Assembly: GCA_017397805.1 (NCBI GenBank)
Contig: JAFQHW010000008.1
Coordinates: 1-63,750, forward strand
Direction of reading: 5' to 3'
DNA length: 63,750 nucleotides
DNA from: Clostridia bacterium
Lineage (GTDB): Bacteria; Bacillota; Clostridia; Oscillospirales; CAG-382
Shown here: piece by piece, positions 1-63,750 of the stretch
Numbering within the stretch: position 1 is the first letter of the stretch
Layout: each line of letters starts with the position of its first letter
Notes under the pieces: generated by a model
What the model saw: only the letters and a program-made list of their open reading frames with translations
Database searches by the model: none
Told to the model about the DNA's origin: nothing
Made by a program: the position numbers and the translations under genes

Positions 1-147
1 GATACAGACTCCAGTGCGGCAACCACTTACAGTGTATATTCTTTACCTACCACATACTTTATAGATGGAGAGGGGTATTTGATTGCACAAGCGACCGGAG
101 CTATTTCTGCGGATACGCTTCAAAAAGGAATTGATATGATAAAATAA
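1..147 (+). CDS. C-terminal fragment of TlpA/ResA-like thiol-disulfide oxidoreductase (partial, runs off window start)
   Basis: Manual translation of frame 1 gives ...YSVYSLPTTYFIDGEGYLIAQATGAISADTLQKGIDMIK*; PTTYFID-x-x-G is the typical cis-Pro region of TlpA-like redoxins. Confidence 0.7.
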   Translation, partial: DTDSSAATTYSVYSLPTTYFIDGEGYLIAQATGAISADTLQKGIDMIK

Positions 148-163
148 AAAACGCTAAACACGG

Positions 164-300
164 GGCTGTCTCATAGCATTAACAAATTGTGAACGTTATG
201 TGCACGCTTAACAAAAAATCAAGGACATCACTTGAATGCCCTTGATTTTTTTGTAGCTTTTATATATGGTTTCATCTCAAAATTTCAATTTGAGACAGCC
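164..300. repeat. 137-bp element with 10-bp terminal inverted repeats and internal hairpin (candidate MITE / bidirectional terminator)
   Basis: GGCTGTCTCA at 164-173 and TGAGACAGCC at 291-300; internal AAAAAATCAAGG...CCTTGATTTTTT hairpin at about 213-251, between convergent genes. Confidence 0.45.
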
Positions 301-326
301 ACTTTTTAACATTAGTTGTTAATAAT

Positions 327-1274
327 TTATCTTTCAAGCAGAGGCTTTGCCAAAATTTCATCTTTTCTGTCTATCAGGTCGTTTGTTTCCAATGCCGTCT
401 CAAGGGCATCGGCTCCAAGTCTGTCTATAGCCGCACCAAGACGTTCCTTAGCGTAACCGTTTTCCTTATACCAAAGCATTACCTTTTCAATAACGGTAGG
501 AATCTCTTCTGTAGAATATACACTGCCAAGGAGAGTTCCCATGCGCTGTGTTTTACCCCAAGTTCCACCTACGAATATGCGGCAAATCGACTCTGCCTCT
601 TTGGGGACAGCACCAAACGGACACTTGCCGACGCACACACCGCAATTTGTGCACTTATCCATATCAATGATAGCTTTTCCGTCAACAACAGAAACAGCTT
701 TTGTCGGACAGCTTTCTGCAACGGCACACTTCTTACAGCCGCGGCAAAGGTCACTGTCGAAAGAGAAGGCTTTACAACCTTCGATGCCTACGTCGTTGAG
801 GCTTGGCTTCATACAGCTGTTTGGGCAACCTCCAACACCAATCTTGAATTTATGAGGGAGCTTTACGTTGCGCATTCCTATGTAAAATTTGTCGTAGATA
901 ATCTTTGCGATTTCTTGCGTATCTATATTGCCGTAAACACAGGTCGTTCCCTTGCAAGCGGTAACGGGACGAACCTTTGCGCCGGTGCCGCCGAAGTACA
1001 AGCCGTGTTCCGCCATAAACGCTTCTGCGTCGGGGATTTTATCGAAAGGAATGCCCACGACCTCGGCGGCAAGCCTTGCAGTGAAGATTACCTTGCCGTT
1101 ACCGAATTTTTCGGCGCACTCAGCTATCGCGTGTAATTCGGTTGGTGTAAAAAGTCCCGCAACCGTCACGATTCTGCCGGAGAAACACTCCGTTCCTCTA
1201 TTTCTTAAAAAACCTCTTGCTTTTACGCTTGTGATTTGTTCACTTGTCAGCATTGTTGTTAACCTCGTTTTCAT
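327..1274 (-). CDS. Nitrite/sulfite reductase family siroheme-[4Fe-4S] protein with ferredoxin insert (AsrC-like)
   Basis: TACKGTTC and LPHKFKIGVGGCPNSC siroheme/Fe-S ligand motifs; CRGCKKC...CP and CTNCGVCVGKCP ferredoxin motifs; KERLG C-terminal motif. Confidence 0.8.
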   Translation of the reverse strand: MKTRLTTMLTSEQITSVKARGFLRNRGTECFSGRIVTVAGLFTPTELHAIAECAEKFGNGKVIFTARLAAEVVGIPFDKIPDAEAFMAEHGLYFGGTGAKVRPVTACKGTTCVYGNIDTQEIAKIIYDKFYIGMRNVKLPHKFKIGVGGCPNSCMKPSLNDVGIEGCKAFSFDSDLCRGCKKCAVAESCPTKAVSVVDGKAIIDMDKCTNCGVCVGKCPFGAVPKEAESICRIFVGGTWGKTQRMGTLLGSVYSTEEIPTVIEKVMLWYKENGYAKERLGAAIDRLGADALETALETNDLIDRKDEILAKPLLER

Positions 1275-1330
1275 TGACTTACGTCCATTTTATGTTATAA
1301 TATTGTATCACGATACACGCGATTTGTCAA
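1274..1330. promoter_or_regulatory. Overlapping divergent sigma-A promoters
   Basis: Plus strand TTGACT-16-TATAAT (1274-1301); minus strand TTGACA-17-TACAAT (1330-1302). Confidence 0.5.
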
Positions 1331-1355
1331 TTAGGCACGTTAACTGAGAGGATTT

Positions 1356-2315
1356 ATGAAAGTTTATAAAATCTTAAATCACATTATTGTAATCGTTTTA
1401 ATCTTGTCAATGTTGCTTTTAACCACGGCATGTCAAGGAAGCTCTGAAAAAGACAGCGATTATACTGACACGTTTATCGACGCACTCGGGCGCGAAGTTA
1501 GCTTTCAAAAGAAGCCGGAACGTGTTGCTGCCCTTCTTGGTAGTTTTGCAGACATCTGGACTCTTGCCGGTGGTGAACTTTGTGCGGCGGCAGAGGATGC
1601 TTGGGAGGATTTCGGACTGGAGCTTGAGGACTGTACAAACATAGGCGGAGCCCATTCACCAAGCCTTGAACTTTTGATATCTGCTGATCCTGATTTTGTG
1701 ATAGCAAGTGCTTCCACTGCTTCTAACGTAGAAATGAAGTATTCGCTGGATGCGATGGGGATTACGGTGGCATATTTTGACGTTGACTGCTTTGATGATT
1801 ACCTGAATATGTTGAATATTTGCACCGATATTACCGAAAGAAAAGATTTATACGAGATAAACGGAGTTGCTGTTAAAGCGCAGATTGATGAAATAAAAGC
1901 ACAATACTCAGAAGCTGATATTCCGGAGAGTGAGCGAAAAATTCTTTTGTTGCGAGCTGCATCAAGCTTTGTGAAAGCCAAAGGGAGCAACGGAACGGTG
2001 CTTGGCGAGATGCTCAACGATATGGGGTGTATCAATATTGCCGACAACGATTCGAGTTTGCTTGAAAATTTGAGCATAGAAGCCATCGTTAGGGAAGAAC
2101 CGCACCATATTTTTGTGGTGACTATGGGAAGTGATACCGAGGCGGCAAAAAAATCGCTTGAAAATATGATAAAGGAGAATTCGGCCTGGAATACGCTTGG
2201 TGCTGTAAAAAACGGAAGATTGCACATAATGGACAAAACGCTGTTCAATCTGAAGCCAAACGATAGATGGGCGGAGTCATATGAGATGCTATATGAAAAG
2301 CTTACCAAAAAATAA
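1356..2315 (+). CDS. ABC transporter substrate-binding lipoprotein, iron-siderophore/heme/cobalamin family
   Basis: Lipobox LTTAC; DALGREV...PERVAAL, PSLELLISADPDFVI and AVKNGRLH motifs of Peripla_BP_2 proteins. Confidence 0.85.
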   Translation: MKVYKILNHIIVIVLILSMLLLTTACQGSSEKDSDYTDTFIDALGREVSFQKKPERVAALLGSFADIWTLAGGELCAAAEDAWEDFGLELEDCTNIGGAHSPSLELLISADPDFVIASASTASNVEMKYSLDAMGITVAYFDVDCFDDYLNMLNICTDITERKDLYEINGVAVKAQIDEIKAQYSEADIPESERKILLLRAASSFVKAKGSNGTVLGEMLNDMGCINIADNDSSLLENLSIEAIVREEPHHIFVVTMGSDTEAAKKSLENMIKENSAWNTLGAVKNGRLHIMDKTLFNLKPNDRWAESYEMLYEKLTKK

Positions 2316-3300
2316 AATAGCAAACATATACGGCATAGCGATTCTTTTACTGATTCTTTCTGCCGTTCTCGGCGTGCTTCTCGGAGCATCGGGAATAAGT
2401 CTTACGGATATGCTTTCGTCGCTCGTAAAGGGGGATATAGAAAGTCCCGAGGTGAAAATACTTCTATATGTAAGATTGCCGAGAATACTTTCGGGACTTA
2501 TATGCGGCGCGGCGCTTGCGGTGTCGGGGGCGGTCGTTCAAGGTGTTCTGGCAAACAAACTTGCATCTCCAAGCATTATAGGCGTCAACGCGGGTGCAGG
2601 TCTTGCCGTTATTCTTTGCTCAGCGTTTGGCATGATTGGAGGCTGGAGTCTTTCTGCATTTGCCTTTATCGGTGCGTTTTTGACTGTAATGCTTGTGAGT
2701 ATCGCCGCAAAGAAGTGGGGTGCATCGCGAGGAACGGTTATACTTATGGGTGTGGCACTCAATGCGTTGCTCGGAGCGATCTCCGATACCGTCATTACCT
2801 TCAACCCCGATGTCAGCGTGATGAGCAACGATTTCAAGATCGGTGATTTTTCATCGGTGACCTACGCTGAGCTTATACCTGCCGCCGTAATCGTTTTGAT
2901 AACCTTCTTGGTGTTGATAACGCTTTCAAACGAGCTTGATGTGCTGACGTTGGGTGACGAAAACGCCAAAGGTCTTGGGATGAATACGAGTCTTATGCGG
3001 GTAGTATTTTTGCTGATGTCGGCACTTTTGGCAGGTGCAGCTGTCAGCGTTTGCGGACTCCTTTCTTTCGTGGGACTTTTAGTGCCGCACGCGGTCAGAA
3101 GAATGGCAGTAACCGAATCAAAGCATTTGATACCGCTTTGCGCTCTGTTTGGCGCAGGATTCGTCGCTGTGTGCGATACTCTTGCAAGAGTGGTGTTTGC
3201 ACCTTACGAATTGCCCGTTGGAATTATTATGGCATTTCTCGGTGCGCCCTTCTTTATCTTTATTCTGATCAGAGGAAAAGGAGGACACCGCAATGCTTGA
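2281..3300 (+). CDS. FecCD/BtuC family ABC permease (true start probably slightly downstream)
   Basis: VRLPRI, NKLASPSIIGVNAGA, LGDENAKGLG, FVGLLVPH, ELPVGII motifs. Confidence 0.9.
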   Translation: MRCYMKSLPKNKIANIYGIAILLLILSAVLGVLLGASGISLTDMLSSLVKGDIESPEVKILLYVRLPRILSGLICGAALAVSGAVVQGVLANKLASPSIIGVNAGAGLAVILCSAFGMIGGWSLSAFAFIGAFLTVMLVSIAAKKWGASRGTVILMGVALNALLGAISDTVITFNPDVSVMSNDFKIGDFSSVTYAELIPAAVIVLITFLVLITLSNELDVLTLGDENAKGLGMNTSLMRVVFLLMSALLAGAAVSVCGLLSFVGLLVPHAVRRMAVTESKHLIPLCALFGAGFVAVCDTLARVVFAPYELPVGIIMAFLGAPFFIFILIRGKGGHRNA

Positions 3301-4042
3301 ACTGAAGAATGTATCTGCGGGATACGGAGAATCATCTGTGCTCAAGGGTGTTAGCACAACCTTTGAAAAAGGAAAGCTGACGAGCATTATCGGCAAAAAC
3401 GGATGCGGAAAAAGTACGCTTCTGAAATCGATCCTCGGTATATTACCCTTATCAAGCGGCAAGGTTGTTGTTGACGGAAACAACTTGCATTCAATGAGCA
3501 GAAATGAAATCGCAAAAAAGGTTGCGTATTTGGCACAAGGTAAAAGCACTCCCGATATGACGGTGGAGCAAATGGTTTTACACGGAAGATTTCCGCACCT
3601 TTCCTATCCAAGGAGGTATCAGGAAGCTGATCGAGAGATAGCAAGAAAAGCGATGGGCGTTGTAGGCATATATCACCTTGCAGATAAACCTTTATTCACC
3701 CTTTCGGGCGGTACACGGCAAAACGCCTATATTGCAATGGCACTGGCTCAGGATACCGACTATATTCTCCTTGACGAGCCAACGACCTATCTTGATATTG
3801 CTCATCAGCGTGAATTGATGAACCTTCTTGTAAAGCTTGCCAATAGGGGCAAGGGGATTATAACGGTTATGCACGACCTTCCCTTGGCATTCAATTTTTC
3901 GAATACGGTAGCAGTTATTCAAAACGGAACGGTAGTTGCTCACGCTGAGCCGTCGGAAATATGTGGCTCTTCCGTACTTGATGAGGTTTTCGGCGTAAAA
4001 ATCGAGCGTTTACCTAATGATAAATTCTATTATGATTACTGA
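3293..4042 (+). CDS. ABC transporter ATP-binding protein (FecE/BtuD type)
   Basis: Walker A GKNGCGKST, LSGG signature, LLDEPTTYLD, HDL. Confidence 0.9.
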   Translation: MLELKNVSAGYGESSVLKGVSTTFEKGKLTSIIGKNGCGKSTLLKSILGILPLSSGKVVVDGNNLHSMSRNEIAKKVAYLAQGKSTPDMTVEQMVLHGRFPHLSYPRRYQEADREIARKAMGVVGIYHLADKPLFTLSGGTRQNAYIAMALAQDTDYILLDEPTTYLDIAHQRELMNLLVKLANRGKGIITVMHDLPLAFNFSNTVAVIQNGTVVAHAEPSEICGSSVLDEVFGVKIERLPNDKFYYDY

Positions 4043-4273
4043 CGTGATTAAATATCATCGGCTTAATCGTTGCAACGGGAACAGAGTCATCGGCACCGAT
4101 GTTACGATTGACAATTCTACACATACAGTAATATTATACTTATAAAGCTTGACAAAGCTCTTGAAAACATGATATAATATATTGTTTTATGTACCATTTA
4201 GTTTTGTTGTGGATTTATAGTTCCTAACGAGCTACAACGGCATTATTAAACAGAATTGAAAGGAAGAAGCCCA

Positions 4274-5200
4274 ATGATATATGAAACTATACTGGAGGCT
4301 GTCGGAAACACTCCGATCATCAAACTGCAACGAATTGCCGATCCGGACGGAGCAGATATATTGGTTAAGTTTGAAGGCTTAAATGTTGGCGGCTCCATTA
4401 AAACGCGCACTGCGTTAAATATGATTATCGAAGCGGAAAAAAGCGGTATTCTTCACCCTGATTCCGTAATCGTTGAACCAACAAGCGGAAATCAAGGTAT
4501 AGGTCTTGCTTTAGTGGGTGCTGTTAAAGGATACTCCGTGAAGATTATTATGCCCGATTCCGTAAGTGAAGAAAGACGTAAGCTTGTTGAACATTACGGA
4601 GCAGAAGTGATTTTGGTTCACGATAGCGGTAACATTGGCTTGTGCATAGAAGAGTGCATAAATTTGGCGCTTAAAATGAAAGAAGAAGACGATAGGGTGT
4701 TCGTACCCCAACAGTTTGAAAATCCTGCTAATCCCGATATTCAGCGTCATGGCACGGGCAAAGAAATCATCCGTCAGGTTGGAGGTCCGATTCACGGTTT
4801 TTGTTCGGGCATAGGCACCGGAGGAACAATAACAGGTATTGGGGAGACCTTAAAAAAACATAATCCCGATATGATCGTTTGGGCTGTTGAACCTGAGAAC
4901 GCGGCAATCCTTTCCGGCGGTTCAATCGGCACGCACGTTCAGATGGGCATCGGTGATGGCGTTATTCCCAAAATACTTAATCAAGATATATATGACGACC
5001 TCTGTATCATTAAGGACGAGGAAGCTATTCAGGTTTCAAAGGATTTGGCATCAAAAGAAGGCATTATGTGCGGAATCAGCAGCGGCACCAATGTTGCGGC
5101 TGCACTTAAGTTAGCCAAGAAGCTCGGAAAAGGCAAGACTGTCGTAACCGTGTTGCCTGATACTGCGGAAAGATATTTTTCCACACCTCTGTTTGAGTGA
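4274..5200 (+). CDS. cysK: Cysteine synthase A
   Basis: GNTPII, GGSIKTR (PLP lysine), EPTSGNQGIGLA, GIGTGGT, GISSG, PDTAERYFST; ATG at 4274 follows AGGAAG. Confidence 0.9.
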   Translation: MIYETILEAVGNTPIIKLQRIADPDGADILVKFEGLNVGGSIKTRTALNMIIEAEKSGILHPDSVIVEPTSGNQGIGLALVGAVKGYSVKIIMPDSVSEERRKLVEHYGAEVILVHDSGNIGLCIEECINLALKMKEEDDRVFVPQQFENPANPDIQRHGTGKEIIRQVGGPIHGFCSGIGTGGTITGIGETLKKHNPDMIVWAVEPENAAILSGGSIGTHVQMGIGDGVIPKILNQDIYDDLCIIKDEEAIQVSKDLASKEGIMCGISSGTNVAAALKLAKKLGKGKTVVTVLPDTAERYFSTPLFE

Positions 5201-5284
5201 TTGGGTGTAAGCCAAGCGGTATCGTCATAAAACGCTCGAATTATCCGAAACGTATTACTTATGATGATTTATGGTGGTAATCAT

Positions 5285-5542
5285 ATGGAACGACTAAGAC
5301 CCTCATTCAAAAAAAGACGAATGATTTTAAGAATAATAGTAGCAATATTTACTTTGTTGATGGTATTGTTTTTCGAATTCTTTACTAAGGATAGATTAGG
5401 GGTATCAATATTTATTACCTTTTTGATTCTGTTTTGCATTTTGCTGTGTTTTTGGTGGCGTTGTCCTCGTTGTAATACGTTTTTTTGGAAACTCCCGTGG
5501 TTTTCAAAATATTGTCCGCATTGCGGCAAGGAATTCGACTGA
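5285..5542 (+). CDS. Small AT-rich membrane protein with C-terminal zinc ribbon
   Basis: Two hydrophobic helices then CPRC...CPHCG. Confidence 0.6.
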   Translation: MERLRPSFKKRRMILRIIVAIFTLLMVLFFEFFTKDRLGVSIFITFLILFCILLCFWWRCPRCNTFFWKLPWFSKYCPHCGKEFD

Positions 5543-5573
5543 TCCATATATCGTTTTTGCTAAAAATTGAATT

Positions 5574-5602
5574 AAAAATCCTCGTTTTTTGCGAGGATTT
5601 TT
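5574..5602. terminator. Rho-independent terminator
   Basis: AAAAATCCTCG / CGAGGATTTTT inverted repeat. Confidence 0.7.
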
Positions 5603-5767
5603 ATATGTGGAGTATTTTCCGATTTAATAGCCAAATATATGCTTTTTAAAAATTTTCGTAAGTGATCTCATAAATATATTGAAATTTTCGTATAAATACT
5701 GTATAATGCTTTTGTAGCGGTCTGTTTGCCGCAAATAATATTAATTTTGTGTCAGGAGGAAATTTTT

Positions 5768-6436
5768 ATGGATCTATTAAGAAAATGCACAGCAGAATTC
5801 ATCGGCACCTTTGTGTTAGTATTCTTCGCCTGCGGAACTGCCGCTGTTGTCGGTTGCTCCGCTGAATTCGGAACCGGCTACTTGCTGACGGCACTTGCCT
5901 TTGGTCTTGTTATCGTTGCAATGGCGTATTCCATCGGTAATATATCCGGCTGTCACATCAATCCTGCCGTATCCATTGCGATGCTTGTCAGCGGCAAGCT
6001 TTCGATTAAGGACTTTATCGGATACTTAATTGCTCAATTTGCAGGGGCTACCGTCGGAGCCGCCGCGCTTATGGCTTTTGTTGGGAAGGACAGCGGTTTG
6101 GGCGCAAATGCCCTTTATGACAAAGATATTGCTTTGTCCTTGCTCATTGAGGTCATTCTTACCTTCGTCTTCGTTATTGCAATTCTCGGTGTAACTTCCA
6201 AAAAAGAGAACGGCGCAGTTGCCGGTATAGTAATCGGTTTGACTTTGACTTTGGTTCATATCCTCGGCATTTCCTTTACGGGAACATCCGTTAACCCCGC
6301 CCGTAGCTTTGGCCCCGCTCTCCTCGTTGGCGGCGACGCTTTGGCGAACGTTTGGGTTTTCTTGGTTGCTCCTTTAGCAGGAGGTGTTCTTGCGGCACTT
6401 GTTTATAAGTTTTTAGCCGGAAAGAAAGCAGAATAA
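5768..6436 (+). CDS. aqpZ: MIP family channel (aquaporin Z-like)
   Basis: AEFIGTF, SGCHINPAVS and TSVNPARS (two NPA motifs); AGGAGG RBS before ATG at 5768. Confidence 0.85.
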   Translation: MDLLRKCTAEFIGTFVLVFFACGTAAVVGCSAEFGTGYLLTALAFGLVIVAMAYSIGNISGCHINPAVSIAMLVSGKLSIKDFIGYLIAQFAGATVGAAALMAFVGKDSGLGANALYDKDIALSLLIEVILTFVFVIAILGVTSKKENGAVAGIVIGLTLTLVHILGISFTGTSVNPARSFGPALLVGGDALANVWVFLVAPLAGGVLAALVYKFLAGKKAE

Positions 6437-6444
6437 GTTTTTAT

Positions 6445-6469
6445 AAAAGACCTTTTAGGAGGTCTTTTT
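6445..6469 (+). terminator. Rho-independent terminator
   Basis: AAAAGACCT / AGGTCTTTT hairpin with T tract. Confidence 0.65.
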
Positions 6470-6501
6470 CTATGGCACGATTATGGTTGAATTAAATAAT
6501 A

Positions 6502-6530
6502 TTGACAAATTTTTCGATGTATTATATAAT
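6502..6530 (+). promoter_or_regulatory. Consensus sigma-A promoter for SPFH gene
   Basis: TTGACA-17-TATAAT. Confidence 0.7.
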
Positions 6531-6579
6531 CCTAATTGTAAAGCATAAGCTTAAGTAAACTAATTTGGAGGTAGATATT

Positions 6580-7536
6580 ATGACAAACGGACAAATCGTT
6601 GGTATTGTTATCGGTGTTTTGGCGGTTATTCTGGTTTTCAGTTGGATCAAGATCGTTCCACAAGCAACCGAGTACGTTATTGAGCGTTTAGGAAAATATA
6701 AAGGTACGTGGACTGCAGGTATTCATATGCTCGTTCCTTTTATTGACCGCATTCCCAATAAAGTAACCTTAAAGGAACAGGTGCTTGATTCACCCCCTCA
6801 GCCCGTAATTACCAAGGATAACGTAACTATGCAAATAGATACTGTCGTATATTTCAAGGTTTTTGATGCCAAGTTGTTTACCTACGGCGCAGTAAGACCC
6901 ATTAGCGCTTTGAGTAATCTTACGGCAACCACTTTGCGTAATATAGTCGGTGAACTGGAGCTGGACGACACTCTTACTTCAAGAGACACGATAAACAGCC
7001 GTATGACGGAAATTCTTGACAGTGCCACAGACCAATGGGGAATTAAGGTTAATCGCGTAGAGCTCAAAAATATCATCCCTCCTGCGGAAATTCAGAACGC
7101 GATGGAAAAGCAGATGAAGGCTGAGCGCGACAGACGTGAAACCTTGCTTGAAGCAGAGGGACATAGGGCGGCCGTTATAATGAGAGCCGAGGGCGATAAG
7201 CAGGCGATGATCTTGGCGGCTGAAGGTGAAAGAGATGCAAGAATTGCTCGTGCCGAAGGCGAAGCAAAGGCAATATATCTTGCTAAAAAGGCGGAGGCGG
7301 ACGGTCTTGCCGCTTTGAAAAATGCGGGAGCTGACGGTGCCGTACTTGAGCTTAAAAAGTACGAAGCCTTGGTGGCTGTATCCAAAGGCAATGCTTCTAA
7401 GATTATAATCCCTACCGATGCGGTTGAAATGACGAAGGCAAACGTTTTGTTTTCCGAGACCACAGGTATAGGTGATGTTACGAAGGAAACTCCAAAACCT
7501 AAAAAGGTTCAAAAACCGGACGTTTGTTGCGACTGA
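6580..7536 (+). CDS. SPFH/Band 7/PHB domain membrane protein (QmcA/stomatin-like)
   Basis: N-terminal TM, IKIVPQ, VIERLGKY, VITKDNV, TTLRNIVG, WGIKVNRVELK, AMEKQMKAER. Confidence 0.9.
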   Translation: MTNGQIVGIVIGVLAVILVFSWIKIVPQATEYVIERLGKYKGTWTAGIHMLVPFIDRIPNKVTLKEQVLDSPPQPVITKDNVTMQIDTVVYFKVFDAKLFTYGAVRPISALSNLTATTLRNIVGELELDDTLTSRDTINSRMTEILDSATDQWGIKVNRVELKNIIPPAEIQNAMEKQMKAERDRRETLLEAEGHRAAVIMRAEGDKQAMILAAEGERDARIARAEGEAKAIYLAKKAEADGLAALKNAGADGAVLELKKYEALVAVSKGNASKIIIPTDAVEMTKANVLFSETTGIGDVTKETPKPKKVQKPDVCCD

Positions 7537-7541
7537 TATTG

Positions 7542-7576
7542 AAAGCGTTTGTTCCTTCCGGGAGCAGACGCTTTTT
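7542..7576 (+). terminator. Rho-independent terminator
   Basis: AAAGCGTTTGTTCC / GGAGCAGACGCTTT hairpin followed by Ts. Confidence 0.7.
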
Positions 7577-7665
7577 ATATTAAAAATTTAAAATTAATTC
7601 TGCTAAAATGTTGATTTATGCGAAAATATGGTGTATAATGATAAAAAATCAAATAGACTTCTGTG

Positions 7666-7832
7666 TGACGATTGCAGGAAAGGGATTTTGCCCACCGAAG
7701 GAGTAACGCTCTCAGGTTTCCTGTTTACGGGATGAGGACTGCAATTTGACAGAACTTTGGAGAAGCTCATTAAATTGAGTGCCGAAGGTGCAAAGCGCAA
7801 AGCGCTAATCTCTCAGGCAAAAGGACAAAGTG
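7666..7832 (+). ncRNA. Tandem glycine riboswitch
   Basis: Two aptamers, each with GGA[AG]A...CCGAAGG...CTCTCAGG...GGAC; downstream of TTGATT-17-TATAAT (7611-7639) and upstream of an Ala/Gly symporter. Confidence 0.9.
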
Positions 7833-7918
7833 CAAGGATCTTTCCTAAAACGGTTTTCTTTTCGCTTGGGACTGTGCGTGTTGTAGCATAGTCTGTTTTT
7901 GTTTTAGGAGGATAAAGT

Positions 7919-9457
7919 ATGAGTTTTTTGGATTGGCTTACTAACGTTAACAAAGCCGTTTATGACTTTGTGTGGGGATACGTAGGAATCGCTTTGCTGA
8001 TAGGCGTCGGCGTAATTATGACCTTATCAACTAAAGTTTTTCAAATAAGCAGATTTGGTCATTGGGTGAAAAACACCATCGGTAGCTTGTTCAAAAAGAA
8101 TGTTATTTCTCATACCAAGGAAAAGGGTACCGTTTCTCCTTTCCAAGCTTTATGTACAGCTTTGGCCGCAACTGTAGGAACGGGTAATATTGCAGGTGTA
8201 GCTACTGCAATTTGTATCGGTGGTGCGGGTGCGGTTTTTTGGATGTGGGTTGCCGCGTTTTTCGGTATGATGACAAACTTTTCCGAAAACGTTTTGGGTA
8301 TATATTTCCGTCGCCGTAACGCTGACGGTGAATGGAGCGGCGGTGCAATGTATTACCTTGTTGACGGTTTGGGTAAGAAAAAAGGCTTCAAGACGATAGC
8401 TTCCGTGCTTGCAATACTTTTTTCCGTATTTACCTTGTTGGCTTCTTTAGGTATCGGTTCTATGGGGCAGGTGAACAAGATCGTTGCAAACGTAGCAAAC
8501 GCATTTGACGTGGGTGTTCTTTCAAGCGTTACGGTGTTTGGTGACATCAGTCTTTATAACGTGGTTATAGGTGCCGTTATTTTGGCACTTGCGGCATTAA
8601 TAATATTAGGCGGCTTAAAGCGAATTGCTTACTTTGCAGAAAAAATCGTTCCTACAATGGTGGTGCTTTTTGTGTTAGGGTCGCTTGTGGTAATAGGCAT
8701 AAATTATTTTAATATTCTCCCCGCTTTTAAAGCTATTTTCGTTAACGCCTTTACACCTATAGCTGCTGTTGGCGGCGGTATCGGTACCGTTGTAAGCAAA
8801 GTAATAACGCAAGGCTTCAAGCGCGGTGTGTTCTCAAACGAAGCGGGCCTCGGTTCTTCCGTTATGGTTCATTCAAACTCCAGTGTTAAAGAGCCTGTAA
8901 AGCAGGGTATGTGGGGTATATTTGAGGTTTTTGCGGATACGATCGTAGTTTGTACTATGACGGCTTTGGTCTTGCTTACTTCCGGAGCTTATAATATTGA
9001 AACGGGAGTTATACTTGAAGGCTATACCGATGCTACCTTGGTTGCAGGCGCGTTTAACCAAGTTTTCTCTTGGGGCGGTATCGGTGAGAAATTTATAGCC
9101 GTTGCGATGTTTTTGTTTGCCTTTACGACGATTCTCGGTTGGTCCCATTACGGTACCAAAGCGTGGGAGTTTTTGTTTGGAGCAAAGACTTCTCCTATTT
9201 TCAAAATAATACATATTATGTCCATTATGCTGGGCGCGATTATGACTTCGTCCTTGGCTTGGGATATTTCCGACACATTCAACGGCATGATGATGTTCCC
9301 CAACCTGATAGCCGTTGTGGCGCTTTGTCCGTTGGTCGTTAGGATTACCAAGAATTATATAGACAGAAATATTAAAAACAAAGACGTTAAGCCTATTCTT
9401 TCTTATGACGAAACGATACAGAAGGAAATGGAAGAAGGCTTGAATTCTGAAGAATAA
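7919..9457 (+). CDS. Alanine/glycine:cation symporter (AGCS family)
   Basis: SPFQALCTALAATVGTGNIAGVA, GAVFWMW, GGAMYYL, RGVFSNEAGLGS, FAFTTILGW. Confidence 0.92.
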   Translation: MSFLDWLTNVNKAVYDFVWGYVGIALLIGVGVIMTLSTKVFQISRFGHWVKNTIGSLFKKNVISHTKEKGTVSPFQALCTALAATVGTGNIAGVATAICIGGAGAVFWMWVAAFFGMMTNFSENVLGIYFRRRNADGEWSGGAMYYLVDGLGKKKGFKTIASVLAILFSVFTLLASLGIGSMGQVNKIVANVANAFDVGVLSSVTVFGDISLYNVVIGAVILALAALIILGGLKRIAYFAEKIVPTMVVLFVLGSLVVIGINYFNILPAFKAIFVNAFTPIAAVGGGIGTVVSKVITQGFKRGVFSNEAGLGSSVMVHSNSSVKEPVKQGMWGIFEVFADTIVVCTMTALVLLTSGAYNIETGVILEGYTDATLVAGAFNQVFSWGGIGEKFIAVAMFLFAFTTILGWSHYGTKAWEFLFGAKTSPIFKIIHIMSIMLGAIMTSSLAWDISDTFNGMMMFPNLIAVVALCPLVVRITKNYIDRNIKNKDVKPILSYDETIQKEMEEGLNSEE

Positions 9458-9562
9458 AATTGTAAAGCATCATAAAACGAGATGAAAATGATTATAATAT
9501 GAAATGCTTATTAATATGCGCAGAGGCTTTTAATCTTCAATTGCTTTTTGGAGGTATTTAAT

Positions 9563-9760
9563 ATGAAGATTTCACTTAATCCTGATGTCGAAATCGTAAA
9601 AGCAGTAAAAGAGGGGTTGAAAAGAACCGGTGGTTACTGCCCGTGCGTGAGAGAAAAAAGCGAGGATACCAAGTGTATGTGTAAGCAGTTTAAGGAACAG
9701 CTTGCCGACCCTGATTTTGAGGGTTTTTGCCATTGTATGCTATATTATAAATCCAAATAA
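9563..9760 (+). CDS. Ferredoxin:thioredoxin reductase catalytic subunit-like protein
   Basis: GYCPC...CMC...GFCHCMLY cysteine pattern of the FTR beta chain; adjacent to trxA. Confidence 0.75.
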   Translation: MKISLNPDVEIVKAVKEGLKRTGGYCPCVREKSEDTKCMCKQFKEQLADPDFEGFCHCMLYYKSK

Positions 9761-9774
9761 CGGAGAGGGTAGCA

Positions 9775-10080
9775 ATGAGAGAGATAGTTTTAACCAAAGT
9801 TAATTTTGAAGACGAAGTAATAAAGTCCGATAAGCCTGTGCTCATTGATTTTTGGGCATCCTGGTGCGGCCCTTGCAGGATGATTGCTCCTATTATTGAG
9901 GAGATAGCCGAGGAAAATGACAGCATTAAGGTATGCAAGGTCAATGTTGACGAAGAGGGCGAGCTTGCCGATGCATTCAAGGTTTCAAGCATCCCCATGC
10001 TTGCCGTCGTTAAAAACGGAAAGGTGACCAATACAGCCGTGGGATATATGTCCAAGGAAAAGGTTTTAGAGCTTCTGTAG
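9775..10080 (+). CDS. trxA: Thioredoxin
   Basis: DFWASWCGPC active site, SIP cis-Pro. Confidence 0.95.
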   Translation: MREIVLTKVNFEDEVIKSDKPVLIDFWASWCGPCRMIAPIIEEIAEENDSIKVCKVNVDEEGELADAFKVSSIPMLAVVKNGKVTNTAVGYMSKEKVLELL

Positions 10081-10107
10081 TTTTAAAGAAAGGGCACTTA
10101 CCCAAGA

Positions 10108-11445
10108 ATGGAAACCGAAAAACTTAACGGAGATTTTTTTGGCAAAGAAAAAATAAGCAAGTTGCTGTTTAAGTTAGCTCCGCCGGTGATGCTGGCTCAG
10201 CTTATTCAAGCTCTGTACAATATAGTAGATAGTTACTTTGTCGGTAGAAACAGTGAATCAGGTCTTACCGCTTTATCGATAGTTTATCCCTTGCAGTTGC
10301 TGATGATTGCGATAGCCACGGGTACGGGTGTCGGTATAAACACCGTTATGTCTGCTCGTAACGGCGTCAAGAATTATAAAGAAGCGCGTCGATTTGCGGG
10401 TATGGGTACCCCTCTTGCCATAGGTTTATGGTTTATATTTGCCGTAATTTGTTTTTTCTTAATGCCGACTTATGCAAAGATGTCCACCGATTCCGAAGAG
10501 GTAATAGCAGACGTTATAAGCTACGGCCGTATCGTTTGCTTGTTCAGCTTGGGTTTGTTTTTGGAAAGCGGTTGGACTAAAATTTGTCAGGCAGAAGGGG
10601 ATATGAAAACTCCTATGCTTGCACAAATAATTGGCGCAGTAGTTAACATAATTCTTGACCCCGTATTAATTTTTAAATTTGAGTTGGGAATTAGCGGTGC
10701 GGCGATTGCCACGGTAATAGGTCAATCGGTTGCCGCTCTTGTAGTTGCCAAAAAAGGCATTTATAAATCTCCTAAACTTTTTGAGTACCGCAAATACATA
10801 CCGCCTATTTTTAAATTGGGGTTGCCCAATATGCTCATGCAATCGGCGTATACCTTTTATATTTTTGGACTTAATATAATTCTGTCCGGGTTTTGCGATC
10901 AAGCAGTTACAGCCTTGGGGCTATACTATAAGTGGCAGACGTTTTTTATCATTCCGCTTTCCGCCATGCAGACTTGCATAGTGCCCATTATAAGCTTTAA
11001 CTATGCCACAAAAAGCTTAAAGCGTTGCAAAAAGATTCTCTCATCTTCTATTATTTTTGGCGTAGGATTGACCCTTATAGCTACTTTTTGCTTCTGCATA
11101 ATCCCCGAACCTATGCTTCGTGTGTTTTCGTCGGATGAATTGGTTATAGAGATAGGGAAGGTGGGCTTCCGTTATGTGGGAGTAGCTTTTATTCCTATGG
11201 TGGTTTCGCTGATTTTCCCCGTTTTCTTCCAAGCGGTAGGGAAAATAGGCACAAGCTCTTTTTTAACGGTTATACGAACTGTGTTTTTGTTCGTACCGTT
11301 AGGCTATATATTTTCCCGTTTCGGTCTTAATCTGTTCTGGATGACGTATCCGCTCACGGAGATAATGACAAGCCTTGCGGGGTATATTTATTACCGTAGC
11401 TTTTTGAATAAATATCAAAGCAAAACAATAAACAGCAGCCGATAA
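10108..11445 (+). CDS. MATE family efflux transporter
   Basis: About 12 TM; LYNIVDSYFVG, GDMKTPM, NIILDPVLIF, GISGAAIATVIGQ. Confidence 0.9.
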   Translation: METEKLNGDFFGKEKISKLLFKLAPPVMLAQLIQALYNIVDSYFVGRNSESGLTALSIVYPLQLLMIAIATGTGVGINTVMSARNGVKNYKEARRFAGMGTPLAIGLWFIFAVICFFLMPTYAKMSTDSEEVIADVISYGRIVCLFSLGLFLESGWTKICQAEGDMKTPMLAQIIGAVVNIILDPVLIFKFELGISGAAIATVIGQSVAALVVAKKGIYKSPKLFEYRKYIPPIFKLGLPNMLMQSAYTFYIFGLNIILSGFCDQAVTALGLYYKWQTFFIIPLSAMQTCIVPIISFNYATKSLKRCKKILSSSIIFGVGLTLIATFCFCIIPEPMLRVFSSDELVIEIGKVGFRYVGVAFIPMVVSLIFPVFFQAVGKIGTSSFLTVIRTVFLFVPLGYIFSRFGLNLFWMTYPLTEIMTSLAGYIYYRSFLNKYQSKTINSSR

Positions 11446-11462
11446 TCATGGCTGCTGTTTTT
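11430..11462. terminator. Bidirectional terminator closing the SipW operon
   Basis: AAACAGCAGCC / GGCTGCTGTTT inverted repeat between convergent genes. Confidence 0.7.
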
Positions 11463-11465
11463 AAG

Positions 11466-12026
11466 TTATTCGGTTTGTTGTGGGGCGGAATCGTCTTCGT
11501 CACATCCCCTGATAATTTTTACTAATGTTATTATTTCAGAGCTGAAAGCTAATACTACCAAGAGCATAAAAGTCAACAGTCCGTACCATTTACTGAAAAA
11601 GCTGTAAATAAAACTAATGATCCTTGCTTTATAAACGAACTTGCCAACTAATTGAGTTTCATCAATCTCCGGGTCATCCAAATAGCAGTTATTAATTCCC
11701 CTGGTGGTAAAATAATACGTTCCGTTTACAAGTTTTGGCTCTGAAACTATCTTGTGGGTTATAATTTTGCCCTTGAACGAATCTTCGCGCCCTAAGTATG
11801 AGATTGTGTCGCCTTTGCTTAAATTCTTAGGCTCGGTGGATTTTACTAATATGACGTCGCCAACGTTTAATTCGGGCTCCATGCTTGCGGAAGAAATCCG
11901 CAAAAAGCTGTAACCAAACAAGCTTGGTGTTTTTCCTGTAATGCGAGATGTCATCGTATAAATCAATACGAAAATGAAAGCAATTATTAATAAGGAGCCC
12001 AATACATATTTTACCTTCTTTGCCAT
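11466..12026 (-). CDS. sipW: SipW-type (ER/archaeal-like S26B) signal peptidase I
   Basis: N- and C-terminal TM; catalytic Ser in SSASMEP, GDVILV, His in IITHKI, TRGINN. Confidence 0.85.
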   Translation of the reverse strand: MAKKVKYVLGSLLIIAFIFVLIYTMTSRITGKTPSLFGYSFLRISSASMEPELNVGDVILVKSTEPKNLSKGDTISYLGREDSFKGKIITHKIVSEPKLVNGTYYFTTRGINNCYLDDPEIDETQLVGKFVYKARIISFIYSFFSKWYGLLTFMLLVVLAFSSEIITLVKIIRGCDEDDSAPQQTE

Positions 12027-12056
12027 TACGTACAGACCCCCGAAAATGCGTGTTGT

Positions 12057-12644
12057 TTAACCGTAAACTACGTTGAAGCTGTCAATGGTTACGGAACCTG
12101 CGGCAGTAAACTCAAGATACCAAATAATCTCTCTTGTGGCAGAAACCGTACTCGCTCCGTCGCCTTCGCCGACAACGGTAGCCGCGGGCACTTCAAACGT
12201 GTTGACTACAGGAATCCACCCTTGTGCAATTGCATCGGAAGTAACCTCAAAAAACTCCTTGGTAGGGGAGGTGACACCGATTTTAACGGAAGCACCGTCG
12301 GTTACCGAAATGCTCTTCAGTAATAACGATACGTTTGTGGCAACTGCATCGGAATTTGTCAATACGGTTTTAAAATACACAATTTGTCCTGCAACTGCAT
12401 TTGTTTCGGTGTGGCCGGTAATAGCTTCACTTGAATATGAAATCTCTTCTGTATCTGCATCCATAGTACCTAAATAAGTACCGGCATTAACGCTGTTTCC
12501 GTTAATTTGTGTACTGAAATTTAAGGTTAGATCGTTGCCTGATAAATCGGGACGGGTTGCCCATGAAAAGGTATTAATAGTTAAAGAGATAACCAAAACC
12601 AAAACAAGAACGAATTGCAAAAGTATAAAGCTAATCTTGTTCAT
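12057..12644 (-). CDS. Putative SipW-processed secreted protein (divergent TasA/pilin-like subunit)
   Basis: Hydrophobic signal ending NTFSW; beta-rich Thr/Ser/Val mature part; IIWYLE near C-terminus. Confidence 0.6.
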   Translation of the reverse strand: MNKISFILLQFVLVLVLVISLTINTFSWATRPDLSGNDLTLNFSTQINGNSVNAGTYLGTMDADTEEISYSSEAITGHTETNAVAGQIVYFKTVLTNSDAVATNVSLLLKSISVTDGASVKIGVTSPTKEFFEVTSDAIAQGWIPVVNTFEVPAATVVGEGDGASTVSATREIIWYLEFTAAGSVTIDSFNVVYG

Positions 12645-12679
12645 GGCGGTTACCTCCTTTCATAGAAATTTAATTTAAA

Positions 12680-13780
12680 TTATTGCCCCCAAGAACCGGT
12701 AGTAGCAGAATTGATTGTGTACGTTTTATTACTGCTTCTGTTATTAAGGGACCAAGAACCGGCACTGTCATCGCCGCTTACCGTCATAGAAAGCTCTTTT
12801 GCGGCTAAGGGAACTCTTACCGTCCAAGCCGAAACAGTGCTGTCATATGTGGCGCTGTAAGTATTATTTGTAGCCGTGTTTGTGATAGTAAATACCGTGT
12901 CAGTGCTATAGGTGTTTGTACTGTCAACGATCATAAGCGTTTGCTTGACACTGTCAGACCACGAGGACCACAAAGTTATGTTAAAATCAACATCGGCACC
13001 TACCGGTATGTTTCCGCACCTGCTATCCAGTGCTTCCAACCAAATCGAGCACGTAATTACCGTTGTTTCACCTTTTTTGCAGAAAAACAAACTGTTAACG
13101 TAGGTTTGGCTGTTTGCAATATCACTGTAGTCGGTACAAGCGTTGCTGCTTATGTTTGGTGTGCCGTCAGAGTTTACGCTACTTACTGCAGAAGTGTTGT
13201 CGGCACTGTAATCAAAGCTTACAGTTTGGCTTTTGTGTGTATCTGCGGCGTTGTCGTCACTAAAATGCACGCGAAACGCACCGATGTCCTCGGTAGAACC
13301 GTTAACGGAAATAATGGGAGCAGTTGTACTGAACCAAAAATTACAATCGGCATCGTCAGACTGAACTGCAAACTGAAAAGTTAATACAGAGGAATGCACC
13401 GTTTCAACGGGTAACTTTCTCCATTTTTGCCCGTCTTGCCCTGCAACACCTTCATATAGCGAATAGAAATTTTTACCGTCTGCGCTGGAAACGGGCGTAA
13501 ACTTAGTATTACTACCTGCCTCAAAATATTTGGTCAGGTCAATGGGCGTGCTTACGGTTACACCGTCTGTAGTGGTTTCGCCTAAACCTTCTCCTACCTT
13601 CACAACGGACATAAGTTGTGGAGCCGTACTGATATTCGAACCTGAAAGGGTTAGGGAAGTACCGCCCTCAAACCAAGCAAAGGTAGCCGAAATGGTGAAA
13701 AGCAATAGCTCAACAAGAGCAACCACGGACAAAACAATGCGAAGCTTGCCTTTGCCTATTAAATTGTTTTGCTTCGACAT
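12680..13780 (-). CDS. SipW-class secreted TasA/pilin-like subunit with extra C-terminal beta module
   Basis: Signal ending SATFAWF; PVSSADGKNFY; IWLEALDSRC motif; about 90-aa extension ending TGSWGQ. Confidence 0.7.
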   Translation of the reverse strand: MSKQNNLIGKGKLRIVLSVVALVELLLFTISATFAWFEGGTSLTLSGSNISTAPQLMSVVKVGEGLGETTTDGVTVSTPIDLTKYFEAGSNTKFTPVSSADGKNFYSLYEGVAGQDGQKWRKLPVETVHSSVLTFQFAVQSDDADCNFWFSTTAPIISVNGSTEDIGAFRVHFSDDNAADTHKSQTVSFDYSADNTSAVSSVNSDGTPNISSNACTDYSDIANSQTYVNSLFFCKKGETTVITCSIWLEALDSRCGNIPVGADVDFNITLWSSWSDSVKQTLMIVDSTNTYSTDTVFTITNTATNNTYSATYDSTVSAWTVRVPLAAKELSMTVSGDDSAGSWSLNNRSSNKTYTINSATTGSWGQ

Positions 13781-13835
13781 TGTCTTTCACCTCCGTTGGT
13801 GATGTGATGGGAATCAATAGTTATGCAGACAAAAG

Positions 13836-15347
13836 CTAAGCCAAATTAAGCGTTGTCCAAGCGCCAATAGGCGGATTTACAGTACTATTACCGCGATTTA
13901 GGAACGCATTGTATGAATTCCTGTTCGCTGTATCCCATGAGTGTAATCCATCATAAACACCATTTACATATCGTTTGAACATGAATTTTAATGTGGAATC
14001 TTTTCTAATCCTAACAACATAAGTATCTCTTGAAAGTGTATTTGTAATACTTTCGGAATAAGTCATCAAATAATTGGTATTTTTATAATTACCGTTTCCG
14101 TCTGTTAGGTAGTACGAAGTTGTAATGTCGGCGTTGTTAGCTCTAATCCATCCCAATCCCGTATAGTCAATAAAATAAATATCCATTGTTTGCATTCCGT
14201 CTTCCCAGATGCCACCGCTTAAGCCTTCACCAAGGGCATGATACTCAGCATCGACACCTAAAGCACCGGCATCCCATTGCATCACTGTGTTATTTGAAGA
14301 TGACTTCCTTACAAATTCTACGGACTCTGTAGTTTCAGGCAAATTAACGATCCACTTATGGTCGCTATCATATGTATCGGATTTTGTCATTTTGTAGTCA
14401 AAATTCGCATCCGGGTCATGTGCATACATTTCATAACCATCATCAGCGATCCAACTACCATACGTATCATCTATGAAATATATCGTTCTCATATTGCCTT
14501 TAAAGCCTGTTGAAAACTCAATGTTAATACCCAAGTCGTTTTTAGCATAAATTGTGTCCTTGCAATCCGCATCAGCGCCCTCAAGCCAAATTGTCAATGT
14601 TGCGTGTGCGACTTCGTTTGCGGAAAGGCTAAGCAAGTGATTATCTTCATCCTCGCTGACGAAATAATAATTACTTATAGCGTTTGCTGTTTGAGTATTT
14701 GTTGATTCGATTAACCCTTCATTGCTTACAGATGCAACGACGTTGTTCGTTACACTTTGACCAGTTTGAGAAGAATCAAAAACTATCGGAGTGCTACCAT
14801 CGTTGAAATCCAAAGAAACCCTCAATGCTGTAACAGCCGTTCCCGTAATTCTAGATTCCGAAGAAAACCAAACTTTTGTTTCTACATCGGAAGATAATGT
14901 AAAATCTACAGAAATATATTTATTATTTTTATCATTAGCAGTAGATTTTCGAAACAAAAAATCACCGGTATTAGCATCGTTATAATGCTCACCATTTCCC
15001 GTTAGGGTGCCGTTAGCGTAATTTTGTTCGGTAAACTCAGAAACAGGAAAAAAAACATTTCTACCGTCAACGCTGGTACATTCCGAAAGCATGGAACTAA
15101 CGTTGTTTACGGAAATAGGGGAGGTAAGGAATTTAACACCGTCATATCCCATCCGAAGGCCTTCGTCGGCGTGAATCTTTAATATATTTTCTGATGAAAT
15201 ATCAGTTGTTTTTTTGTTAAATAGCCACGAAAAGCTCTCATTATGAACGGTGGAAATTAACATAAGGAAGGCAACAAACAACCAAAAAGCACTTAAAGCA
15301 ATATTCTTTTTGGCGACAGAAACATTGCCTGCTTTTTTCACGTTCAT
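13836..15347 (-). CDS. SipW-class secreted subunit with two C-terminal aromatic-rich (CBM-like) modules
   Basis: Signal ending ESFSWL; CTSVDGRNVF; IWLEGADADC; repeats starting TIYFIDDTYGSW and DIYFIDYTGLGW. Confidence 0.7.
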   Translation of the reverse strand: MNVKKAGNVSVAKKNIALSAFWLFVAFLMLISTVHNESFSWLFNKKTTDISSENILKIHADEGLRMGYDGVKFLTSPISVNNVSSMLSECTSVDGRNVFFPVSEFTEQNYANGTLTGNGEHYNDANTGDFLFRKSTANDKNNKYISVDFTLSSDVETKVWFSSESRITGTAVTALRVSLDFNDGSTPIVFDSSQTGQSVTNNVVASVSNEGLIESTNTQTANAISNYYFVSEDEDNHLLSLSANEVAHATLTIWLEGADADCKDTIYAKNDLGINIEFSTGFKGNMRTIYFIDDTYGSWIADDGYEMYAHDPDANFDYKMTKSDTYDSDHKWIVNLPETTESVEFVRKSSSNNTVMQWDAGALGVDAEYHALGEGLSGGIWEDGMQTMDIYFIDYTGLGWIRANNADITTSYYLTDGNGNYKNTNYLMTYSESITNTLSRDTYVVRIRKDSTLKFMFKRYVNGVYDGLHSWDTANRNSYNAFLNRGNSTVNPPIGAWTTLNLA

Positions 15348-15374
15348 TCCTCCCTTCGTTGGTGTTTTATAGAA

Positions 15375-16367
15375 TTAAGCGTTTGTAGGTATAGCCACAA
15401 AGTTTAAAAGCAACTTATATTCACCGTTGGAAAGAGCCCTTCTGGCTTCGTTGTCACAACCGTCAAACCATATATTGATATGGGCGTTGCATGTGAAATA
15501 TCCGTTACCGTCAGGCGTATCAGCGGTTCCCAACTTCGTAGTAGCATCAGCAGGCGCCTTGTTGACATCTGCAGAGAATGCACCTGCAGACGATAAAGTG
15601 GTTTTTGCGTAAGAAACGGGGTTGTATGCAGAGTCGTAACAATAATGTGTTCTTGATGTGGTGCCAATAGTATCCGCGCCAACCCTTAAAGCGTAACTCT
15701 GCAAATTATTAGAAACGGTTAAAAAAACGTCAGGGCGTGGAATCCATATAAATTTCACATTATTAGATTCGTCAATAGCGGACATTCTAAGTGCACCAAC
15801 TATAGCATCCTTGGAAAAGTTGCCATACGAACTTGGGTTGTGTGTATCTTCACCCAATAAAACTTCCGGTGAAATAGCTCCGTCTGCTTTTACGATCTCA
15901 CAATTGGTAACAACTTTCGTTCCTGCAGCAATGTAAATATCGGCTGCTACCGAGGAACGGAAAGTGAGCGGTAAAGAAATATAATCAACGTTTTCAACAG
16001 CGTTTGACCAAGTTTTACTGCCGTCAACTTTTAATTCACCTATTTCTCCTGTAAAAGCGGGAATAAGTAAAGTTTTACCGTCGCCGCTTGTTAAATCTCT
16101 CATATCCAAATTTTCAAACATAGAATCGTTCAAAATGTCAATAGAGGAGTGGAATGTGTTGCCGCCGTCGATGGAAACTGCTAAAAAATCAGCAGTTTGC
16201 ATGGTCATACTGATGCCGCTGGCGGTAGCTTCTTTTTGGTCGGCAAACCAAGACCAAGCCGTACCGATCAAAAGTGAAATAATGGTAAAAATGAGCACAA
16301 CAAGTCTAAGAACAGCTTTAAACTGCTTCGTCTTGAATTTTTTGTTTAAAGACTTGGTGTTGTTCAT
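15375..16367 (-). CDS. SipW-class secreted TasA/pilin-like subunit
   Basis: Signal ending GTAWSWF; LTSGDGKTLL; IWFDGCD motif. Confidence 0.7.
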   Translation of the reverse strand: MNNTKSLNKKFKTKQFKAVLRLVVLIFTIISLLIGTAWSWFADQKEATASGISMTMQTADFLAVSIDGGNTFHSSIDILNDSMFENLDMRDLTSGDGKTLLIPAFTGEIGELKVDGSKTWSNAVENVDYISLPLTFRSSVAADIYIAAGTKVVTNCEIVKADGAISPEVLLGEDTHNPSSYGNFSKDAIVGALRMSAIDESNNVKFIWIPRPDVFLTVSNNLQSYALRVGADTIGTTSRTHYCYDSAYNPVSYAKTTLSSAGAFSADVNKAPADATTKLGTADTPDGNGYFTCNAHINIWFDGCDNEARRALSNGEYKLLLNFVAIPTNA

Positions 16368-16374
16368 TGTAATC

Positions 16375-18861
16375 TCACTTTTTCAAATAGTATAGAACCA
16401 GTTTGCCGGTGTCAGAATTGCGTTTAGAAAGGGAAGCGTCAATAAAAATGGGGTTCTCAAATCCAAACTCGCCCTTCAGCTTATTATAAAGTCTTTCCTT
16501 TAATTCAGCTGAAACACCTTGACATTCAACCAATACGAATGCCTTGTGAGCGGACATAAGCTTGCGCTTAGAGTCGTCTAATTCAGCCTCAACAGAATCA
16601 AGCAAAGACGCAAACGATTTTTTGATCTTGTTAGGGGAGTGGGAAGAAGAAATCAAGCAACATCCTTCGGATTCAACCGCTGCAAAACCACTGCATCCCG
16701 GTAAAAAGCCACCAAACATTTTTTCCACAAACTTTGAATTAGACTTATCTAATTTTAGCTGTGCCTTGGATGACTTCAGCTTCTCGTCATATTTGCTCTT
16801 GGCATCGTTTTCAGCCTGCTTAACGGCTTTAGACAGCTCCTGCTTAGCGCGTTTATTGGCAGCATCAAGCTTCTTTTCAAACTCTTTGTTTGCCTTGCTA
16901 ATAGCAGAAGCACTTGCGTTCTTTTCAGCTTCAATAAGCTTCGCCGTCTCTCGCTCGGAAGCCTCTTTTTGTTGTCTTAAACGCAAATCAGATACCTTTT
17001 GGAGTGCATCCAATTCGGTAACGTGCCTACTGTTGATTTCTGTGATCTTGTTTTCGTAATCTGACTTAACGTTATTAAGCTCGGCATCTTTCTCGGCTTT
17101 GATAGCTTCATATTGACGAGTAAAATCGTCACTCAAAGCTTGCTTTTCATCTGTGTGAGCCTTAATTAAAGCATTTTTCTCGTTAGAATGCTGCAATATG
17201 GTTGCCGCAAGAGAAGCTTCTGCTTCTGTAAGCTTCTGTCTAACCTCATTAAGAGTTTTATTCTTGCTTTCGATTTCGGAATCGCGTTCTGCAAGAGTGT
17301 TCTTGAGGATTCCAAGCTCTTCTGCGTTCTTATAAACCGTATCACGCAACTTCTCAACTTCCGCAGTCAAGCTTGCAATGCTGTTATTTGCATCAGCCAA
17401 CTTGGCGGATAGGGCAGTGTTCTCAGCCTTAAGAGTTGAAATTTCAGTCTTAAGATCGGCAACAGTATGTTGCAACTGCGAAATAGTATCCAAATGCTTG
17501 GAAATCTCAGCATCTTTAGCGGAGATAGCGCTCTGAAGTGCCTTGATCTGATTAGCTTGCTCGTCTATGGTAACCTTTTGTTCCTTTGCGATAGCCGCAA
17601 GCTCTTCCAGCTTTTCTACAAGGGTCTTCTTTTCCTTCTCTAACTCGAAAATCTCATCCTTCAGCTTCTGGATGGTCGTTTCGTGGAGGTTAATAAGACC
17701 CTTCATCTCCGTCATCTTGGTTTCATACTGACGAAGGGTGAATTTAGCGTGATTAAGCTGAGAGTTAAGCTCCGTAATCTGCTTCTCGCGTGAACGGATC
17801 TCCTCTAAGCGGATCTGTGTTTCTTCTTCGCGAACCTTGGCGATTTTGGCTTCGGTTTCAAGAATAATCTGTTCTTCGGGACGAAGTGATTCCTTCTCAA
17901 GTCTCGCGTTTTCCTCAAGATACTTTTCGTGAAGCATCTTTTCAAGGGCAGAGTTGGTAGCTATACTCAGAACAAAGTGTTCGTAAGACATTACGTTATA
18001 CAACGCGCTTTGAACACCTTCGGTCATTGCGCCGGAATACTCCTCGCCCACAATGTCGAAGCCCGTCTTCGTATAAGACTCAATAAACAGCCAAAGGTCA
18101 AGAGCCTTCTTGAAGTTGGGGTTCTTCGTCATCAAGTTAGTACGCTGAATAGGGGGGCGCACTAACTCTGCGCTGGCAAGATCACGTATAAGCGGCGATG
18201 CGGAAAAGTCACCCATTACACGGCGCAATCTTAAAATACGCTGATAATCCGACAGTGTTGAAACGTCGGCGTTAATATCAAAATCGCTGGATTCATGGGA
18301 CTCGTTAGCGTAGCTCAATTCAAAATCAAGCTTCTGCTCGTTGAGCGTGATACTTCTGCTTATCTGTACCTTGTGATAAGAATCGTTGGGCGCTTCCTTC
18401 ATCGCCTTGTAACGTTCGTCGACAAAGCGAGAAACGTTAAGCAAAAGAGTACGCAGAAAGCGATTCTCGTAAATAGCAAAGCTTTCTTCACGCTGAATAT
18501 CCAAAATGCGCTCAGGGGTAACGTTGTCACCCTCAACGCGGGCTATCAAGTTTGTGTGCTGTGCCAAATGACGAACGGATTCATTAGTTATCTTGCGCGC
18601 CTTTTCGATGGGAACAATGTCCTCGTTTTGGATAATGAATCGGCGCTGTTCACGGATGGCTTTATCGATGTAGGGAATAGCATCTTCAATCGCTTCAACC
18701 CAGTCCATGTCGATAACACGGCGATAGTTTTTACCGGAAAGCACGTCCTTACCGTCGTTGGCATCAGCCAAATGCCCGGAGATATAATTATGCGTAAAGT
18801 CCCCACGGAGAGTTTCTTGCATAAGCAAATATGCCCGATAATATTTATTAAAATCAGCCAT
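16375..18861 (-). CDS. DUF2357 (McrC N-terminal-like) domain protein with long coiled coil
   Basis: VRHLAQH, IYENRF and PPIQRTNLMTKNPNFKKALDLW segments typical of DUF2357; about 400 aa of heptad-rich E/K/A/L sequence; directly downstream of an McrB-like NTPase. Confidence 0.7.
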   Translation of the reverse strand: MADFNKYYRAYLLMQETLRGDFTHNYISGHLADANDGKDVLSGKNYRRVIDMDWVEAIEDAIPYIDKAIREQRRFIIQNEDIVPIEKARKITNESVRHLAQHTNLIARVEGDNVTPERILDIQREESFAIYENRFLRTLLLNVSRFVDERYKAMKEAPNDSYHKVQISRSITLNEQKLDFELSYANESHESSDFDINADVSTLSDYQRILRLRRVMGDFSASPLIRDLASAELVRPPIQRTNLMTKNPNFKKALDLWLFIESYTKTGFDIVGEEYSGAMTEGVQSALYNVMSYEHFVLSIATNSALEKMLHEKYLEENARLEKESLRPEEQIILETEAKIAKVREEETQIRLEEIRSREKQITELNSQLNHAKFTLRQYETKMTEMKGLINLHETTIQKLKDEIFELEKEKKTLVEKLEELAAIAKEQKVTIDEQANQIKALQSAISAKDAEISKHLDTISQLQHTVADLKTEISTLKAENTALSAKLADANNSIASLTAEVEKLRDTVYKNAEELGILKNTLAERDSEIESKNKTLNEVRQKLTEAEASLAATILQHSNEKNALIKAHTDEKQALSDDFTRQYEAIKAEKDAELNNVKSDYENKITEINSRHVTELDALQKVSDLRLRQQKEASERETAKLIEAEKNASASAISKANKEFEKKLDAANKRAKQELSKAVKQAENDAKSKYDEKLKSSKAQLKLDKSNSKFVEKMFGGFLPGCSGFAAVESEGCCLISSSHSPNKIKKSFASLLDSVEAELDDSKRKLMSAHKAFVLVECQGVSAELKERLYNKLKGEFGFENPIFIDASLSKRNSDTGKLVLYYLKK

Positions 18862-18892
18862 GGGGACACCTCGTTTCTAAAAAATAATCAAA

Positions 18893-20431
18893 TTAAACAA
18901 GTTTCTGCAGTCTTCTAAGATATTCTTTACACTCAAGCATGTTTTCTTCACCGAACAAGAAATCAAGATAGTCGCAAAGACCGTCGATCTCGTCACGAAT
19001 GAAGGAAAGGTTCAAGCTCTCGAACTTACGAAGTACTTTTCTTGCCAATACGTAGTCAAGACCTTCAAGCTCGGTACCGCCGCAACCAACGAAAGCGGGA
19101 ACGTATTCACGAAGCTGCTTAACGATACGGTTACCAAACGCCAATCTGAAGTGCTCGATAACGTAGTTGTCAAGCAGTTCGATCTTGTGCAAGTTTTCGT
19201 CGGAAACCTTGTGATGCTCTTTGCAGTAGTTGAGCATTTCTTCAAGGTGCTTGTAGGAAAGATTAAGAGGCTTGGTGTGGGGCGCATCGAAAGGAACACC
19301 CTTGGTATTAATGTCGATAGGCATTGCACGGTCATAAACCTTATCGGTGATAGCAAAGGTAGAGTCGTCGTTGTTTGCAGTACCGATATACCACATATTT
19401 TCGGGCAGATGCAATTTACCCATATCCAAGTGCTTGGGGTCGCTTTCCCAAACGTTGGGAACCAAGTCAACTATCCACTCATCGCGGGAAGGCATTTCCA
19501 GAATGGAAAGCATTTCTGCAAAGTAATACTCAACACGCGCGATATTCATTTCGTCCAAAATGGTGAGATAGATGTTTTCGTTATATGTAGCCTCGTACAT
19601 AGCGCGAAGCAACTCGGTTTCGTTATATCTCTTGGTAAATTCGTTGAAGTAGCCGAACAACTCGGAACGGTCTCTCCAAGAAGGCTGAATGGAAGTGATA
19701 ATAGCGTCGTTCTGCAAGAACTTACCGAATGCGTAGGGAAGGGAGGTCTTACCTGTACCGGAAATACCCTGCAAGATGATAAGTCTTGTGGAAGCAAAGG
19801 ATGCAAGGAACAGACGAATAATCTTTATATCGTAGTAAAGACCGAGCTCAGCACACGCGAAGTTGCGGAAGCGTTCGCAGATCTGAGGCAAAGTGATCTC
19901 GTTGTCGTAAACGGGGGGCTGATAATCTGCCCACTCGTTGTCGATCTTGGTAAGCTTGAAGAAACGGCTTTCACCCTCTTCGATGGGGGTATCCTGACCG
20001 TTAAGGGTTGCCATTTCATCGCCGGTAAGCTCAGCTATCTCGTTGGGGTTAAGACCTATTTGAGAAACCTTCATTGAAAGTATCTTGTCTTTCTCCAAGT
20101 TAAGGCGCATAACCTCGCGGTTGAGCGCGGTAACCTCGTCGATAAGATCGTTGGTGTTCTTAGCCTTTCTCTTGTAGCGAGCAAACTTTTTTAAGGACAC
20201 AACGATTATATAAACAAGCAAACCGAGAACGGCAAGTATTATAAGCATTGCGATAATCGCATATACCCACGCAAGTCCGCCCAACTCCGACGTGTGGGAG
20301 TCGATAATGTCAGCATAAGCAGAGAAGTTAAACATTTGTCCTATGCCAACGAATATATTGGAAAACGCCGTCCAGACTCCTCCAAGGAACTGACCGAAAA
20401 ACTCGTAGAAAAAGTTTAACATGCCATCCAT
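18893..20431 (-). CDS. Membrane-anchored McrB-like AAA+ NTPase
   Basis: Walker A GISGTGKT, IQPSWRDRSELFGYFN, Walker B ILDEMNIARVEYYFAEMLS, McrB signature GTANNDDST, KVYDRA; N-terminal TM helix followed by basic KKFARYKRK. Confidence 0.8.
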   Translation of the reverse strand: MDGMLNFFYEFFGQFLGGVWTAFSNIFVGIGQMFNFSAYADIIDSHTSELGGLAWVYAIIAMLIILAVLGLLVYIIVVSLKKFARYKRKAKNTNDLIDEVTALNREVMRLNLEKDKILSMKVSQIGLNPNEIAELTGDEMATLNGQDTPIEEGESRFFKLTKIDNEWADYQPPVYDNEITLPQICERFRNFACAELGLYYDIKIIRLFLASFASTRLIILQGISGTGKTSLPYAFGKFLQNDAIITSIQPSWRDRSELFGYFNEFTKRYNETELLRAMYEATYNENIYLTILDEMNIARVEYYFAEMLSILEMPSRDEWIVDLVPNVWESDPKHLDMGKLHLPENMWYIGTANNDDSTFAITDKVYDRAMPIDINTKGVPFDAPHTKPLNLSYKHLEEMLNYCKEHHKVSDENLHKIELLDNYVIEHFRLAFGNRIVKQLREYVPAFVGCGGTELEGLDYVLARKVLRKFESLNLSFIRDEIDGLCDYLDFLFGEENMLECKEYLRRLQKLV

Positions 20432-20600
20432 ATTGTTTGTCTCCTTTAAAATCTTATGTACTTAAAAAGATTTACCCGCGCGAAGTAAATCTTTTGTATG
20501 TTTGATAACAACCGGGGTAGCAACTTTTTGCTCTGCTGACGCAAAAAGCTTACTATCGATCGTTAATTAAAATCATACTAATCCTCAGTCTTATCGGGTT

Positions 20601-21410
20601 TTATTCCGATACAGACTCTTCAGGGTCATTGTCGCTTTCAGACACACTATCTTCAGCTTTGGTAATACCTTGGCTTTTTATATACTCCTCGGCTATTCTG
20701 CGCTTTTCTTCCTCGGAAAGCTCGCTTGTGCGCGCCTCCTCGGCTTCCATAACCGCCTTTTCGCGGTTATAGATGATAAGGTTTTTAACAACCCTATAGC
20801 CTTGGAATAAAACGAACAGTAACAAGGGAAGTATTATGCAGAGGAACATGCCTTTTTGGGACTGCAAAAAGTCCATAACCTTGCCAAGACCTGCGATACG
20901 GGTACCGTCATACTCGGCAATAATTTCTCTGGGACTCTTCAGGTTAACGTCTGCAATGGGGTTGTTAAGACCTTGGGTACGGTACTGAATGATACCGTTA
21001 CTGTCAATGACTTCAACAATACTGTGGATAACGAATATATCCAAGTCGGCAGCTTGACCGGGTTCGCACTCGTGATAACTGCCGTCCTCGTAAGCGATTA
21101 CGGGCATGGAGAACATAACCGTATCTCCAACCTCAAAATCCAAGTCGTCGTCCTCGTCAATAACCTCACAGATGACCATATCGCCCTTCTTGATGCCGTC
21201 CTCTACCAAATCGCCGTTCTTATCGTAAAGCTCCATAGAGTCCGTCTGAACGCTTCTTATGGTATAACCGAAAATTTGGGAGACGTTACCTTCCTTCTGG
21301 GTAAGCGCCATTATAAGCACTGCCGCAGAAAGCAAAACAAATATTACAAGAAAAACATCCAATACTACGTTTAGTATCTTTTTTGTTTTTTCTTTTGCCT
21401 TATCTGTCAT
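20601..21410 (-). CDS. sipW: Second SipW-type signal peptidase I with insertions and acidic C-terminal tail
   Basis: IFGYTIRSVQTDSM (Ser), KKGDMV, VIHSI (His), RTQGLNN, GLGKVMDFL, second TM, EEEKRRIAEEY tail. Confidence 0.75.
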   Translation of the reverse strand: MTDKAKEKTKKILNVVLDVFLVIFVLLSAAVLIMALTQKEGNVSQIFGYTIRSVQTDSMELYDKNGDLVEDGIKKGDMVICEVIDEDDDLDFEVGDTVMFSMPVIAYEDGSYHECEPGQAADLDIFVIHSIVEVIDSNGIIQYRTQGLNNPIADVNLKSPREIIAEYDGTRIAGLGKVMDFLQSQKGMFLCIILPLLLFVLFQGYRVVKNLIIYNREKAVMEAEEARTSELSEEEKRRIAEEYIKSQGITKAEDSVSESDNDPEESVSE

Positions 21411-21467
21411 AGGTAACGCCTCCCTTAAAATTTAATTGTTAATCAAAAAATGTAAAAATGTAATTAT

Positions 21468-22217
21468 TTACCCAACAAGCTCAAAACCGAGGCTTACATC
21501 GAAAGTAGAACCGGAATTAACGTTGGTGCACTGTGTATCCTGACCTTCAAACCATACGAATACATAGAAGCACTTTGCAACATCGTAGGTGTTTTGATAT
21601 GTTTCGCCTGTTGCATATTCAACTGTGGTTATAGAACTACCGTCTATAGGGCCATCCTGACCAAACTGAGCATATGTTTCTACACTGCTAGCGAAAATTG
21701 TAGAAGCGCCGTCAGCAGCAGCAATAGCAACTCTTTCATAACCTCTGCCACCGGTAACGGTAGGAGTAATCTTTAATTTTACGGACTCTGTAGTGTCAGC
21801 CTTAACCCAAATCTTTTTAACGATGTAATCGGTACCAGCATTAGCTGTATCTATGGGGTAATTAACTTTGTCGCCGTTGTAAATACCGTCAGCTCTGTCG
21901 GTTGTAGTAGTATAGAATGCACTGCTTGCACTGCCGGTGGGTTTACCGGAAACAGCTTTCATATTTTCTACATTGTCACTCCAAGTTATTTTAGAGCTAA
22001 AGCCGGTTGTAGGAGCTGTAGTGTTGGCCATGCTTTCATCCTCAACAATGTAAAGACCGGATGAAGTGGTAGCGGTAAGAGTAAGTTTTTCTGCAGATGC
22101 AGCATCGTTAGAAGAGAACCATGCGTAGGTTGCGCCGGAAAGAGCCATAACTGCTACGAGCAGCATAGCGATGGAAGAAACAAGAGTGCTTCTTCTGATT
22201 GCTGTGTGTTTAGACAT
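21468..22217 (-). CDS. SipW-class secreted TasA/pilin-like protein (candidate major subunit)
   Basis: ATG at 22217 with GGAGG RBS; signal ending SGATYAWF; VWFEGQDTQC motif; no extra domains. Confidence 0.75.
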   Translation of the reverse strand: MSKHTAIRRSTLVSSIAMLLVAVMALSGATYAWFSSNDAASAEKLTLTATTSSGLYIVEDESMANTTAPTTGFSSKITWSDNVENMKAVSGKPTGSASSAFYTTTTDRADGIYNGDKVNYPIDTANAGTDYIVKKIWVKADTTESVKLKITPTVTGGRGYERVAIAAADGASTIFASSVETYAQFGQDGPIDGSSITTVEYATGETYQNTYDVAKCFYVFVWFEGQDTQCTNVNSGSTFDVSLGFELVG

Positions 22218-22370
22218 AATTTTTTCCTCCATAAGAAAAATTTTTGAATTTTTCCGACTTTTATGTCGGTGCCTAATATGTACCGACATTCCGTCGGGGA
22301 GTTTTGCCAACCTTCCGTTGGCGGGGAATATAATCCAAATGCTTAAACGGGGAATAGGGGATAAGTGCTT

Positions 22371-23153
22371 TTACTCCTTGAGTTCAGCAGCCTCGAAGAG
22401 CATGGAAAGCCGCATATGACCGCCCATTATATCGTTTACGCATTGTGAATCCTCACCTTCAAACCAAATAACTACGGTGTATTTATCCGTGTCACCGGGT
22501 TTGAAATCTTCTTTCGTGCCCTCGAAAACAGTCTCTTCGTCAACAAAAGCAACCGTATTTTCTTCAGGCTCGTCGGTGCCCAACTGGGGTTTTGCATAAA
22601 TAGTAGGCTCACCGTTTTTATATACCATAATTCTTGCCGCTTCATCACAGCTCTTTGCCACACCGGTTACGATAAGGCTTGTATCGTAATCTATGGTCTC
22701 CGTGCCGTTGTTGCGGATATAGAAGGTATATGCAAAATAATCGTCGCCGTTATGACTGCCGTCGGTGTTGTCCAGGCTGTCAAGCACACCCGTTGACTCA
22801 AACCAATCGTAGGTATAGTGGTAAACGCGGTCGGCGTTCTCACCGCTTAAAACCACGCTCGTTTCCTTGAAGTCAGCCGTTTCGGAAAGGACTATGCCCT
22901 TACCTTCAAGGCTTCTGTCAACGGTTACGACCAAGTCACCAAACTGGGTGGAACAATAGGAAAGCAACCACAGTATGATAATAATAATCATAATGAATGC
23001 CATTATCCACATGGCACGCTTCTTCCTCTGCTTGGTTTTGTAAAGGCTTTCCGCATCACGCCTTGTTGCGCCGTGAGCGTTATTAATCTTACTCTCAAAC
23101 TTCTCCAAGTCTAACGGAGTGAAGACTTCTTCATTTTTATTCTTTTTTGCCAA
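22371..23153 (-). CDS. Membrane-anchored paralog of the TasA/pilin-like subunits
   Basis: Basic cytoplasmic N-terminus, single TM without T-x-A-W-F site, YFAYTFYIRNNG, IWFEGEDSQC. Confidence 0.65.
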   Translation of the reverse strand: MAKKNKNEEVFTPLDLEKFESKINNAHGATRRDAESLYKTKQRKKRAMWIMAFIMIIIIILWLLSYCSTQFGDLVVTVDRSLEGKGIVLSETADFKETSVVLSGENADRVYHYTYDWFESTGVLDSLDNTDGSHNGDDYFAYTFYIRNNGTETIDYDTSLIVTGVAKSCDEAARIMVYKNGEPTIYAKPQLGTDEPEENTVAFVDEETVFEGTKEDFKPGDTDKYTVVIWFEGEDSQCVNDIMGGHMRLSMLFEAAELKE

Positions 23154-23209
23154 TTTCTAATCTCACTCCCCATCATTTAATTTAAGCTTTGCGGTTGGGT
23201 TGGCTTAAA

Positions 23210-24031
23210 TCAGCTCAAGGGAACGTTGTTATCGTCTGTACCCTCAAAATTAAGCTTTACCTGAAGGTTGGCGCGCTGAACGTCGTCATCACACTCGGGG
23301 TCTTCGCCTTCGATCCAAATTCTTACGGTTACGTGCTTGGGGGTAAGTGCCGTAAGCTTGAAAAGTCTTGTGTTGTTGGAAAGCTCCATAGGGGTGGGCA
23401 AGTCAAAAGTGGTCTGGCCTGCAACTGCCGTGCCCTTGTTAGGCTCGTAGATAACCGTGGTTTCTTCTTCAACGTCCGTAAAGCTTATTCTCGCACATCT
23501 GATTATATCAGCCTGACCGCCGGTGCTGGAGGTGGTAACCGCCGTACCGTCGTTCATACCGGGCTTACTGTCGGTAGAGGTCAGGTGCACCCACATATCC
23601 TCGGAGCTGATAAGATACATATCAAATTGCAAAAAGCTTCTGTTGTTTTCGTCACGCTGTACGCCGCTTTCGGTATAGAATACCTTACCGTCAGCGGAAG
23701 TAAGAGGGTCAAGCACCATATCGGCAAGGCTTGCATCGTATGCATCAAGCTGTGCGTTTATATCCTCGTTGGTAAGCGTGCTGCTGTACAACGAAAGATC
23801 GTCACCGTGATCCTCGCCCGCTATAAGCAACTGAACACCGGAGCCTATTGATATATCCATATTATTAACGGAAGAGAAGTCAGACATGGTGAACCACGCA
23901 AAAGTGGTACCAACCATGGAAATTATTAAAAGCACGAGCAATAATAACGAAAGCTTCGCCTTCGTTTTCTTCTCCTGCTTGTACTCCGTATTCACGTTGT
24001 TCTGCTCCGTTACATTAAGCTTTGTGTTCAT
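23210..24031 (-). CDS. SipW-class secreted TasA/pilin-like subunit (first gene of operon)
   Basis: Signal ending GTTFAWF; LTSADGKVFY; IWIEGEDPEC. Confidence 0.75.
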   Translation of the reverse strand: MNTKLNVTEQNNVNTEYKQEKKTKAKLSLLLLVLLIISMVGTTFAWFTMSDFSSVNNMDISIGSGVQLLIAGEDHGDDLSLYSSTLTNEDINAQLDAYDASLADMVLDPLTSADGKVFYTESGVQRDENNRSFLQFDMYLISSEDMWVHLTSTDSKPGMNDGTAVTTSSTGGQADIIRCARISFTDVEEETTVIYEPNKGTAVAGQTTFDLPTPMELSNNTRLFKLTALTPKHVTVRIWIEGEDPECDDDVQRANLQVKLNFEGTDDNNVPLS

Positions 24032-24144
24032 GCCTAAACCTCCACTTTAATCTGCGGTAGAATTCCTACATTATATATATGTAAGCGTTTATAGATGCGC
24101 AAGACTGCAAAATCGCAGACTTATACCACATATATACGATGTAC

Positions 24145-24173
24145 ATTATATAATTATGACGAGGATTTGTCAA
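24145..24173 (-). promoter_or_regulatory. Consensus sigma-A promoter for leftward SipW operon
   Basis: TTGACA-17-TATAAT on the minus strand. Confidence 0.7.
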
Positions 24174-24284
24174 GGGGGAATTCCAAAACCACTCCCATTT
24201 TTGGTAATAATGAAATAAATACCTGCAGGGTTTTTGGAATATTGTACAAATTTTATTATTTTGCATTTATTTTTAAAAAAGCTA

Positions 24285-24313
24285 TTGACAATTTAGTTAA
24301 TTAATGGCATAAT
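24285..24313 (+). promoter_or_regulatory. Sigma-A promoter with extended -10 for divergent SipW substrate
   Basis: TTGACA-17-CATAAT preceded by TG. Confidence 0.6.
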
Positions 24314-24445
24314 AGACACAAGAAATAGTGGCAGAATTGTATTCTGTTGCGATGTAGATTTGATTTTTACGTGTCGCGGGTGTTCCCGTCGGCGGTTTCT
24401 CGGCCCGATTCGGGTTAATAATAATTTGAGAGGAAGATTAACACA

Positions 24446-25348
24446 ATGAAAAAGAGAATGTTTAAGATCACGGCTTTAATACTCTCTGCTGTTCTGCTGG
24501 TTACCGGTACCTTCTACTTTACCTTGGCATACTTGCAGGCAAAATCCAACCCCGTAGTAAATACCTTTACTGCAGGTAAGATTAATCTTACTCTCAAAGA
24601 GTCTGAAGTTGATGAATACGGTAATGTTAAGTATTATGCTGATGATGCGTTTATTACCGGTTCGCCCAATGAGAGTGCAGTGGAGGGGACTGACTACAAG
24701 CTTGTTAATAGTGATACTTATACAAAGGTGAACCTTGTAGAAAAGAACAATTACAAATTGGTTCCCGGCGAAACTTATACCAAGAATCCTGTTGTAACCG
24801 TTGCTGCTAATAGCGAACCTTGTTTTTTGTATCTTGCTGTGTACAACGGTCTGAACGACAGCCAGATAATGGATGTTAGTGATTATAGTCCTGTAAAAAT
24901 TGAAGACGATAGTAATACTATTCATTCCCAGCTTCTAGCCAATGGTTGGCAGATTCTCACTGCAAGCGATGGGCTAGCAGGTGTTTCTTGGAATGGTGCA
25001 CCTAAGAGGAGTGATTTTACCGTTTATTACTATCACAGTAGCACCTCTAATAGTTATATAGTCAATACTTCTAATGATCCGCAAACTTTTGGTACGTTCA
25101 ATAGTTTTAAGATTGACGAATCAGCTTCCAATGGTCAAATTTTATCGCTTGAAACTATGTATGATGCATCCGGAGAACCGACAGCTGATTTTCTTGCGTA
25201 TGCCGCAATTATTGAAGTCTATGCTTTTGCTGTACAAAGCACAGGTTTTACAAACATTAGTACGGGCGATATCGATGCGGTTAGAAATGCTTGGAATGCA
25301 ACATTCGGTGCTTCCGGCGGAACAACAAATGCTGTTGTTGAGGAGTAG
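24446..25348 (+). CDS. SipW-dependent-type signal peptide protein (camelysin/TasA-like)
   Basis: TLAYLQAKSNPVVNTFTAGKINLTLKE is the classic SipW-cognate N-terminus; LVPGETYTKNPVVTV; AFAVQ near C-terminus. Confidence 0.8.
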   Translation: MKKRMFKITALILSAVLLVTGTFYFTLAYLQAKSNPVVNTFTAGKINLTLKESEVDEYGNVKYYADDAFITGSPNESAVEGTDYKLVNSDTYTKVNLVEKNNYKLVPGETYTKNPVVTVAANSEPCFLYLAVYNGLNDSQIMDVSDYSPVKIEDDSNTIHSQLLANGWQILTASDGLAGVSWNGAPKRSDFTVYYYHSSTSNSYIVNTSNDPQTFGTFNSFKIDESASNGQILSLETMYDASGEPTADFLAYAAIIEVYAFAVQSTGFTNISTGDIDAVRNAWNATFGASGGTTNAVVEE

Positions 25349-25420
25349 TGTGATAGCTTTAAGTTTTATATGAAATTTTGAGGCTATTTTATAAAGAGAT
25401 CCAAATGCTCAGATGATCAT

Positions 25421-25452
25421 CAAGCAGTCACTTTTGTGGCTGCTTGTTTTTT
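25421..25452 (+). terminator. Rho-independent terminator
   Basis: CAAGCAGTCAC / GTGGCTGCTTG hairpin with T tract. Confidence 0.7.
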
Positions 25453-25635
25453 GTGACTTTTATGATCTGAAATTGAAAAAATATGATTTTGGTACTTGCA
25501 AAATGGATTTGTTTATGCTATTATACTATGTAGTGTAAAATGGTTAAATGAGGCGTTTTGCTTTTTTATCACTTTTTAAATGATGTTTTTAACACTTGAT
25601 GACGTTTTTTTAATACTAAGGAGTTTTTAGTTATA

Positions 25636-26400
25636 ATGGATAAGCAAGAAAAGAACAATGGCGAATATTATTCGATTGATTTGCTGCATATAGTGAAAAC
25701 GTTGTGGAAGCGTGCGTGGGTTATTATCCTTGCAGGCTTTATTGCTGCTACAATCGGCTTTTCTTATTCCAATTTTGCGATTGAGCCAACATATTCTTCT
25801 ACGATTTTATTGTACGTTAATAACAGTTCTTTTTCCTTGGGTAACACAAGCTTTAGCATCAGCTCTTCGGAGATAACGGCTGCACAAAGCCTGGTTAACA
25901 CCTACGGTGAGATACTTGATAACCGCACCACGCTTGAAAGGGTTATTGACAAGGCGGGTGTTTCCTATTCTTATCAGGACCTTTCCGAGAAAATAGAATC
26001 CTCTCCTTCAAACGAAACTGAAATAATGAAGGTTACCGTTACTACAAACGACCCATATGAGGCGTCTAAAATTGCTAATTGCATAGCCGAGGTTTTGCCG
26101 GTTCGTATTTCTGAAATTATCGACGGTGCTTCCATGGCGGTTGTTGACTCTGCGGTGCCTGTTTTGGAAAAGGTGGCGCCAAGTGTCACAAAATACACAG
26201 CCGTAGCCATGATACTTGGCCTTTTGCTTGCTGTCGTTGTTTTGGTTGTGCTTGCAATTATGGATGATACTATCCATGACGAGGAGTACGTGCTTAAAAC
26301 ATACGATTATCCTATCTTGGCAAAGGTTCCCGACCTTTATGACGGTGGTAGTAAGCAGTATGGCTATTATTATCAGAAACACAAGAAGGCGAATAATTAG
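25636..26400 (+). CDS. cpsC: Wzz/CpsC-type polysaccharide co-polymerase, BY-kinase activator
   Basis: IDLLHIVKTLWKR, PTYSST, two TM, DDTIHDEE...PILAKVP. Confidence 0.85.
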   Translation: MDKQEKNNGEYYSIDLLHIVKTLWKRAWVIILAGFIAATIGFSYSNFAIEPTYSSTILLYVNNSSFSLGNTSFSISSSEITAAQSLVNTYGEILDNRTTLERVIDKAGVSYSYQDLSEKIESSPSNETEIMKVTVTTNDPYEASKIANCIAEVLPVRISEIIDGASMAVVDSAVPVLEKVAPSVTKYTAVAMILGLLLAVVVLVVLAIMDDTIHDEEYVLKTYDYPILAKVPDLYDGGSKQYGYYYQKHKKANN

Positions 26401-26414
26401 AGAAAGGTTGCGGT

Positions 26415-27185
26415 TTGTTTATGGGATTATTTCATAAAAAGTCTAATCATGTCGCCTTTACCGGCGATGAGGACAAAAACAAGTTGCATAAAAACCTTGC
26501 GTTCACTGCAACCGAACAGTATAAATTATTAAGAGCCAACTTAGACTTTACTCTACCCGAAAACGAGAAGTGTCCTGTTATTGGTGTGACCAGTTCAATG
26601 CGTGGCGAAGGTAAGAGTACTACGGCCATTAATTTGTCTTACGTGCTTGCCGAAAGAGGCAGCAAAGTTCTGCTTATTGACGGCGACCTCAGAATACCTA
26701 CGGTCGCTAAGAAAATGGGTATAAAAGCAACCCACGGCCTTACCGATTTGCTCATCGGTAACGGTGCCCAGCTTTCCGAGTATCAGTCTGAGCAATTAAA
26801 AAATTGGTTCATTATACCTTCCGGTAAAATACCGCCCAATCCCTCCGAGCTGTTGGGTTCAAGCCGTATGGGCAGTATTTTGAGCAAGTTGAAGGAGTCG
26901 TTTGATTATATAATTATCGACTTGCCGCCTGTAAACATTGTTTCCGATGCTTTATCCGTAGCTAACAATATAACCGGTATGTTGGTTGTTATACGTGAGG
27001 ATTATACGGAGAAAAAGGAACTGGAGCGTTGCTTCAGACATTTGAAGCTTTCTAACGTGAGAGTTTTAGGTTGCGTTATGAACGAGTCTAAAAGCGGTAG
27101 CTCTACCTACAAAAAGTATAAGAAGTACAGATATTACAAGCGTTATTATACTTACGAAGGTGCATACGGCGAATATAAATCATGA
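26415..27185 (+). CDS. cpsD: BY-kinase (CpsD/CapB/EpsB tyrosine kinase)
   Basis: EQYKLLRAN, GEGKST, LLIDGDLRIP, PPNPSELL, IIIDLPP, C-terminal Tyr cluster. Confidence 0.9.
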   Translation: MFMGLFHKKSNHVAFTGDEDKNKLHKNLAFTATEQYKLLRANLDFTLPENEKCPVIGVTSSMRGEGKSTTAINLSYVLAERGSKVLLIDGDLRIPTVAKKMGIKATHGLTDLLIGNGAQLSEYQSEQLKNWFIIPSGKIPPNPSELLGSSRMGSILSKLKESFDYIIIDLPPVNIVSDALSVANNITGMLVVIREDYTEKKELERCFRHLKLSNVRVLGCVMNESKSGSSTYKKYKKYRYYKRYYTYEGAYGEYKS

Positions 27186-27877
27186 TAGATTGGCACACAC
27201 ATATATTGCCGCAGCTTGACGACGGCAGTAAAAGCGTTAAGGAAAGCGTTTTGCTTATTAACGACTTGCAGAGTCAGGGCGTTGATACGATAATTGCTAC
27301 TCCGCACTTCTATGCCAACGACGGAGACGTCAGCAGTTTTATAAAAAGGCGTAACGGTTCCTTTGCTAAATTGCAAAACGCTAATAATAGCGACGTAAGA
27401 TTGTTGCTTGGCGCCGAGGTTAGATATTATCCGGGCATAAGCCGTTTAGAAGACCTTGATAAGTTGCAAATAGATGATAGCGGTCTGCTTTTGTTGGAAA
27501 TGCCTACGGCTAAGTGGACGGAGTATATGCTCCATGAGCTTGAGCAGCTGGCATTGCTCCCAAATCTTAAGATCGTTATGGCGCATGTCGATAGGTATTT
27601 AAAAATTCAGCCATTTCAAGTCTTTGAGCGCCTTATTGAAAGCGGTATTCTTATGCAGGCGAATGCTGAGTTTTTTATAGATTTTTTCAGTAAACGCAAG
27701 GCTTTGCAGTTGCTGCAAAACGGTTTTATCAGGTTTTTGGGTTCGGATTGCCATGGGATTAAGATTCGACCGCCCGTTATCGGTAAAGCTTTTGGAGTAA
27801 TTGAGAATAAACTGGGAACAGATTTTGTTAACTATTTCAATGAGTATGGACGTTACATGCTCAAGTTAAATAAATAA
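27182..27877 (+). CDS. cpsB: PHP-family tyrosine phosphatase (CpsB/CapC)
   Basis: MIDWHTHILP.LDDG, IATPH, GAEV, AHVDRY, GSDCH. Confidence 0.9.
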   Translation: MIDWHTHILPQLDDGSKSVKESVLLINDLQSQGVDTIIATPHFYANDGDVSSFIKRRNGSFAKLQNANNSDVRLLLGAEVRYYPGISRLEDLDKLQIDDSGLLLLEMPTAKWTEYMLHELEQLALLPNLKIVMAHVDRYLKIQPFQVFERLIESGILMQANAEFFIDFFSKRKALQLLQNGFIRFLGSDCHGIKIRPPVIGKAFGVIENKLGTDFVNYFNEYGRYMLKLNK

Positions 27878-27900
27878 TATTGAATGAGAGGTTCAACGAG

Positions 27901-28575
27901 ATGAAGAAAATTAGTGCATTGATTTTTGCTTTTGCTGTTATGCTTTGTTTGAGTGTAACCGCGTTTGCAGCTCCCGGTGCTTTTTTAGAAAGTCCTTCTG
28001 CAAACTTAGGCCCTTCCTTGCATAGCTATGAAAACGAAGACGGTGACTGTACGGCAAACGTTATAGTTACTCCTTATTCAAAAAGAGGCTCTTTGCCTAC
28101 AGACGTAAAGGATAAGCTTGAAGCGGCGTATGAAGATATCGTTGAATCTACCGATTTGGCAAACTTAAGCGAAGAACTTAAAAATTTGGCTAAGGAAAAG
28201 GGTATTGATTCCGCAGCGCTTGCGGTTAGCGATTTGTTTGATATTTCCTATAGTGACTGTGTTGTGCATGACGAACACGGCTATTTTGATGTCGTTTTGA
28301 AGGCTGATACTTTAAGCCGTTTTACTGCCCTTTTGTCTAAAGGCGACAACGGTTGGGAGCTTATCGACAACGCTGAGGTTGCAATTATTGACGGACAATA
28401 TTACCTTAGATTTTCCATCGACACTTTTACTCCCTTAGCTATCGTTGTTGACACGAGCGCAGAAGCTCCCGATACCGGAGATGCCGATATGACTTGGGTA
28501 TATGTTTCTGCTATGGTTATTTCTCTTGCCGCTATAGTTGTTTTAGTTAGAAAAAGCAGAAAGCAGGAGGCATAA
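27901..28575 (+). CDS. Secreted, probably sortase-anchored cell-surface protein
   Basis: Sec signal ending TAFA; C-terminal APDTGD, then hydrophobic helix, then RKSRK tail. Confidence 0.7.
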   Translation: MKKISALIFAFAVMLCLSVTAFAAPGAFLESPSANLGPSLHSYENEDGDCTANVIVTPYSKRGSLPTDVKDKLEAAYEDIVESTDLANLSEELKNLAKEKGIDSAALAVSDLFDISYSDCVVHDEHGYFDVVLKADTLSRFTALLSKGDNGWELIDNAEVAIIDGQYYLRFSIDTFTPLAIVVDTSAEAPDTGDADMTWVYVSAMVISLAAIVVLVRKSRKQEA

Positions 28576-28608
28576 TTAAAGATTCAACATAAATGAAAGG
28601 GCAACGAT

Positions 28609-29604
28609 ATGGGAAAACACAGAAGTGCTAAAAAGAAGAGAATAAAATATAGTATTTTAGCACTTGCAATAGTGTTCTTTGTTGCTGTCGCCTTTTTAAT
28701 ATTGAACCTTTGGGACAAAAATCAGGGGAGATTCCCTTGGCAGTCTGAAGAAGAAAAGACTATCGTATATAACGGCGAAGAGTACGTGTTCAGTAAAAAC
28801 GTTTCCACTTTCCTTGTTTTAGGTCTTGATAAGTATGAAGGCGATTCAGACGTTGATTCCTATAACAATGATAACCAAGCGGATTTTTTGATGTTGTTGG
28901 TTTACGATAACGACAATAAGCAATGTACCGCGTTGCATATCAATAGAGACACAATGGCGGATGTAAACAGATTGGCCGTAAATGGCAATAAAATCGACAC
29001 CTTGAAGAAGCAGATTGCCCTTGCACATACATATGGCAACGGCAAAGCCGTTAGCTGCAGAAATACAGCCGACTCAGTTTCCATGCTTTTGCAAGATGTT
29101 AAAATCGACCATTATTTATCCTTGAAGTTAGATGCCGTTCCCGTTGTTAACGACCGCGTCGGCGGCGTAACTGTTGAAGTGTTGGACGATTTCACAGGCA
29201 TTGATGATGACCTTATTGTAGGTAATACGGTTACTTTGACCGGGGATCAAGCCTTGACTTACGTTAGGACCCGATACGGTCTTGAGGATAATACAAACAG
29301 CGGACGTATGGAGCGCCAGAAGCAGTATTTGGATTCTTTGTATTCGAAGTTTAAAGAGTGTGCCGCTAATGATAACGAGTTCATTGTGAAGGCGTCAATG
29401 GATGTTTCCGATTATTTGGTTTCGGATTGCTCCATAACTCAGCTTCAGAATTTGGCAGATAAGTTCTTGTCATATGAGTTTACCGGTATTCAAAGCTTAA
29501 AGGGTGAATCTGTACCGGGTGAACGGTTTATGGCGTTTTATCCGGATGAAGACGAGCTGACGAAAACGGTAGTTGAACTGTTTTGCCAACTCAAAAACAA
29601 TTGA
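28609..29604 (+). CDS. LCP (LytR-CpsA-Psr) family glycopolymer transferase
   Basis: N-terminal TM; FLVLGLD, ADFLML, INRDT, GGVTV, LTGDQALTYVRTR, RMERQKQY. Confidence 0.9.
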   Translation: MGKHRSAKKKRIKYSILALAIVFFVAVAFLILNLWDKNQGRFPWQSEEEKTIVYNGEEYVFSKNVSTFLVLGLDKYEGDSDVDSYNNDNQADFLMLLVYDNDNKQCTALHINRDTMADVNRLAVNGNKIDTLKKQIALAHTYGNGKAVSCRNTADSVSMLLQDVKIDHYLSLKLDAVPVVNDRVGGVTVEVLDDFTGIDDDLIVGNTVTLTGDQALTYVRTRYGLEDNTNSGRMERQKQYLDSLYSKFKECAANDNEFIVKASMDVSDYLVSDCSITQLQNLADKFLSYEFTGIQSLKGESVPGERFMAFYPDEDELTKTVVELFCQLKNN

Positions 29605-29616
29605 TTTTTAATCTTG

Positions 29617-29647
29617 AAAGGCAGTCACGAAGCGGTGACTGCTTTTT
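29617..29647 (+). terminator. Rho-independent terminator
   Basis: AAAGGCAGTCAC / GTGACTGCTTTT hairpin. Confidence 0.65.
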
Positions 29648-29712
29648 GTGTTGTTGACTTTTTCCGAAATAGTAGTATAATAAGACCAATAAACAAAAAA
29701 GAGGGTGTTTTT

Positions 29713-30438
29713 GTGTTTGATGCACTTGAGGTTAAAAATAGATGTGTAAATTGGATTAGAGATTTTTTTGAAGAAAACGGTAAGGGATGTAACGCAGTTC
29801 TGGGTATTTCGGGCGGCAAGGACAGCTCGGTAGCAGCGGCACTTTGCGTTGAGGCGCTGGGAGCTGACAGAGTTATAGGCGTTCTTATGCCTTGCGGTGT
29901 GCAAAACGATATTGATATGGCGGAAAAATTAGTAAATCACTTGGGTATTAAAAGCTTTGTTGTTAATATTAAAGATGCGGTTGATGGGGTAGTGAACAAC
30001 ATTCACGGTCTTGAGCTTAACGAGCAGGCAATAATTAACCTGCCGCCGAGAGTTCGTATGTCAACCGTCTATGCCGTAAGCCAAAGTCTTAACGGAAGAG
30101 TGGTTAATACTTGTAATCTTTCCGAGGATTGGATCGGTTATTCCACCAGATACGGAGATAGCGTAGGAGATTTTAGTCCTCTCTCTCGGCTCACCGTTAC
30201 CGAGGTAAAAGCTATAGGCAGAGTTTTGGGCTTGCCCGATGACCTGGTTGATAAGGTGCCTTCCGATGGCTTGTGCGGAAAAACGGATGAAGAAAAAATA
30301 GGATTCACATATTCTGTGCTTGATAAATATATACGCGAAGGCGTGTGTGACGACCCCGTAATAAAAGAAAAAATCGACATATTGCATAAGCGTAATTTGT
30401 TCAAACTGCAGCTTATGCCGTGTTTTGAGTTGGATTAA
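29713..30438 (+). CDS. nadE: NH3-dependent NAD+ synthetase
   Basis: GISGGKDS, NLPPRVRM, NLSEDWIGYSTRYGD, PSDGL; GTG start at 29713 after GAGGG. Confidence 0.9.
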   Translation: MFDALEVKNRCVNWIRDFFEENGKGCNAVLGISGGKDSSVAAALCVEALGADRVIGVLMPCGVQNDIDMAEKLVNHLGIKSFVVNIKDAVDGVVNNIHGLELNEQAIINLPPRVRMSTVYAVSQSLNGRVVNTCNLSEDWIGYSTRYGDSVGDFSPLSRLTVTEVKAIGRVLGLPDDLVDKVPSDGLCGKTDEEKIGFTYSVLDKYIREGVCDDPVIKEKIDILHKRNLFKLQLMPCFELD

Positions 30439-30462
30439 ATTGATAATATAAACCTTGTATTT

Positions 30463-30564
30463 TATAACCCACTGTATTCACGAGCGTTTTGACATCGCAG
30501 TGGCGGAAATCCGTCACTGAAAAGCGCACTTCAAATTATAATGCTTTGACTACGGTGGGTTATA
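30463..30564. repeat. 102-bp palindromic rod-like element (candidate MITE or ncRNA)
   Basis: 18-bp imperfect terminal inverted repeats (16/18) plus inner CAGTGGCGG-AAAT-CCGTCACTG hairpin. Confidence 0.55.
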
Positions 30565-30837
30565 TTGTGCTTTTATTGGGTTAACCGGAGAAATAATACA
30601 ATCTTTTGTTAATATTGTACATCGAAAATTGATATAAATACGATTTTTTTACATATAACCTCTTGATTTTTTGTCGAATTAAGTATATAATCAAGCCGTA
30701 TGTATTTTTTGTATGCTTACCGATAATTTTGTGTTTTTCTAAAATAAAGTACACCGATGATGCGGTTTTTGAATTTTTGATACCGCAATCCTCGGCAGAC
30801 AAGGCGCTTGCCTGTTTTTTGTTTTTGAGGTGTTGGT

Positions 30838-31416
30838 TTGAAGTCATTAGAAGAAAAGATTTTAAACGAGGGCAAAATTATGCCCGGTCATATACTCAAT
30901 ATAGGCTCATTCCTTAACCAACAAATTGATACTTGTTTTCTTATGGAAATGGGTAAGGAAGTTGCATCTTTGTATAAAGACAGCGGCGTAACTAAGGTTC
31001 TTACCATTGAGTCGTCGGGTATAGCTCTTGCAGTAGCTTCGGCGGCTGAACTAAAGGTTCCCGTGCTGTTTGCTAAAAAGCACCGTTCCGGCAATGTTGC
31101 AGGTGAAGTTTATAAGGCCAATATTCATTCTTATACTCACGGTAATGATTACGAGGCCGTCGTTCCCGCAAGCTTTTTGTGTGCAGACGATAAGGTGCTT
31201 TTGGTAGATGATTTTTTAGCAAGCGGTGAAGCGCTTAACGGTTTGATCAATTTGGTCGGTCAGGCTGGTGCTACTGTTGTGGGCGCTGCTATAGCCGTTG
31301 AAAAAGGCTTCCAAAAAGGCGGTGACGCTCTCCGCGAAAAAGGTATGAGGGTTGAGTCACTGGCCATTATCGATAAGTTTTTGGACGATACCGTTGAATT
31401 TCGTAAACAATTTTGA
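30838..31416 (+). CDS. xpt: Xanthine phosphoribosyltransferase
   Basis: SFLNQQID, LTIESSGI, FAKK, PRPP motif VLLVDDFLASG, VEKGFQKG. Confidence 0.9.
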   Translation: MKSLEEKILNEGKIMPGHILNIGSFLNQQIDTCFLMEMGKEVASLYKDSGVTKVLTIESSGIALAVASAAELKVPVLFAKKHRSGNVAGEVYKANIHSYTHGNDYEAVVPASFLCADDKVLLVDDFLASGEALNGLINLVGQAGATVVGAAIAVEKGFQKGGDALREKGMRVESLAIIDKFLDDTVEFRKQF

Positions 31417-31456
31417 TGTAATTTTAATTACATAAATTTATTTTTGGAGGAAAAAC

Positions 31457-32791
31457 ATGAAAAAATTTCTTTCCCTGCTCCTCGTTGCTCTTATGCTCGT
31501 TTCTATCGTAGCATGTGGCGGCAAAGATGATGAAACCAGTAGCGTAAATCCCGATTCTTCTCAAACCGTTAACGAGGAAAACGATGCCGTTTCCGCAGAT
31601 GTTGAATCTGATGATGCGGAATCTATCGACGTTGAGGCTTCTGAAGACCTTCCCAGCGTTCCTTCTCTTGAAGGCAAAGACCTTTCTGATCTTACTTTCG
31701 GTCTTATTTGTCTCCACGATGAGAACTCCACTTACGACAAGAACTTCATCCAGGCTATGTATGAAGCTCAGGAAGCACTTGGTCTCTCCGATGATCAGGT
31801 GAAGATAGTTACCAACATCCCCGAAGGCAGTGAGTGCTATGATGCAGCAGTTGAACTCGTTGAAGATTACGACTGTGACATCGTTTTTGCTAACTCCTTC
31901 GGTCATGAGACTTACATGATTCAGGCTGCTAAGGAATATCCCGAGGTTGAGTTCTGCCATGCAACCGGTACTATGGCTCACACCGAAAAGCTTGACAACT
32001 TCCACAACGCATTTGCTTCTATTTACGAAGGCAGATACCTTGCAGGTATTGCTGCAGGTCTTAAGCTTAACGAAATGATCGAAAACGGTGACATCACTGC
32101 TGACGAAGCAAAGATGGGTTACGTTGGTGCTTTCCCCTATGCAGAGGTTAAGTCCGGCTACACTTCCTTCTATCTTGGCGCTAAGTCCGTATGTCCTTCC
32201 GTAACTATGGACGTTAAGTTCACCAACAGCTGGTATGACGAAGCTCTTGAAAAAGAAGCAGCTCTCGCTCTTATCGATTCTGATTGCGTTCTTATAAGCC
32301 AGCACGCTGACTCTATGGGCGCTCCCTCCGCATGCGAACAGGCAGGCGTTCCCAACGTATCCTACAACGGCAGCACCGTTGAAGCATGCCCCAACACCTT
32401 TATCGTTTCTTCCAGAATCAACTGGGCTCCTTACTACGAATATATCGTAGCTTGCTGGGCAAACGACGTTGCTATTCCCGCTGACTGGTGCGGCGGCATC
32501 AACGAAGGTTCCGTAGTTCTTACCGATGTTAACTCCAAGGCTGCTGCTGAAGGCACCGTTGATGCTATCGAAGCTGCTAAGAAGGAAATCGTTGACGGCA
32601 CCCGTTACGTATTTGATACTGCTAACTTCACCGTAGCAGGCGAGAAGATCTCCTCTTACCTTGCAGACGTTGATACCGATGCAGCTTTCACAAAAGACAC
32701 CGAAGTTGTTAAGGATGGTATTTTTGTAGAGTCTATATACCGCAGTGCTCCTTACTTTGATATCGACATTGACGGTATTACCATTAAATAA
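31457..32791 (+). CDS. BMP family nucleoside ABC transporter substrate-binding lipoprotein
   Basis: Lipobox IVAC, acidic linker, NSFG, YEGRYLAG, GYVGAFP, SQHAD. Confidence 0.85.
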   Translation: MKKFLSLLLVALMLVSIVACGGKDDETSSVNPDSSQTVNEENDAVSADVESDDAESIDVEASEDLPSVPSLEGKDLSDLTFGLICLHDENSTYDKNFIQAMYEAQEALGLSDDQVKIVTNIPEGSECYDAAVELVEDYDCDIVFANSFGHETYMIQAAKEYPEVEFCHATGTMAHTEKLDNFHNAFASIYEGRYLAGIAAGLKLNEMIENGDITADEAKMGYVGAFPYAEVKSGYTSFYLGAKSVCPSVTMDVKFTNSWYDEALEKEAALALIDSDCVLISQHADSMGAPSACEQAGVPNVSYNGSTVEACPNTFIVSSRINWAPYYEYIVACWANDVAIPADWCGGINEGSVVLTDVNSKAAAEGTVDAIEAAKKEIVDGTRYVFDTANFTVAGEKISSYLADVDTDAAFTKDTEVVKDGIFVESIYRSAPYFDIDIDGITIK

Positions 32792-32807
32792 ACTTTGTTG
32801 CTATAAT

Positions 32808-32834
32808 AAGGCGGGACCTGATCCGTCCCGCCTT
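32808..32834 (+). terminator. Intra-operon stem-loop/terminator after BMP gene
   Basis: AAGGCGGGAC / GTCCCGCCTT. Confidence 0.6.
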
Positions 32835-32917
32835 GTTTAAATATTTAAAGTTAAAAACAGAGCCGAAGATATTCGACTTTGTTTTTGGTTTTAAGTTCAA
32901 AACACGGAGGTGCTTAA

Positions 32918-34525
32918 ATGTCCGACAATATAGCTATTGAGCTTAAAGGGATTACTAAGACTTTTGGCAGCATTGTCGCCAACGATAATGTTGACCTGAA
33001 GGTTTATAAAGGTGAAATACTGTCAGTGTTGGGTGAAAACGGTTGTGGTAAGACCACGCTTATGAATATGATTTCAGGAATTTATTTCCCCGACAAAGGC
33101 AATATTTACATTAACGGTGAAGAGGCGCATATTGCTTCTCCCAAAGATGCTCTAAATTATAAAATAGGTATGATACATCAGCATTTTAAGCTTGTTGATG
33201 TGTTTACTGCTGCCGAAAATATCGTTTTGGGCCTTAAAAAGGATTATAAGTCAGCAAACGGTAATTCAAGGTTTAAGACTATGTTCAAAACCGGTGCCGA
33301 TTTAGCTAAGGAAAGCATCGTTTCTCTTAGTAACAAGTACGGTTTTGATATAGACCCAGAAAAAAAGATATATCAGATGTCAGTTTCCGAAAAACAGACT
33401 GTTGAAATCATTAAGGTTTTATACAGAGGCGCCGATATACTGATCCTTGATGAGCCTACTGCCGTATTAACTCCGCAAGAGACGGAAAAGCTTTTTGAGA
33501 TCCTCAAAAAAATGAGAGATAGCGGAAAGTCAATTATTATAATCACCCATAAACTTCACGAGGTTATGGCAATTTCCGACAGAGTTACCGTTTTGTGTAA
33601 GGGTAAGCACGTAGATACGGTAAAGACTTCTGAAACAACACCGAACGCTCTTGCAGAGATGATGGTTGGTCAAAAACTTTCGCTTAATATCTATCGCGGC
33701 GATCCCGTAAACCCCGAAGAAAGACTTGTCGTTAAGAATCTTAACTGTGTAAGCAGGGAAGGCGTTAAGATCTTGGATGACGTATCCTTTACTGCTTATT
33801 CCGGCGAGATACTCGGTATTGCGGGTATTGCAGGTAGCGGACAGCGCGAACTGCTTGAATCTATCGCAGGTTTGCAAAAGGTCCATTCGGGCGAAATAAC
33901 GTATAATGACCCGACCACGGGAAAGGTCGAGAATTTGCGTGACAAAACTCCCATGCAAATCAGAAATTTGGGCGTAAGGCTTTCTTTTGTGCCGGAGGAT
34001 AGATTGGGTATGGGTCTTGTAGGTAATATGGACATCGTTGATAATATGATGCTTAGAACCTATGGTAAAGGCGGTCCCTTCTTCTTGCATCGCAAGAACC
34101 CCAAAAAGCTTGCAGAGGATATAGTGGAAAGACTCTCCGTTTCCACACCGGGCATATCTACTCCCGTTCGCCGTCTTTCCGGCGGTAATGTGCAAAAGGT
34201 TTTGGTAGGTCGCGAGATTGCGGCATCTCCTACCGTGTTGATGGCGGCGTACCCCGTAAGAGGGCTTGATATTAACTCGTCTTATATGATATACAATCTT
34301 TTGAACGAGCAAAAAGAAAAAGGCGTTGCAGTTATCTTCGTAGGTGAAGATTTAGACGTGCTCATCGAGCTTTGTGACAGAATTATGGTTATAGGTTCCG
34401 GGCATATCACGGGAATCGTGGACGGCAGACGAGCTGAAAAGAATGAGCTTGGTATACTGATGACGTCTTCAAAGAAGTATGATGAAAATTTAACGGATGA
34501 GGAGGGAACTACCGATGCAAATTAA
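32918..34525 (+). CDS. Nucleoside/sugar ABC transporter ATP-binding protein (tandem NBD)
   Basis: GENGCGKTT, ILDEPTAVLTPQE, VPEDR, LSGGNVQK. Confidence 0.9.
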   Translation: MSDNIAIELKGITKTFGSIVANDNVDLKVYKGEILSVLGENGCGKTTLMNMISGIYFPDKGNIYINGEEAHIASPKDALNYKIGMIHQHFKLVDVFTAAENIVLGLKKDYKSANGNSRFKTMFKTGADLAKESIVSLSNKYGFDIDPEKKIYQMSVSEKQTVEIIKVLYRGADILILDEPTAVLTPQETEKLFEILKKMRDSGKSIIIITHKLHEVMAISDRVTVLCKGKHVDTVKTSETTPNALAEMMVGQKLSLNIYRGDPVNPEERLVVKNLNCVSREGVKILDDVSFTAYSGEILGIAGIAGSGQRELLESIAGLQKVHSGEITYNDPTTGKVENLRDKTPMQIRNLGVRLSFVPEDRLGMGLVGNMDIVDNMMLRTYGKGGPFFLHRKNPKKLAEDIVERLSVSTPGISTPVRRLSGGNVQKVLVGREIAASPTVLMAAYPVRGLDINSSYMIYNLLNEQKEKGVAVIFVGEDLDVLIELCDRIMVIGSGHITGIVDGRRAEKNELGILMTSSKKYDENLTDEEGTTDAN

Positions 34526-35750
34526 ATCTTCCAGAGAACCTCTGTTCCATCTTGTTAAACGCGATAAAATTCCGTGGTGGAAGGCTTGGCTTATTCGAAT
34601 CGGAGCCATACTTTTGGCTCTTGTAGCTTGTGCTGTTATTTCTGAGCTTATAACCGGTGTTAAACCCAAGGATTTATTTACAACTATATTACATAGTTGG
34701 TTTGGCGACGCTGATTACAGAGAAAAATTCAGTATCGTTCAAAACAGAAAGTTTTGGATATTACTTCAGGAAACGGCTATACTTTTGTGCGTAGCCTTGG
34801 CAGTTACTCCTGCTTTTAAAATGCGCTTCTGGAATATAGGTGCCGAAGGTCAGGTGCTGATGGGCTGTCTTGCTTCCGCAGGATGTATGCTTTTGATCGG
34901 CGATAGCGTTTCTCCTTCCATGTTGCTTGTTATAATGTTCATCGCCGCTGTTGTGGCGGGTGCGATCTGGGCGATTATACCGGCTATATTCAAAGCGCAA
35001 TGGAACACCAACGAAACCTTGTTCACACTGATGCTGAATTACGTTGCTATGCAGATAGTTGCGTATTTTTGTATCGAATGGGCGCCCTCTAACGGCTCCA
35101 ACGTTGTTGGTGTTATTAACCGTGACTTGGAGACGGCGGATGGCGGCAATTACGGATGGTTGCCCAACATATTCGAGGGATTTGTTAAGGATGTGGAACG
35201 TCCCCGTATGCCTGAATACGCTCACATAATTTTGATCGTGCTGGTTCTTACGGCGTTGATGTTTATATATCTCAGATACAGCAAGCAAGGGTACGAAATA
35301 TCCGTTGTCGGTGAAAGCGAAAACACAGCAAGATACATAGGTATTAACGTAAAAAAGGTTATCCTTCGCACAATGCTGATTTCGGGTGCTATCTGCGGTA
35401 TAGCGGGCTTCCTTTTGGTTTCAGGCATAGAGCACACGATTGCTATGGATACCGTTGGCGGAAGAGGCTTTACTGCAATAATGGTTTCGTGGCTTGCGAA
35501 GTTTAATCCCTTTGTTATGATAGTAACGTCATTCTTGTTCGTGATCATGGATAGCGGTGCATCGAAGGTTGCAACGGATCTTAGAGTAAACGAGTCTTTT
35601 TCGGAAGTTTTAACGGCGTTGATCATTTTCTTTATAATCGGTTGCGAATTCTTTATCAATTATAAAATCGTTTTCTCTCGTCGTAACGGCAAGAAGCTTG
35701 TATCTGCTTCAAATGCGGTTACAAGCAGCGACAACGATAATAGTAAGTAG
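34515..35750 (+). CDS. Nucleoside ABC transporter permease
   Basis: WNIGAEGQ, NETLFTLMLNY, GYEISVVGE, GRGFTAI. Confidence 0.88.
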   Translation: MQIKSSREPLFHLVKRDKIPWWKAWLIRIGAILLALVACAVISELITGVKPKDLFTTILHSWFGDADYREKFSIVQNRKFWILLQETAILLCVALAVTPAFKMRFWNIGAEGQVLMGCLASAGCMLLIGDSVSPSMLLVIMFIAAVVAGAIWAIIPAIFKAQWNTNETLFTLMLNYVAMQIVAYFCIEWAPSNGSNVVGVINRDLETADGGNYGWLPNIFEGFVKDVERPRMPEYAHIILIVLVLTALMFIYLRYSKQGYEISVVGESENTARYIGINVKKVILRTMLISGAICGIAGFLLVSGIEHTIAMDTVGGRGFTAIMVSWLAKFNPFVMIVTSFLFVIMDSGASKVATDLRVNESFSEVLTALIIFFIIGCEFFINYKIVFSRRNGKKLVSASNAVTSSDNDNSK

Positions 35751-35767
35751 AAAGGACGGTTTGATTT

Positions 35768-36754
35768 ATGGTTTCAATAGCTTCTGTAATTCAACGCGCC
35801 CTTGTACAAAGCGCACCTTTGCTGTTCGGTTCTACCGGTGAGATATTGACCGAAAAATCCGGCCACCTCAACTTGGGTACCGCAGGTACTATGTATGTTG
35901 GAGGTATTTGCGGTGTTATCGGCGCTTTCTTCTACGAAAGGAGCATACCCGATGGCGGTACGCTGAATCCTTTTTTAGCAATTATCATTCCCCTAATTTG
36001 CAGTATAATCGGTTCTTTGATTATGGGACTTATATATTGCTTCTTGACTGTTACTTTAAGGGCAAACCAAAACGTAACGGGTCTTGCACTTACTACGTTC
36101 GGTACGGGTATCGGTAACTTCTTTGGCGGTTCGTTGGTTAAGCTTGTGGATAGCGACGTTGCATCCGTTAATTTTTCAAGAACCAGTGAGCTGTACAGAG
36201 CGTATCTGCCTTTTGCCGACAATTTAGGTTGGTTTGGACAGATTTTCCTGTCACACGGCTTTCTGTTTTACCTTGGTATAGTTTTAGCAATTATTTCCAC
36301 TTTTGTTCTGAACAAAACCGCTAAAGGCTTAAATCTTCGCGCAGTGGGTGAAAATCCTGCTACGGCAGATGCGGCAGGTATTAGGGTTAATCTCTACAAG
36401 TATGTGGCAACCTGTGTTGGCAGTATAATTTCAGGTCTTGGCGGTCTGTATTACGTTATGGAGATAGGTAACTGGTCCAACGACGGATTTGGTGACAGAG
36501 GTTGGTTGGCTATAGCTTTGGTTATCTTTGCTGTTTGGAAGCCTAACTTTGCAATTCTCGGTTCCATACTGTTTGGCGGACTTTATATTGCTCACATCTT
36601 TATACCGAATATCTCCGCTTCCGTAAGCGAGCTTATAAAGATGTTACCTTATGCGGTAACGATAATAGTTCTAATCGTTACGAGCTTGCGCAGAAAGAGA
36701 GAGAATCAGCCTCCGGCGCATTTGGGCTTGTCTTACTTTAGAGAAGAACGATAA
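35768..36754 (+). CDS. Nucleoside ABC transporter permease
   Basis: GEILTEKSGHLNLG, ANQNVTG, GLNLRAVGENP.TADAAGI, GWLAIALV, MLPY. Confidence 0.88.
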   Translation: MVSIASVIQRALVQSAPLLFGSTGEILTEKSGHLNLGTAGTMYVGGICGVIGAFFYERSIPDGGTLNPFLAIIIPLICSIIGSLIMGLIYCFLTVTLRANQNVTGLALTTFGTGIGNFFGGSLVKLVDSDVASVNFSRTSELYRAYLPFADNLGWFGQIFLSHGFLFYLGIVLAIISTFVLNKTAKGLNLRAVGENPATADAAGIRVNLYKYVATCVGSIISGLGGLYYVMEIGNWSNDGFGDRGWLAIALVIFAVWKPNFAILGSILFGGLYIAHIFIPNISASVSELIKMLPYAVTIIVLIVTSLRRKRENQPPAHLGLSYFREER

Positions 36755-36761
36755 AACAATA

Positions 36762-36802
36762 AAAGTACGCGGTTTAAGCTTTTTGCCTAAACCGCGTATT
36801 TT
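36762..36802. terminator. Bidirectional terminator
   Basis: TACGCGGTTTA / TAAACCGCGTA inverted repeat between convergent genes. Confidence 0.7.
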
Positions 36803-37487
36803 AGTTGATACCACACAAATCTTTGATAATTTCACCGGCAATTATCATACCGGCAACGGAGGGTACAAAGGACACCGAACTCACCGTTTTTTCCTTAACT
36901 TTCGGTTGCTCCTTGCTGTAAACCACCTTAAGCTTTTTAACGCCCTCGTCTTTTAAAAGCTTGCGCATCACTTTTGCCAAGGGGCAAACGGAGGTTTTAA
37001 AAATGTCCGTGCATTCAAAAGCCATAGGGTCGAGCTTGTTGCCCGTGCCCATCGACGAAATAACGGGGATACCCATTTTTTCTCCGTTGAAAGCCAATGA
37101 AACTTTAGCACTGATATTATCTATTGCATCGGCAATATAATCGGGTTTGTATTTTTTAATCAAAATCGGTATATTTTCTTTGTTCAGAAAAATATCTTCT
37201 GTATAGCACACAACATCGTGATTGACGGAAATCACACGCTTTTTAGCTTCATCGGTTTTCCTGCACCCGATATTTTGTGAGGTAGCAAACAGTTGTCTGT
37301 TAAGATTGCTTTCATCAAAACAATCGTTATCGATAAGCAACAGCTTGCCGACACCCGCTCTTGCCAATGCTTCGACGATATACCCTCCGACGCCGCCGAG
37401 ACCGCAAACCATTACGAGCTTGTCAGATAAGAGGGCAGTGGATTTATCGCCTAATAAAGGGATTTGCCTTGCATATCTTTCACTCAT
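36801..37487 (-). CDS. tcdA: tRNA threonylcarbamoyladenosine dehydratase (ThiF/E1-like)
   Basis: GLGGVG, SNLNRQ, DAID, SSMGTGNKLDP, CPLAKVMR. Confidence 0.85.
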   Translation of the reverse strand: MSERYARQIPLLGDKSTALLSDKLVMVCGLGGVGGYIVEALARAGVGKLLLIDNDCFDESNLNRQLFATSQNIGCRKTDEAKKRVISVNHDVVCYTEDIFLNKENIPILIKKYKPDYIADAIDNISAKVSLAFNGEKMGIPVISSMGTGNKLDPMAFECTDIFKTSVCPLAKVMRKLLKDEGVKKLKVVYSKEQPKVKEKTVSSVSFVPSVAGMIIAGEIIKDLCGIN

Positions 37488-39865
37488 TTGTGTTTACCCG
37501 TCAATTCGACAATAGTAACACCCGTGTCACCTTCGCCGTATCTACCGCTACGGAAGGATTTAATCCTTTTGTCGCCTTTCATATATCTCCATAAAGCGGC
37601 TCTGAGTGCGCCGGTGCCTTTACCGTGAATAAGGGTAACGGTTGAATAACCCGCAGTTACGGCACTATCCAAATATCTGTCTACCATAAACCAAGCATCG
37701 TCACCCGTCTCGCCTCTAAGGTCAATTTCGTTTTTAACGGATTCTCTGAGGGGGGAGATGGGTGCGCTTTTTTCGAATCCTTCGGGGATTTGAACTTCTT
37801 CCGCCAATAATCTTAAATTTGAAATCGGGGTCTTCGTTTTAATAATACCTGCTTGAACAACGGCTTTTTTTCCTTCAATAGAAACGACTACGCCTTTTTT
37901 GTTTATGTCTGCAAGTAATACCGAATCGCCTTTTTCCAAGGGGCGCGGTAAAACGTACTCTTCGTCGGGCGTATCTGTTTCTATCGCCTTATAAACCTGC
38001 TCTCCGCCGCTTTTTAAAGCGTTTCTGATGTCTGCGCGTGATTTTTCCAAGCGCTCTTTAGCATCGGCTTTATCTTTATCTTTTTGCAATTTTTTCAGCT
38101 CGTCGAAAATAAACTCGCTGGAAGCTTTAGCGCTGGCAAGGATGGCATTAGCTTGCTCTCTGGCTCTTGAAATCTCCTTCTCGCTGCGCTCTTCCAAAAG
38201 CTTCGCCTTTTCCTCCGCTTCTGCAATGCGCTTCTCAGCGGCCGATTTTTCAGCCGCAAGGGCGGCGCGCTCTTTTTCCAAGAAGCTTTCCGTTGCTTCA
38301 AGCTTAGTCAACACGTCTTCAAACTTTTTATTATCCTCTTTCATGATCTTAGCGGCAGCTTCGATTATTTCGGAGGATATACCAAGTCTTGCGGAAATTG
38401 AAAATGCGTTAGACTTACCGGGTAATCCCGTAATCAGTCTGTAGGTGGGTTTTAAGGTTTCAACGTCAAACTCGCAGGATGCGTTAAGTACGTCATCGTT
38501 TTCTAAGGCGTATAGCTTAAGTTCGGCATAGTGGGTAGTGGCAGCGGACAAAGCGCCGCGCTTTTTTACGTGTTCCAATATAGCAACGGCTAAGGCGGCA
38601 CCCTCTACGGGGTCGGTTCCTGCGCCAAGCTCGTCAAAAAGCACAAGACTGTCACCGTCAAGATTATCAAGGATAGAAGCTACGTTAACCATATGTGCAG
38701 AGAAGGTGGATAAGGACTGTTCTATGCTCTGCTCGTCGCCAATATCTGCAAGTATATCGGAGAAAACAGGTAACTCTGAGCCGTAAATGCAGGGGATATG
38801 CAAACCGCATTGTGACATCATGGCAAAAAGTCCAATGGTTTTTAACGTTACGGTCTTACCGCCGGTATTTGGACCGGTTATTATCATAGACTTTTCTTGC
38901 TTTCCGTATTCAAGGCTTATAGGTACAACGGCGTCCTTGTCTATAAGCGGATGTCTTGCTTTTATAAGCTTGATATTTCGTCCGTTTCTCGGCATTATTG
39001 CAGGACAAGCGTCCAATTCGTAGGAATAAGCCGCCTTTGCAAAAATGCAAGCCAAGTCGGTAATAACCTTGCAATTCAAGGTGAGTTGGTTTATAAAACG
39101 AACGACCTCGTCGGTTAACTGTGATAATATCCTGGATATTTCTTCTTCCTCCGCGGATTTAAGTTCGCGCAGTCTGTTGTTTGCTTCCAATACTGCCAAT
39201 GGCTCAATAAAGAGGGTGGCGCCGGAAGCAGACGTGTCGTGAAGCAAGCCCTTTACCTCGTTTTTATACTCGGCCTTTACGGGCACTACATATCTTCCGC
39301 CTCTTATGGTAACGATGTTTTCCTGAAGATACTTGGATTTGTGCCCGCTTGTGTACCCTGAAAGTATATCCCTGATAGAACTTTCGGTTTTGCGTATATC
39401 CCGTCTTATTCTGTAAAGTGTATCGCTTGCATCATCAGATATCATATCTTCGCCTATTATGGCGGAAGAAATGCTTTTTTCAAGAAATGCGTTTTCCTGC
39501 AAAAGCTCAAAATAATTCTCAAGGCATCCGCAGTCGCCGCCTTTGTATTTGTTGAGGGAAGCAACGGTGCGAAGCACGTAAGCTACCGATAAAAGCTCGG
39601 AAGGAGAGAGAACACCGCCTCTTGCGGCTCTGTCAAGAAGCGCGCTTATATCCTTAGAGGAGCCGAAGGGGGGCGCGCCCTTGACCATAACCATCTCTTT
39701 TGCTTTTGTGGTTTCTTCGGTTAGTCGAGCTACTACAACGGGATCATCCGAGGGTGTTAGCTCCAACAGCTTTTTTCTTGCGGCTTCCGTTCTTGCTATA
39801 TCCACAAGCTTTTCTCTTATTTTATTAAACTCAAGTGTATATATAGCTTTTTCAAACTTGCTCAT
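37484..39865 (-). CDS. mutS2: MutS2 endonuclease / ribosome collision factor
   Basis: HDTSASGATLFIEP, ITGPNTGGKT, DIGDEQSIEQSLSTFS, Smr domain IHGKGTG; ATG at 39865. Confidence 0.93.
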   Translation of the reverse strand: MSKFEKAIYTLEFNKIREKLVDIARTEAARKKLLELTPSDDPVVVARLTEETTKAKEMVMVKGAPPFGSSKDISALLDRAARGGVLSPSELLSVAYVLRTVASLNKYKGGDCGCLENYFELLQENAFLEKSISSAIIGEDMISDDASDTLYRIRRDIRKTESSIRDILSGYTSGHKSKYLQENIVTIRGGRYVVPVKAEYKNEVKGLLHDTSASGATLFIEPLAVLEANNRLRELKSAEEEEISRILSQLTDEVVRFINQLTLNCKVITDLACIFAKAAYSYELDACPAIMPRNGRNIKLIKARHPLIDKDAVVPISLEYGKQEKSMIITGPNTGGKTVTLKTIGLFAMMSQCGLHIPCIYGSELPVFSDILADIGDEQSIEQSLSTFSAHMVNVASILDNLDGDSLVLFDELGAGTDPVEGAALAVAILEHVKKRGALSAATTHYAELKLYALENDDVLNASCEFDVETLKPTYRLITGLPGKSNAFSISARLGISSEIIEAAAKIMKEDNKKFEDVLTKLEATESFLEKERAALAAEKSAAEKRIAEAEEKAKLLEERSEKEISRAREQANAILASAKASSEFIFDELKKLQKDKDKADAKERLEKSRADIRNALKSGGEQVYKAIETDTPDEEYVLPRPLEKGDSVLLADINKKGVVVSIEGKKAVVQAGIIKTKTPISNLRLLAEEVQIPEGFEKSAPISPLRESVKNEIDLRGETGDDAWFMVDRYLDSAVTAGYSTVTLIHGKGTGALRAALWRYMKGDKRIKSFRSGRYGEGDTGVTIVELTGKHK

Positions 39866-40655
39866 CTTCTTGTCCTTTCGGTAGACACGCATATTTAAAA
39901 GATTTATACAACGGTAATGATTTCGGTACGTATTCCAACCGGCGTAATAAATATTTTTCACTTATGTCGGCGAAAATATTAAGGGTATCCTCGTCCGTTT
40001 TGAACTTGAATATATTATGCTTTTCCGCGTTTATAACGAACAGCATTGATCGGTAAACGCCTGCAGGCATCAAAAGTACGGGCCCTCTGCTTTTAATTTT
40101 TGGCTTGCAAGACCCACATCGAACACAGCTCGTGTCTATGTCAAAATAGGTAAAAGCTTCGTCAGAAGGAAGGTCTTTGCCGCAGCAGTCACACTCGTTA
40201 ATGTATGGAGCAATTCCCAACAAAGTACCTAAACGCACTTCAAAGACGGCTTTAACGTGGTCGAGAGGGTAATCCTCTTTTTCCAAAGTGTGAAAAGTAT
40301 TCAAGAGTAGGCGAAAGACCTCGGTATCATCGGAATTTCCCACCAATGATATTTTGCAAAGCTCTGCACAATACGAAGCCAAAGAGAAGCGTTCAATGTC
40401 CTTGGAAAGCTCAAAAAAGCTTCGGTTATATACCGCATCAAGTATCGTAAGAACACCGGGATTGTAGCCGCTGTAAAAATGGAATTCGCTGTAAGTAAAT
40501 AGCTGACAGCACCTAAAATATCCCGCACCGACATTCTTTCCGCCTGCCGCTTTTGCGTATATTACACCGCGATTCTCTGTGAGGATCGTCAATATTTTGC
40601 CTTTTTCGCCGGAATCTGATTGCTTTATCACAAGCCCACGGCATTTGATGTACAT
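39852..40655 (-). CDS. recO: DNA repair protein RecO
   Basis: GE.GKILTILTENRG N-terminal OB fold, CDCC...CGSC zinc motif, position after era. Confidence 0.85.
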   Translation of the reverse strand: MYIKCRGLVIKQSDSGEKGKILTILTENRGVIYAKAAGGKNVGAGYFRCCQLFTYSEFHFYSGYNPGVLTILDAVYNRSFFELSKDIERFSLASYCAELCKISLVGNSDDTEVFRLLLNTFHTLEKEDYPLDHVKAVFEVRLGTLLGIAPYINECDCCGKDLPSDEAFTYFDIDTSCVRCGSCKPKIKSRGPVLLMPAGVYRSMLFVINAEKHNIFKFKTDEDTLNIFADISEKYLLRRLEYVPKSLPLYKSFKYACLPKGQEDEQV

Positions 40656-40658
40656 AAA

Positions 40659-41549
40659 CTATTCCTCGTTGTTGTAACCGAAATCGGCAAGCAACGTTCT
40701 TCTGTCGCGCCAATTTTCTTTAACCTTAATCCAGAGGTCAAGATGAATGTGTGCACCTAACATTTTTTCGGCATCTTCTCTTGCGTAGGTGCCGATTTTT
40801 TTAAGCATTGCTCCGTTTTTTCCTATAAGTATGGATTTGTGCGCTTCTTTTTCGCAGTATATTTCCGCACGCACTTTTATAATATCTTTGTCTTCTTTGT
40901 ATTCCTCTATAACCACTGCAACACCGTGGGGCACTTCGTCTTCGGTCAAGCGCAAGATCTTTTCTCTGATAAGCTCTGCCAAAAGCTGTCTTTCGGGTGT
41001 GTCCGTGTACATATCATCGGGGAAAAAGTGAGGCGATTCAACGAGCAAAGGCTCAAGCTCTTCAAATATGATTTCCACACCGTCGTTTTGCAAAGCAGAG
41101 ATAGGGATAACCGCGTGGAAGTCGTAATCACTGCTTATCTTGTAAATATACTCTGCAAGCTCGCCCTTATCGATGGCATCCACCTTGTTTATTACCAAAA
41201 TAACCTTCGCACCACTGTCACAATTCTTTCTAAGCGCATCTTTTTCTGCGGAATTAAGCCTTGTGGTTGCATCCACTACGAATAAAACTATATCTGCATC
41301 AACAGAAGCATTATCAGCCGCTTTCATCATATACTCGCCAAGCAAATTGCGGGGGCGGTGTAAGCCGGGAGTGTCAATAAAAACGTATTGATCTTCACCT
41401 TTTGTGATTACACCGGTAATTCTGTTGCGTGTAGTTTGCGGGCGTTTTGATACGATTGCAATTTTTTCACCAATCAGTGTGTTTATTAACGTAGATTTAC
41501 CTACGTTAGGCTTTCCTGTAATAATTATAAAAGCTGTTTTTGTAGCCAT
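40659..41549 (-). CDS. era: GTPase Era
   Basis: GKPNVGKSTL, QTTR, DTPG, NKVD, KH domain, VKENWR. Confidence 0.95.
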   Translation of the reverse strand: MATKTAFIIITGKPNVGKSTLINTLIGEKIAIVSKRPQTTRNRITGVITKGEDQYVFIDTPGLHRPRNLLGEYMMKAADNASVDADIVLFVVDATTRLNSAEKDALRKNCDSGAKVILVINKVDAIDKGELAEYIYKISSDYDFHAVIPISALQNDGVEIIFEELEPLLVESPHFFPDDMYTDTPERQLLAELIREKILRLTEDEVPHGVAVVIEEYKEDKDIIKVRAEIYCEKEAHKSILIGKNGAMLKKIGTYAREDAEKMLGAHIHLDLWIKVKENWRDRRTLLADFGYNNEE

Positions 41550-41561
41550 ATTGTATCTCCG

Positions 41562-42014
41562 TTATCTGTTAATTCCGAAATTCAAAAGCACTTCCTCTTG
41601 TCTTCTTTCCATGTATATACGTCCTTCTTCGTCGTCAACATGGTCGTATCCCATAAGATGAAGGGCGGAGTGCACGCAAAGAAAACAAAATTCACGCATA
41701 GGGGAGTGACCGTATTCTTCCGCCTGTGCATAGGCTTTTTCCGTTGAAATAACCACGTCGCCAAAGGAAACGTATCCATCCTCCGTTTCGAAATCCAAGG
41801 TAGGGAAGGAAAGCACGTCGGTAGGTGCATCGATGTTTCTGTATTCTGCGTTTAGCTTTTGGATATGCTCGTTGCAACAAACGGTTAACGATACCTCTCC
41901 TTCCGCTTCGGGAAGTTCCGAAAGTATCGTATATTCAATAACCTTCTTCATTGCATTAAGCGTTTTTCGATCAAAGGCAGTACCGGTAAGATTGCTGAAC
42001 CAAATTTTAATCAT
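41562..42014 (-). CDS. ybeY: rRNA maturation endoribonuclease YbeY
   Basis: PTDVLSF and HSALHLMGYDH. Confidence 0.93.
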   Translation of the reverse strand: MIKIWFSNLTGTAFDRKTLNAMKKVIEYTILSELPEAEGEVSLTVCCNEHIQKLNAEYRNIDAPTDVLSFPTLDFETEDGYVSFGDVVISTEKAYAQAEEYGHSPMREFCFLCVHSALHLMGYDHVDDEEGRIYMERRQEEVLLNFGINR

Positions 42015-43018
42015 CAGTTAAACCTCCGCTTGTAAACACGGCCTTCTTCTCTCCTTGGTTGAGGTTTTTGGCCGTGTTTTTCGTAGGCGAGAATTATTTT
42101 TTGAACCAACGGATGACGAACAACGTCTTTGTGGGAAAACTTGAAAATAGATATTCCGTTTATATCGTTAAGGATTTCAATAGCCTCAACAAGTCCGCTT
42201 TTTTTTATATACGGCAAGTCGATTTGAGTAACGTCGCCCGTGATTATTGCTTTTGAATTGTTGCCCAATCTGGTTAAAAACATCTTCATTTGTTCGGGGG
42301 TGGTATTTTGAGCTTCGTCGAGAATTATGAAGGCGTCGTCAAGGGTGCGTCCGCGCATATATGCCAAGGGCGCTATTTCTATGATGTTTTTTTCGTGGAA
42401 GCGAGAAAAGTTTTCGCCGCCCAGCATCTCACCCAAGGCATCATACAAGGGTCTTAAATAAGGGTCGATTTTACTTTGAAGGTCACCGGGCAGGAAACCT
42501 AATTTTTCACCCGCTTCAACCGCCGGACGAGTAAGGATTATACGCGATATTTCCTTAGCTTTTAACGCGGAAACAGCCATCGCAACGGCTAAAAAAGTTT
42601 TACCCGTGCCTGCGGGACCAACGCCGAATATAACTGTGTTGCTCCTTATAGCGTCTACATACCTCTGTTGACCTACCGTTTTAGCTTTAATAGGCTTGCC
42701 TTTATTTGTTAAGCAAATGCAGCTACTGTAAATTTCCGAAAGCTCGGATTCTCTTTGCTCTTTTACCATGGAAATAACGTAGTTCAAGCTGTTTTCGTCA
42801 ATGGTTTCGTTCAGAGAGGATAATTTTTCAAGCTGTTCTATGGCTTTGCTTGCCATTTTGGTCATCGTTTCGTCTTCACCGATGATTTTGATGCTGTCAC
42901 CGCGGTTGATTATGCTTACGTTGAAAGCGTTTTCCAATATTTCAACGTTTGTATCCAATGTGCCGAAAAGCTTTAACAAAAAATCAATGTTAAGCTCACT
43001 CATGTCTCTTTCAGTCAT
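42014..43018 (-). CDS. phoH: PhoH-like ATPase (YbeZ)
   Basis: GPAGTGKTFLA, RPAVEAGEKLGFLPG, YMRGRTL, DEAQN, DVVRHPLV. Confidence 0.93.
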   Translation of the reverse strand: MTERDMSELNIDFLLKLFGTLDTNVEILENAFNVSIINRGDSIKIIGEDETMTKMASKAIEQLEKLSSLNETIDENSLNYVISMVKEQRESELSEIYSSCICLTNKGKPIKAKTVGQQRYVDAIRSNTVIFGVGPAGTGKTFLAVAMAVSALKAKEISRIILTRPAVEAGEKLGFLPGDLQSKIDPYLRPLYDALGEMLGGENFSRFHEKNIIEIAPLAYMRGRTLDDAFIILDEAQNTTPEQMKMFLTRLGNNSKAIITGDVTQIDLPYIKKSGLVEAIEILNDINGISIFKFSHKDVVRHPLVQKIILAYEKHGQKPQPRREEGRVYKRRFN

Positions 43019-43034
43019 TTAATGCCTCCGAAAA

Positions 43035-43862
43035 TTAAATAAGTCTGAACTTTAAGCTTATATCAAGCGCTTTTACGGAGTGGGTAAGCGCACCGATGGA
43101 AATCAAATCAACGCCTGTGGAAGCTACTTCTTTAAGGTCACGCTCACCCATATTGCCGCTGGCCTCGGTAACTGCGCGTCCTGCAATAAACGTAACTGCC
43201 GCTTTCATCTGCTCACAATTCATATTATCAAGCATAATGATGTCGGCACCTGCGTTTAAAGCTTCCGCTACCTGTTCCATATTTTCCGTTTCAACTTCGA
43301 TTTTAAGTGTGTGAGGCGCGTAAGCTTTAGCCTTCGTAACAGCGTTGGTTATACTGCCTGCGGCGGCTATGTGATTATCTTTGATAAGGATACCGTCGGA
43401 AAGCCCGAAGCGATGATTAACGGCGCCGCCTATACGAACTGCATATTTATCAAGCGTCCTTAGGCCGGGCATGGTTTTTCTTGTGTCTGTAACCCTTGCC
43501 TTATAGCCTTTTGCGCTTTCCACTGCTATTCTCGTAGCTGTGGCAATGCCGCTTGCTCTTTGCATAAGGTTAAGGGCGGTTCTCTCACCCATCAATATGC
43601 TTCTTGCGTTGCCTTTAACGGTGGCAATAACGTCACCCTTCTTTATCACGTCGCCGTCTTTTACCAAGGGGGTGTATTCAACACCGCCGCCCGCAAGTTC
43701 AAAGCTCCGTCTTGCTATTTCGATGCCGCAAACAACGCCGTCTGCTTTAGCTTTGAATTCACCCTCGGCAATAGCATCGGCATTAACCGTAGCAACGGTC
43801 GTTATGTCGCCGTTGGGCATATCTTCTTCTAAGGACATATTTATAATCTTATCAAATTCCAT
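43035..43862 (-). CDS. nadC: Nicotinate-nucleotide diphosphorylase
   Basis: DTRKTMPG, HRFGLSD, IKDNH, EVE, IMLDN, EASG. Confidence 0.95.
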   Translation of the reverse strand: MEFDKIINMSLEEDMPNGDITTVATVNADAIAEGEFKAKADGVVCGIEIARRSFELAGGGVEYTPLVKDGDVIKKGDVIATVKGNARSILMGERTALNLMQRASGIATATRIAVESAKGYKARVTDTRKTMPGLRTLDKYAVRIGGAVNHRFGLSDGILIKDNHIAAAGSITNAVTKAKAYAPHTLKIEVETENMEQVAEALNAGADIIMLDNMNCEQMKAAVTFIAGRAVTEASGNMGERDLKEVASTGVDLISIGALTHSVKALDISLKFRLI

Positions 43863-43866
43863 AATG

Positions 43867-45411
43867 CTACTCCTCAATAATGTAATGTGCGCCTACGCTT
43901 TCTTTTCTGTCAAAAGCGGCTTTTACTATTTTTAGTCCGTTTTGAAGCATATTATAAACCTTGTAGTGATAGGGCGTGGCAAGATATGTATGGTCAAGCT
44001 GTTCTTCTAAATCCATAAATTTTGAAATTGCCTTCTCTAAGCCCTTAAAGCTTCTTTCGGGACCGGCATAGGTGGACATGGTCGTTTTTATAATCTTCTC
44101 TATTTGCGAGAAAAATTCGTTAGTGTGTACGACAGTTGCTCGGAAGTCGGTGTTAAGGGCAGGATTTTTCGCTCCGCAAGGTTTAAAGTTTTCGTTTATA
44201 TATCTTGCGGCACGTCTGCCGAATACAAGACATTCCAAAACGGAATTGGAAGCCAATCTGTTAGCACCGTGTATGCCGCTTTCCGCACATTCACCGCAAC
44301 AGAACAACCCCTCTATGTTTGTGCGACCGTCGGTATCGGTTTTTACACCGCCCATAAAATAATGCTGTGCAGGGCGAACCGGTATGCTGTCAGCAGTAAG
44401 GTTTATGCCTTGCTCCGTGCACTGCCTGTAAATGGTGGGGAAGCGATTTGCAAAAAACTCGGTTGTCATGGATGACGTATCCAAGAACACTCTGTCGCCG
44501 CCGTTTAACTTCAGCTCTTTTAAAATCTCCCTCGTTACGATATCTCTGGGTGCCAAGTCAGCCAATGGATGCTTTCCTTGCATAAAGGCTTCACCTTTGT
44601 AATTGCGAAGGATAGCGCCCTCTCCTCTGACAGCTTCGGAGATCAAAAACAGTCTTGACGGATTATCGTTGGGGATTAAAGTCGTGGGATGGAACTGCAC
44701 CATTTCCATATGAGAAAGGGTTGCTCCCGCTCTTGCGGCGGCAGCAATTCCGTCACCTACGGCACCGATAGAGTTGGTGGTATACTGATATATTTGACCG
44801 ATTCCGCCCGTGGCAACAACCAAATTGTTGGTTTTTAAGATTCTATACTCGTTGCCCACCATAACGAGAGCACCGCATACTCCTTTGTCATCCGTAAGTA
44901 TATCAACAAGATAGCTTTCGGTGAAGAAATGGAGATTTTCTTTTGTAGCGGCAAGTCTGCCCAATTGCTTGGTGGTCTCCTTGCCGGTAGCATCACCGCC
45001 GCAGTGGACGATTCTGCGCATATGATGACCGCCCTCGCGGGTAATCAACAAATCGCCCTCGGAGTTAACGTCGAAGGGGATTTGCATATCTATAAGTTCT
45101 CTTATATTTTCGGGACCTTCTTCAACTAAAACCTTTACCGCCTTTTCATCGCAAAGTCCCGCACCGGCAATTAATGTGTCTTGTATATGCCCTACGAATT
45201 GGTCCTCTTTGCTTATTACGGCGGCGATACCGCCCTGAGCTAAGTATGAGTTGCTTTCGTCGATATTTGCTTTGGTAACTATGGCAACTTGCATTTCGTT
45301 ATTCAAGTGTAAAGCGCAATACAAGCCGGCGATGCCGCTACCGATTATTACGGCATCAAACGTGTAAGTATCACAGCCTTTTGTGCTGTCGTTATAAATA
45401 AAACTTCTCAT
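43867..45411 (-). CDS. nadB: L-aspartate oxidase
   Basis: GSGIAG, AQGGIAA, REGGH, QFHPT, LISEAVRGEG, HGANRLASNS. Confidence 0.93.
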   Translation of the reverse strand: MRSFIYNDSTKGCDTYTFDAVIIGSGIAGLYCALHLNNEMQVAIVTKANIDESNSYLAQGGIAAVISKEDQFVGHIQDTLIAGAGLCDEKAVKVLVEEGPENIRELIDMQIPFDVNSEGDLLITREGGHHMRRIVHCGGDATGKETTKQLGRLAATKENLHFFTESYLVDILTDDKGVCGALVMVGNEYRILKTNNLVVATGGIGQIYQYTTNSIGAVGDGIAAAARAGATLSHMEMVQFHPTTLIPNDNPSRLFLISEAVRGEGAILRNYKGEAFMQGKHPLADLAPRDIVTREILKELKLNGGDRVFLDTSSMTTEFFANRFPTIYRQCTEQGINLTADSIPVRPAQHYFMGGVKTDTDGRTNIEGLFCCGECAESGIHGANRLASNSVLECLVFGRRAARYINENFKPCGAKNPALNTDFRATVVHTNEFFSQIEKIIKTTMSTYAGPERSFKGLEKAISKFMDLEEQLDHTYLATPYHYKVYNMLQNGLKIVKAAFDRKESVGAHYIIEE

Positions 45412-46316
45412 AAAGCCAACATCCTTTCTATAGGCTTTAAGGCAGCTTCTCTGAGCGCGCTATCAACTATGACCTCACCGCTCATGTTTTCTAACGTGGA
45501 AGCAACCATTTTAAGCGTTATAGCCTTCATACTGTCGCAGAAAAGTTGTTTTTCCGAGGGGATATAAAATTTCTTTTCAGGCATCAACATTGCCATACGT
45601 TCCGTAACTCCCTGCTCGGTGCAAATTATAAATTCACCGCAAGCGCTGTCTTTGCTGTAATCGATGATTTGCGAAGTGCTACCTATGAAATCTGCCATTT
45701 TGCATACTTCGGCAGAACATTCGGGATGTACGAGTATTTCGGCATCGGGGTGTAAGGCCTTGCACGCCTCAACATCCTTTGCGCTTAGTTTGTCGTGTAT
45801 GGGACAACAGCCGTTGGGGTGGAAATAAAACTGTTTATCCGTAACTTTAGATGCCACGTAAGCTCCTAGATTCTTGTCCGGTATAAATATAACGCTGTCT
45901 TCCTTTAAGGATCTTACAACCTTTACCGCGTTGGAGGAGGTGCAACAGATATCGGATACGGCCTTGGTTGCGGCTGTAGAGTTTATATAGCACACAACTG
46001 CACTGTCCGGATGCTTGTTCTTTAACTTTATTACATCGTCGGGAGTTATCGTATCCGCCATATAGCATCCTGCGTTAGGGGCGGGAAGAAGCACTTTTTT
46101 GTCAGGGCAGAGAAGTGCGGCGCTTTCACCCATAAAGCTTACACCGCAAAACACCAAAACGTCAGCATCGGTGTTTTTGCTTTTTCGTGCCAACTCCAAA
46201 GAATCGCCTACTATGTCTGCGATCTGCTGTATTTCAAGAGGCTCGTAATAATGAGCAAGTATTACTGCATTTCTTTCTTTTTTCAGTTTCTCTATTTTTT
46301 CTTTGATAAGGTTCAT
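45408..46316 (-). CDS. nadA: Quinolinate synthase
   Basis: ILAHYY, GDSLELA, FCGVSFM, AGCYMA, YINS, CTSSNA, HPEC. Confidence 0.95.
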   Translation of the reverse strand: MNLIKEKIEKLKKERNAVILAHYYEPLEIQQIADIVGDSLELARKSKNTDADVLVFCGVSFMGESAALLCPDKKVLLPAPNAGCYMADTITPDDVIKLKNKHPDSAVVCYINSTAATKAVSDICCTSSNAVKVVRSLKEDSVIFIPDKNLGAYVASKVTDKQFYFHPNGCCPIHDKLSAKDVEACKALHPDAEILVHPECSAEVCKMADFIGSTSQIIDYSKDSACGEFIICTEQGVTERMAMLMPEKKFYIPSEKQLFCDSMKAITLKMVASTLENMSGEVIVDSALREAALKPIERMLAL

Positions 46317-47233
46317 TATAGAATATCCTCCAAGTTATAAGGAGTGTTTTGATAAACGAAGTAGTTAAGCCAGTTTGAAAACAATAAATGAGCGTGGGAG
46401 CGCCATTTGCTTACAGGCTGAAGGGAAGGGTCGTCGTTATCAAAATAATTTTTCGGGATTTCGGGATTAAGACCTCGGTCGATGTCCCTCAAATATTCGT
46501 TCTTCAAAGTTTCAGCATCATACTCACCGTGACCGAGTACAAATATACTGCGCCCGTCCTTAGAGGCGGCAAGATAAGGGCCGACCTCTTCGGAGTTTGC
46601 CAACAAAACAAGTTGTGGGCAGTTTTCTATCTCTTGGGAATAGATACCCGAATATCTCGAATGGGGGGCATAAAACCTTTCATCAAACCCTCTTACCAAG
46701 GGGTGAGAAGGAACAAGGGTATCATGTTTGAAAACCCCCGAAACCTTTTTCGGCAAAATATGCTTGTCGATTCCGTACTTATAATGGAGGCCCGCAAAAG
46801 CGCCCCAGCAAATATATAACGTGGAGTATACGTTGTGCTTCGTCCACTCCATTATCTCGCACAATTCTTCCCAATAGCTAACACTTTCAAACTCCATGGA
46901 TTCAAGGGGAGCGCCGGTGATTATAAAGCCGTCGAACTTGCTGTCCTTGATTTTGTCAAAAGTTGTATAGAAAGCTGTCAAGTGTTCTGCGGGCGTATTT
47001 TTTGCGGCATAGCTTGACGTAGTTAAAAGCGTAATATCTATCTGTAAAGGAGTGTTGGAAAGCAATCTTAACAGTTGGGTTTCAGTCACGATTTTCGTAG
47101 GCATTAAATTGAGAATAGCGATTTTTAATGGACGAATATCCTGCTTTTCTGCCCTGAAGCTTTCCATTGTGAAAATATTTTCTTTTTCAAGTATTTCGGC
47201 TGCGGGTAAAGAATTAGGTATTTTAATAGGCAT
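46316..47233 (-). CDS. metA: Homoserine O-acyltransferase MetA, probably acetyl-CoA specific
   Basis: QDIRPL, LNLMP, ITGAPLE (Glu at the specificity position), ICWGA, PHSR, WRSH. Confidence 0.92.
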
Positions 47234-47275
47234 AATAATCCCTCGTATACTTATCTATTTTTCCTATTAAGATTT

Positions 47276-47304
47276 ATTATACCATTTTATGCGCATTTTG
47301 GCAA
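47276..47304 (-). promoter_or_regulatory. Sigma-A promoter for metA-nad operon
   Basis: TTGCCA-17-TATAAT with TG extension on the minus strand. Confidence 0.6.
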
Positions 47305-47662
47305 TAGTTTTAGCGAATAAACCCCATTATTTTTGTTTGCTAAAGAAGGTGCGTGCCGGGTAATAAAGTTGCATTGAATTTTCGCCTTTTTGCACCTTGT
47401 TTTCAAACTCGCAATTTTAAATCTTTTGTGTATATTATGTTAATTAAAAGTTGCCTACAAGCATATTTCATACTTAATTTAGCTAAGTCGGTTAACATAA
47501 TGAAAATTAGGATTTTATGGAAAAATATGGAAATTTTCCCTATTGCAATCTGTGGCATTTGATGATATGATTGTGTCAAAGCAACCACAACATATAGCAC
47601 ATTTCGACAAATCACTTACCTTTTGTGGTGTATAATGAATAAAAAATAACGGAGATGAGATT

Positions 47663-48007
47663 GTGACTAAAATTAGAACTTATAAAAAGTTTACCCTTGT
47701 TTACAACTTGGAAGAGACAGACGGTAAATATTTGATTTCCATAATCAAGGACGGCGGTGGATCGGAGGAGCGCAGTTCCTATACCGTTTGGGGTGACGAA
47801 CGGGAATTAAAAGCGCTTCTGTGCCGAATGTGGGGATGCAGTGTAACGCCCATGAGTCTGAAATACATTCTTCAGGATGAAGGCTTTTTGCCGCAGGAAG
47901 TGGAAGAAAGCAAGCTTATACATATACCGGCAACGATTGCAAAACGCAAACCGATAAGCGAGGTTGCTTCTGACGAGATGGTAAAGGTGCTTACGGGCAA
48001 GGCTTAA
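47663..48007 (+). CDS. Hypothetical protein, DUF6514-like
   Basis: GGAG RBS; YLISII...VTPMSLKYILQD pattern resembles the clostridial DUF6514 family (recalled, not searched). Confidence 0.5.
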   Translation: MTKIRTYKKFTLVYNLEETDGKYLISIIKDGGGSEERSSYTVWGDERELKALLCRMWGCSVTPMSLKYILQDEGFLPQEVEESKLIHIPATIAKRKPISEVASDEMVKVLTGKA

Positions 48008-48054
48008 AGGCTTGATAGTTAAGCTTCAGTTAATATTCAAAGTGTATATTTCCT

Positions 48055-48510
48055 ATGACGAGTATTAAGGAGATGAATGTTTTGAGTTATAACTACAATG
48101 GATACAGACCGAGCTTTAAGGAGCGAATTTACCGTTTCTTCAGCGGAAGAAACGGTTCGGATGCGTTAGCGTTCGCTTTTATTGCCCTTTATTTTGTTGT
48201 TTGCGTGATAAATGTTTTCGTATCATCAATCGTATTAACCATTTTTGGCTGGCTTTTGCTTTTTTATGCATGGTTTCGCGTTTTGTCTAAAAACGTTTAT
48301 AAACGGAGAATGGAAAACGAGAAGTTCCGCAGGCTATTATTTAAATTTACAAACTTTTTTAAAATAAAGCTTCGCGCGTTTAAGGAACGCAAAATTTATG
48401 CCTACAGAAAATGCCCTTCTTGTAAATCAACTCTTAGGTTGCCGAAAAAGAAGGGAAAGCACGGTACGCGCTGTCCCCGTTGCCATAAGGAATTTTCGGT
48501 AAAAATATAG
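48055..48510 (+). CDS. Membrane protein with C-terminal zinc finger
   Basis: GRNGSD, two TM, CPSC...CPRC. Confidence 0.7.
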   Translation: MTSIKEMNVLSYNYNGYRPSFKERIYRFFSGRNGSDALAFAFIALYFVVCVINVFVSSIVLTIFGWLLLFYAWFRVLSKNVYKRRMENEKFRRLLFKFTNFFKIKLRAFKERKIYAYRKCPSCKSTLRLPKKKGKHGTRCPRCHKEFSVKI

Positions 48511-48521
48511 TTTAAGGTGCA

Positions 48522-48549
48522 AAAAAGTGGCTCAAACGAGCCACTTTTT
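48522..48549. terminator. Bidirectional terminator
   Basis: AAAAAGTGGCTC / GAGCCACTTTTT. Confidence 0.75.
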
Positions 48550-48563
48550 CGATTGAATGCAAT

Positions 48564-49814
48564 TTATTTATTATTCTCACACTCTTGTGCTGCCAGCATA
48601 ATGCCATATCGACCGCTTTCGTAGGTCAATCCGCCCTGCATAAATACCGTGTAGGGCGGTCTGATCGGTGCATCGGCTGACAATTCCAGCGATGAGCCTT
48701 GCGTGAAAGCACCCGCAGCCATAACTACGGGGCTTGTATAGCCGGGCATATCCCATGGTTCGGGAGTAACGAAGGAATCCACCGGTGAACCTTTTTGTAT
48801 TCCTTTGCAGAACGCACAAACGCCTTCTGCGCTTCCCATGGAAACCGTTTGTATTATGTCGGTGCGATACTCGCCGGGTTTGGGATTAACGTCGTATCCC
48901 AATGCGTCGAAAAGCATTGAAGCGAATGCGGCGGTCTTTTTGGCTTGACATACGGCGTGGGGAGCGAAGAAAAGCCCCTTTATGATGTTTTTCGTTTGAC
49001 CCAAGGAAGCTCCGCATTCAAGGCCGATTCCCGGCACCGTAAGACGTGCGGCGGCTAAATCAATAGCTTTTTGAGAACCGACTAAATACGCACCGCTTTC
49101 GGCGATACCGCCACCGGGGTTTTTGATCAGCGAGCCTATCAAAAGGTCGCCCTTCGGTTCTTTTTTCTCACAAAACTCACCGTAGCAGTTATCTATAACT
49201 ACAAATACGTTAGGCTTAATGGATTTAACGAAATCGTAAAGCTCGTCTATTTGTGCGCTTCTCAGACTTGCTCTGTTCATATATCCCTTCGAACGCTGTG
49301 CGTAAACTATCTTAACGCCGGGGTTTGCTTCAAGCTCTGATTTTATGGAATCAAAGTCGAAGCTTTTGCCGTCGATAAGCTCGATTTGCTTATATTTAAT
49401 GCCGAAATCAGCCAAACAGCCGTCTTCAGCTGCATCGCCTATTCCTATAACTCCATCTAAGGTGTCGTAGGGCTTACCCGTTACGGAAAGCATGGTATCG
49501 TTAGGGCGTAACAGCGCAAACAGACCTATACCCAAAGCGTGTGTGCCCGATGCTATGCTATGTCTTACGAAACCGCTTTCGGTACCGAACATCATGGAAT
49601 ATGCTTTGTCAGCCAGTTCTCTGCCGTCATCGTTATATCCGTATCCGCTTGTGGGATTAAAATGTCTTTCTGCTAACTGAAGGGTGTTAAAAACCTTTAA
49701 AACCCGTTCGGTGTTATAAGCTGATACGGCTTCGTATTCATCAAATTCGTTCCTCAAATTTCTTTCGCATTCCGCGGCCAAATCCAATAATCTTTTGGAA
49801 AACATATTATTCAA
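48564..49814 (-). CDS. PLP-dependent methionine gamma-lyase family / aluminium resistance protein (YnbB-like)
   Basis: SGYGYNDDGR, SGTHA, GKPYDTL, DNCYGEF, GSLIKNPGGG, ELSADAP, QGGLT. Confidence 0.88.
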   Translation of the reverse strand: MNNMFSKRLLDLAAECERNLRNEFDEYEAVSAYNTERVLKVFNTLQLAERHFNPTSGYGYNDDGRELADKAYSMMFGTESGFVRHSIASGTHALGIGLFALLRPNDTMLSVTGKPYDTLDGVIGIGDAAEDGCLADFGIKYKQIELIDGKSFDFDSIKSELEANPGVKIVYAQRSKGYMNRASLRSAQIDELYDFVKSIKPNVFVVIDNCYGEFCEKKEPKGDLLIGSLIKNPGGGIAESGAYLVGSQKAIDLAAARLTVPGIGLECGASLGQTKNIIKGLFFAPHAVCQAKKTAAFASMLFDALGYDVNPKPGEYRTDIIQTVSMGSAEGVCAFCKGIQKGSPVDSFVTPEPWDMPGYTSPVVMAAGAFTQGSSLELSADAPIRPPYTVFMQGGLTYESGRYGIMLAAQECENNK

Positions 49815-50799
49815 TACCTTCTGTTACCAAAGTTGTAAGAAGCTTTTCGCAAGCCTCTGCATCTTTTAAATCTATCGTTTCAACGGGGGAGTGGATATAG
49901 CGTGTAGGTATGGAAATGCATCCTGCGTGAGAGCCACTGCCGGTAACCTGCATGGAACGTGTGTCGGTTCCGCCCCCTTCAAGTATCTCAAGCTGATATT
50001 TAATGCCGTTGCGTTTAGCGCAGTTTACCATGGAATCCACCATAAACTGGGAGCAAATAACGGAAGAGTCCATAAGCTTGATAGCCGCACCGTTACCTAA
50101 TTTTACTTCCATCGCTTTTGCACCCACCGTATCACCGGTAGCGGTAACGTCGATGGCTATTGAATAATCGGGCATTATACCGAAAGCGGCGGGCAAAGAG
50201 CCTCTGAGTCCCACTTCTTCCTGAACTGTGAATACGTAATACGTATCGTAAGCAGGTGTCTTTGCGTTTTTGCAAGAAACGGAGGCGATAGCGCATCCAA
50301 GTCTGTCATCAAGGGCTTTTGCGGCAATTCGCTTGCCCATAAGTCTTGTTAAATTTGCAACAGGGGCACATAAATCGCCTACTGCAACTTTTTTCATTGC
50401 TTCCTTTTTGGAAGAAGCTCCGATGTCGATAACCAAATCCTTAACTTTATAGTCCTTCTTAACGGAAGTGTCAATAACGGTAACACCCTTGGTTCCGTTT
50501 TCAAACTTTACGGTTTGATAGGAGCTGTATATGGGGTTGATGCCGCCTACGTTTGAAACTCTTACGTATCCGTTATCGTCAATAGCGGTAACGATAAATC
50601 CTATTTCGTCCATATGAGATGCTATCATAAGTTTTTTAGCACTGCTTTTTCCCTTTTTGAATGCGATAACGTTGCCCATTGCATCTACTTTGATGCTGTC
50701 GGTATAGGGTTTAAGTTCTTCGCAAATAAGATTTGCCAAATATTTTTCTCTGCCTGATACGGAAAACGCTGAAGTATATCTTTTAATTGTTTCGTACAT
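49807..50799 (-). CDS. M42 family aminopeptidase
   Basis: SHMDE, ALDDR, VQEEVG, IAIDV, GGTD, RYIHS. Confidence 0.9.
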   Translation of the reverse strand: MYETIKRYTSAFSVSGREKYLANLICEELKPYTDSIKVDAMGNVIAFKKGKSSAKKLMIASHMDEIGFIVTAIDDNGYVRVSNVGGINPIYSSYQTVKFENGTKGVTVIDTSVKKDYKVKDLVIDIGASSKKEAMKKVAVGDLCAPVANLTRLMGKRIAAKALDDRLGCAIASVSCKNAKTPAYDTYYVFTVQEEVGLRGSLPAAFGIMPDYSIAIDVTATGDTVGAKAMEVKLGNGAAIKLMDSSVICSQFMVDSMVNCAKRNGIKYQLEILEGGGTDTRSMQVTGSGSHAGCISIPTRYIHSPVETIDLKDAEACEKLLTTLVTEGIE

Positions 50800-50801
50800 A
50801 A

Positions 50802-51824
50802 TTATATCTCCTTTATATTATCGGCTATAAGTCTTGCTAAGGACAAAACTTCGTCAAAATCAGATGTTTTAGCAACGCATGACGCGGAATGGATATATCT
50901 TACCGGTGCGGATATTGCAAGTACCTTGCAACCATTACCTGTGGTTTGATAGGACCTGGCTTCGTTTCCTCCGCATACGGTGGTTTTTACTTGATACTTT
51001 ACGTCGTTTTCTTCTGCTATTGATACAGCCTTTTCAAAGAAATCTCTGTCGTATATAGTTCCACCGTCCATAACGGAAAGCACGGCACCTTTTCCTACGC
51101 AACAAGCTCTCCTTGCTTCGCTGATGCCTGGCATATCTCCTGCGGTGGTGCTCTCGATGATAACTGCTTTGTCAGCATTGAGGGCAAAGGCCGCAGATAA
51201 AGCACCGCGACATCCCGTTTCTTCGCATACAGTGAACACGAATACCGTATCCAACTCTCTGTCTTCTTTAATCATTTGACAAAGAACCGCGCATCCGAAA
51301 CGGTCGTCAATAGCTTTTGATTTTACGAATCCGTCGCCGAATTCTTCGAAATTTGGAACGAAAGTTGCCAAATCGCCTACCGAAACGTATTTTTCCGCAT
51401 CTTCTTTGGTGGTACATCCGATATCAATGTACATTTCTTCAACGGGGATGCATTTACCGCGCTCCTCGCGCTTTTGCATATGAACGGCTTTGGATGCGAT
51501 AACACCTAGAATCTTGTTGTCGCCTATAATCAGTCTTCTTGCGCCCAAAACGCTGTTGTTCACGCCGCCGATGGTATCAAAATACAAATATCCGTCATCG
51601 GAAATGTATTGTATCATCACGCCGACTTCATCCATGTGCGCGGAAAAAACCATAGGTTTTTCAACGGATTTTTTGCCTTTTTTGAATGCAATCAGGTTGC
51701 CCACCTTATCGGTATATAATTTCTCACAATAAGGGGAAATTTCTTCAATTATCGCTTCTCTGACTAAATCTTCGTAAGAAGAAGGCCCGAATAAATTACA
51801 AAGTTTTTCCGTAAGCTTTAACAT
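50802..51824 (-). CDS. M42 family aminopeptidase
   Basis: AHMDE, AIDDR, VCEETG, RYIHS. Confidence 0.88.
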   Translation of the reverse strand: MLKLTEKLCNLFGPSSYEDLVREAIIEEISPYCEKLYTDKVGNLIAFKKGKKSVEKPMVFSAHMDEVGVMIQYISDDGYLYFDTIGGVNNSVLGARRLIIGDNKILGVIASKAVHMQKREERGKCIPVEEMYIDIGCTTKEDAEKYVSVGDLATFVPNFEEFGDGFVKSKAIDDRFGCAVLCQMIKEDRELDTVFVFTVCEETGCRGALSAAFALNADKAVIIESTTAGDMPGISEARRACCVGKGAVLSVMDGGTIYDRDFFEKAVSIAEENDVKYQVKTTVCGGNEARSYQTTGNGCKVLAISAPVRYIHSASCVAKTSDFDEVLSLARLIADNIKEI

Positions 51825-51836
51825 TTTCTTACCTCC

Positions 51837-52856
51837 TTACAGCGATTTAGCCAAAGCGGCTAATGCTTTAGCTATATTTTCCAAATCTCCCAAAGTTGCA
51901 GTCTCCGCTTGCGTGTGCATATTCTTCAGAGGAACCGATATAAGCGCAGTGGGGATGCCGTCTCTTGCTATTTGCAGTACGTGAGCATTGGTGCCGGTTC
52001 TTCCCGGCTCTCCTACGATTTGATGAGGGATGTTTTCCTTGTTCAACACCTCGATAAAGTGCTTTGTAAAAGGACGGGAGGTGGTGCCTGAATAAGAAAT
52101 AACACCGCCGCCTCCTAATTTGTTACCCATCTTTCTAATGGGGGCTTCGGGTATATAGGAGTTTGTAACGTCTATAGCAACCGCATAATCGGGTGCGGCT
52201 TTAAACGCAGCTGTGGTAGCGCCGATGTATCCAATTTCCTCGCCGCCGCTGAACTGTGCGATAATATCCACGTTAAGGTCTTCGCCATCTAACAAGTCAA
52301 AGGCTTCAAGAATCGTGCACATGGAGATTTTATCGTCCATGCTCTTACCGACGATATGTCCATTCAAAAGCTTTTCTGTGGTCGTTTTATACGTTACAAC
52401 CGTGCCTATGGGAGTGTTTTCCTCCAAGTATTCCTTGGACATGCCCGTATCTATATACATATCGTTCAAAAACAGCTTTTCGTTGTCATCACTCTCGCGT
52501 AAGTGGGGAGGGGTGGATGCAAAAACGCCTGCGATTTTTTCTTTGCCGTGTATCCATACCTCTGCGGCGGATAACACCTTGGTATCGGTACCGCCTATGC
52601 CCGATACTTTCAAAAAGCCTCCGTCGCAAATCTTTTTAACCATAAAACCGATCTCGTCCAAATGCGCATCGAACAATATGCTTTTGGCATTGGGTTTTCC
52701 GCAACGACGTATGCCTACAAAGCTACCCGTAGGCGTGGTGAAAATTTCATCAAACATATGACCGAAGCGCTCTTTTAGTTCCTCAAAAGCTACGTGCTCT
52801 CTTCCGGAAACGGCGCAAATTTCGGTAATGGTTTTTGCTCTTTTAAAAAGCTCCAT
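51837..52856 (-). CDS. M42 family aminopeptidase
   Basis: AHLDE, SMDDK, GEEIG, VAIDV, NMHT. Confidence 0.88.
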   Translation of the reverse strand: MELFKRAKTITEICAVSGREHVAFEELKERFGHMFDEIFTTPTGSFVGIRRCGKPNAKSILFDAHLDEIGFMVKKICDGGFLKVSGIGGTDTKVLSAAEVWIHGKEKIAGVFASTPPHLRESDDNEKLFLNDMYIDTGMSKEYLEENTPIGTVVTYKTTTEKLLNGHIVGKSMDDKISMCTILEAFDLLDGEDLNVDIIAQFSGGEEIGYIGATTAAFKAAPDYAVAIDVTNSYIPEAPIRKMGNKLGGGGVISYSGTTSRPFTKHFIEVLNKENIPHQIVGEPGRTGTNAHVLQIARDGIPTALISVPLKNMHTQAETATLGDLENIAKALAALAKSL

Positions 52857-52868
52857 GTAATCCTCCTT

Positions 52869-54209
52869 TTATAGTTCGTTAACTAATTTTTTGTATATAT
52901 TTCCGCGTTCTGCGAAGTTTTTAAACATATCAAAGCTTGCGGCGGCAGGGGAGAGGATGACCGTATCTCCCACTTCTGCAACAGCCTTTGCTTTTGACAC
53001 TGCATCCCACATATCCGTTGCTTCAAGCACGGAGCCTTCGTATTTGCATTCTGATAATATGTCTTTAATTTTTGGACCCGTGTGTCCCATTAAAATTACG
53101 GCTTTTGCCTTTCGTTTAAATAAATCTCCCAAAGGATCCAAGGGTATTTTTTTGTCATAACCTCCGGTTATAACTATCAACTTATTCTTAAAGGATTCAA
53201 GTGCGGCTTTTGTTCTGCTTGGACTTGAGTCGATGGAGGAGTTGTAGTATTTTACCCCGTTTAATTCTCTTACAAGCTCTATTCGGTGTTCAACACCGCC
53301 AAAGGTTTTAGCTAAGCTTTTGATACTGTCTATCGAAACCAAGCCTTCGGTTGCCGCAATGGCTGCAGCAAAATTTTCTCTGTTATGGGCACCGGGCAAT
53401 AATATATCGTCGTCGGCAAGAATAAGCTTTTCGCCGTTGTATATACCGTCAGAATGGATAGAGTAATCTCCTTTTCCGACGCCAAAGCTTCTTAAAACGC
53501 CGTTGTATTCTGAGGACAGAGTGTTCGTTACGGTGTTGGAAAGATTAAATACACACACCCCGTTATTCCCCTGAAAAGCAAAAATGTTGCGTTTTGCATT
53601 TATGTATTCCTCCATATCGCCGTGCCAATCCAAGTGGTTGGGGGCGATATTGGTAATCACGGCTATTTGTGGGGAAACGGACATTTTCATAAGCTGAAAG
53701 CTTGAAAGCTCGATTACCGCATAATCATCGGGTTTTATATCGTCCAAGCAGGCGAACAGGTTTTTTCCTATGTTTCCGCCTAAATGTACGGTGTAACCTT
53801 CAGCTTCCAAAAGCTTCGCGATCAGTGTCGTGGTGGTGGTTTTTCCGTCACTGCCTGTAACGCCTATCGTTTTGCACGGGCATAGCTTTATAAACTCTTG
53901 CATTTCCGTTGTAACTACGGTTCCGTTGCTTTTTGCGGCTATAAATTCGGGCATAAATTGCTTAACACCCGGGGATAAGAACAATACGTCTTCGTCGATT
54001 CCTTCCAAATACTTATCACCAACAAAGCATTCAACTCCCAAAGATGCTAATTCTTCACCAAATTCTCCCTTGGTTATGTCCTTGGCATCTCTAACGGTTA
54101 TGTTGATACGGTGCTTGGAAAACAGGCGAATTATCGGCATATTACTGATTCCAACGCCCACAAACCCTACTTTTCGGTTTGCATAGCTTTTTATGTATTC
54201 TTCTAACAT
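52869..54209 (-). CDS. murD: UDP-N-acetylmuramoyl-L-alanine--D-glutamate ligase
   Basis: GVTGSDGKTTT, GGNIG, ELSSFQL, NHLDWH, GVEHRIE, LSPAAASFDMFKNF. Confidence 0.95.
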   Translation of the reverse strand: MLEEYIKSYANRKVGFVGVGISNMPIIRLFSKHRINITVRDAKDITKGEFGEELASLGVECFVGDKYLEGIDEDVLFLSPGVKQFMPEFIAAKSNGTVVTTEMQEFIKLCPCKTIGVTGSDGKTTTTTLIAKLLEAEGYTVHLGGNIGKNLFACLDDIKPDDYAVIELSSFQLMKMSVSPQIAVITNIAPNHLDWHGDMEEYINAKRNIFAFQGNNGVCVFNLSNTVTNTLSSEYNGVLRSFGVGKGDYSIHSDGIYNGEKLILADDDILLPGAHNRENFAAAIAATEGLVSIDSIKSLAKTFGGVEHRIELVRELNGVKYYNSSIDSSPSRTKAALESFKNKLIVITGGYDKKIPLDPLGDLFKRKAKAVILMGHTGPKIKDILSECKYEGSVLEATDMWDAVSKAKAVAEVGDTVILSPAAASFDMFKNFAERGNIYKKLVNEL

Positions 54210-54262
54210 AAAAGTCACCTCAAATATTTATTATATACCAAATAAAAAAGATAATCAACCGT

Positions 54263-54291
54263 TTGACAAAAATAAATTTTTATTGTATAAT
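54263..54291 (+). promoter_or_regulatory. Consensus sigma-A promoter of rnpB
   Basis: TTGACA-17-TATAAT. Confidence 0.75.
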
Positions 54292-54300
54292 GTTCTGACA

Positions 54301-54643
54301 ACCGCATCGGACAGTCGCGCGCGGCATACCGAAAGGGACCGTTGTGAGGAAAGTCCGGGCTTCGCAGGGCAGGATAACGGATAACATCCGCCGAAGGCGA
54401 CTTCAGGGCCAGTGCAACAGAAATAAACCGCCGTACCTCGGTACGGTAAGGATGGAAAGGCGAGGTAAGAGCTCACCGGTGCGGCGGAGACGTCGCAGCC
54501 ATGTAAACCCTATCCGAAGCAACACCGCATAAAGGGGCGTTAATGCTTGCCCGGCAGCTCCTATAGGTGGCAAAGAAATGCATGGTAACATGCATTCAAG
54601 ATAGATGACTGTCTTTCAACAGAACCCGGCTTACAGATGCGGT
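54301..54643 (+). ncRNA. rnpB: RNase P RNA, type A
   Basis: GAGGAAAGTCCGGGC, AGTGCAACAGAAA, GGTAAGAGC, AACAGAACCCGGCTTA; terminal helix ACCGCATC/GATGCGGT. Confidence 0.95.
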
Positions 54644-54703
54644 TGTTTTACTATTGATGTTTAGTCTGTATAATCAGTACATTATATTTGTTAGGGTGTT
54701 TTT

Positions 54704-55813
54704 ATGCTTATAAAACTTGAACAGTGTAAACCTGAAGTTAAGGAAATGGAGCAAGGAATTGCGGCCTTACGAATTTCCGTTAACGCTGATGCGTTGGCAG
54801 AAGAGGTAAGTGCGCTTGAGGAGCAGACCAATGCGGGTGATTTTTGGTCTAATCCCGAAGCCGCACAGCATTTGTTGCGCACTTTAAAGCTTCGCAAGTC
54901 CGCTTTAGACTCGTTTTTGAATCTTGAGAATAGATTCGTTGATTTTTCCGAACTGTTTTTTATGACTATCGAAGAAGATGATGAAACGATGGTCGACGAC
55001 TTGATTTCTGAGTTTGCTTCCATAAAAAAACAGTACGAAGAAGAAAAAATCAAGATATTACTTTCCGGTGAATATGACAACAGCAACTGCATAGTTTCTA
55101 TACATCCCGGCGCGGGCGGCACCGAGGCGCAGGATTGGGCGCAAATGCTTTACAGAATGTATACCCGCTATGCCGAGAGAAAGAATTTCAAGGTCAAGGT
55201 GTTAGATTATCTTGACGGTGATGAAGCGGGCATAAAAAGTGTTACCTTTCTTGTGGAAGGTGAGAACGCCTACGGGTATTTGAAGGGGGAGAACGGGGTT
55301 CACCGCTTGGTGCGTGTTTCTCCTTTTGATGCTTCGGGCAGAAGGCACACGTCTTTTGCTTCCGTTGAGGTAATGCCTGAATTTAACGACGATATGACTA
55401 TCGAAATTCGTGACGAAGACTTGAAGTTGGACCATCACCGTTCCAGCGGTGCAGGCGGTCAGCACGTTAACAAGACCGACTCGGCGGTAAGAATTACGCA
55501 TATACCTACAGGTATCGTAGTTAACTGTCAAACAGAGAGAAGCCAAGTGCAGAATAAAGAAACGGCAATGAAGATGCTTAAAAGTAAGCTTCTTGAAATT
55601 AAGGAGAGGGAGCATCTTGATAAAATCGACGATATAAAAGGCGTTAAGATGAATATTGAATGGGGAAGTCAGATTCGTTCTTACGTGTTTATGCCTTATA
55701 CTCTCGTTAAGGATAACCGAACAAATTGCGAAACAGGTAATATTACCGCGGTAATGGACGGCGAAATTGATGATTTTATCAGTGAATACCTTAAAATGAA
55801 GTGTCAAAACTAA
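54704..55813 (+). CDS. prfB: Peptide chain release factor 2
   Basis: GAGGTEAQDW, SPF anticodon-mimic motif, GAGGQHVN, WGSQIRSY. Confidence 0.95.
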   Translation: MLIKLEQCKPEVKEMEQGIAALRISVNADALAEEVSALEEQTNAGDFWSNPEAAQHLLRTLKLRKSALDSFLNLENRFVDFSELFFMTIEEDDETMVDDLISEFASIKKQYEEEKIKILLSGEYDNSNCIVSIHPGAGGTEAQDWAQMLYRMYTRYAERKNFKVKVLDYLDGDEAGIKSVTFLVEGENAYGYLKGENGVHRLVRVSPFDASGRRHTSFASVEVMPEFNDDMTIEIRDEDLKLDHHRSSGAGGQHVNKTDSAVRITHIPTGIVVNCQTERSQVQNKETAMKMLKSKLLEIKEREHLDKIDDIKGVKMNIEWGSQIRSYVFMPYTLVKDNRTNCETGNITAVMDGEIDDFISEYLKMKCQN

Positions 55814-55874
55814 AAATGACATCTATAATGTAGGATGTACGGTGTGCTTATGCACCAAAAAACGGAGGTAATTT

Positions 55875-56165
55875 ATGAAAAGACTTAAAGCGCTTGCCGG
55901 CATTTGTTTGTGTTTTCAGGCAATAACTTTTTTTGTGATGCTTATTATGGTTCCAACGAACAATAAAAAGAGAGCACTTGCTCTCGGCGCGTTGGCGGCA
56001 GGTTGCGGAATCGCGGGTGCCTATTTATTACTTAAGGAATCCAAGAACTATGAACCTTCCGGCTGTTGCTGTTGCGAAGAAGATTATGACGAGTCGTTCG
56101 AGTTTGAAGAGTTCCCGGATGATATAGATTTTTCTTTTACTGACGACGAGCTTGCAGTTGATTAA
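55875..56165 (+). CDS. Small two-TM hypothetical protein with CCCC run and acidic tail
   Basis: GGAGG RBS, two hydrophobic segments, GCCCCEEDYDE. Confidence 0.65.
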   Translation: MKRLKALAGICLCFQAITFFVMLIMVPTNNKKRALALGALAAGCGIAGAYLLLKESKNYEPSGCCCCEEDYDESFEFEEFPDDIDFSFTDDELAVD

Positions 56166-56266
56166 CCATTCTAAATTTGTTATAAATACTTATAGGTTTA
56201 GAAGGGTGCTTGTCGGCACCCTATCCTATTTATATTTATTGTTTGAATTGAAAGGAAGATTTTGTT

Positions 56267-58045
56267 ATGAAAAAGGGCGGTATTTCCGTACAGACGGAGA
56301 ATATTTTTCCCGTTATAAAAAGATGGCTTTATTCCGATAAGGATATTTTCTTGAGAGAGCTTGTTTCCAATGCTTGTGACGCAATAACACGCCATAAGCG
56401 CTTGGCATCACTTTCCGAAGCGAAAGAAAGTGTAGAGCCGTACGTAATAAACGTTACCATAAACAAGGAGCTTAAAACCGTCACGATAAGTGACAACGGC
56501 GTTGGTATGACCGAAGAAGAGGTCGATAAATATATTAACAATATGGCTATTTCGGGCGCTCTTGAGTTTATTTCCAAATATGAAAGCGACGACAGCAAGG
56601 GCGGTGGCATAATCGGCCACTTCGGTCTTGGTTTTTACTCTGCATTTATGGTTGCAGACAACGTAGAGATGGAAACAAAATCCTATACCGATGGCGGTGC
56701 CGTGCATTGGGATTGCGTTGAAAGCGGAGAATACGAAATGACCGCCTCGGACAAGGAAACCCGCGGCACGGAAATTTGCTTACACATTAATGAAAACGAG
56801 CTTGAGTATTTAGACTATGCAAGAATTAAGGGTATTCTTAATAAATATTGCGCGTATATGCCCTATGAGATTTATTGCATAGAAGGCGATAAAAAGGAAA
56901 GAGTTAATGCATCCGAACCTATATGGCAAAAAGCCGCAACCGAGGTAAAGGAAGAGGATTATAACGAGCAATATAAGTCTATGTTTTCCGATTACAGAGA
57001 TCCTCTGTTTTCGGTACACATTAATGCAGACTACCCTTTGAATTTCAAAGGCGTGTTGTTTTTCCCTGCACAGCGCGGGAATTTTGAGCCGAGCGAGGGT
57101 GTAATTAAACTTTTCTATAACTCTGTTTTTGTTGCAGATAACATAAAGGGCATCGTTCCCGATTATTTATCCTGCCTTTCGGGTGCTCTTGACTGTCCCG
57201 AACTACCTTTGAACGTTTCCAGAAGCTATTTGCAGGACGATTCGTACGTGCGTAAGCTTTCCGCTTATATAGTTAAAAAAATAGCGGACAAGCTTTGCAA
57301 GCTTAAAAATGATGATTTTGATAAATATACAAAGCTTTGGTCAGTTATAAGTCCGTATATTGAATACGGTTGTATCAAAGACGTAAAGTTCTATGAAAGA
57401 GCAAAAAACGCCGTACTGTTGAAGAATACCGACGGCAGTTACGTTTCCTTGGATGCGGTGCTTGAGGGTGACGAAGATAAACGTATTTACTATACCACCG
57501 ACGAGCAGGCGCAGTCCTATTACGTTTCCTTGTTTACTGCGAAGAATATACCGGTTTACTTGCTTGATACGGTTGTTGACAGTCAATTCACCTCTTTTAT
57601 TGAGAGCAAAAACGATAAAGTAAAGTTCTTGCGTGTAGATTCTTCGACCGACGATTTGGGAAGCGCTGCCGAAGAAGACGATAAGTTAATTAAGCTGTTT
57701 GCAAATGCCGCCTCCAAGGACAAAGAAATGGTATCCTTTGCCGCTTTGGGAGAAGATAGTGCACCTGCTCTAATTAAGCTTTCCGAAGAGGGCAGAAGAA
57801 TGGCTGATATGATGCGTATGTACAGCATGGTCAACGGCGGCGCGGCAAGTATACCCACCGAAGAAGAGCTTGTTATAAATACCGACAGTTCTATCGTTAA
57901 AAAACTGTCCGAGCTTAAAAAAGATAAGGCTGTAATAGTGGCAAAGCATATATATTACAACGCTATCGTATCTAACCGCGGTTTGAGCAAGGATGAGCTT
58001 TCCGATATGCTGGCAAACAACAAGAAAATGTACGACTTTATATAA
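56267..58045 (+). CDS. htpG: Chaperone HtpG (Hsp90)
   Basis: LYSDKDIFLRELVSNACDA, DNGVGM, IGHFGLGFYSAFMVA, LPLNVSRS. Confidence 0.95.
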   Translation: MKKGGISVQTENIFPVIKRWLYSDKDIFLRELVSNACDAITRHKRLASLSEAKESVEPYVINVTINKELKTVTISDNGVGMTEEEVDKYINNMAISGALEFISKYESDDSKGGGIIGHFGLGFYSAFMVADNVEMETKSYTDGGAVHWDCVESGEYEMTASDKETRGTEICLHINENELEYLDYARIKGILNKYCAYMPYEIYCIEGDKKERVNASEPIWQKAATEVKEEDYNEQYKSMFSDYRDPLFSVHINADYPLNFKGVLFFPAQRGNFEPSEGVIKLFYNSVFVADNIKGIVPDYLSCLSGALDCPELPLNVSRSYLQDDSYVRKLSAYIVKKIADKLCKLKNDDFDKYTKLWSVISPYIEYGCIKDVKFYERAKNAVLLKNTDGSYVSLDAVLEGDEDKRIYYTTDEQAQSYYVSLFTAKNIPVYLLDTVVDSQFTSFIESKNDKVKFLRVDSSTDDLGSAAEEDDKLIKLFANAASKDKEMVSFAALGEDSAPALIKLSEEGRRMADMMRMYSMVNGGAASIPTEEELVINTDSSIVKKLSELKKDKAVIVAKHIYYNAIVSNRGLSKDELSDMLANNKKMYDFI

Positions 58046-58054
58046 TTAGTTTGG

Positions 58055-59167
58055 TTGGGACTGGATATGGTTTTTACTGATTTTCCTCAGATAATAGTTA
58101 ACTTTCTGTCTTATAAGCTTAATATACAAGGTAGGTCACAGCTTACTGTTAACGAGTATGCTATTGATTTAAGGTGCTTTTTTAAATATATTATAGCGCT
58201 AAGGACGGGCGTGTCTGAGGAGAAAGCTGATATAAGCATCGTAGATGCCGCCTATGCAGACGGAATCAGCTCCGACGATATTTACGGGTATTTACTGTAT
58301 CTTGCACAAAACCGTAAATCCAAACCAACGACGAGAAGCAGAAAGCTTGCCACCATTCGTTCTTTTTATAAGTATCACACCACTAAGTCAAGGCTTCTGA
58401 AAAACGATCCCGCCAAGGACGTTGACGCGCCAAGGTTGCCTATAGGTCTGCCAATAGTTATGACGATGGAAGAATCGCTTCAGCTTCTTGATTCTTTAGA
58501 CCGCTCGGATATTAATTATCAAAGGGATTATTTTATCATACTCCTGTTTTTGAGCTGTGGACTAAGATTATCCGAGCTTGTGGGGATAAATCTTTCCGAT
58601 ATCGATTCCGATTTCACCCGGTTCGTCGTAAGAGGCAAGGGCAATAAAACCCGCGTGTTATACTTTAACGAAATATGCCGCGATGCCTTGAAGCAATATT
58701 TGTGTGTAAGACAGCGTTCTACCATAGCAAGAGGAAGACGTGTTAAGGATACGGATGCGCTTTTTCTGTCGCGCAACGGTGTCAGGCTGTCTGCAAAAAC
58801 CGTGCAATATATGCTTAACAAGCAGCTTGTCGCTTGCGGTCTTGATAAAAGAGGGTACTCGGCTCATAAATTGCGCCATACGGCGGCAACCTTGATGTAT
58901 AGCGAGTCGGGCATTGATATAATGCTTTTGAAAGAGATATTGGGGCACGCTCAGCTCAGCACTACTCAGATATATACCCACGTAAGGTCAGATGCGGTGC
59001 TTGATGCGCTTGAGCATTCACCGTTCAACGTAAAGCGCAAAGAACCTCAAAAGCCTAAGCGCAGGCGTAAGCCTATGTTTGACGATGACGATTTTGTAAG
59101 CGAAGACACAAGCGGTTTTTTGTTTGATGGAACCGAAGAAGAGTTTAATTCCCGGGAGGATACATAA
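58055..59167 (+). CDS. Tyrosine recombinase, XerC/XerS-like
   Basis: SAM-like N-domain, RD...GLRLSEL, GKGNK, HKLRHTAAT, LGH...TTQIYTH. Confidence 0.85.
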   Translation: MGLDMVFTDFPQIIVNFLSYKLNIQGRSQLTVNEYAIDLRCFFKYIIALRTGVSEEKADISIVDAAYADGISSDDIYGYLLYLAQNRKSKPTTRSRKLATIRSFYKYHTTKSRLLKNDPAKDVDAPRLPIGLPIVMTMEESLQLLDSLDRSDINYQRDYFIILLFLSCGLRLSELVGINLSDIDSDFTRFVVRGKGNKTRVLYFNEICRDALKQYLCVRQRSTIARGRRVKDTDALFLSRNGVRLSAKTVQYMLNKQLVACGLDKRGYSAHKLRHTAATLMYSESGIDIMLLKEILGHAQLSTTQIYTHVRSDAVLDALEHSPFNVKRKEPQKPKRRRKPMFDDDDFVSEDTSGFLFDGTEEEFNSREDT

Positions 59168-59886
59168 TGGTAACGGTAAAGCATTTAATATCGGGATACG
59201 AGGTTTTATGTGACGGCAGAGTAAAGCCGTCTTCAATACTAAAATTTATGCAGGATGCCGCTACGGTAGATGCTAATAATTTAGGTGCCGATTATACAAG
59301 TATGCGCCGTGATGATATGATTTTCGTAATCACAAAGCTTATGGTGCGTTTTAAGCGTATGCCTATGCTTAACGAGCTGTTAGAGGTTCGCACTTGGAAC
59401 GGAAAAATTCAAGGCGTTTCGTTTAATCGAGAATTCGTTATGACCGTTAATGGCGAAGAGGTTGCAAGAGCAACAACGCGTTGGGTTCTTGTAAGCTATT
59501 CGGGCAGAAGAATTTTGCGCCCCGATTCGCTGAAATGTTCCGTGTTAACAAATCCCGATGAAGAAATCGGCATCGAACCTGAACGCAGAATAAAGCCCAC
59601 CGAAGAAAACATACTTACCGTTTCGTATTCGCCTACGTTTACCGATCTTGACTCCAACGGTCACGTTAATAATACCAGATATGCCGATTTTCTCGTTGAT
59701 TATTGCGGCGTAAACTTACTTGAGAAAAATATCGAAGGATATGAAATACATTTTGCATCCGAGCTTGTCCCCGGTGACACGGTTGAAATCAAAGCCTTTA
59801 ATGACGACGGTAAGGTATCCGTTATAGGCACTAAAGGCGATAATAAGCAGGCGTTTGCCTCTTACATTGCTTTGTCCGACAAATAA
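59167..59886 (+). CDS. Acyl-ACP thioesterase
   Basis: Double hot-dog pattern, DLDSNGHVNNTRY. Confidence 0.85.
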   Translation: MVTVKHLISGYEVLCDGRVKPSSILKFMQDAATVDANNLGADYTSMRRDDMIFVITKLMVRFKRMPMLNELLEVRTWNGKIQGVSFNREFVMTVNGEEVARATTRWVLVSYSGRRILRPDSLKCSVLTNPDEEIGIEPERRIKPTEENILTVSYSPTFTDLDSNGHVNNTRYADFLVDYCGVNLLEKNIEGYEIHFASELVPGDTVEIKAFNDDGKVSVIGTKGDNKQAFASYIALSDK

Positions 59887-59941
59887 TGCTTGATTTATAA
59901 CGATATTTATTGTATAATCTCATAAGCAAGGAGGTGCAAGA

Positions 59942-60391
59942 ATGCAGGGCAAAGTTCCGGGTGTAATTTCAAACAATAAAAAAGCATATCACGATTATTT
60001 CGTGGAAGATACCTACGAAGCGGGAATAGAGCTCTGCGGCACCGAGGTTAAATCTCTCAGAAACGGCAGGGTTAATTTAAAGGATTCTTTTTGCCGTATA
60101 AAGGACGGAGAGATACTTGTTTACGGTATGCATATAAGTCCTTATGAAAAGGGGAATATTTTCAATAGGGAACCGATGCGTCCAAGAAGGCTTTTGATGC
60201 ACAAAAAGGAAATATTAAAGCTGTTTGGGCTCGTAGGGCAACAAGGATATTCCCTAATCCCGTTAAAGCTTTATTTCAGCGGTAAATGGGTCAAAATGGA
60301 AATAGGTCTTTGCAAGGGCAAAAAACTTTATGATAAAAGGGAAGCCGATGCAAAACGGTCAGCTCGGCGTGAAGCGGAGCGCCACGGATAA
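59942..60391 (+). CDS. smpB: SsrA-binding protein
   Basis: [31 protein letters not shown]; promoter TTGATT-17-TATAAT at 59890-59918. Confidence 0.96.
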
Positions 60392-60398
60392 AAAACAA

Positions 60399-60749
60399 GG
60401 GGGCGTAAAGGTTTCGACGGGGAGTTTGAGCTGCGATAAGCGTGCAGAAGAGCGTGACTTCTATAAAAAACGTACTTTTAAAAAACAAACGACAACAATA
60501 AAGTTGCTTTAGCTGCCTAATTTAGGTAGCCGTCATACCGCGGAGTACTGCGGCCGCGGATATGGCGTCACTTAGCAGTGAACGTGAGCGAGTGAAAGCT
60601 TTGACGCGCGCCATGAATTTATGAAGCTACCAAACCCTATAGCCTGACGGTTGGCGGTAGGGTGAGGGAATATAAATAACCGTCTGCGCACGGAGAAATT
60701 CGCAAGGATTGCTTTTCGGACAGGGGTTCGATTCCCCTCGCCTCCACCA
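60399..60749 (+). ncRNA. ssrA: tmRNA; probable tag (A)DNNKVALAA at 60491-60520
   Basis: GGGGGCGTAAAGGTTTCGAC 5' end, GGTTCGATTCC T-arm, CGCCTCCACCA 3' end, tag ending ALAA*, directly after smpB. Confidence 0.95.
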
Positions 60750-60821
60750 AATGGACATTGCACGAACACCTACTATTTCAAAGGTGGTTTCGCCATAGAA
60801 GAGTTCTTGTAATGTTACCAC

Positions 60822-60864
60822 AAAAACGAGAGTCAAGGTTTAAACTCCTTGGCTCTCGTTTTTT
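60822..60864. terminator. Bidirectional terminator
   Basis: AAAAACGAGAGTCAAGG / CCTTGGCTCTCGTTTTT. Confidence 0.75.
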
Positions 60865-60934
60865 GCTATTCGTCTTTTTATCAGTTTGCGGCGCTTTGTT
60901 CTTTGTTTGTATTAGTGCTTTCGCTCTGAATAAA

Positions 60935-62742
60935 TTAAATTTCAGACAGAATCCTTTCAAGTGTGGTTTGGATCGCTTTTTTATCTGCTTTATTTCCCAT
61001 TACGCGGAGGGTATAAAAGACGTTGTTATTTACCCAGTATGCAGTTGAATCGCAGTAGTTCTTTTGATAGTGTTCGTCGTTGTTCATTTCATCGGTGCTT
61101 ACGATCAGTACGGGAGCTCCCGCGCTTGTAGTTCCCGTTTTTTCTTCATAATCGGCGCATCCGTTGCGTGTATTGCCCGTTAGGTAGTTACCGCTATCTG
61201 CAATCAAGGTTGCATTCATAGTTATTTTTAGTTCTTCAACGCCGTAACCAGCGGTGATACTTATATTACTGACTTGCCCGTCTGCTTCTAATATGGAATT
61301 GGCAGATATCATAACGTGCTTTGCGGTATCAATTGTTTCTGTTCCGAAGCAGTTGGTCTTTTTGAGCCACCCTATCGATTCGATGGGATTGTTTACGGTT
61401 AATCCAATTGCCTTTTCACATTCATCCCATGTGTCGTTATGGATGTTGATAAATCCCCATAAATGGCTTGATGCAAGCCGTTGCTCTTCGGTCAGTGTTG
61501 AATAGTTCTTCTGTTCCCGCTTGATTTTGCTTGCAAGTTCTTGTCCCATAGAGGAAAAATCGGTACCGTTAAGGTATGTGCCGACCTCGTAGGACGATTC
61601 CAAACTGTCGGATCTTTTGTCTAAAAGCTGTACGGTGCGGTAGGTTACCGATGATGTTAGTTTATAATCGTCGCCTCCTTCGGAAAAACACAAAGCGAGG
61701 GTTACGGTTGTAGCCATGACTACGCTAAAAATAGAAAGTACGACTATCAATCTCTCGCGCGATTTTTTGCCTTTATCTCGGTTGTTAAGCCATGAAAATA
61801 ATAGCGCGGTTGTGCATCCCGATAACAAAATCACCAATAAATCTATTGGAGAAAATACGACTGTGGGCAGGGCTTCGAACAGAAGTCCCGACCCTAAAAT
61901 ATATAAATGTCCGTTGAGCAAAACCATTTCGCCAATATACATCAGTAACGTCATTATTGATGCAGAAATTGACGGAATCAAAACCGACAGAGCATATCGC
62001 TTTCCTAAAAAAACGAACCCGCAAACACGCCCGCCGTTACGCCAAACAACATAAAGAATATTGTCATTAACGTGGCGGATAAAGCGGATACTTGAAGGCC
62101 ACCGTCCCTCCAAAATGCCGTAAAGCAAGCAAGGATGCAAAGGCCAAGGAAAACAACGGAACATATTGACTGCAGAACTAAAGCCTTACAACGCTTCCTG
62201 TCGCCGCTCTTGATCATTTGCCCAAAACCGTATAAACAGTTCAAAAAGGTAACGATCAGCAAAACGGAAATAACGTAAAAGTGAAGCTTAAATGCAGGGG
62301 TATAGTCACCCATCAAAATATCGATCGCCGTTTTTGTCTTATATGTAATTACGTTTTCTCCCCACCCTTGCGGAGGAATATAGCACATAGACATCTGCCA
62401 ATTTTCCAATGAGGTAACGGTTTCGGCAGTAGATACAACAACTTTCTGTTCAAACAGCAGTTCTAACGCGAAGAAGATGCCTACTGCGGAAACAACCCCA
62501 CCGGCAAAGGCGAACCGCTTAAAGAATCTGATAAACAAGGGCATCAAAAGGACAGCGAGAATGATGGCAACGCTTATGGGTGTATAAGGAATGATATATT
62601 TCGGATAGTTTTCTTTTGCAACGATTCCGTTTACAATCATATCAGTAATCACGCGGACACCCATTGATAATGGGTAATACGATGCGATCAAAACACCAAG
62701 GCACGATAGCAGATAGTATCTGTTAAACGATTTGCTTTTCAT
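60935..62742 (-). pseudogene. Multi-pass membrane protein with C-terminal extracellular domain, split by a frameshift at a T7 tract
   Basis: ORF 62742-62005 stops at ...AGSFF* inside a homopolymer (A7 at 62007-62013 on plus strand); the hydrophobic sequence continues in another frame as LGKRYALSVLIP... Confidence 0.65.
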
Positions 62743-62755
62743 CTTTCTTCTCCTT

Positions 62756-63670
62756 TCATCCTGCATTTGTGAGTAGTACGTAGAATATGACGCTGATAAG
62801 TGCAATAAATGCCGCGAGGGAAATCCGGGTTAATTTCTTAAAGGACAATATGTTTTCAATGCGCGTCCGTATTCTTGCACCGCCAAAAGCAGATGCAAAT
62901 ACCGTCGCGCCTTGTTTGGAATCCAGCAACACCGAAGCATATTCCTTAGACCGATCAGCACCAAGCTTTACAAGTACACGCTCGTCACAGGATAGCTCAA
63001 GATCTGCAAGGAATGCCCTTAATAACATCCAGGAAAACGGATTGAACCAGTGTACTGCAACAATCAGAAATGCGATCATTCTCCATAGGTTGTCAAGCCC
63101 CCGGATATGTGTTTTCTCGTGCTGAATGATGAGCTCAATATCTCTGTCCTTGTATGATGCCGGCAGCACGATCTTGGGCATTAAAATGCCGTATACAGCC
63201 GGCGATGTAATTTTCTCCGAAAGAAAAATATTGTCCCGCAGGTGTTTGGAATCCTTGATTTCATATAGCGTAGTGAAATAAATCACTGTAAGCATCAAAA
63301 TAATGGCCAGAGCGACGACCGCCCAAATTACAGAGGCAATACTGAAGATGTTCTCCAGAACATTCACCTTATAGGTGATCGGGAAATAGGAGTTCGCTGC
63401 CATAACACTATTCATCATCGAGAACGATATATCGTCTGTTGGTTGAAACACGACAACGGTTCTTGTGGTGATTTTGGACAGCAATGACATCAGACTGTAA
63501 GGACTATCCAGCCCCAGAGGAACTGTCATCCGCAAGAAAGGAATGATCCACAGAAAAGTGGTCAACCTTCTGGGAATCCGCTTTGCCAGTCTGACGAGCA
63601 TAATCAGCAGGCCGGTCAAGGCAGCTGTTATACTCATATTGAATATCCAATAGAATACTTCCTGCAGCAT
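62756..63670 (-). CDS. M56 family metallopeptidase (BlaR1/MecR1 transducer domain only)
   Basis: NMSIT, LWIIPFLR, SPAVYG, HEKTH zinc motif, HWFNPF, ELSCDE; ends after the last TM. Confidence 0.9.
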   Translation of the reverse strand: MLQEVFYWIFNMSITAALTGLLIMLVRLAKRIPRRLTTFLWIIPFLRMTVPLGLDSPYSLMSLLSKITTRTVVVFQPTDDISFSMMNSVMAANSYFPITYKVNVLENIFSIASVIWAVVALAIILMLTVIYFTTLYEIKDSKHLRDNIFLSEKITSPAVYGILMPKIVLPASYKDRDIELIIQHEKTHIRGLDNLWRMIAFLIVAVHWFNPFSWMLLRAFLADLELSCDERVLVKLGADRSKEYASVLLDSKQGATVFASAFGGARIRTRIENILSFKKLTRISLAAFIALISVIFYVLLTNAG

Positions 63671-63750
63671 AGCCGTAACCCGTTGTCGATCAACTTGCGC
63701 AGCTCATTGATTTCTTCATCAGACAAAGGTTCGTCCTCAAGCAGAGCAGA
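63634..63750 (-). CDS. C-terminal fragment of BlaI/MecI/CopY family repressor (partial, runs off window end)
   Basis: Manual translation SALLEDEPLSDEEINELRKLID..., the typical BlaI dimerisation tail, directly upstream of the M56 gene. Confidence 0.7.
   Translation of the reverse strand, partial: SALLEDEPLSDEEINELRKLIDNGLRLCCRKYSIGYSI

Follow-up and report, generated by a model that had tools for sequence, protein, structure and literature searches.

A nuclease-free, coiled-coil McrC homologue and a membrane-anchored McrB-like NTPase in a SipW-type signal peptidase operon of a Clostridia bacterium

In canonical McrBC systems, the PD-(D/E)xK nuclease domain of McrC both cuts DNA and dimerises the protein. 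In the SipW-TasA/TapA systems of Bacillus, the gene of an archaeal-type signal peptidase lies beside those of exported proteins whose signals match it and which form polymers extracellularly. The CoCoNuT systems (CnuB/CnuC) of the NxD McrB clade combine long coiled coils with McrC homologues in which an active nuclease is often missing; the relevant sections of PMC11090510 present them as cytoplasmic, predicted defence systems with RNA-binding domains and separate nucleases, among them HEPN. A further class, CoCoPALM, was named in one paragraph of the same paper (Bell, Sahakyan, Makarova, Wolf and Koonin, eLife 2024, PMC11090510). As that paragraph describes it, the class comprises an NxD McrB-like GTPase with an N-terminal transmembrane (TM) helix and coiled coil, a coiled-coil McrC homologue, and genes of the signal peptidase family. 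Its Supplementary file 2 gives FtsB-like and SipA-like assignments, the FtsB-like one with a HHpred E-value of 1.2, which is not significant. In the literature searched, nothing on CoCoPALM, experiments and follow-up included, was found beyond the naming paper and its preprint, and searches pairing McrB with SipW, McrC with DegV, or McrBC with pilus assembly or signal peptidases retrieved no follow-up study. One additional paper found in the search lists mcrBC only as part of a strain genotype.

The analysis was performed on a window of 63,750 nucleotides, that is, the whole stretch of DNA considered, in which the pair of interest lies within an operon of 11 genes encoding the NTPase and its McrC-like partner, a pair of SipW-type signal peptidases, and seven proteins that bear SipW-type signals and are exported. 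The features of the operon are as follows.

24145..24173, minus strand: promoter-like site TTGACA-17-TATAAT (12 of 12), intergenic, ahead of the block's first gene
21468..24031, minus strand: three genes on the upstream side that encode membrane or exported proteins (23210-24031, 22371-23153 and 21468-22310), assigned by sequence features
20601..21410, minus strand: SipW-like signal peptidase A, whose C-terminal part comprises a TM helix and an acidic cytoplasmic tail
18893..20431, minus strand: McrB-like AAA+ NTPase P0002, 512 aa, assigned by PADLOC, NCBIfam, motifs and hydropathy
16375..18861, minus strand: McrC-like protein P0001, 828 aa, with a DUF2357 head, a composite coiled-coil rod and a DegV-remnant end domain, without nuclease
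17962..18861, minus strand: DUF2357/McrC N-terminal head of P0001, residues 1 to ~300 (Pfam PF09823 and VIA-align)
17212..17814, minus strand: canonical heptad coiled coil of P0001, residues ~350-550, in a single unbroken register
16732..17211, minus strand: charged helical segment of P0001 with a hendecad (11-residue) period, residues ~551-710 (period and self-identity)
16378..16731, minus strand: small alpha/beta domain (b-a-b-a-b-b) of P0001, residues 711-828, homologous to the DegV/FakB C-terminal subdomain
12057..16367, minus strand: four genes on the downstream side that encode exported proteins (15375-16367, 13836-15347, 12680-13780 and 12057-12644), their N-terminal signals resembling those of the upstream set
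11466..12026, minus strand: SipW-like (archaeal-type) signal peptidase B (TIGR02228, 2.9e-21, 76 bits against a cut-off of 51.85)

The reading frame of P0001 is genuine, with an ATG start and a GAGGTG Shine-Dalgarno sequence 7 nt upstream. The original prediction, made from the letters of the DNA, had pointed to four DUF2357-like motifs in the N-terminal ~300 aa. All four are present (RHLAQH at 97, YENRF at 131, PPIQRTN at 236 and NPNFKKALDLW at 247), and they fall on columns that are invariant in an alignment of 14 family sequences, namely H98, L99, H102, Y131-E132-N133-R134, P237, T241, N242 and L256. The Pfam family DUF2357 (PF09823) was not listed when the whole protein was scanned; with residues 1-310 scanned alone it matched above its cut-off (E 1.9e-7, 31 bits against 23.3), residues 75-161 being aligned with profile positions 106-194 of 251. 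The same family was matched by all 14 aligned members (best E 4.5e-13) and, at E <= 1e-6, by 46 of 71 distant representatives; the head family as a whole comprises 1,466 clusters at 50% identity.

The AF2 model of the head is a helical bundle with long beta-hairpins (mean pLDDT 84). When this model was compared with 48,161 chains by VIA-align, the solved McrC chains 6hz4_M (Z 6.8, 141 residues aligned, rmsd 5.7) and 6ut5_G (Z 6.8, 139 aligned, rmsd 7.0) ranked second and third and had the longest aligned lengths of the search; the predicted likeness to the McrC fold is thus modest (Z 6.8, rmsd 5.7-7.0). With Foldseek, no PDB entry matched the head model at E <= 0.001; a family profile of the head retrieved no PDB sequence at E <= 1, and PADLOC returned nothing for the McrC-like protein beyond coiled-coil noise. 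The Pfam match, its recurrence in all 14 relatives and the ranks of the McrC chains nevertheless uphold the proposal that a McrC/DUF2357 activator head has been kept, and by analogy with canonical McrC, P0001 probably works as a ring-inserting activator. A complex prediction with two copies of the NTPase AAA+ domain and the head scored 0.01 and returned no answer, which speaks neither for nor against such an interaction. It is also worth mentioning that two relatives whose heads start at ~450-490 (P0252 and P0259) were considered as McrB-McrC fusions and rejected, their N-terminal parts having neither NTPase similarity nor an AAA+ family.

A McrB-type NTPase partner is indeed encoded 31 nt upstream of the P0001 gene, with intact Walker A (GISGTGKT at 222), Walker B (LDEMN at 292) and N-x-D motifs (NNDD at 353, the NxD variant). 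All three are invariant in 12 relatives, including N353, N354, D355 and D356 of the signature G-T-A-N-N-D-D-S-T. The match to the PADLOC model PDC-M26A (3.7e-41) covers the AAA+ core alone (residues 195-318), and that to NCBIfam McrB (1.9e-6) is below the cut-off. Hydropathy analysis revealed a membrane anchor, consisting of a TM helix at ~53-80 followed by the basic stretch KKFARYKRKAK and a helical linker to ~130. The pair cannot be regarded as a stand-alone McrBC variant, as had been supposed, since the NTPase is membrane-anchored and both genes are a fixed part of an operon for SipW-type peptidases and exported proteins.

The rod of P0001 consists of two parts. About 400 aa of continuous heptad sequence had been proposed to follow the head; this description was borne out for residues ~350-550, where the best-register score is 0.565 (0.35 +/- 0.023 for shuffles) and the power at a 3.5-residue period has a z-value of 12.2 against shuffles, but it fails for residues ~550-710. 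The latter segment has no heptad signal (z = -0.9 at period 3.5) and instead shows a period of 11/3 = 3.67 (z = 4.8), a self-identity that peaks at an offset of 11, and hydrophobic residues at positions 1, 4/5 and 8 of 11. An amphipathic helix lying on a lipid surface was also considered for this segment; a hendecad coiled coil explains the a/d-e/h pattern at least equally well, and we make no claim in that direction. Among 68 relatives, a strong heptad signal was detected in 29 and a hendecad signal in 28, and 15 of the 16 showing both have the heptad part first.

The end domain (residues 711-828) had been described as a short Cys-containing domain. It does contain four Cys (at 723, 734, 735 and 780); these were considered as a metal site and rejected, as none of them is conserved in the family. 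The AF2 model has a mean pLDDT of 68 (~85 in the core), and DegV, FakB or FakA-C chains occupy 11 of the top 13 rows of its VIA-align search (Z 6.2-8.0). Foldseek against the PDB gave no match for this model at E <= 0.001. In addition, the end-domain family was compared by hhalign with nine DegV proteins taken from family genomes, no DegV gene having been found in the source genome (88.7% complete), and aligned with DegV columns 199-286 (Prob 94.3%, E 9.8e-8). Pfam DegV (PF02645) does not match P0001 itself, which lacks the complete two-domain fold, and across 19 end-domain sequences Pfam yields scattered matches at E >= 0.0013, with DegV in one of the 19 at 0.089. Two relatives retain more of the module: P0018, whose head is 82% identical, keeps a larger DegV stretch (6e-9) directly before the end domain, and P0147 keeps the whole of it. 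The end domain is a remnant of a DegV/FakB-type C-terminal subdomain, without a conserved catalytic residue: the last ~90 aa of P0001 align with that subdomain, which in contrast to DegV/FakB proteins is retained alone. As the lipid-binding N-terminal DegV domain is absent, fatty-acid binding is unlikely to have been retained. Among 62 related loci, drawn from the best 80 of at least 605, the end domain was found in 11.

The remaining genes of the operon point to the cell surface. Both signal peptidases have the catalytic Ser motif, and peptidase A matches NF046067 SipW (3.8e-21) and, below cut-off, TIGR02228 (4e-11). The three upstream exported proteins share an N-terminal hydrophobic helix and a C-terminal W-x-E-G-x-D-x-x-C motif, with an A-W-F type motif in two of them; they have homologues in related loci, and their nearest named cluster in the ESM Atlas, to be taken as a lead only, is of the Peptidase_M73/TasA type (0.90). 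Three of the four downstream exported proteins carry a C-terminal W-x-(E/D)-(G/A) motif, and none of the four matches a Pfam or NCBIfam family. HMMs of the pilin and TasA/camelysin families did not match the exported proteins. We infer the label of 'fibre' subunits from their signals, the paired SipW genes and the one weak Atlas lead.

This gene arrangement is widely conserved. A related NTPase is present in at least 605 species-representative genomes, and the loci retrieved with the NTPase alignment were analysed for the best 80 of these. A DUF2357 gene lies within 3 kb in all 62 loci with at least 4 kb of downstream sequence, a SipW-like gene lies upstream in 59 of the 62 with at least 3 kb upstream, and a SipW-like gene together with a WxEGxDxxC protein occurs in all 46 whose flanks reach at least 5 kb in both directions; all counts refer to these best 80 of at least 605. 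In 11 of 12 family genomes the pair lies between SipW-like genes.

On these grounds we assign the locus with high confidence, as judged from its sequence features, to CoCoPALM. It is the gene context (a membrane-anchored NxD NTPase, SipW genes and exported proteins) that settles the identity. As in the class described in PMC11090510, the NxD type of the NTPase is evident from its motif, the TM helix and helical linker correspond to the N-terminal 'FtsB-like' segment, the McrC homologue is nuclease-free and carries coiled coils with the periodicities given above, and signal-peptidase-family genes are associated both in the operon and in the related loci; nothing in the locus contradicts the class as that paragraph delimits it. 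The peptidases analysed here score as SipW/archaeal-type, whereas the passages on CoCoPALM liken theirs to the pilus factor SipA. The heptad-then-hendecad rod, the DegV-type remnant and the shared WxEGxDxxC motif go beyond the description of the class in those parts of the paper's text and supplements that deal with it. The classification itself is ordinary, the class being already named.

With canonical McrC (E. coli 6HZ4 and Thermococcus gammatolerans 6UT5), P0001 shares the DUF2357 N-terminus and the position of its gene directly after that of a McrB-type NTPase, although sequence similarity to the solved McrC chains is undetectable by HMM, and a ~360-aa coiled-coil rod with a DegV remnant stands in place of the PD-(D/E)xK nuclease. 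Canonical McrB, in turn, has a DNA-reading domain where the NTPase has a membrane anchor, and NxxD instead of NxD. Compared with CoCoNuTs as characterised in those sections of PMC11090510, the locus shares the NxD clade, the long coiled coils and the McrC homologue, and differs in its membrane anchor, SipW genes and exported proteins and in that none of the 11 operon genes encodes a HEPN, PD-(D/E)xK or other nuclease. The placing of an archaeal-type peptidase gene beside exported proteins with matching signals is also seen in the SipW-BsaA matrix-fibre operon of Clostridium perfringens (PMC11580942); neither this operon nor the matrix-fibre operon of SipW-TasA/TapA is known to contain an NTPase, whereas here two peptidase paralogues surround a central McrBC-derived pair.

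The explanation that we prefer, and consider reasonably probable overall, joins the CoCoPALM identity to the following mechanism, which for the NTPase pair is proposed with moderate confidence. All parts of the system would be transcribed as one operon. The DUF2357 head would dock into the ring formed by the McrB-like NTPase on the cytoplasmic side, stimulating nucleotide hydrolysis, presumably as a GTPase, in the way McrC does for McrB. The nuclease would have been replaced by ~200 aa of heptad coiled coil and a ~160-aa hendecad coil, a rod that would measure ~50 nm as a fully extended parallel coil and whose most plausible role may be to dimerise P0001, pairing or spacing NTPase rings under the membrane, with the end domain probably acting as a contact or capping module. 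The pair would then most likely control or power the processing of SipW-dependent surface proteins and their assembly into a fibre, and most likely would not restrict DNA. More tentatively, and with considerable doubt, CoCoPALM may be seen as an unrecognised nucleotide-driven builder of SipW-processed fibres in single-membrane gut bacteria. A restriction motor would here serve as an export or assembly engine or gate, comparable to the hexameric ATPases of type IV pili, with the activating head kept, the nuclease exchanged for a dimerising rod that pairs membrane-anchored rings, and the eroded lipid-binding DegV module pointing to an ancestral membrane link.

The pair might alternatively serve anti-phage or anti-plasmid defence, sensing invasion and acting through a non-nuclease effector such as an altered surface or membrane, with the SipW genes and exported proteins as the effector arm. 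Such a role could accommodate the patchy occurrence (24 of 101 family genomes and 6 of 15 genera), the fast divergence of the partner tail between relatives, an OLD-type TOPRIM/AAA_15 stretch in one of 71 relatives (P0187), and the inclusion of predicted-defence CoCoNuTs in the NxD McrB clade, as the sections of PMC11090510 on them indicate. The match to a candidate defence protein, PDC-M26A, is however limited to the AAA+ core. Moreover, the operon lacks any nuclease, HEPN or other known effector, and in its flanks, which hold capsule and housekeeping genes, no further defence gene was seen. A structural machine fits better than a shuffling defence island because the order of the SipW and exported-protein genes is fixed across distant loci, and we regard defence as unlikely. 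That the end domain is a cryptic nuclease, which would make P0001 an ordinary McrC with a long linker, we find scarcely credible. A regular-expression search does pick up loose D...(D/E)xK strings, including one inside the end domain, but the 19-sequence alignment has no invariant or nearly invariant column, Pfam finds no nuclease family on the domain scanned separately, and profile comparison maps it onto the C-terminal end of DegV. The best matches of the b-a-b-a-b-b model are DegV/FakB, OmpA-like and YjgF-like chains, with no PD-(D/E)xK chain among the 50 rows listed. Neither a family nor a fold of the PD-(D/E)xK type was found in P0001, and none of the 71 family representatives matches such a family, in keeping with the original statement that no nuclease is visible.

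Two further readings concern the rod. It could be a molecular ruler or shaft setting a defined distance, for example from the NTPase ring to a second site, as its ~200 aa in one heptad register and the recurrent heptad-then-hendecad order would allow. A comparison of partner lengths weakens this idea: over 62 related loci (from the best 80 of at least 605) they run from 369 to 1269 aa, two partners being almost tailless. Partner open frames in same-genus genomes are of 453-458 aa, and the majority of distant relatives lack both periodicities at the threshold applied. A fixed ruler is accordingly improbable, and a rod so poorly conserved in length and periodicity cannot be essential to the core mechanism. 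The rod may yet serve as a scaffold or as a spacer that dimerises. An even smaller probability is given to a positioner linked to cell division or the cytoskeleton, with a filament-forming or ZapB/crescentin-like rod placing the export site. The rod does give weak matches to ZapB, DivIC, crescentin-rod and SMC/Rad50 coiled coils, one source names a relative 'FtsZ-binding cell division protein ZapB', and Supplementary file 2 of PMC11090510 likens the NTPase N-terminus to FtsB, with the non-significant E-value cited above. All rod matches are nonetheless below the family cut-offs and typical of coiled-coil composition. Those to the SMC and Rad50 models span the coil alone (for example 40 bits against a cut-off of 567), P0001 having no ABC-type ATPase head flanking the coil as in members of that family, and the operon contains no division genes.

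If the preferred reading holds and fibre assembly is driven or gated by the pair, this would clearly exemplify the re-use of a DNA-restriction motor at the cell surface, and an unknown route of surface-fibre assembly would exist in abundant gut Clostridia and Bacilli. Relative to the literature searched, three features of the partner subunit are new and suggest construct boundaries for biochemistry: its two-part rod, an end domain derived from DegV, and the lack of any conserved catalytic residue.

Finally, two observations bear on expression. Only position and score speak for the promoter-like site, because the total of such sites in the region is not above that of shuffles. In one metatranscriptome run, 6% of the sampled words are present, and its contigs, 95-98% alike, are those of a close relative. 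Allowing for possible DNA carry-over, and with uncovered parts proving nothing, these contigs cover positions 16357-16737, 17743-17895 and 20572-21410.

The 828-aa McrC-like protein P0001 and its partner P0002, a McrB-like NTPase, are encoded in a block of 11 genes in the window, which includes the following features:

16375-18861, minus strand: P0001 (828 aa, ATG start)
18893-20431, minus strand: P0002 (512 aa), 31 nt upstream of P0001
24031 to 11466, minus strand: block of 11 genes including the pair
11466-12026, minus strand: SipW-type signal peptidase (TIGR02228, 2.9e-21, over cut-off)
20601-21410, minus strand: SipW-type signal peptidase (SipW model, 3.8e-21)

The P0001 start codon is preceded at 7 nt by a GAGGTG ribosome-binding site. 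A Pfam scan of the full-length protein returned only sub-threshold coiled-coil families; residues 1-310 scanned alone matched DUF2357 (PF09823) with E 1.9e-7 and 31 bits (cut-off 23.3). The same match was obtained for 14/14 aligned relatives (best E 4.5e-13) and, at E <= 1e-6, for 46 of 71 more distant cluster representatives. The DUF2357-like motifs originally noted in the N-terminal 300 aa or so (RHLAQH at 97, YENRF at 131, PPIQRTN at 236 and NPNFKKALDLW at 247) were all located, and they coincide with invariant columns in an alignment of 14 family members sharing 31-70% identity. The AlphaFold2 model of residues 1-320, generated with a 14-row alignment (mean pLDDT 84), combines a bundle of helices and several long beta-hairpins. 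Foldseek gave no significant match to this model, McrC 6hz4_M being found at rank 22 with the highest probability among the matches listed, and a comparison of the head-family profile with PDB sequences found none. Of 48,161 chains compared by VIA-align, the only two McrC proteins with solved structures ranked second and third, with the greatest aligned lengths among its rows (E. coli 6hz4_M, Z 6.8, 141 residues, rmsd 5.7; Thermococcus gammatolerans 6ut5_G, Z 6.8, 139 residues, rmsd 7.0), a Z below 8 not being decisive alone. Taking these ranks together with the Pfam match, we accept that the head is a DUF2357/McrC N-terminal domain, though a divergent one.

The rod was originally described as about 400 aa of continuous heptads, and this holds for its first half only. 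Register analysis showed that the heptads keep one register without a break between about residues 350 and 550 (mean best-register score 0.565, against 0.35 +/- 0.023 for shuffles), and the Fourier spectrum of hydropathy for residues 350-550 gives z = 12.2 at period 3.5. Between residues 550 and 710 the signal at 3.5 is lost (z = -0.9) and one appears at 3.67, i.e. 11/3 (z = 4.8). Self-identity of residues in this segment is highest at offset 11, and when it is written in rows of eleven, an acidic position is followed by hydrophobic residues at 1, 4/5 and 8. This spacing is the a/d-e/h pattern of hendecad coiled coils. As read from the sequence, the rod is a heptad coil of about 200 aa followed by a hendecad segment of about 160 aa, and the description as continuous heptads is therefore corrected. 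At about 0.15 nm per residue, the rod would measure roughly 50 nm if it formed a fully extended coil.

The end domain (residues 711-828) was modelled by AF2 with a mean pLDDT of 68, about 85 in the folded core, and an element order of b-a-b-a-b-b. Foldseek found nothing at E <= 0.001 for this model. VIA-align returned DegV/FakB/FakA-C chains in 11 of the 13 top rows (Z 6.2-8.0), the DegV-type matches aligning the end domain to the C-terminal half of DegV, and no PD-(D/E)xK chain occurs among the 50 rows listed. In P0018, a homologue whose head is 82% identical to that of P0001, a stretch immediately N-terminal of the end domain matches the Pfam DegV family significantly (6e-9, profile positions 65-155), and the homologue P0147 carries a complete DegV (5e-21) and an additional end domain. 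A profile of 19 end domains aligned to a profile of nine DegV proteins from the family genomes with 94.3% probability (E 9.8e-8), over DegV columns 199-286 and ending at the common last strand. Because of these DegV matches and the profile alignment, the likeness is more than a fold resemblance, and the end domain is what remains of a DegV/FakB-type module, namely part of its C-terminal subdomain; the lipid-binding N-terminal domain has been lost. The absence of a nuclease noted originally thus stands, the end domain not being a cryptic nuclease. Alignment of 19 end domains revealed no column that is invariant or nearly so, and the domain's four Cys are not conserved. Domains of this type are confined to the closest relatives: an iterated HMM detected one in 43 of the 232 homologues collected that have 450 aa or more, and 11 of 62 related loci encode one.

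Short conserved tails also end relatives that have no end domain (P0022, P0024, P0027, P0031; P0045, P0068, P0084, P0097). One type is an aromatic strand such as 'FGFYFKKK', similar to the last strand of the DegV-type domain, and the other is 'KMFTxEELxxID'; in the 232 collected homologues, a biased sample, the aromatic strand was counted in 52, FTxEEL in 61 and other endings in 119.

In P0002 a strongly hydrophobic helix at about 53-80 precedes a basic cluster and a helical linker. Its AAA+ core has Walker A GISGTGKT, Walker B LDEMN and NNDD, which is the McrB signature in its shortened NxD form. In 12 relatives all these features are invariant. The core alone matches PADLOC PDC-M26A (3.7e-41), and the match to the NCBIfam McrB model is weak (1.9e-6, far under its cut-off). 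The block, which has a sigma-70-like promoter site (12/12) just upstream, encodes seven proteins with an N-terminal hydrophobic helix; in most of them an A-W-F type motif follows this helix and the C-terminal part carries the motif W-x-E-G-x-D-x-x-C. None of the seven matched a Pfam or NCBIfam family; ESM Atlas gave a camelysin/TasA-type cluster as a weak lead (0.90, 26% of members). No nuclease family was found in any of the 11 genes.

The head family is large, with 4,339 proteins at E <= 0.001 among 7,996 candidates and with 1,466 clusters at 50% identity, and occurs in 24 of 101 genomes of the same taxonomic family and 6 of 15 genera. In 11 of 12 neighbourhoods fetched from same-family genomes the pair is flanked on both sides by SipW-like genes, the exception being locus L021; at L014 and L019 one gene of the pair was masked by an opposite-strand ORF in greedy ORF picking, and the head frame is present at L014. 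When species-representative genomes were scanned with the NTPase alignment, at least 605 relatives were recovered, of which the best 80 (58-79% identity) were analysed; being the nearest relatives, they describe their own branch, not the whole class. Among these 80, the NTPase ORF was found in 79, a DUF2357-like ORF starting within 3 kb in 62/62 loci with at least 4 kb downstream, a SipW-like gene upstream in 59/62 with at least 3 kb upstream and downstream in 31/56 with at least 9 kb, and a SipW-like gene plus a WxEGxDxxC protein in 46/46 with at least 5 kb on both sides. The related loci are labelled Ruminococcus, Oscillospiraceae, Acutalibacteraceae, Christensenellaceae and Bacilli MAGs. 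Near-identical DNA is present in sheep and goat gut metagenomes from eight studies, the possible source not counted. In Christensenellaceae-labelled L093 (11870-13099) and L115 (11725-13035), a long SipW-like gene (409-436 aa) lies between the NTPase and DUF2357 genes, and in L089 (11589-13796) the DUF2357 gene is in two ORFs (141 + 586 aa), either a frameshift or a sequencing error.

The partner varies from 369 to 1269 aa (median 738) in 62 related loci among the best 80 of at least 605, and same-genus genomes have open frames of 453-458 aa. Among 68 partners, 29 passed the strict heptad test and 28 the hendecad test; 16 passed both, with the heptad part first in 15. What stays constant is the head; the accessory rod and end domain change fast, and this argues against a fixed ruler. 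Other arrangements were also observed: P0187 (652 aa) combines a DUF2357 head with a C-terminal AAA_15 piece and a TOPRIM domain of OLD type, and may represent a variant with a nuclease or a chimera from assembly; in P0252 (838 aa) and P0259 (1200 aa) the head begins at about 450-490, behind a long N-terminal extension without similarity to the McrB-like NTPase.

A large clade of NxD McrB-like GTPases, usually with coiled coils on both McrB and McrC homologues, was named CoCoPALM by Bell et al. (eLife 2024, PMC11090510), who defer its study to a later publication; their supplementary file 2 lists an assignment as FtsB-like at HHpred E = 1.2 and a peptidase resembling SipA (4N31_A, 8.1e-8). We found no mention of DegV, TasA or SipW in the text or four of its supplements, and our literature searches found no follow-up study. 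Because every defining feature tested was found, we file the locus as CoCoPALM, a class named but unstudied. To this class the present locus adds two small points, absent from the literature that we searched: the rod has two parts, and the end domain derives from DegV.

By sequence criteria, P0001 retains a McrC-type head and is encoded beside an apparently competent, membrane-anchored McrB-type NTPase, with no nuclease; the operon around them is fixed and also encodes two SipW peptidases together with the proteins that they probably process. By analogy with McrBC structures, as introduced in the same article, the head would insert into the NTPase hexamer and stimulate hydrolysis. Whereas canonical McrC dimerises through its nuclease domain, joining two rings, P0001 has a coiled-coil rod instead, which could take over this role, while the DegV remnant might serve for contact or capping. 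The original observation is largely correct apart from the rod, and the proposal of a retained activator with its effector swapped for a rod is half right. Most likely the pair would control or power how the exported proteins are processed and assembled into a surface fibre; the main alternative would be that it acts in defence, as the related CoCoNuTs would.

The C-terminal motif, as W-[FLI]-E-G-x-D-x-x-C, is common to the exported or membrane proteins of the operon (seven genes, 12680-24031, minus strand); it was also seen among loci L014-L025 and L036-L115, and every one of the 46 related loci with 5 kb of flank on both sides has it. No known family lies behind it, and it is possibly a metal site, a disulfide or a strand-exchange element. 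A divergent 300-aa gene (24446-25348, plus strand) with an N-terminal signal followed by an 'NTFTAGK' motif has its own promoter-like site (11/12, 24285-24313), matched no family and may encode a further exported protein of the locus. A capsule and cell-wall polymer cluster (25636-29604, plus strand) adjoins the operon, with a Wzz chain-length determinant, a tyrosine-kinase-type ATPase, a CpsB phosphatase and LytR-CpsA-Psr.
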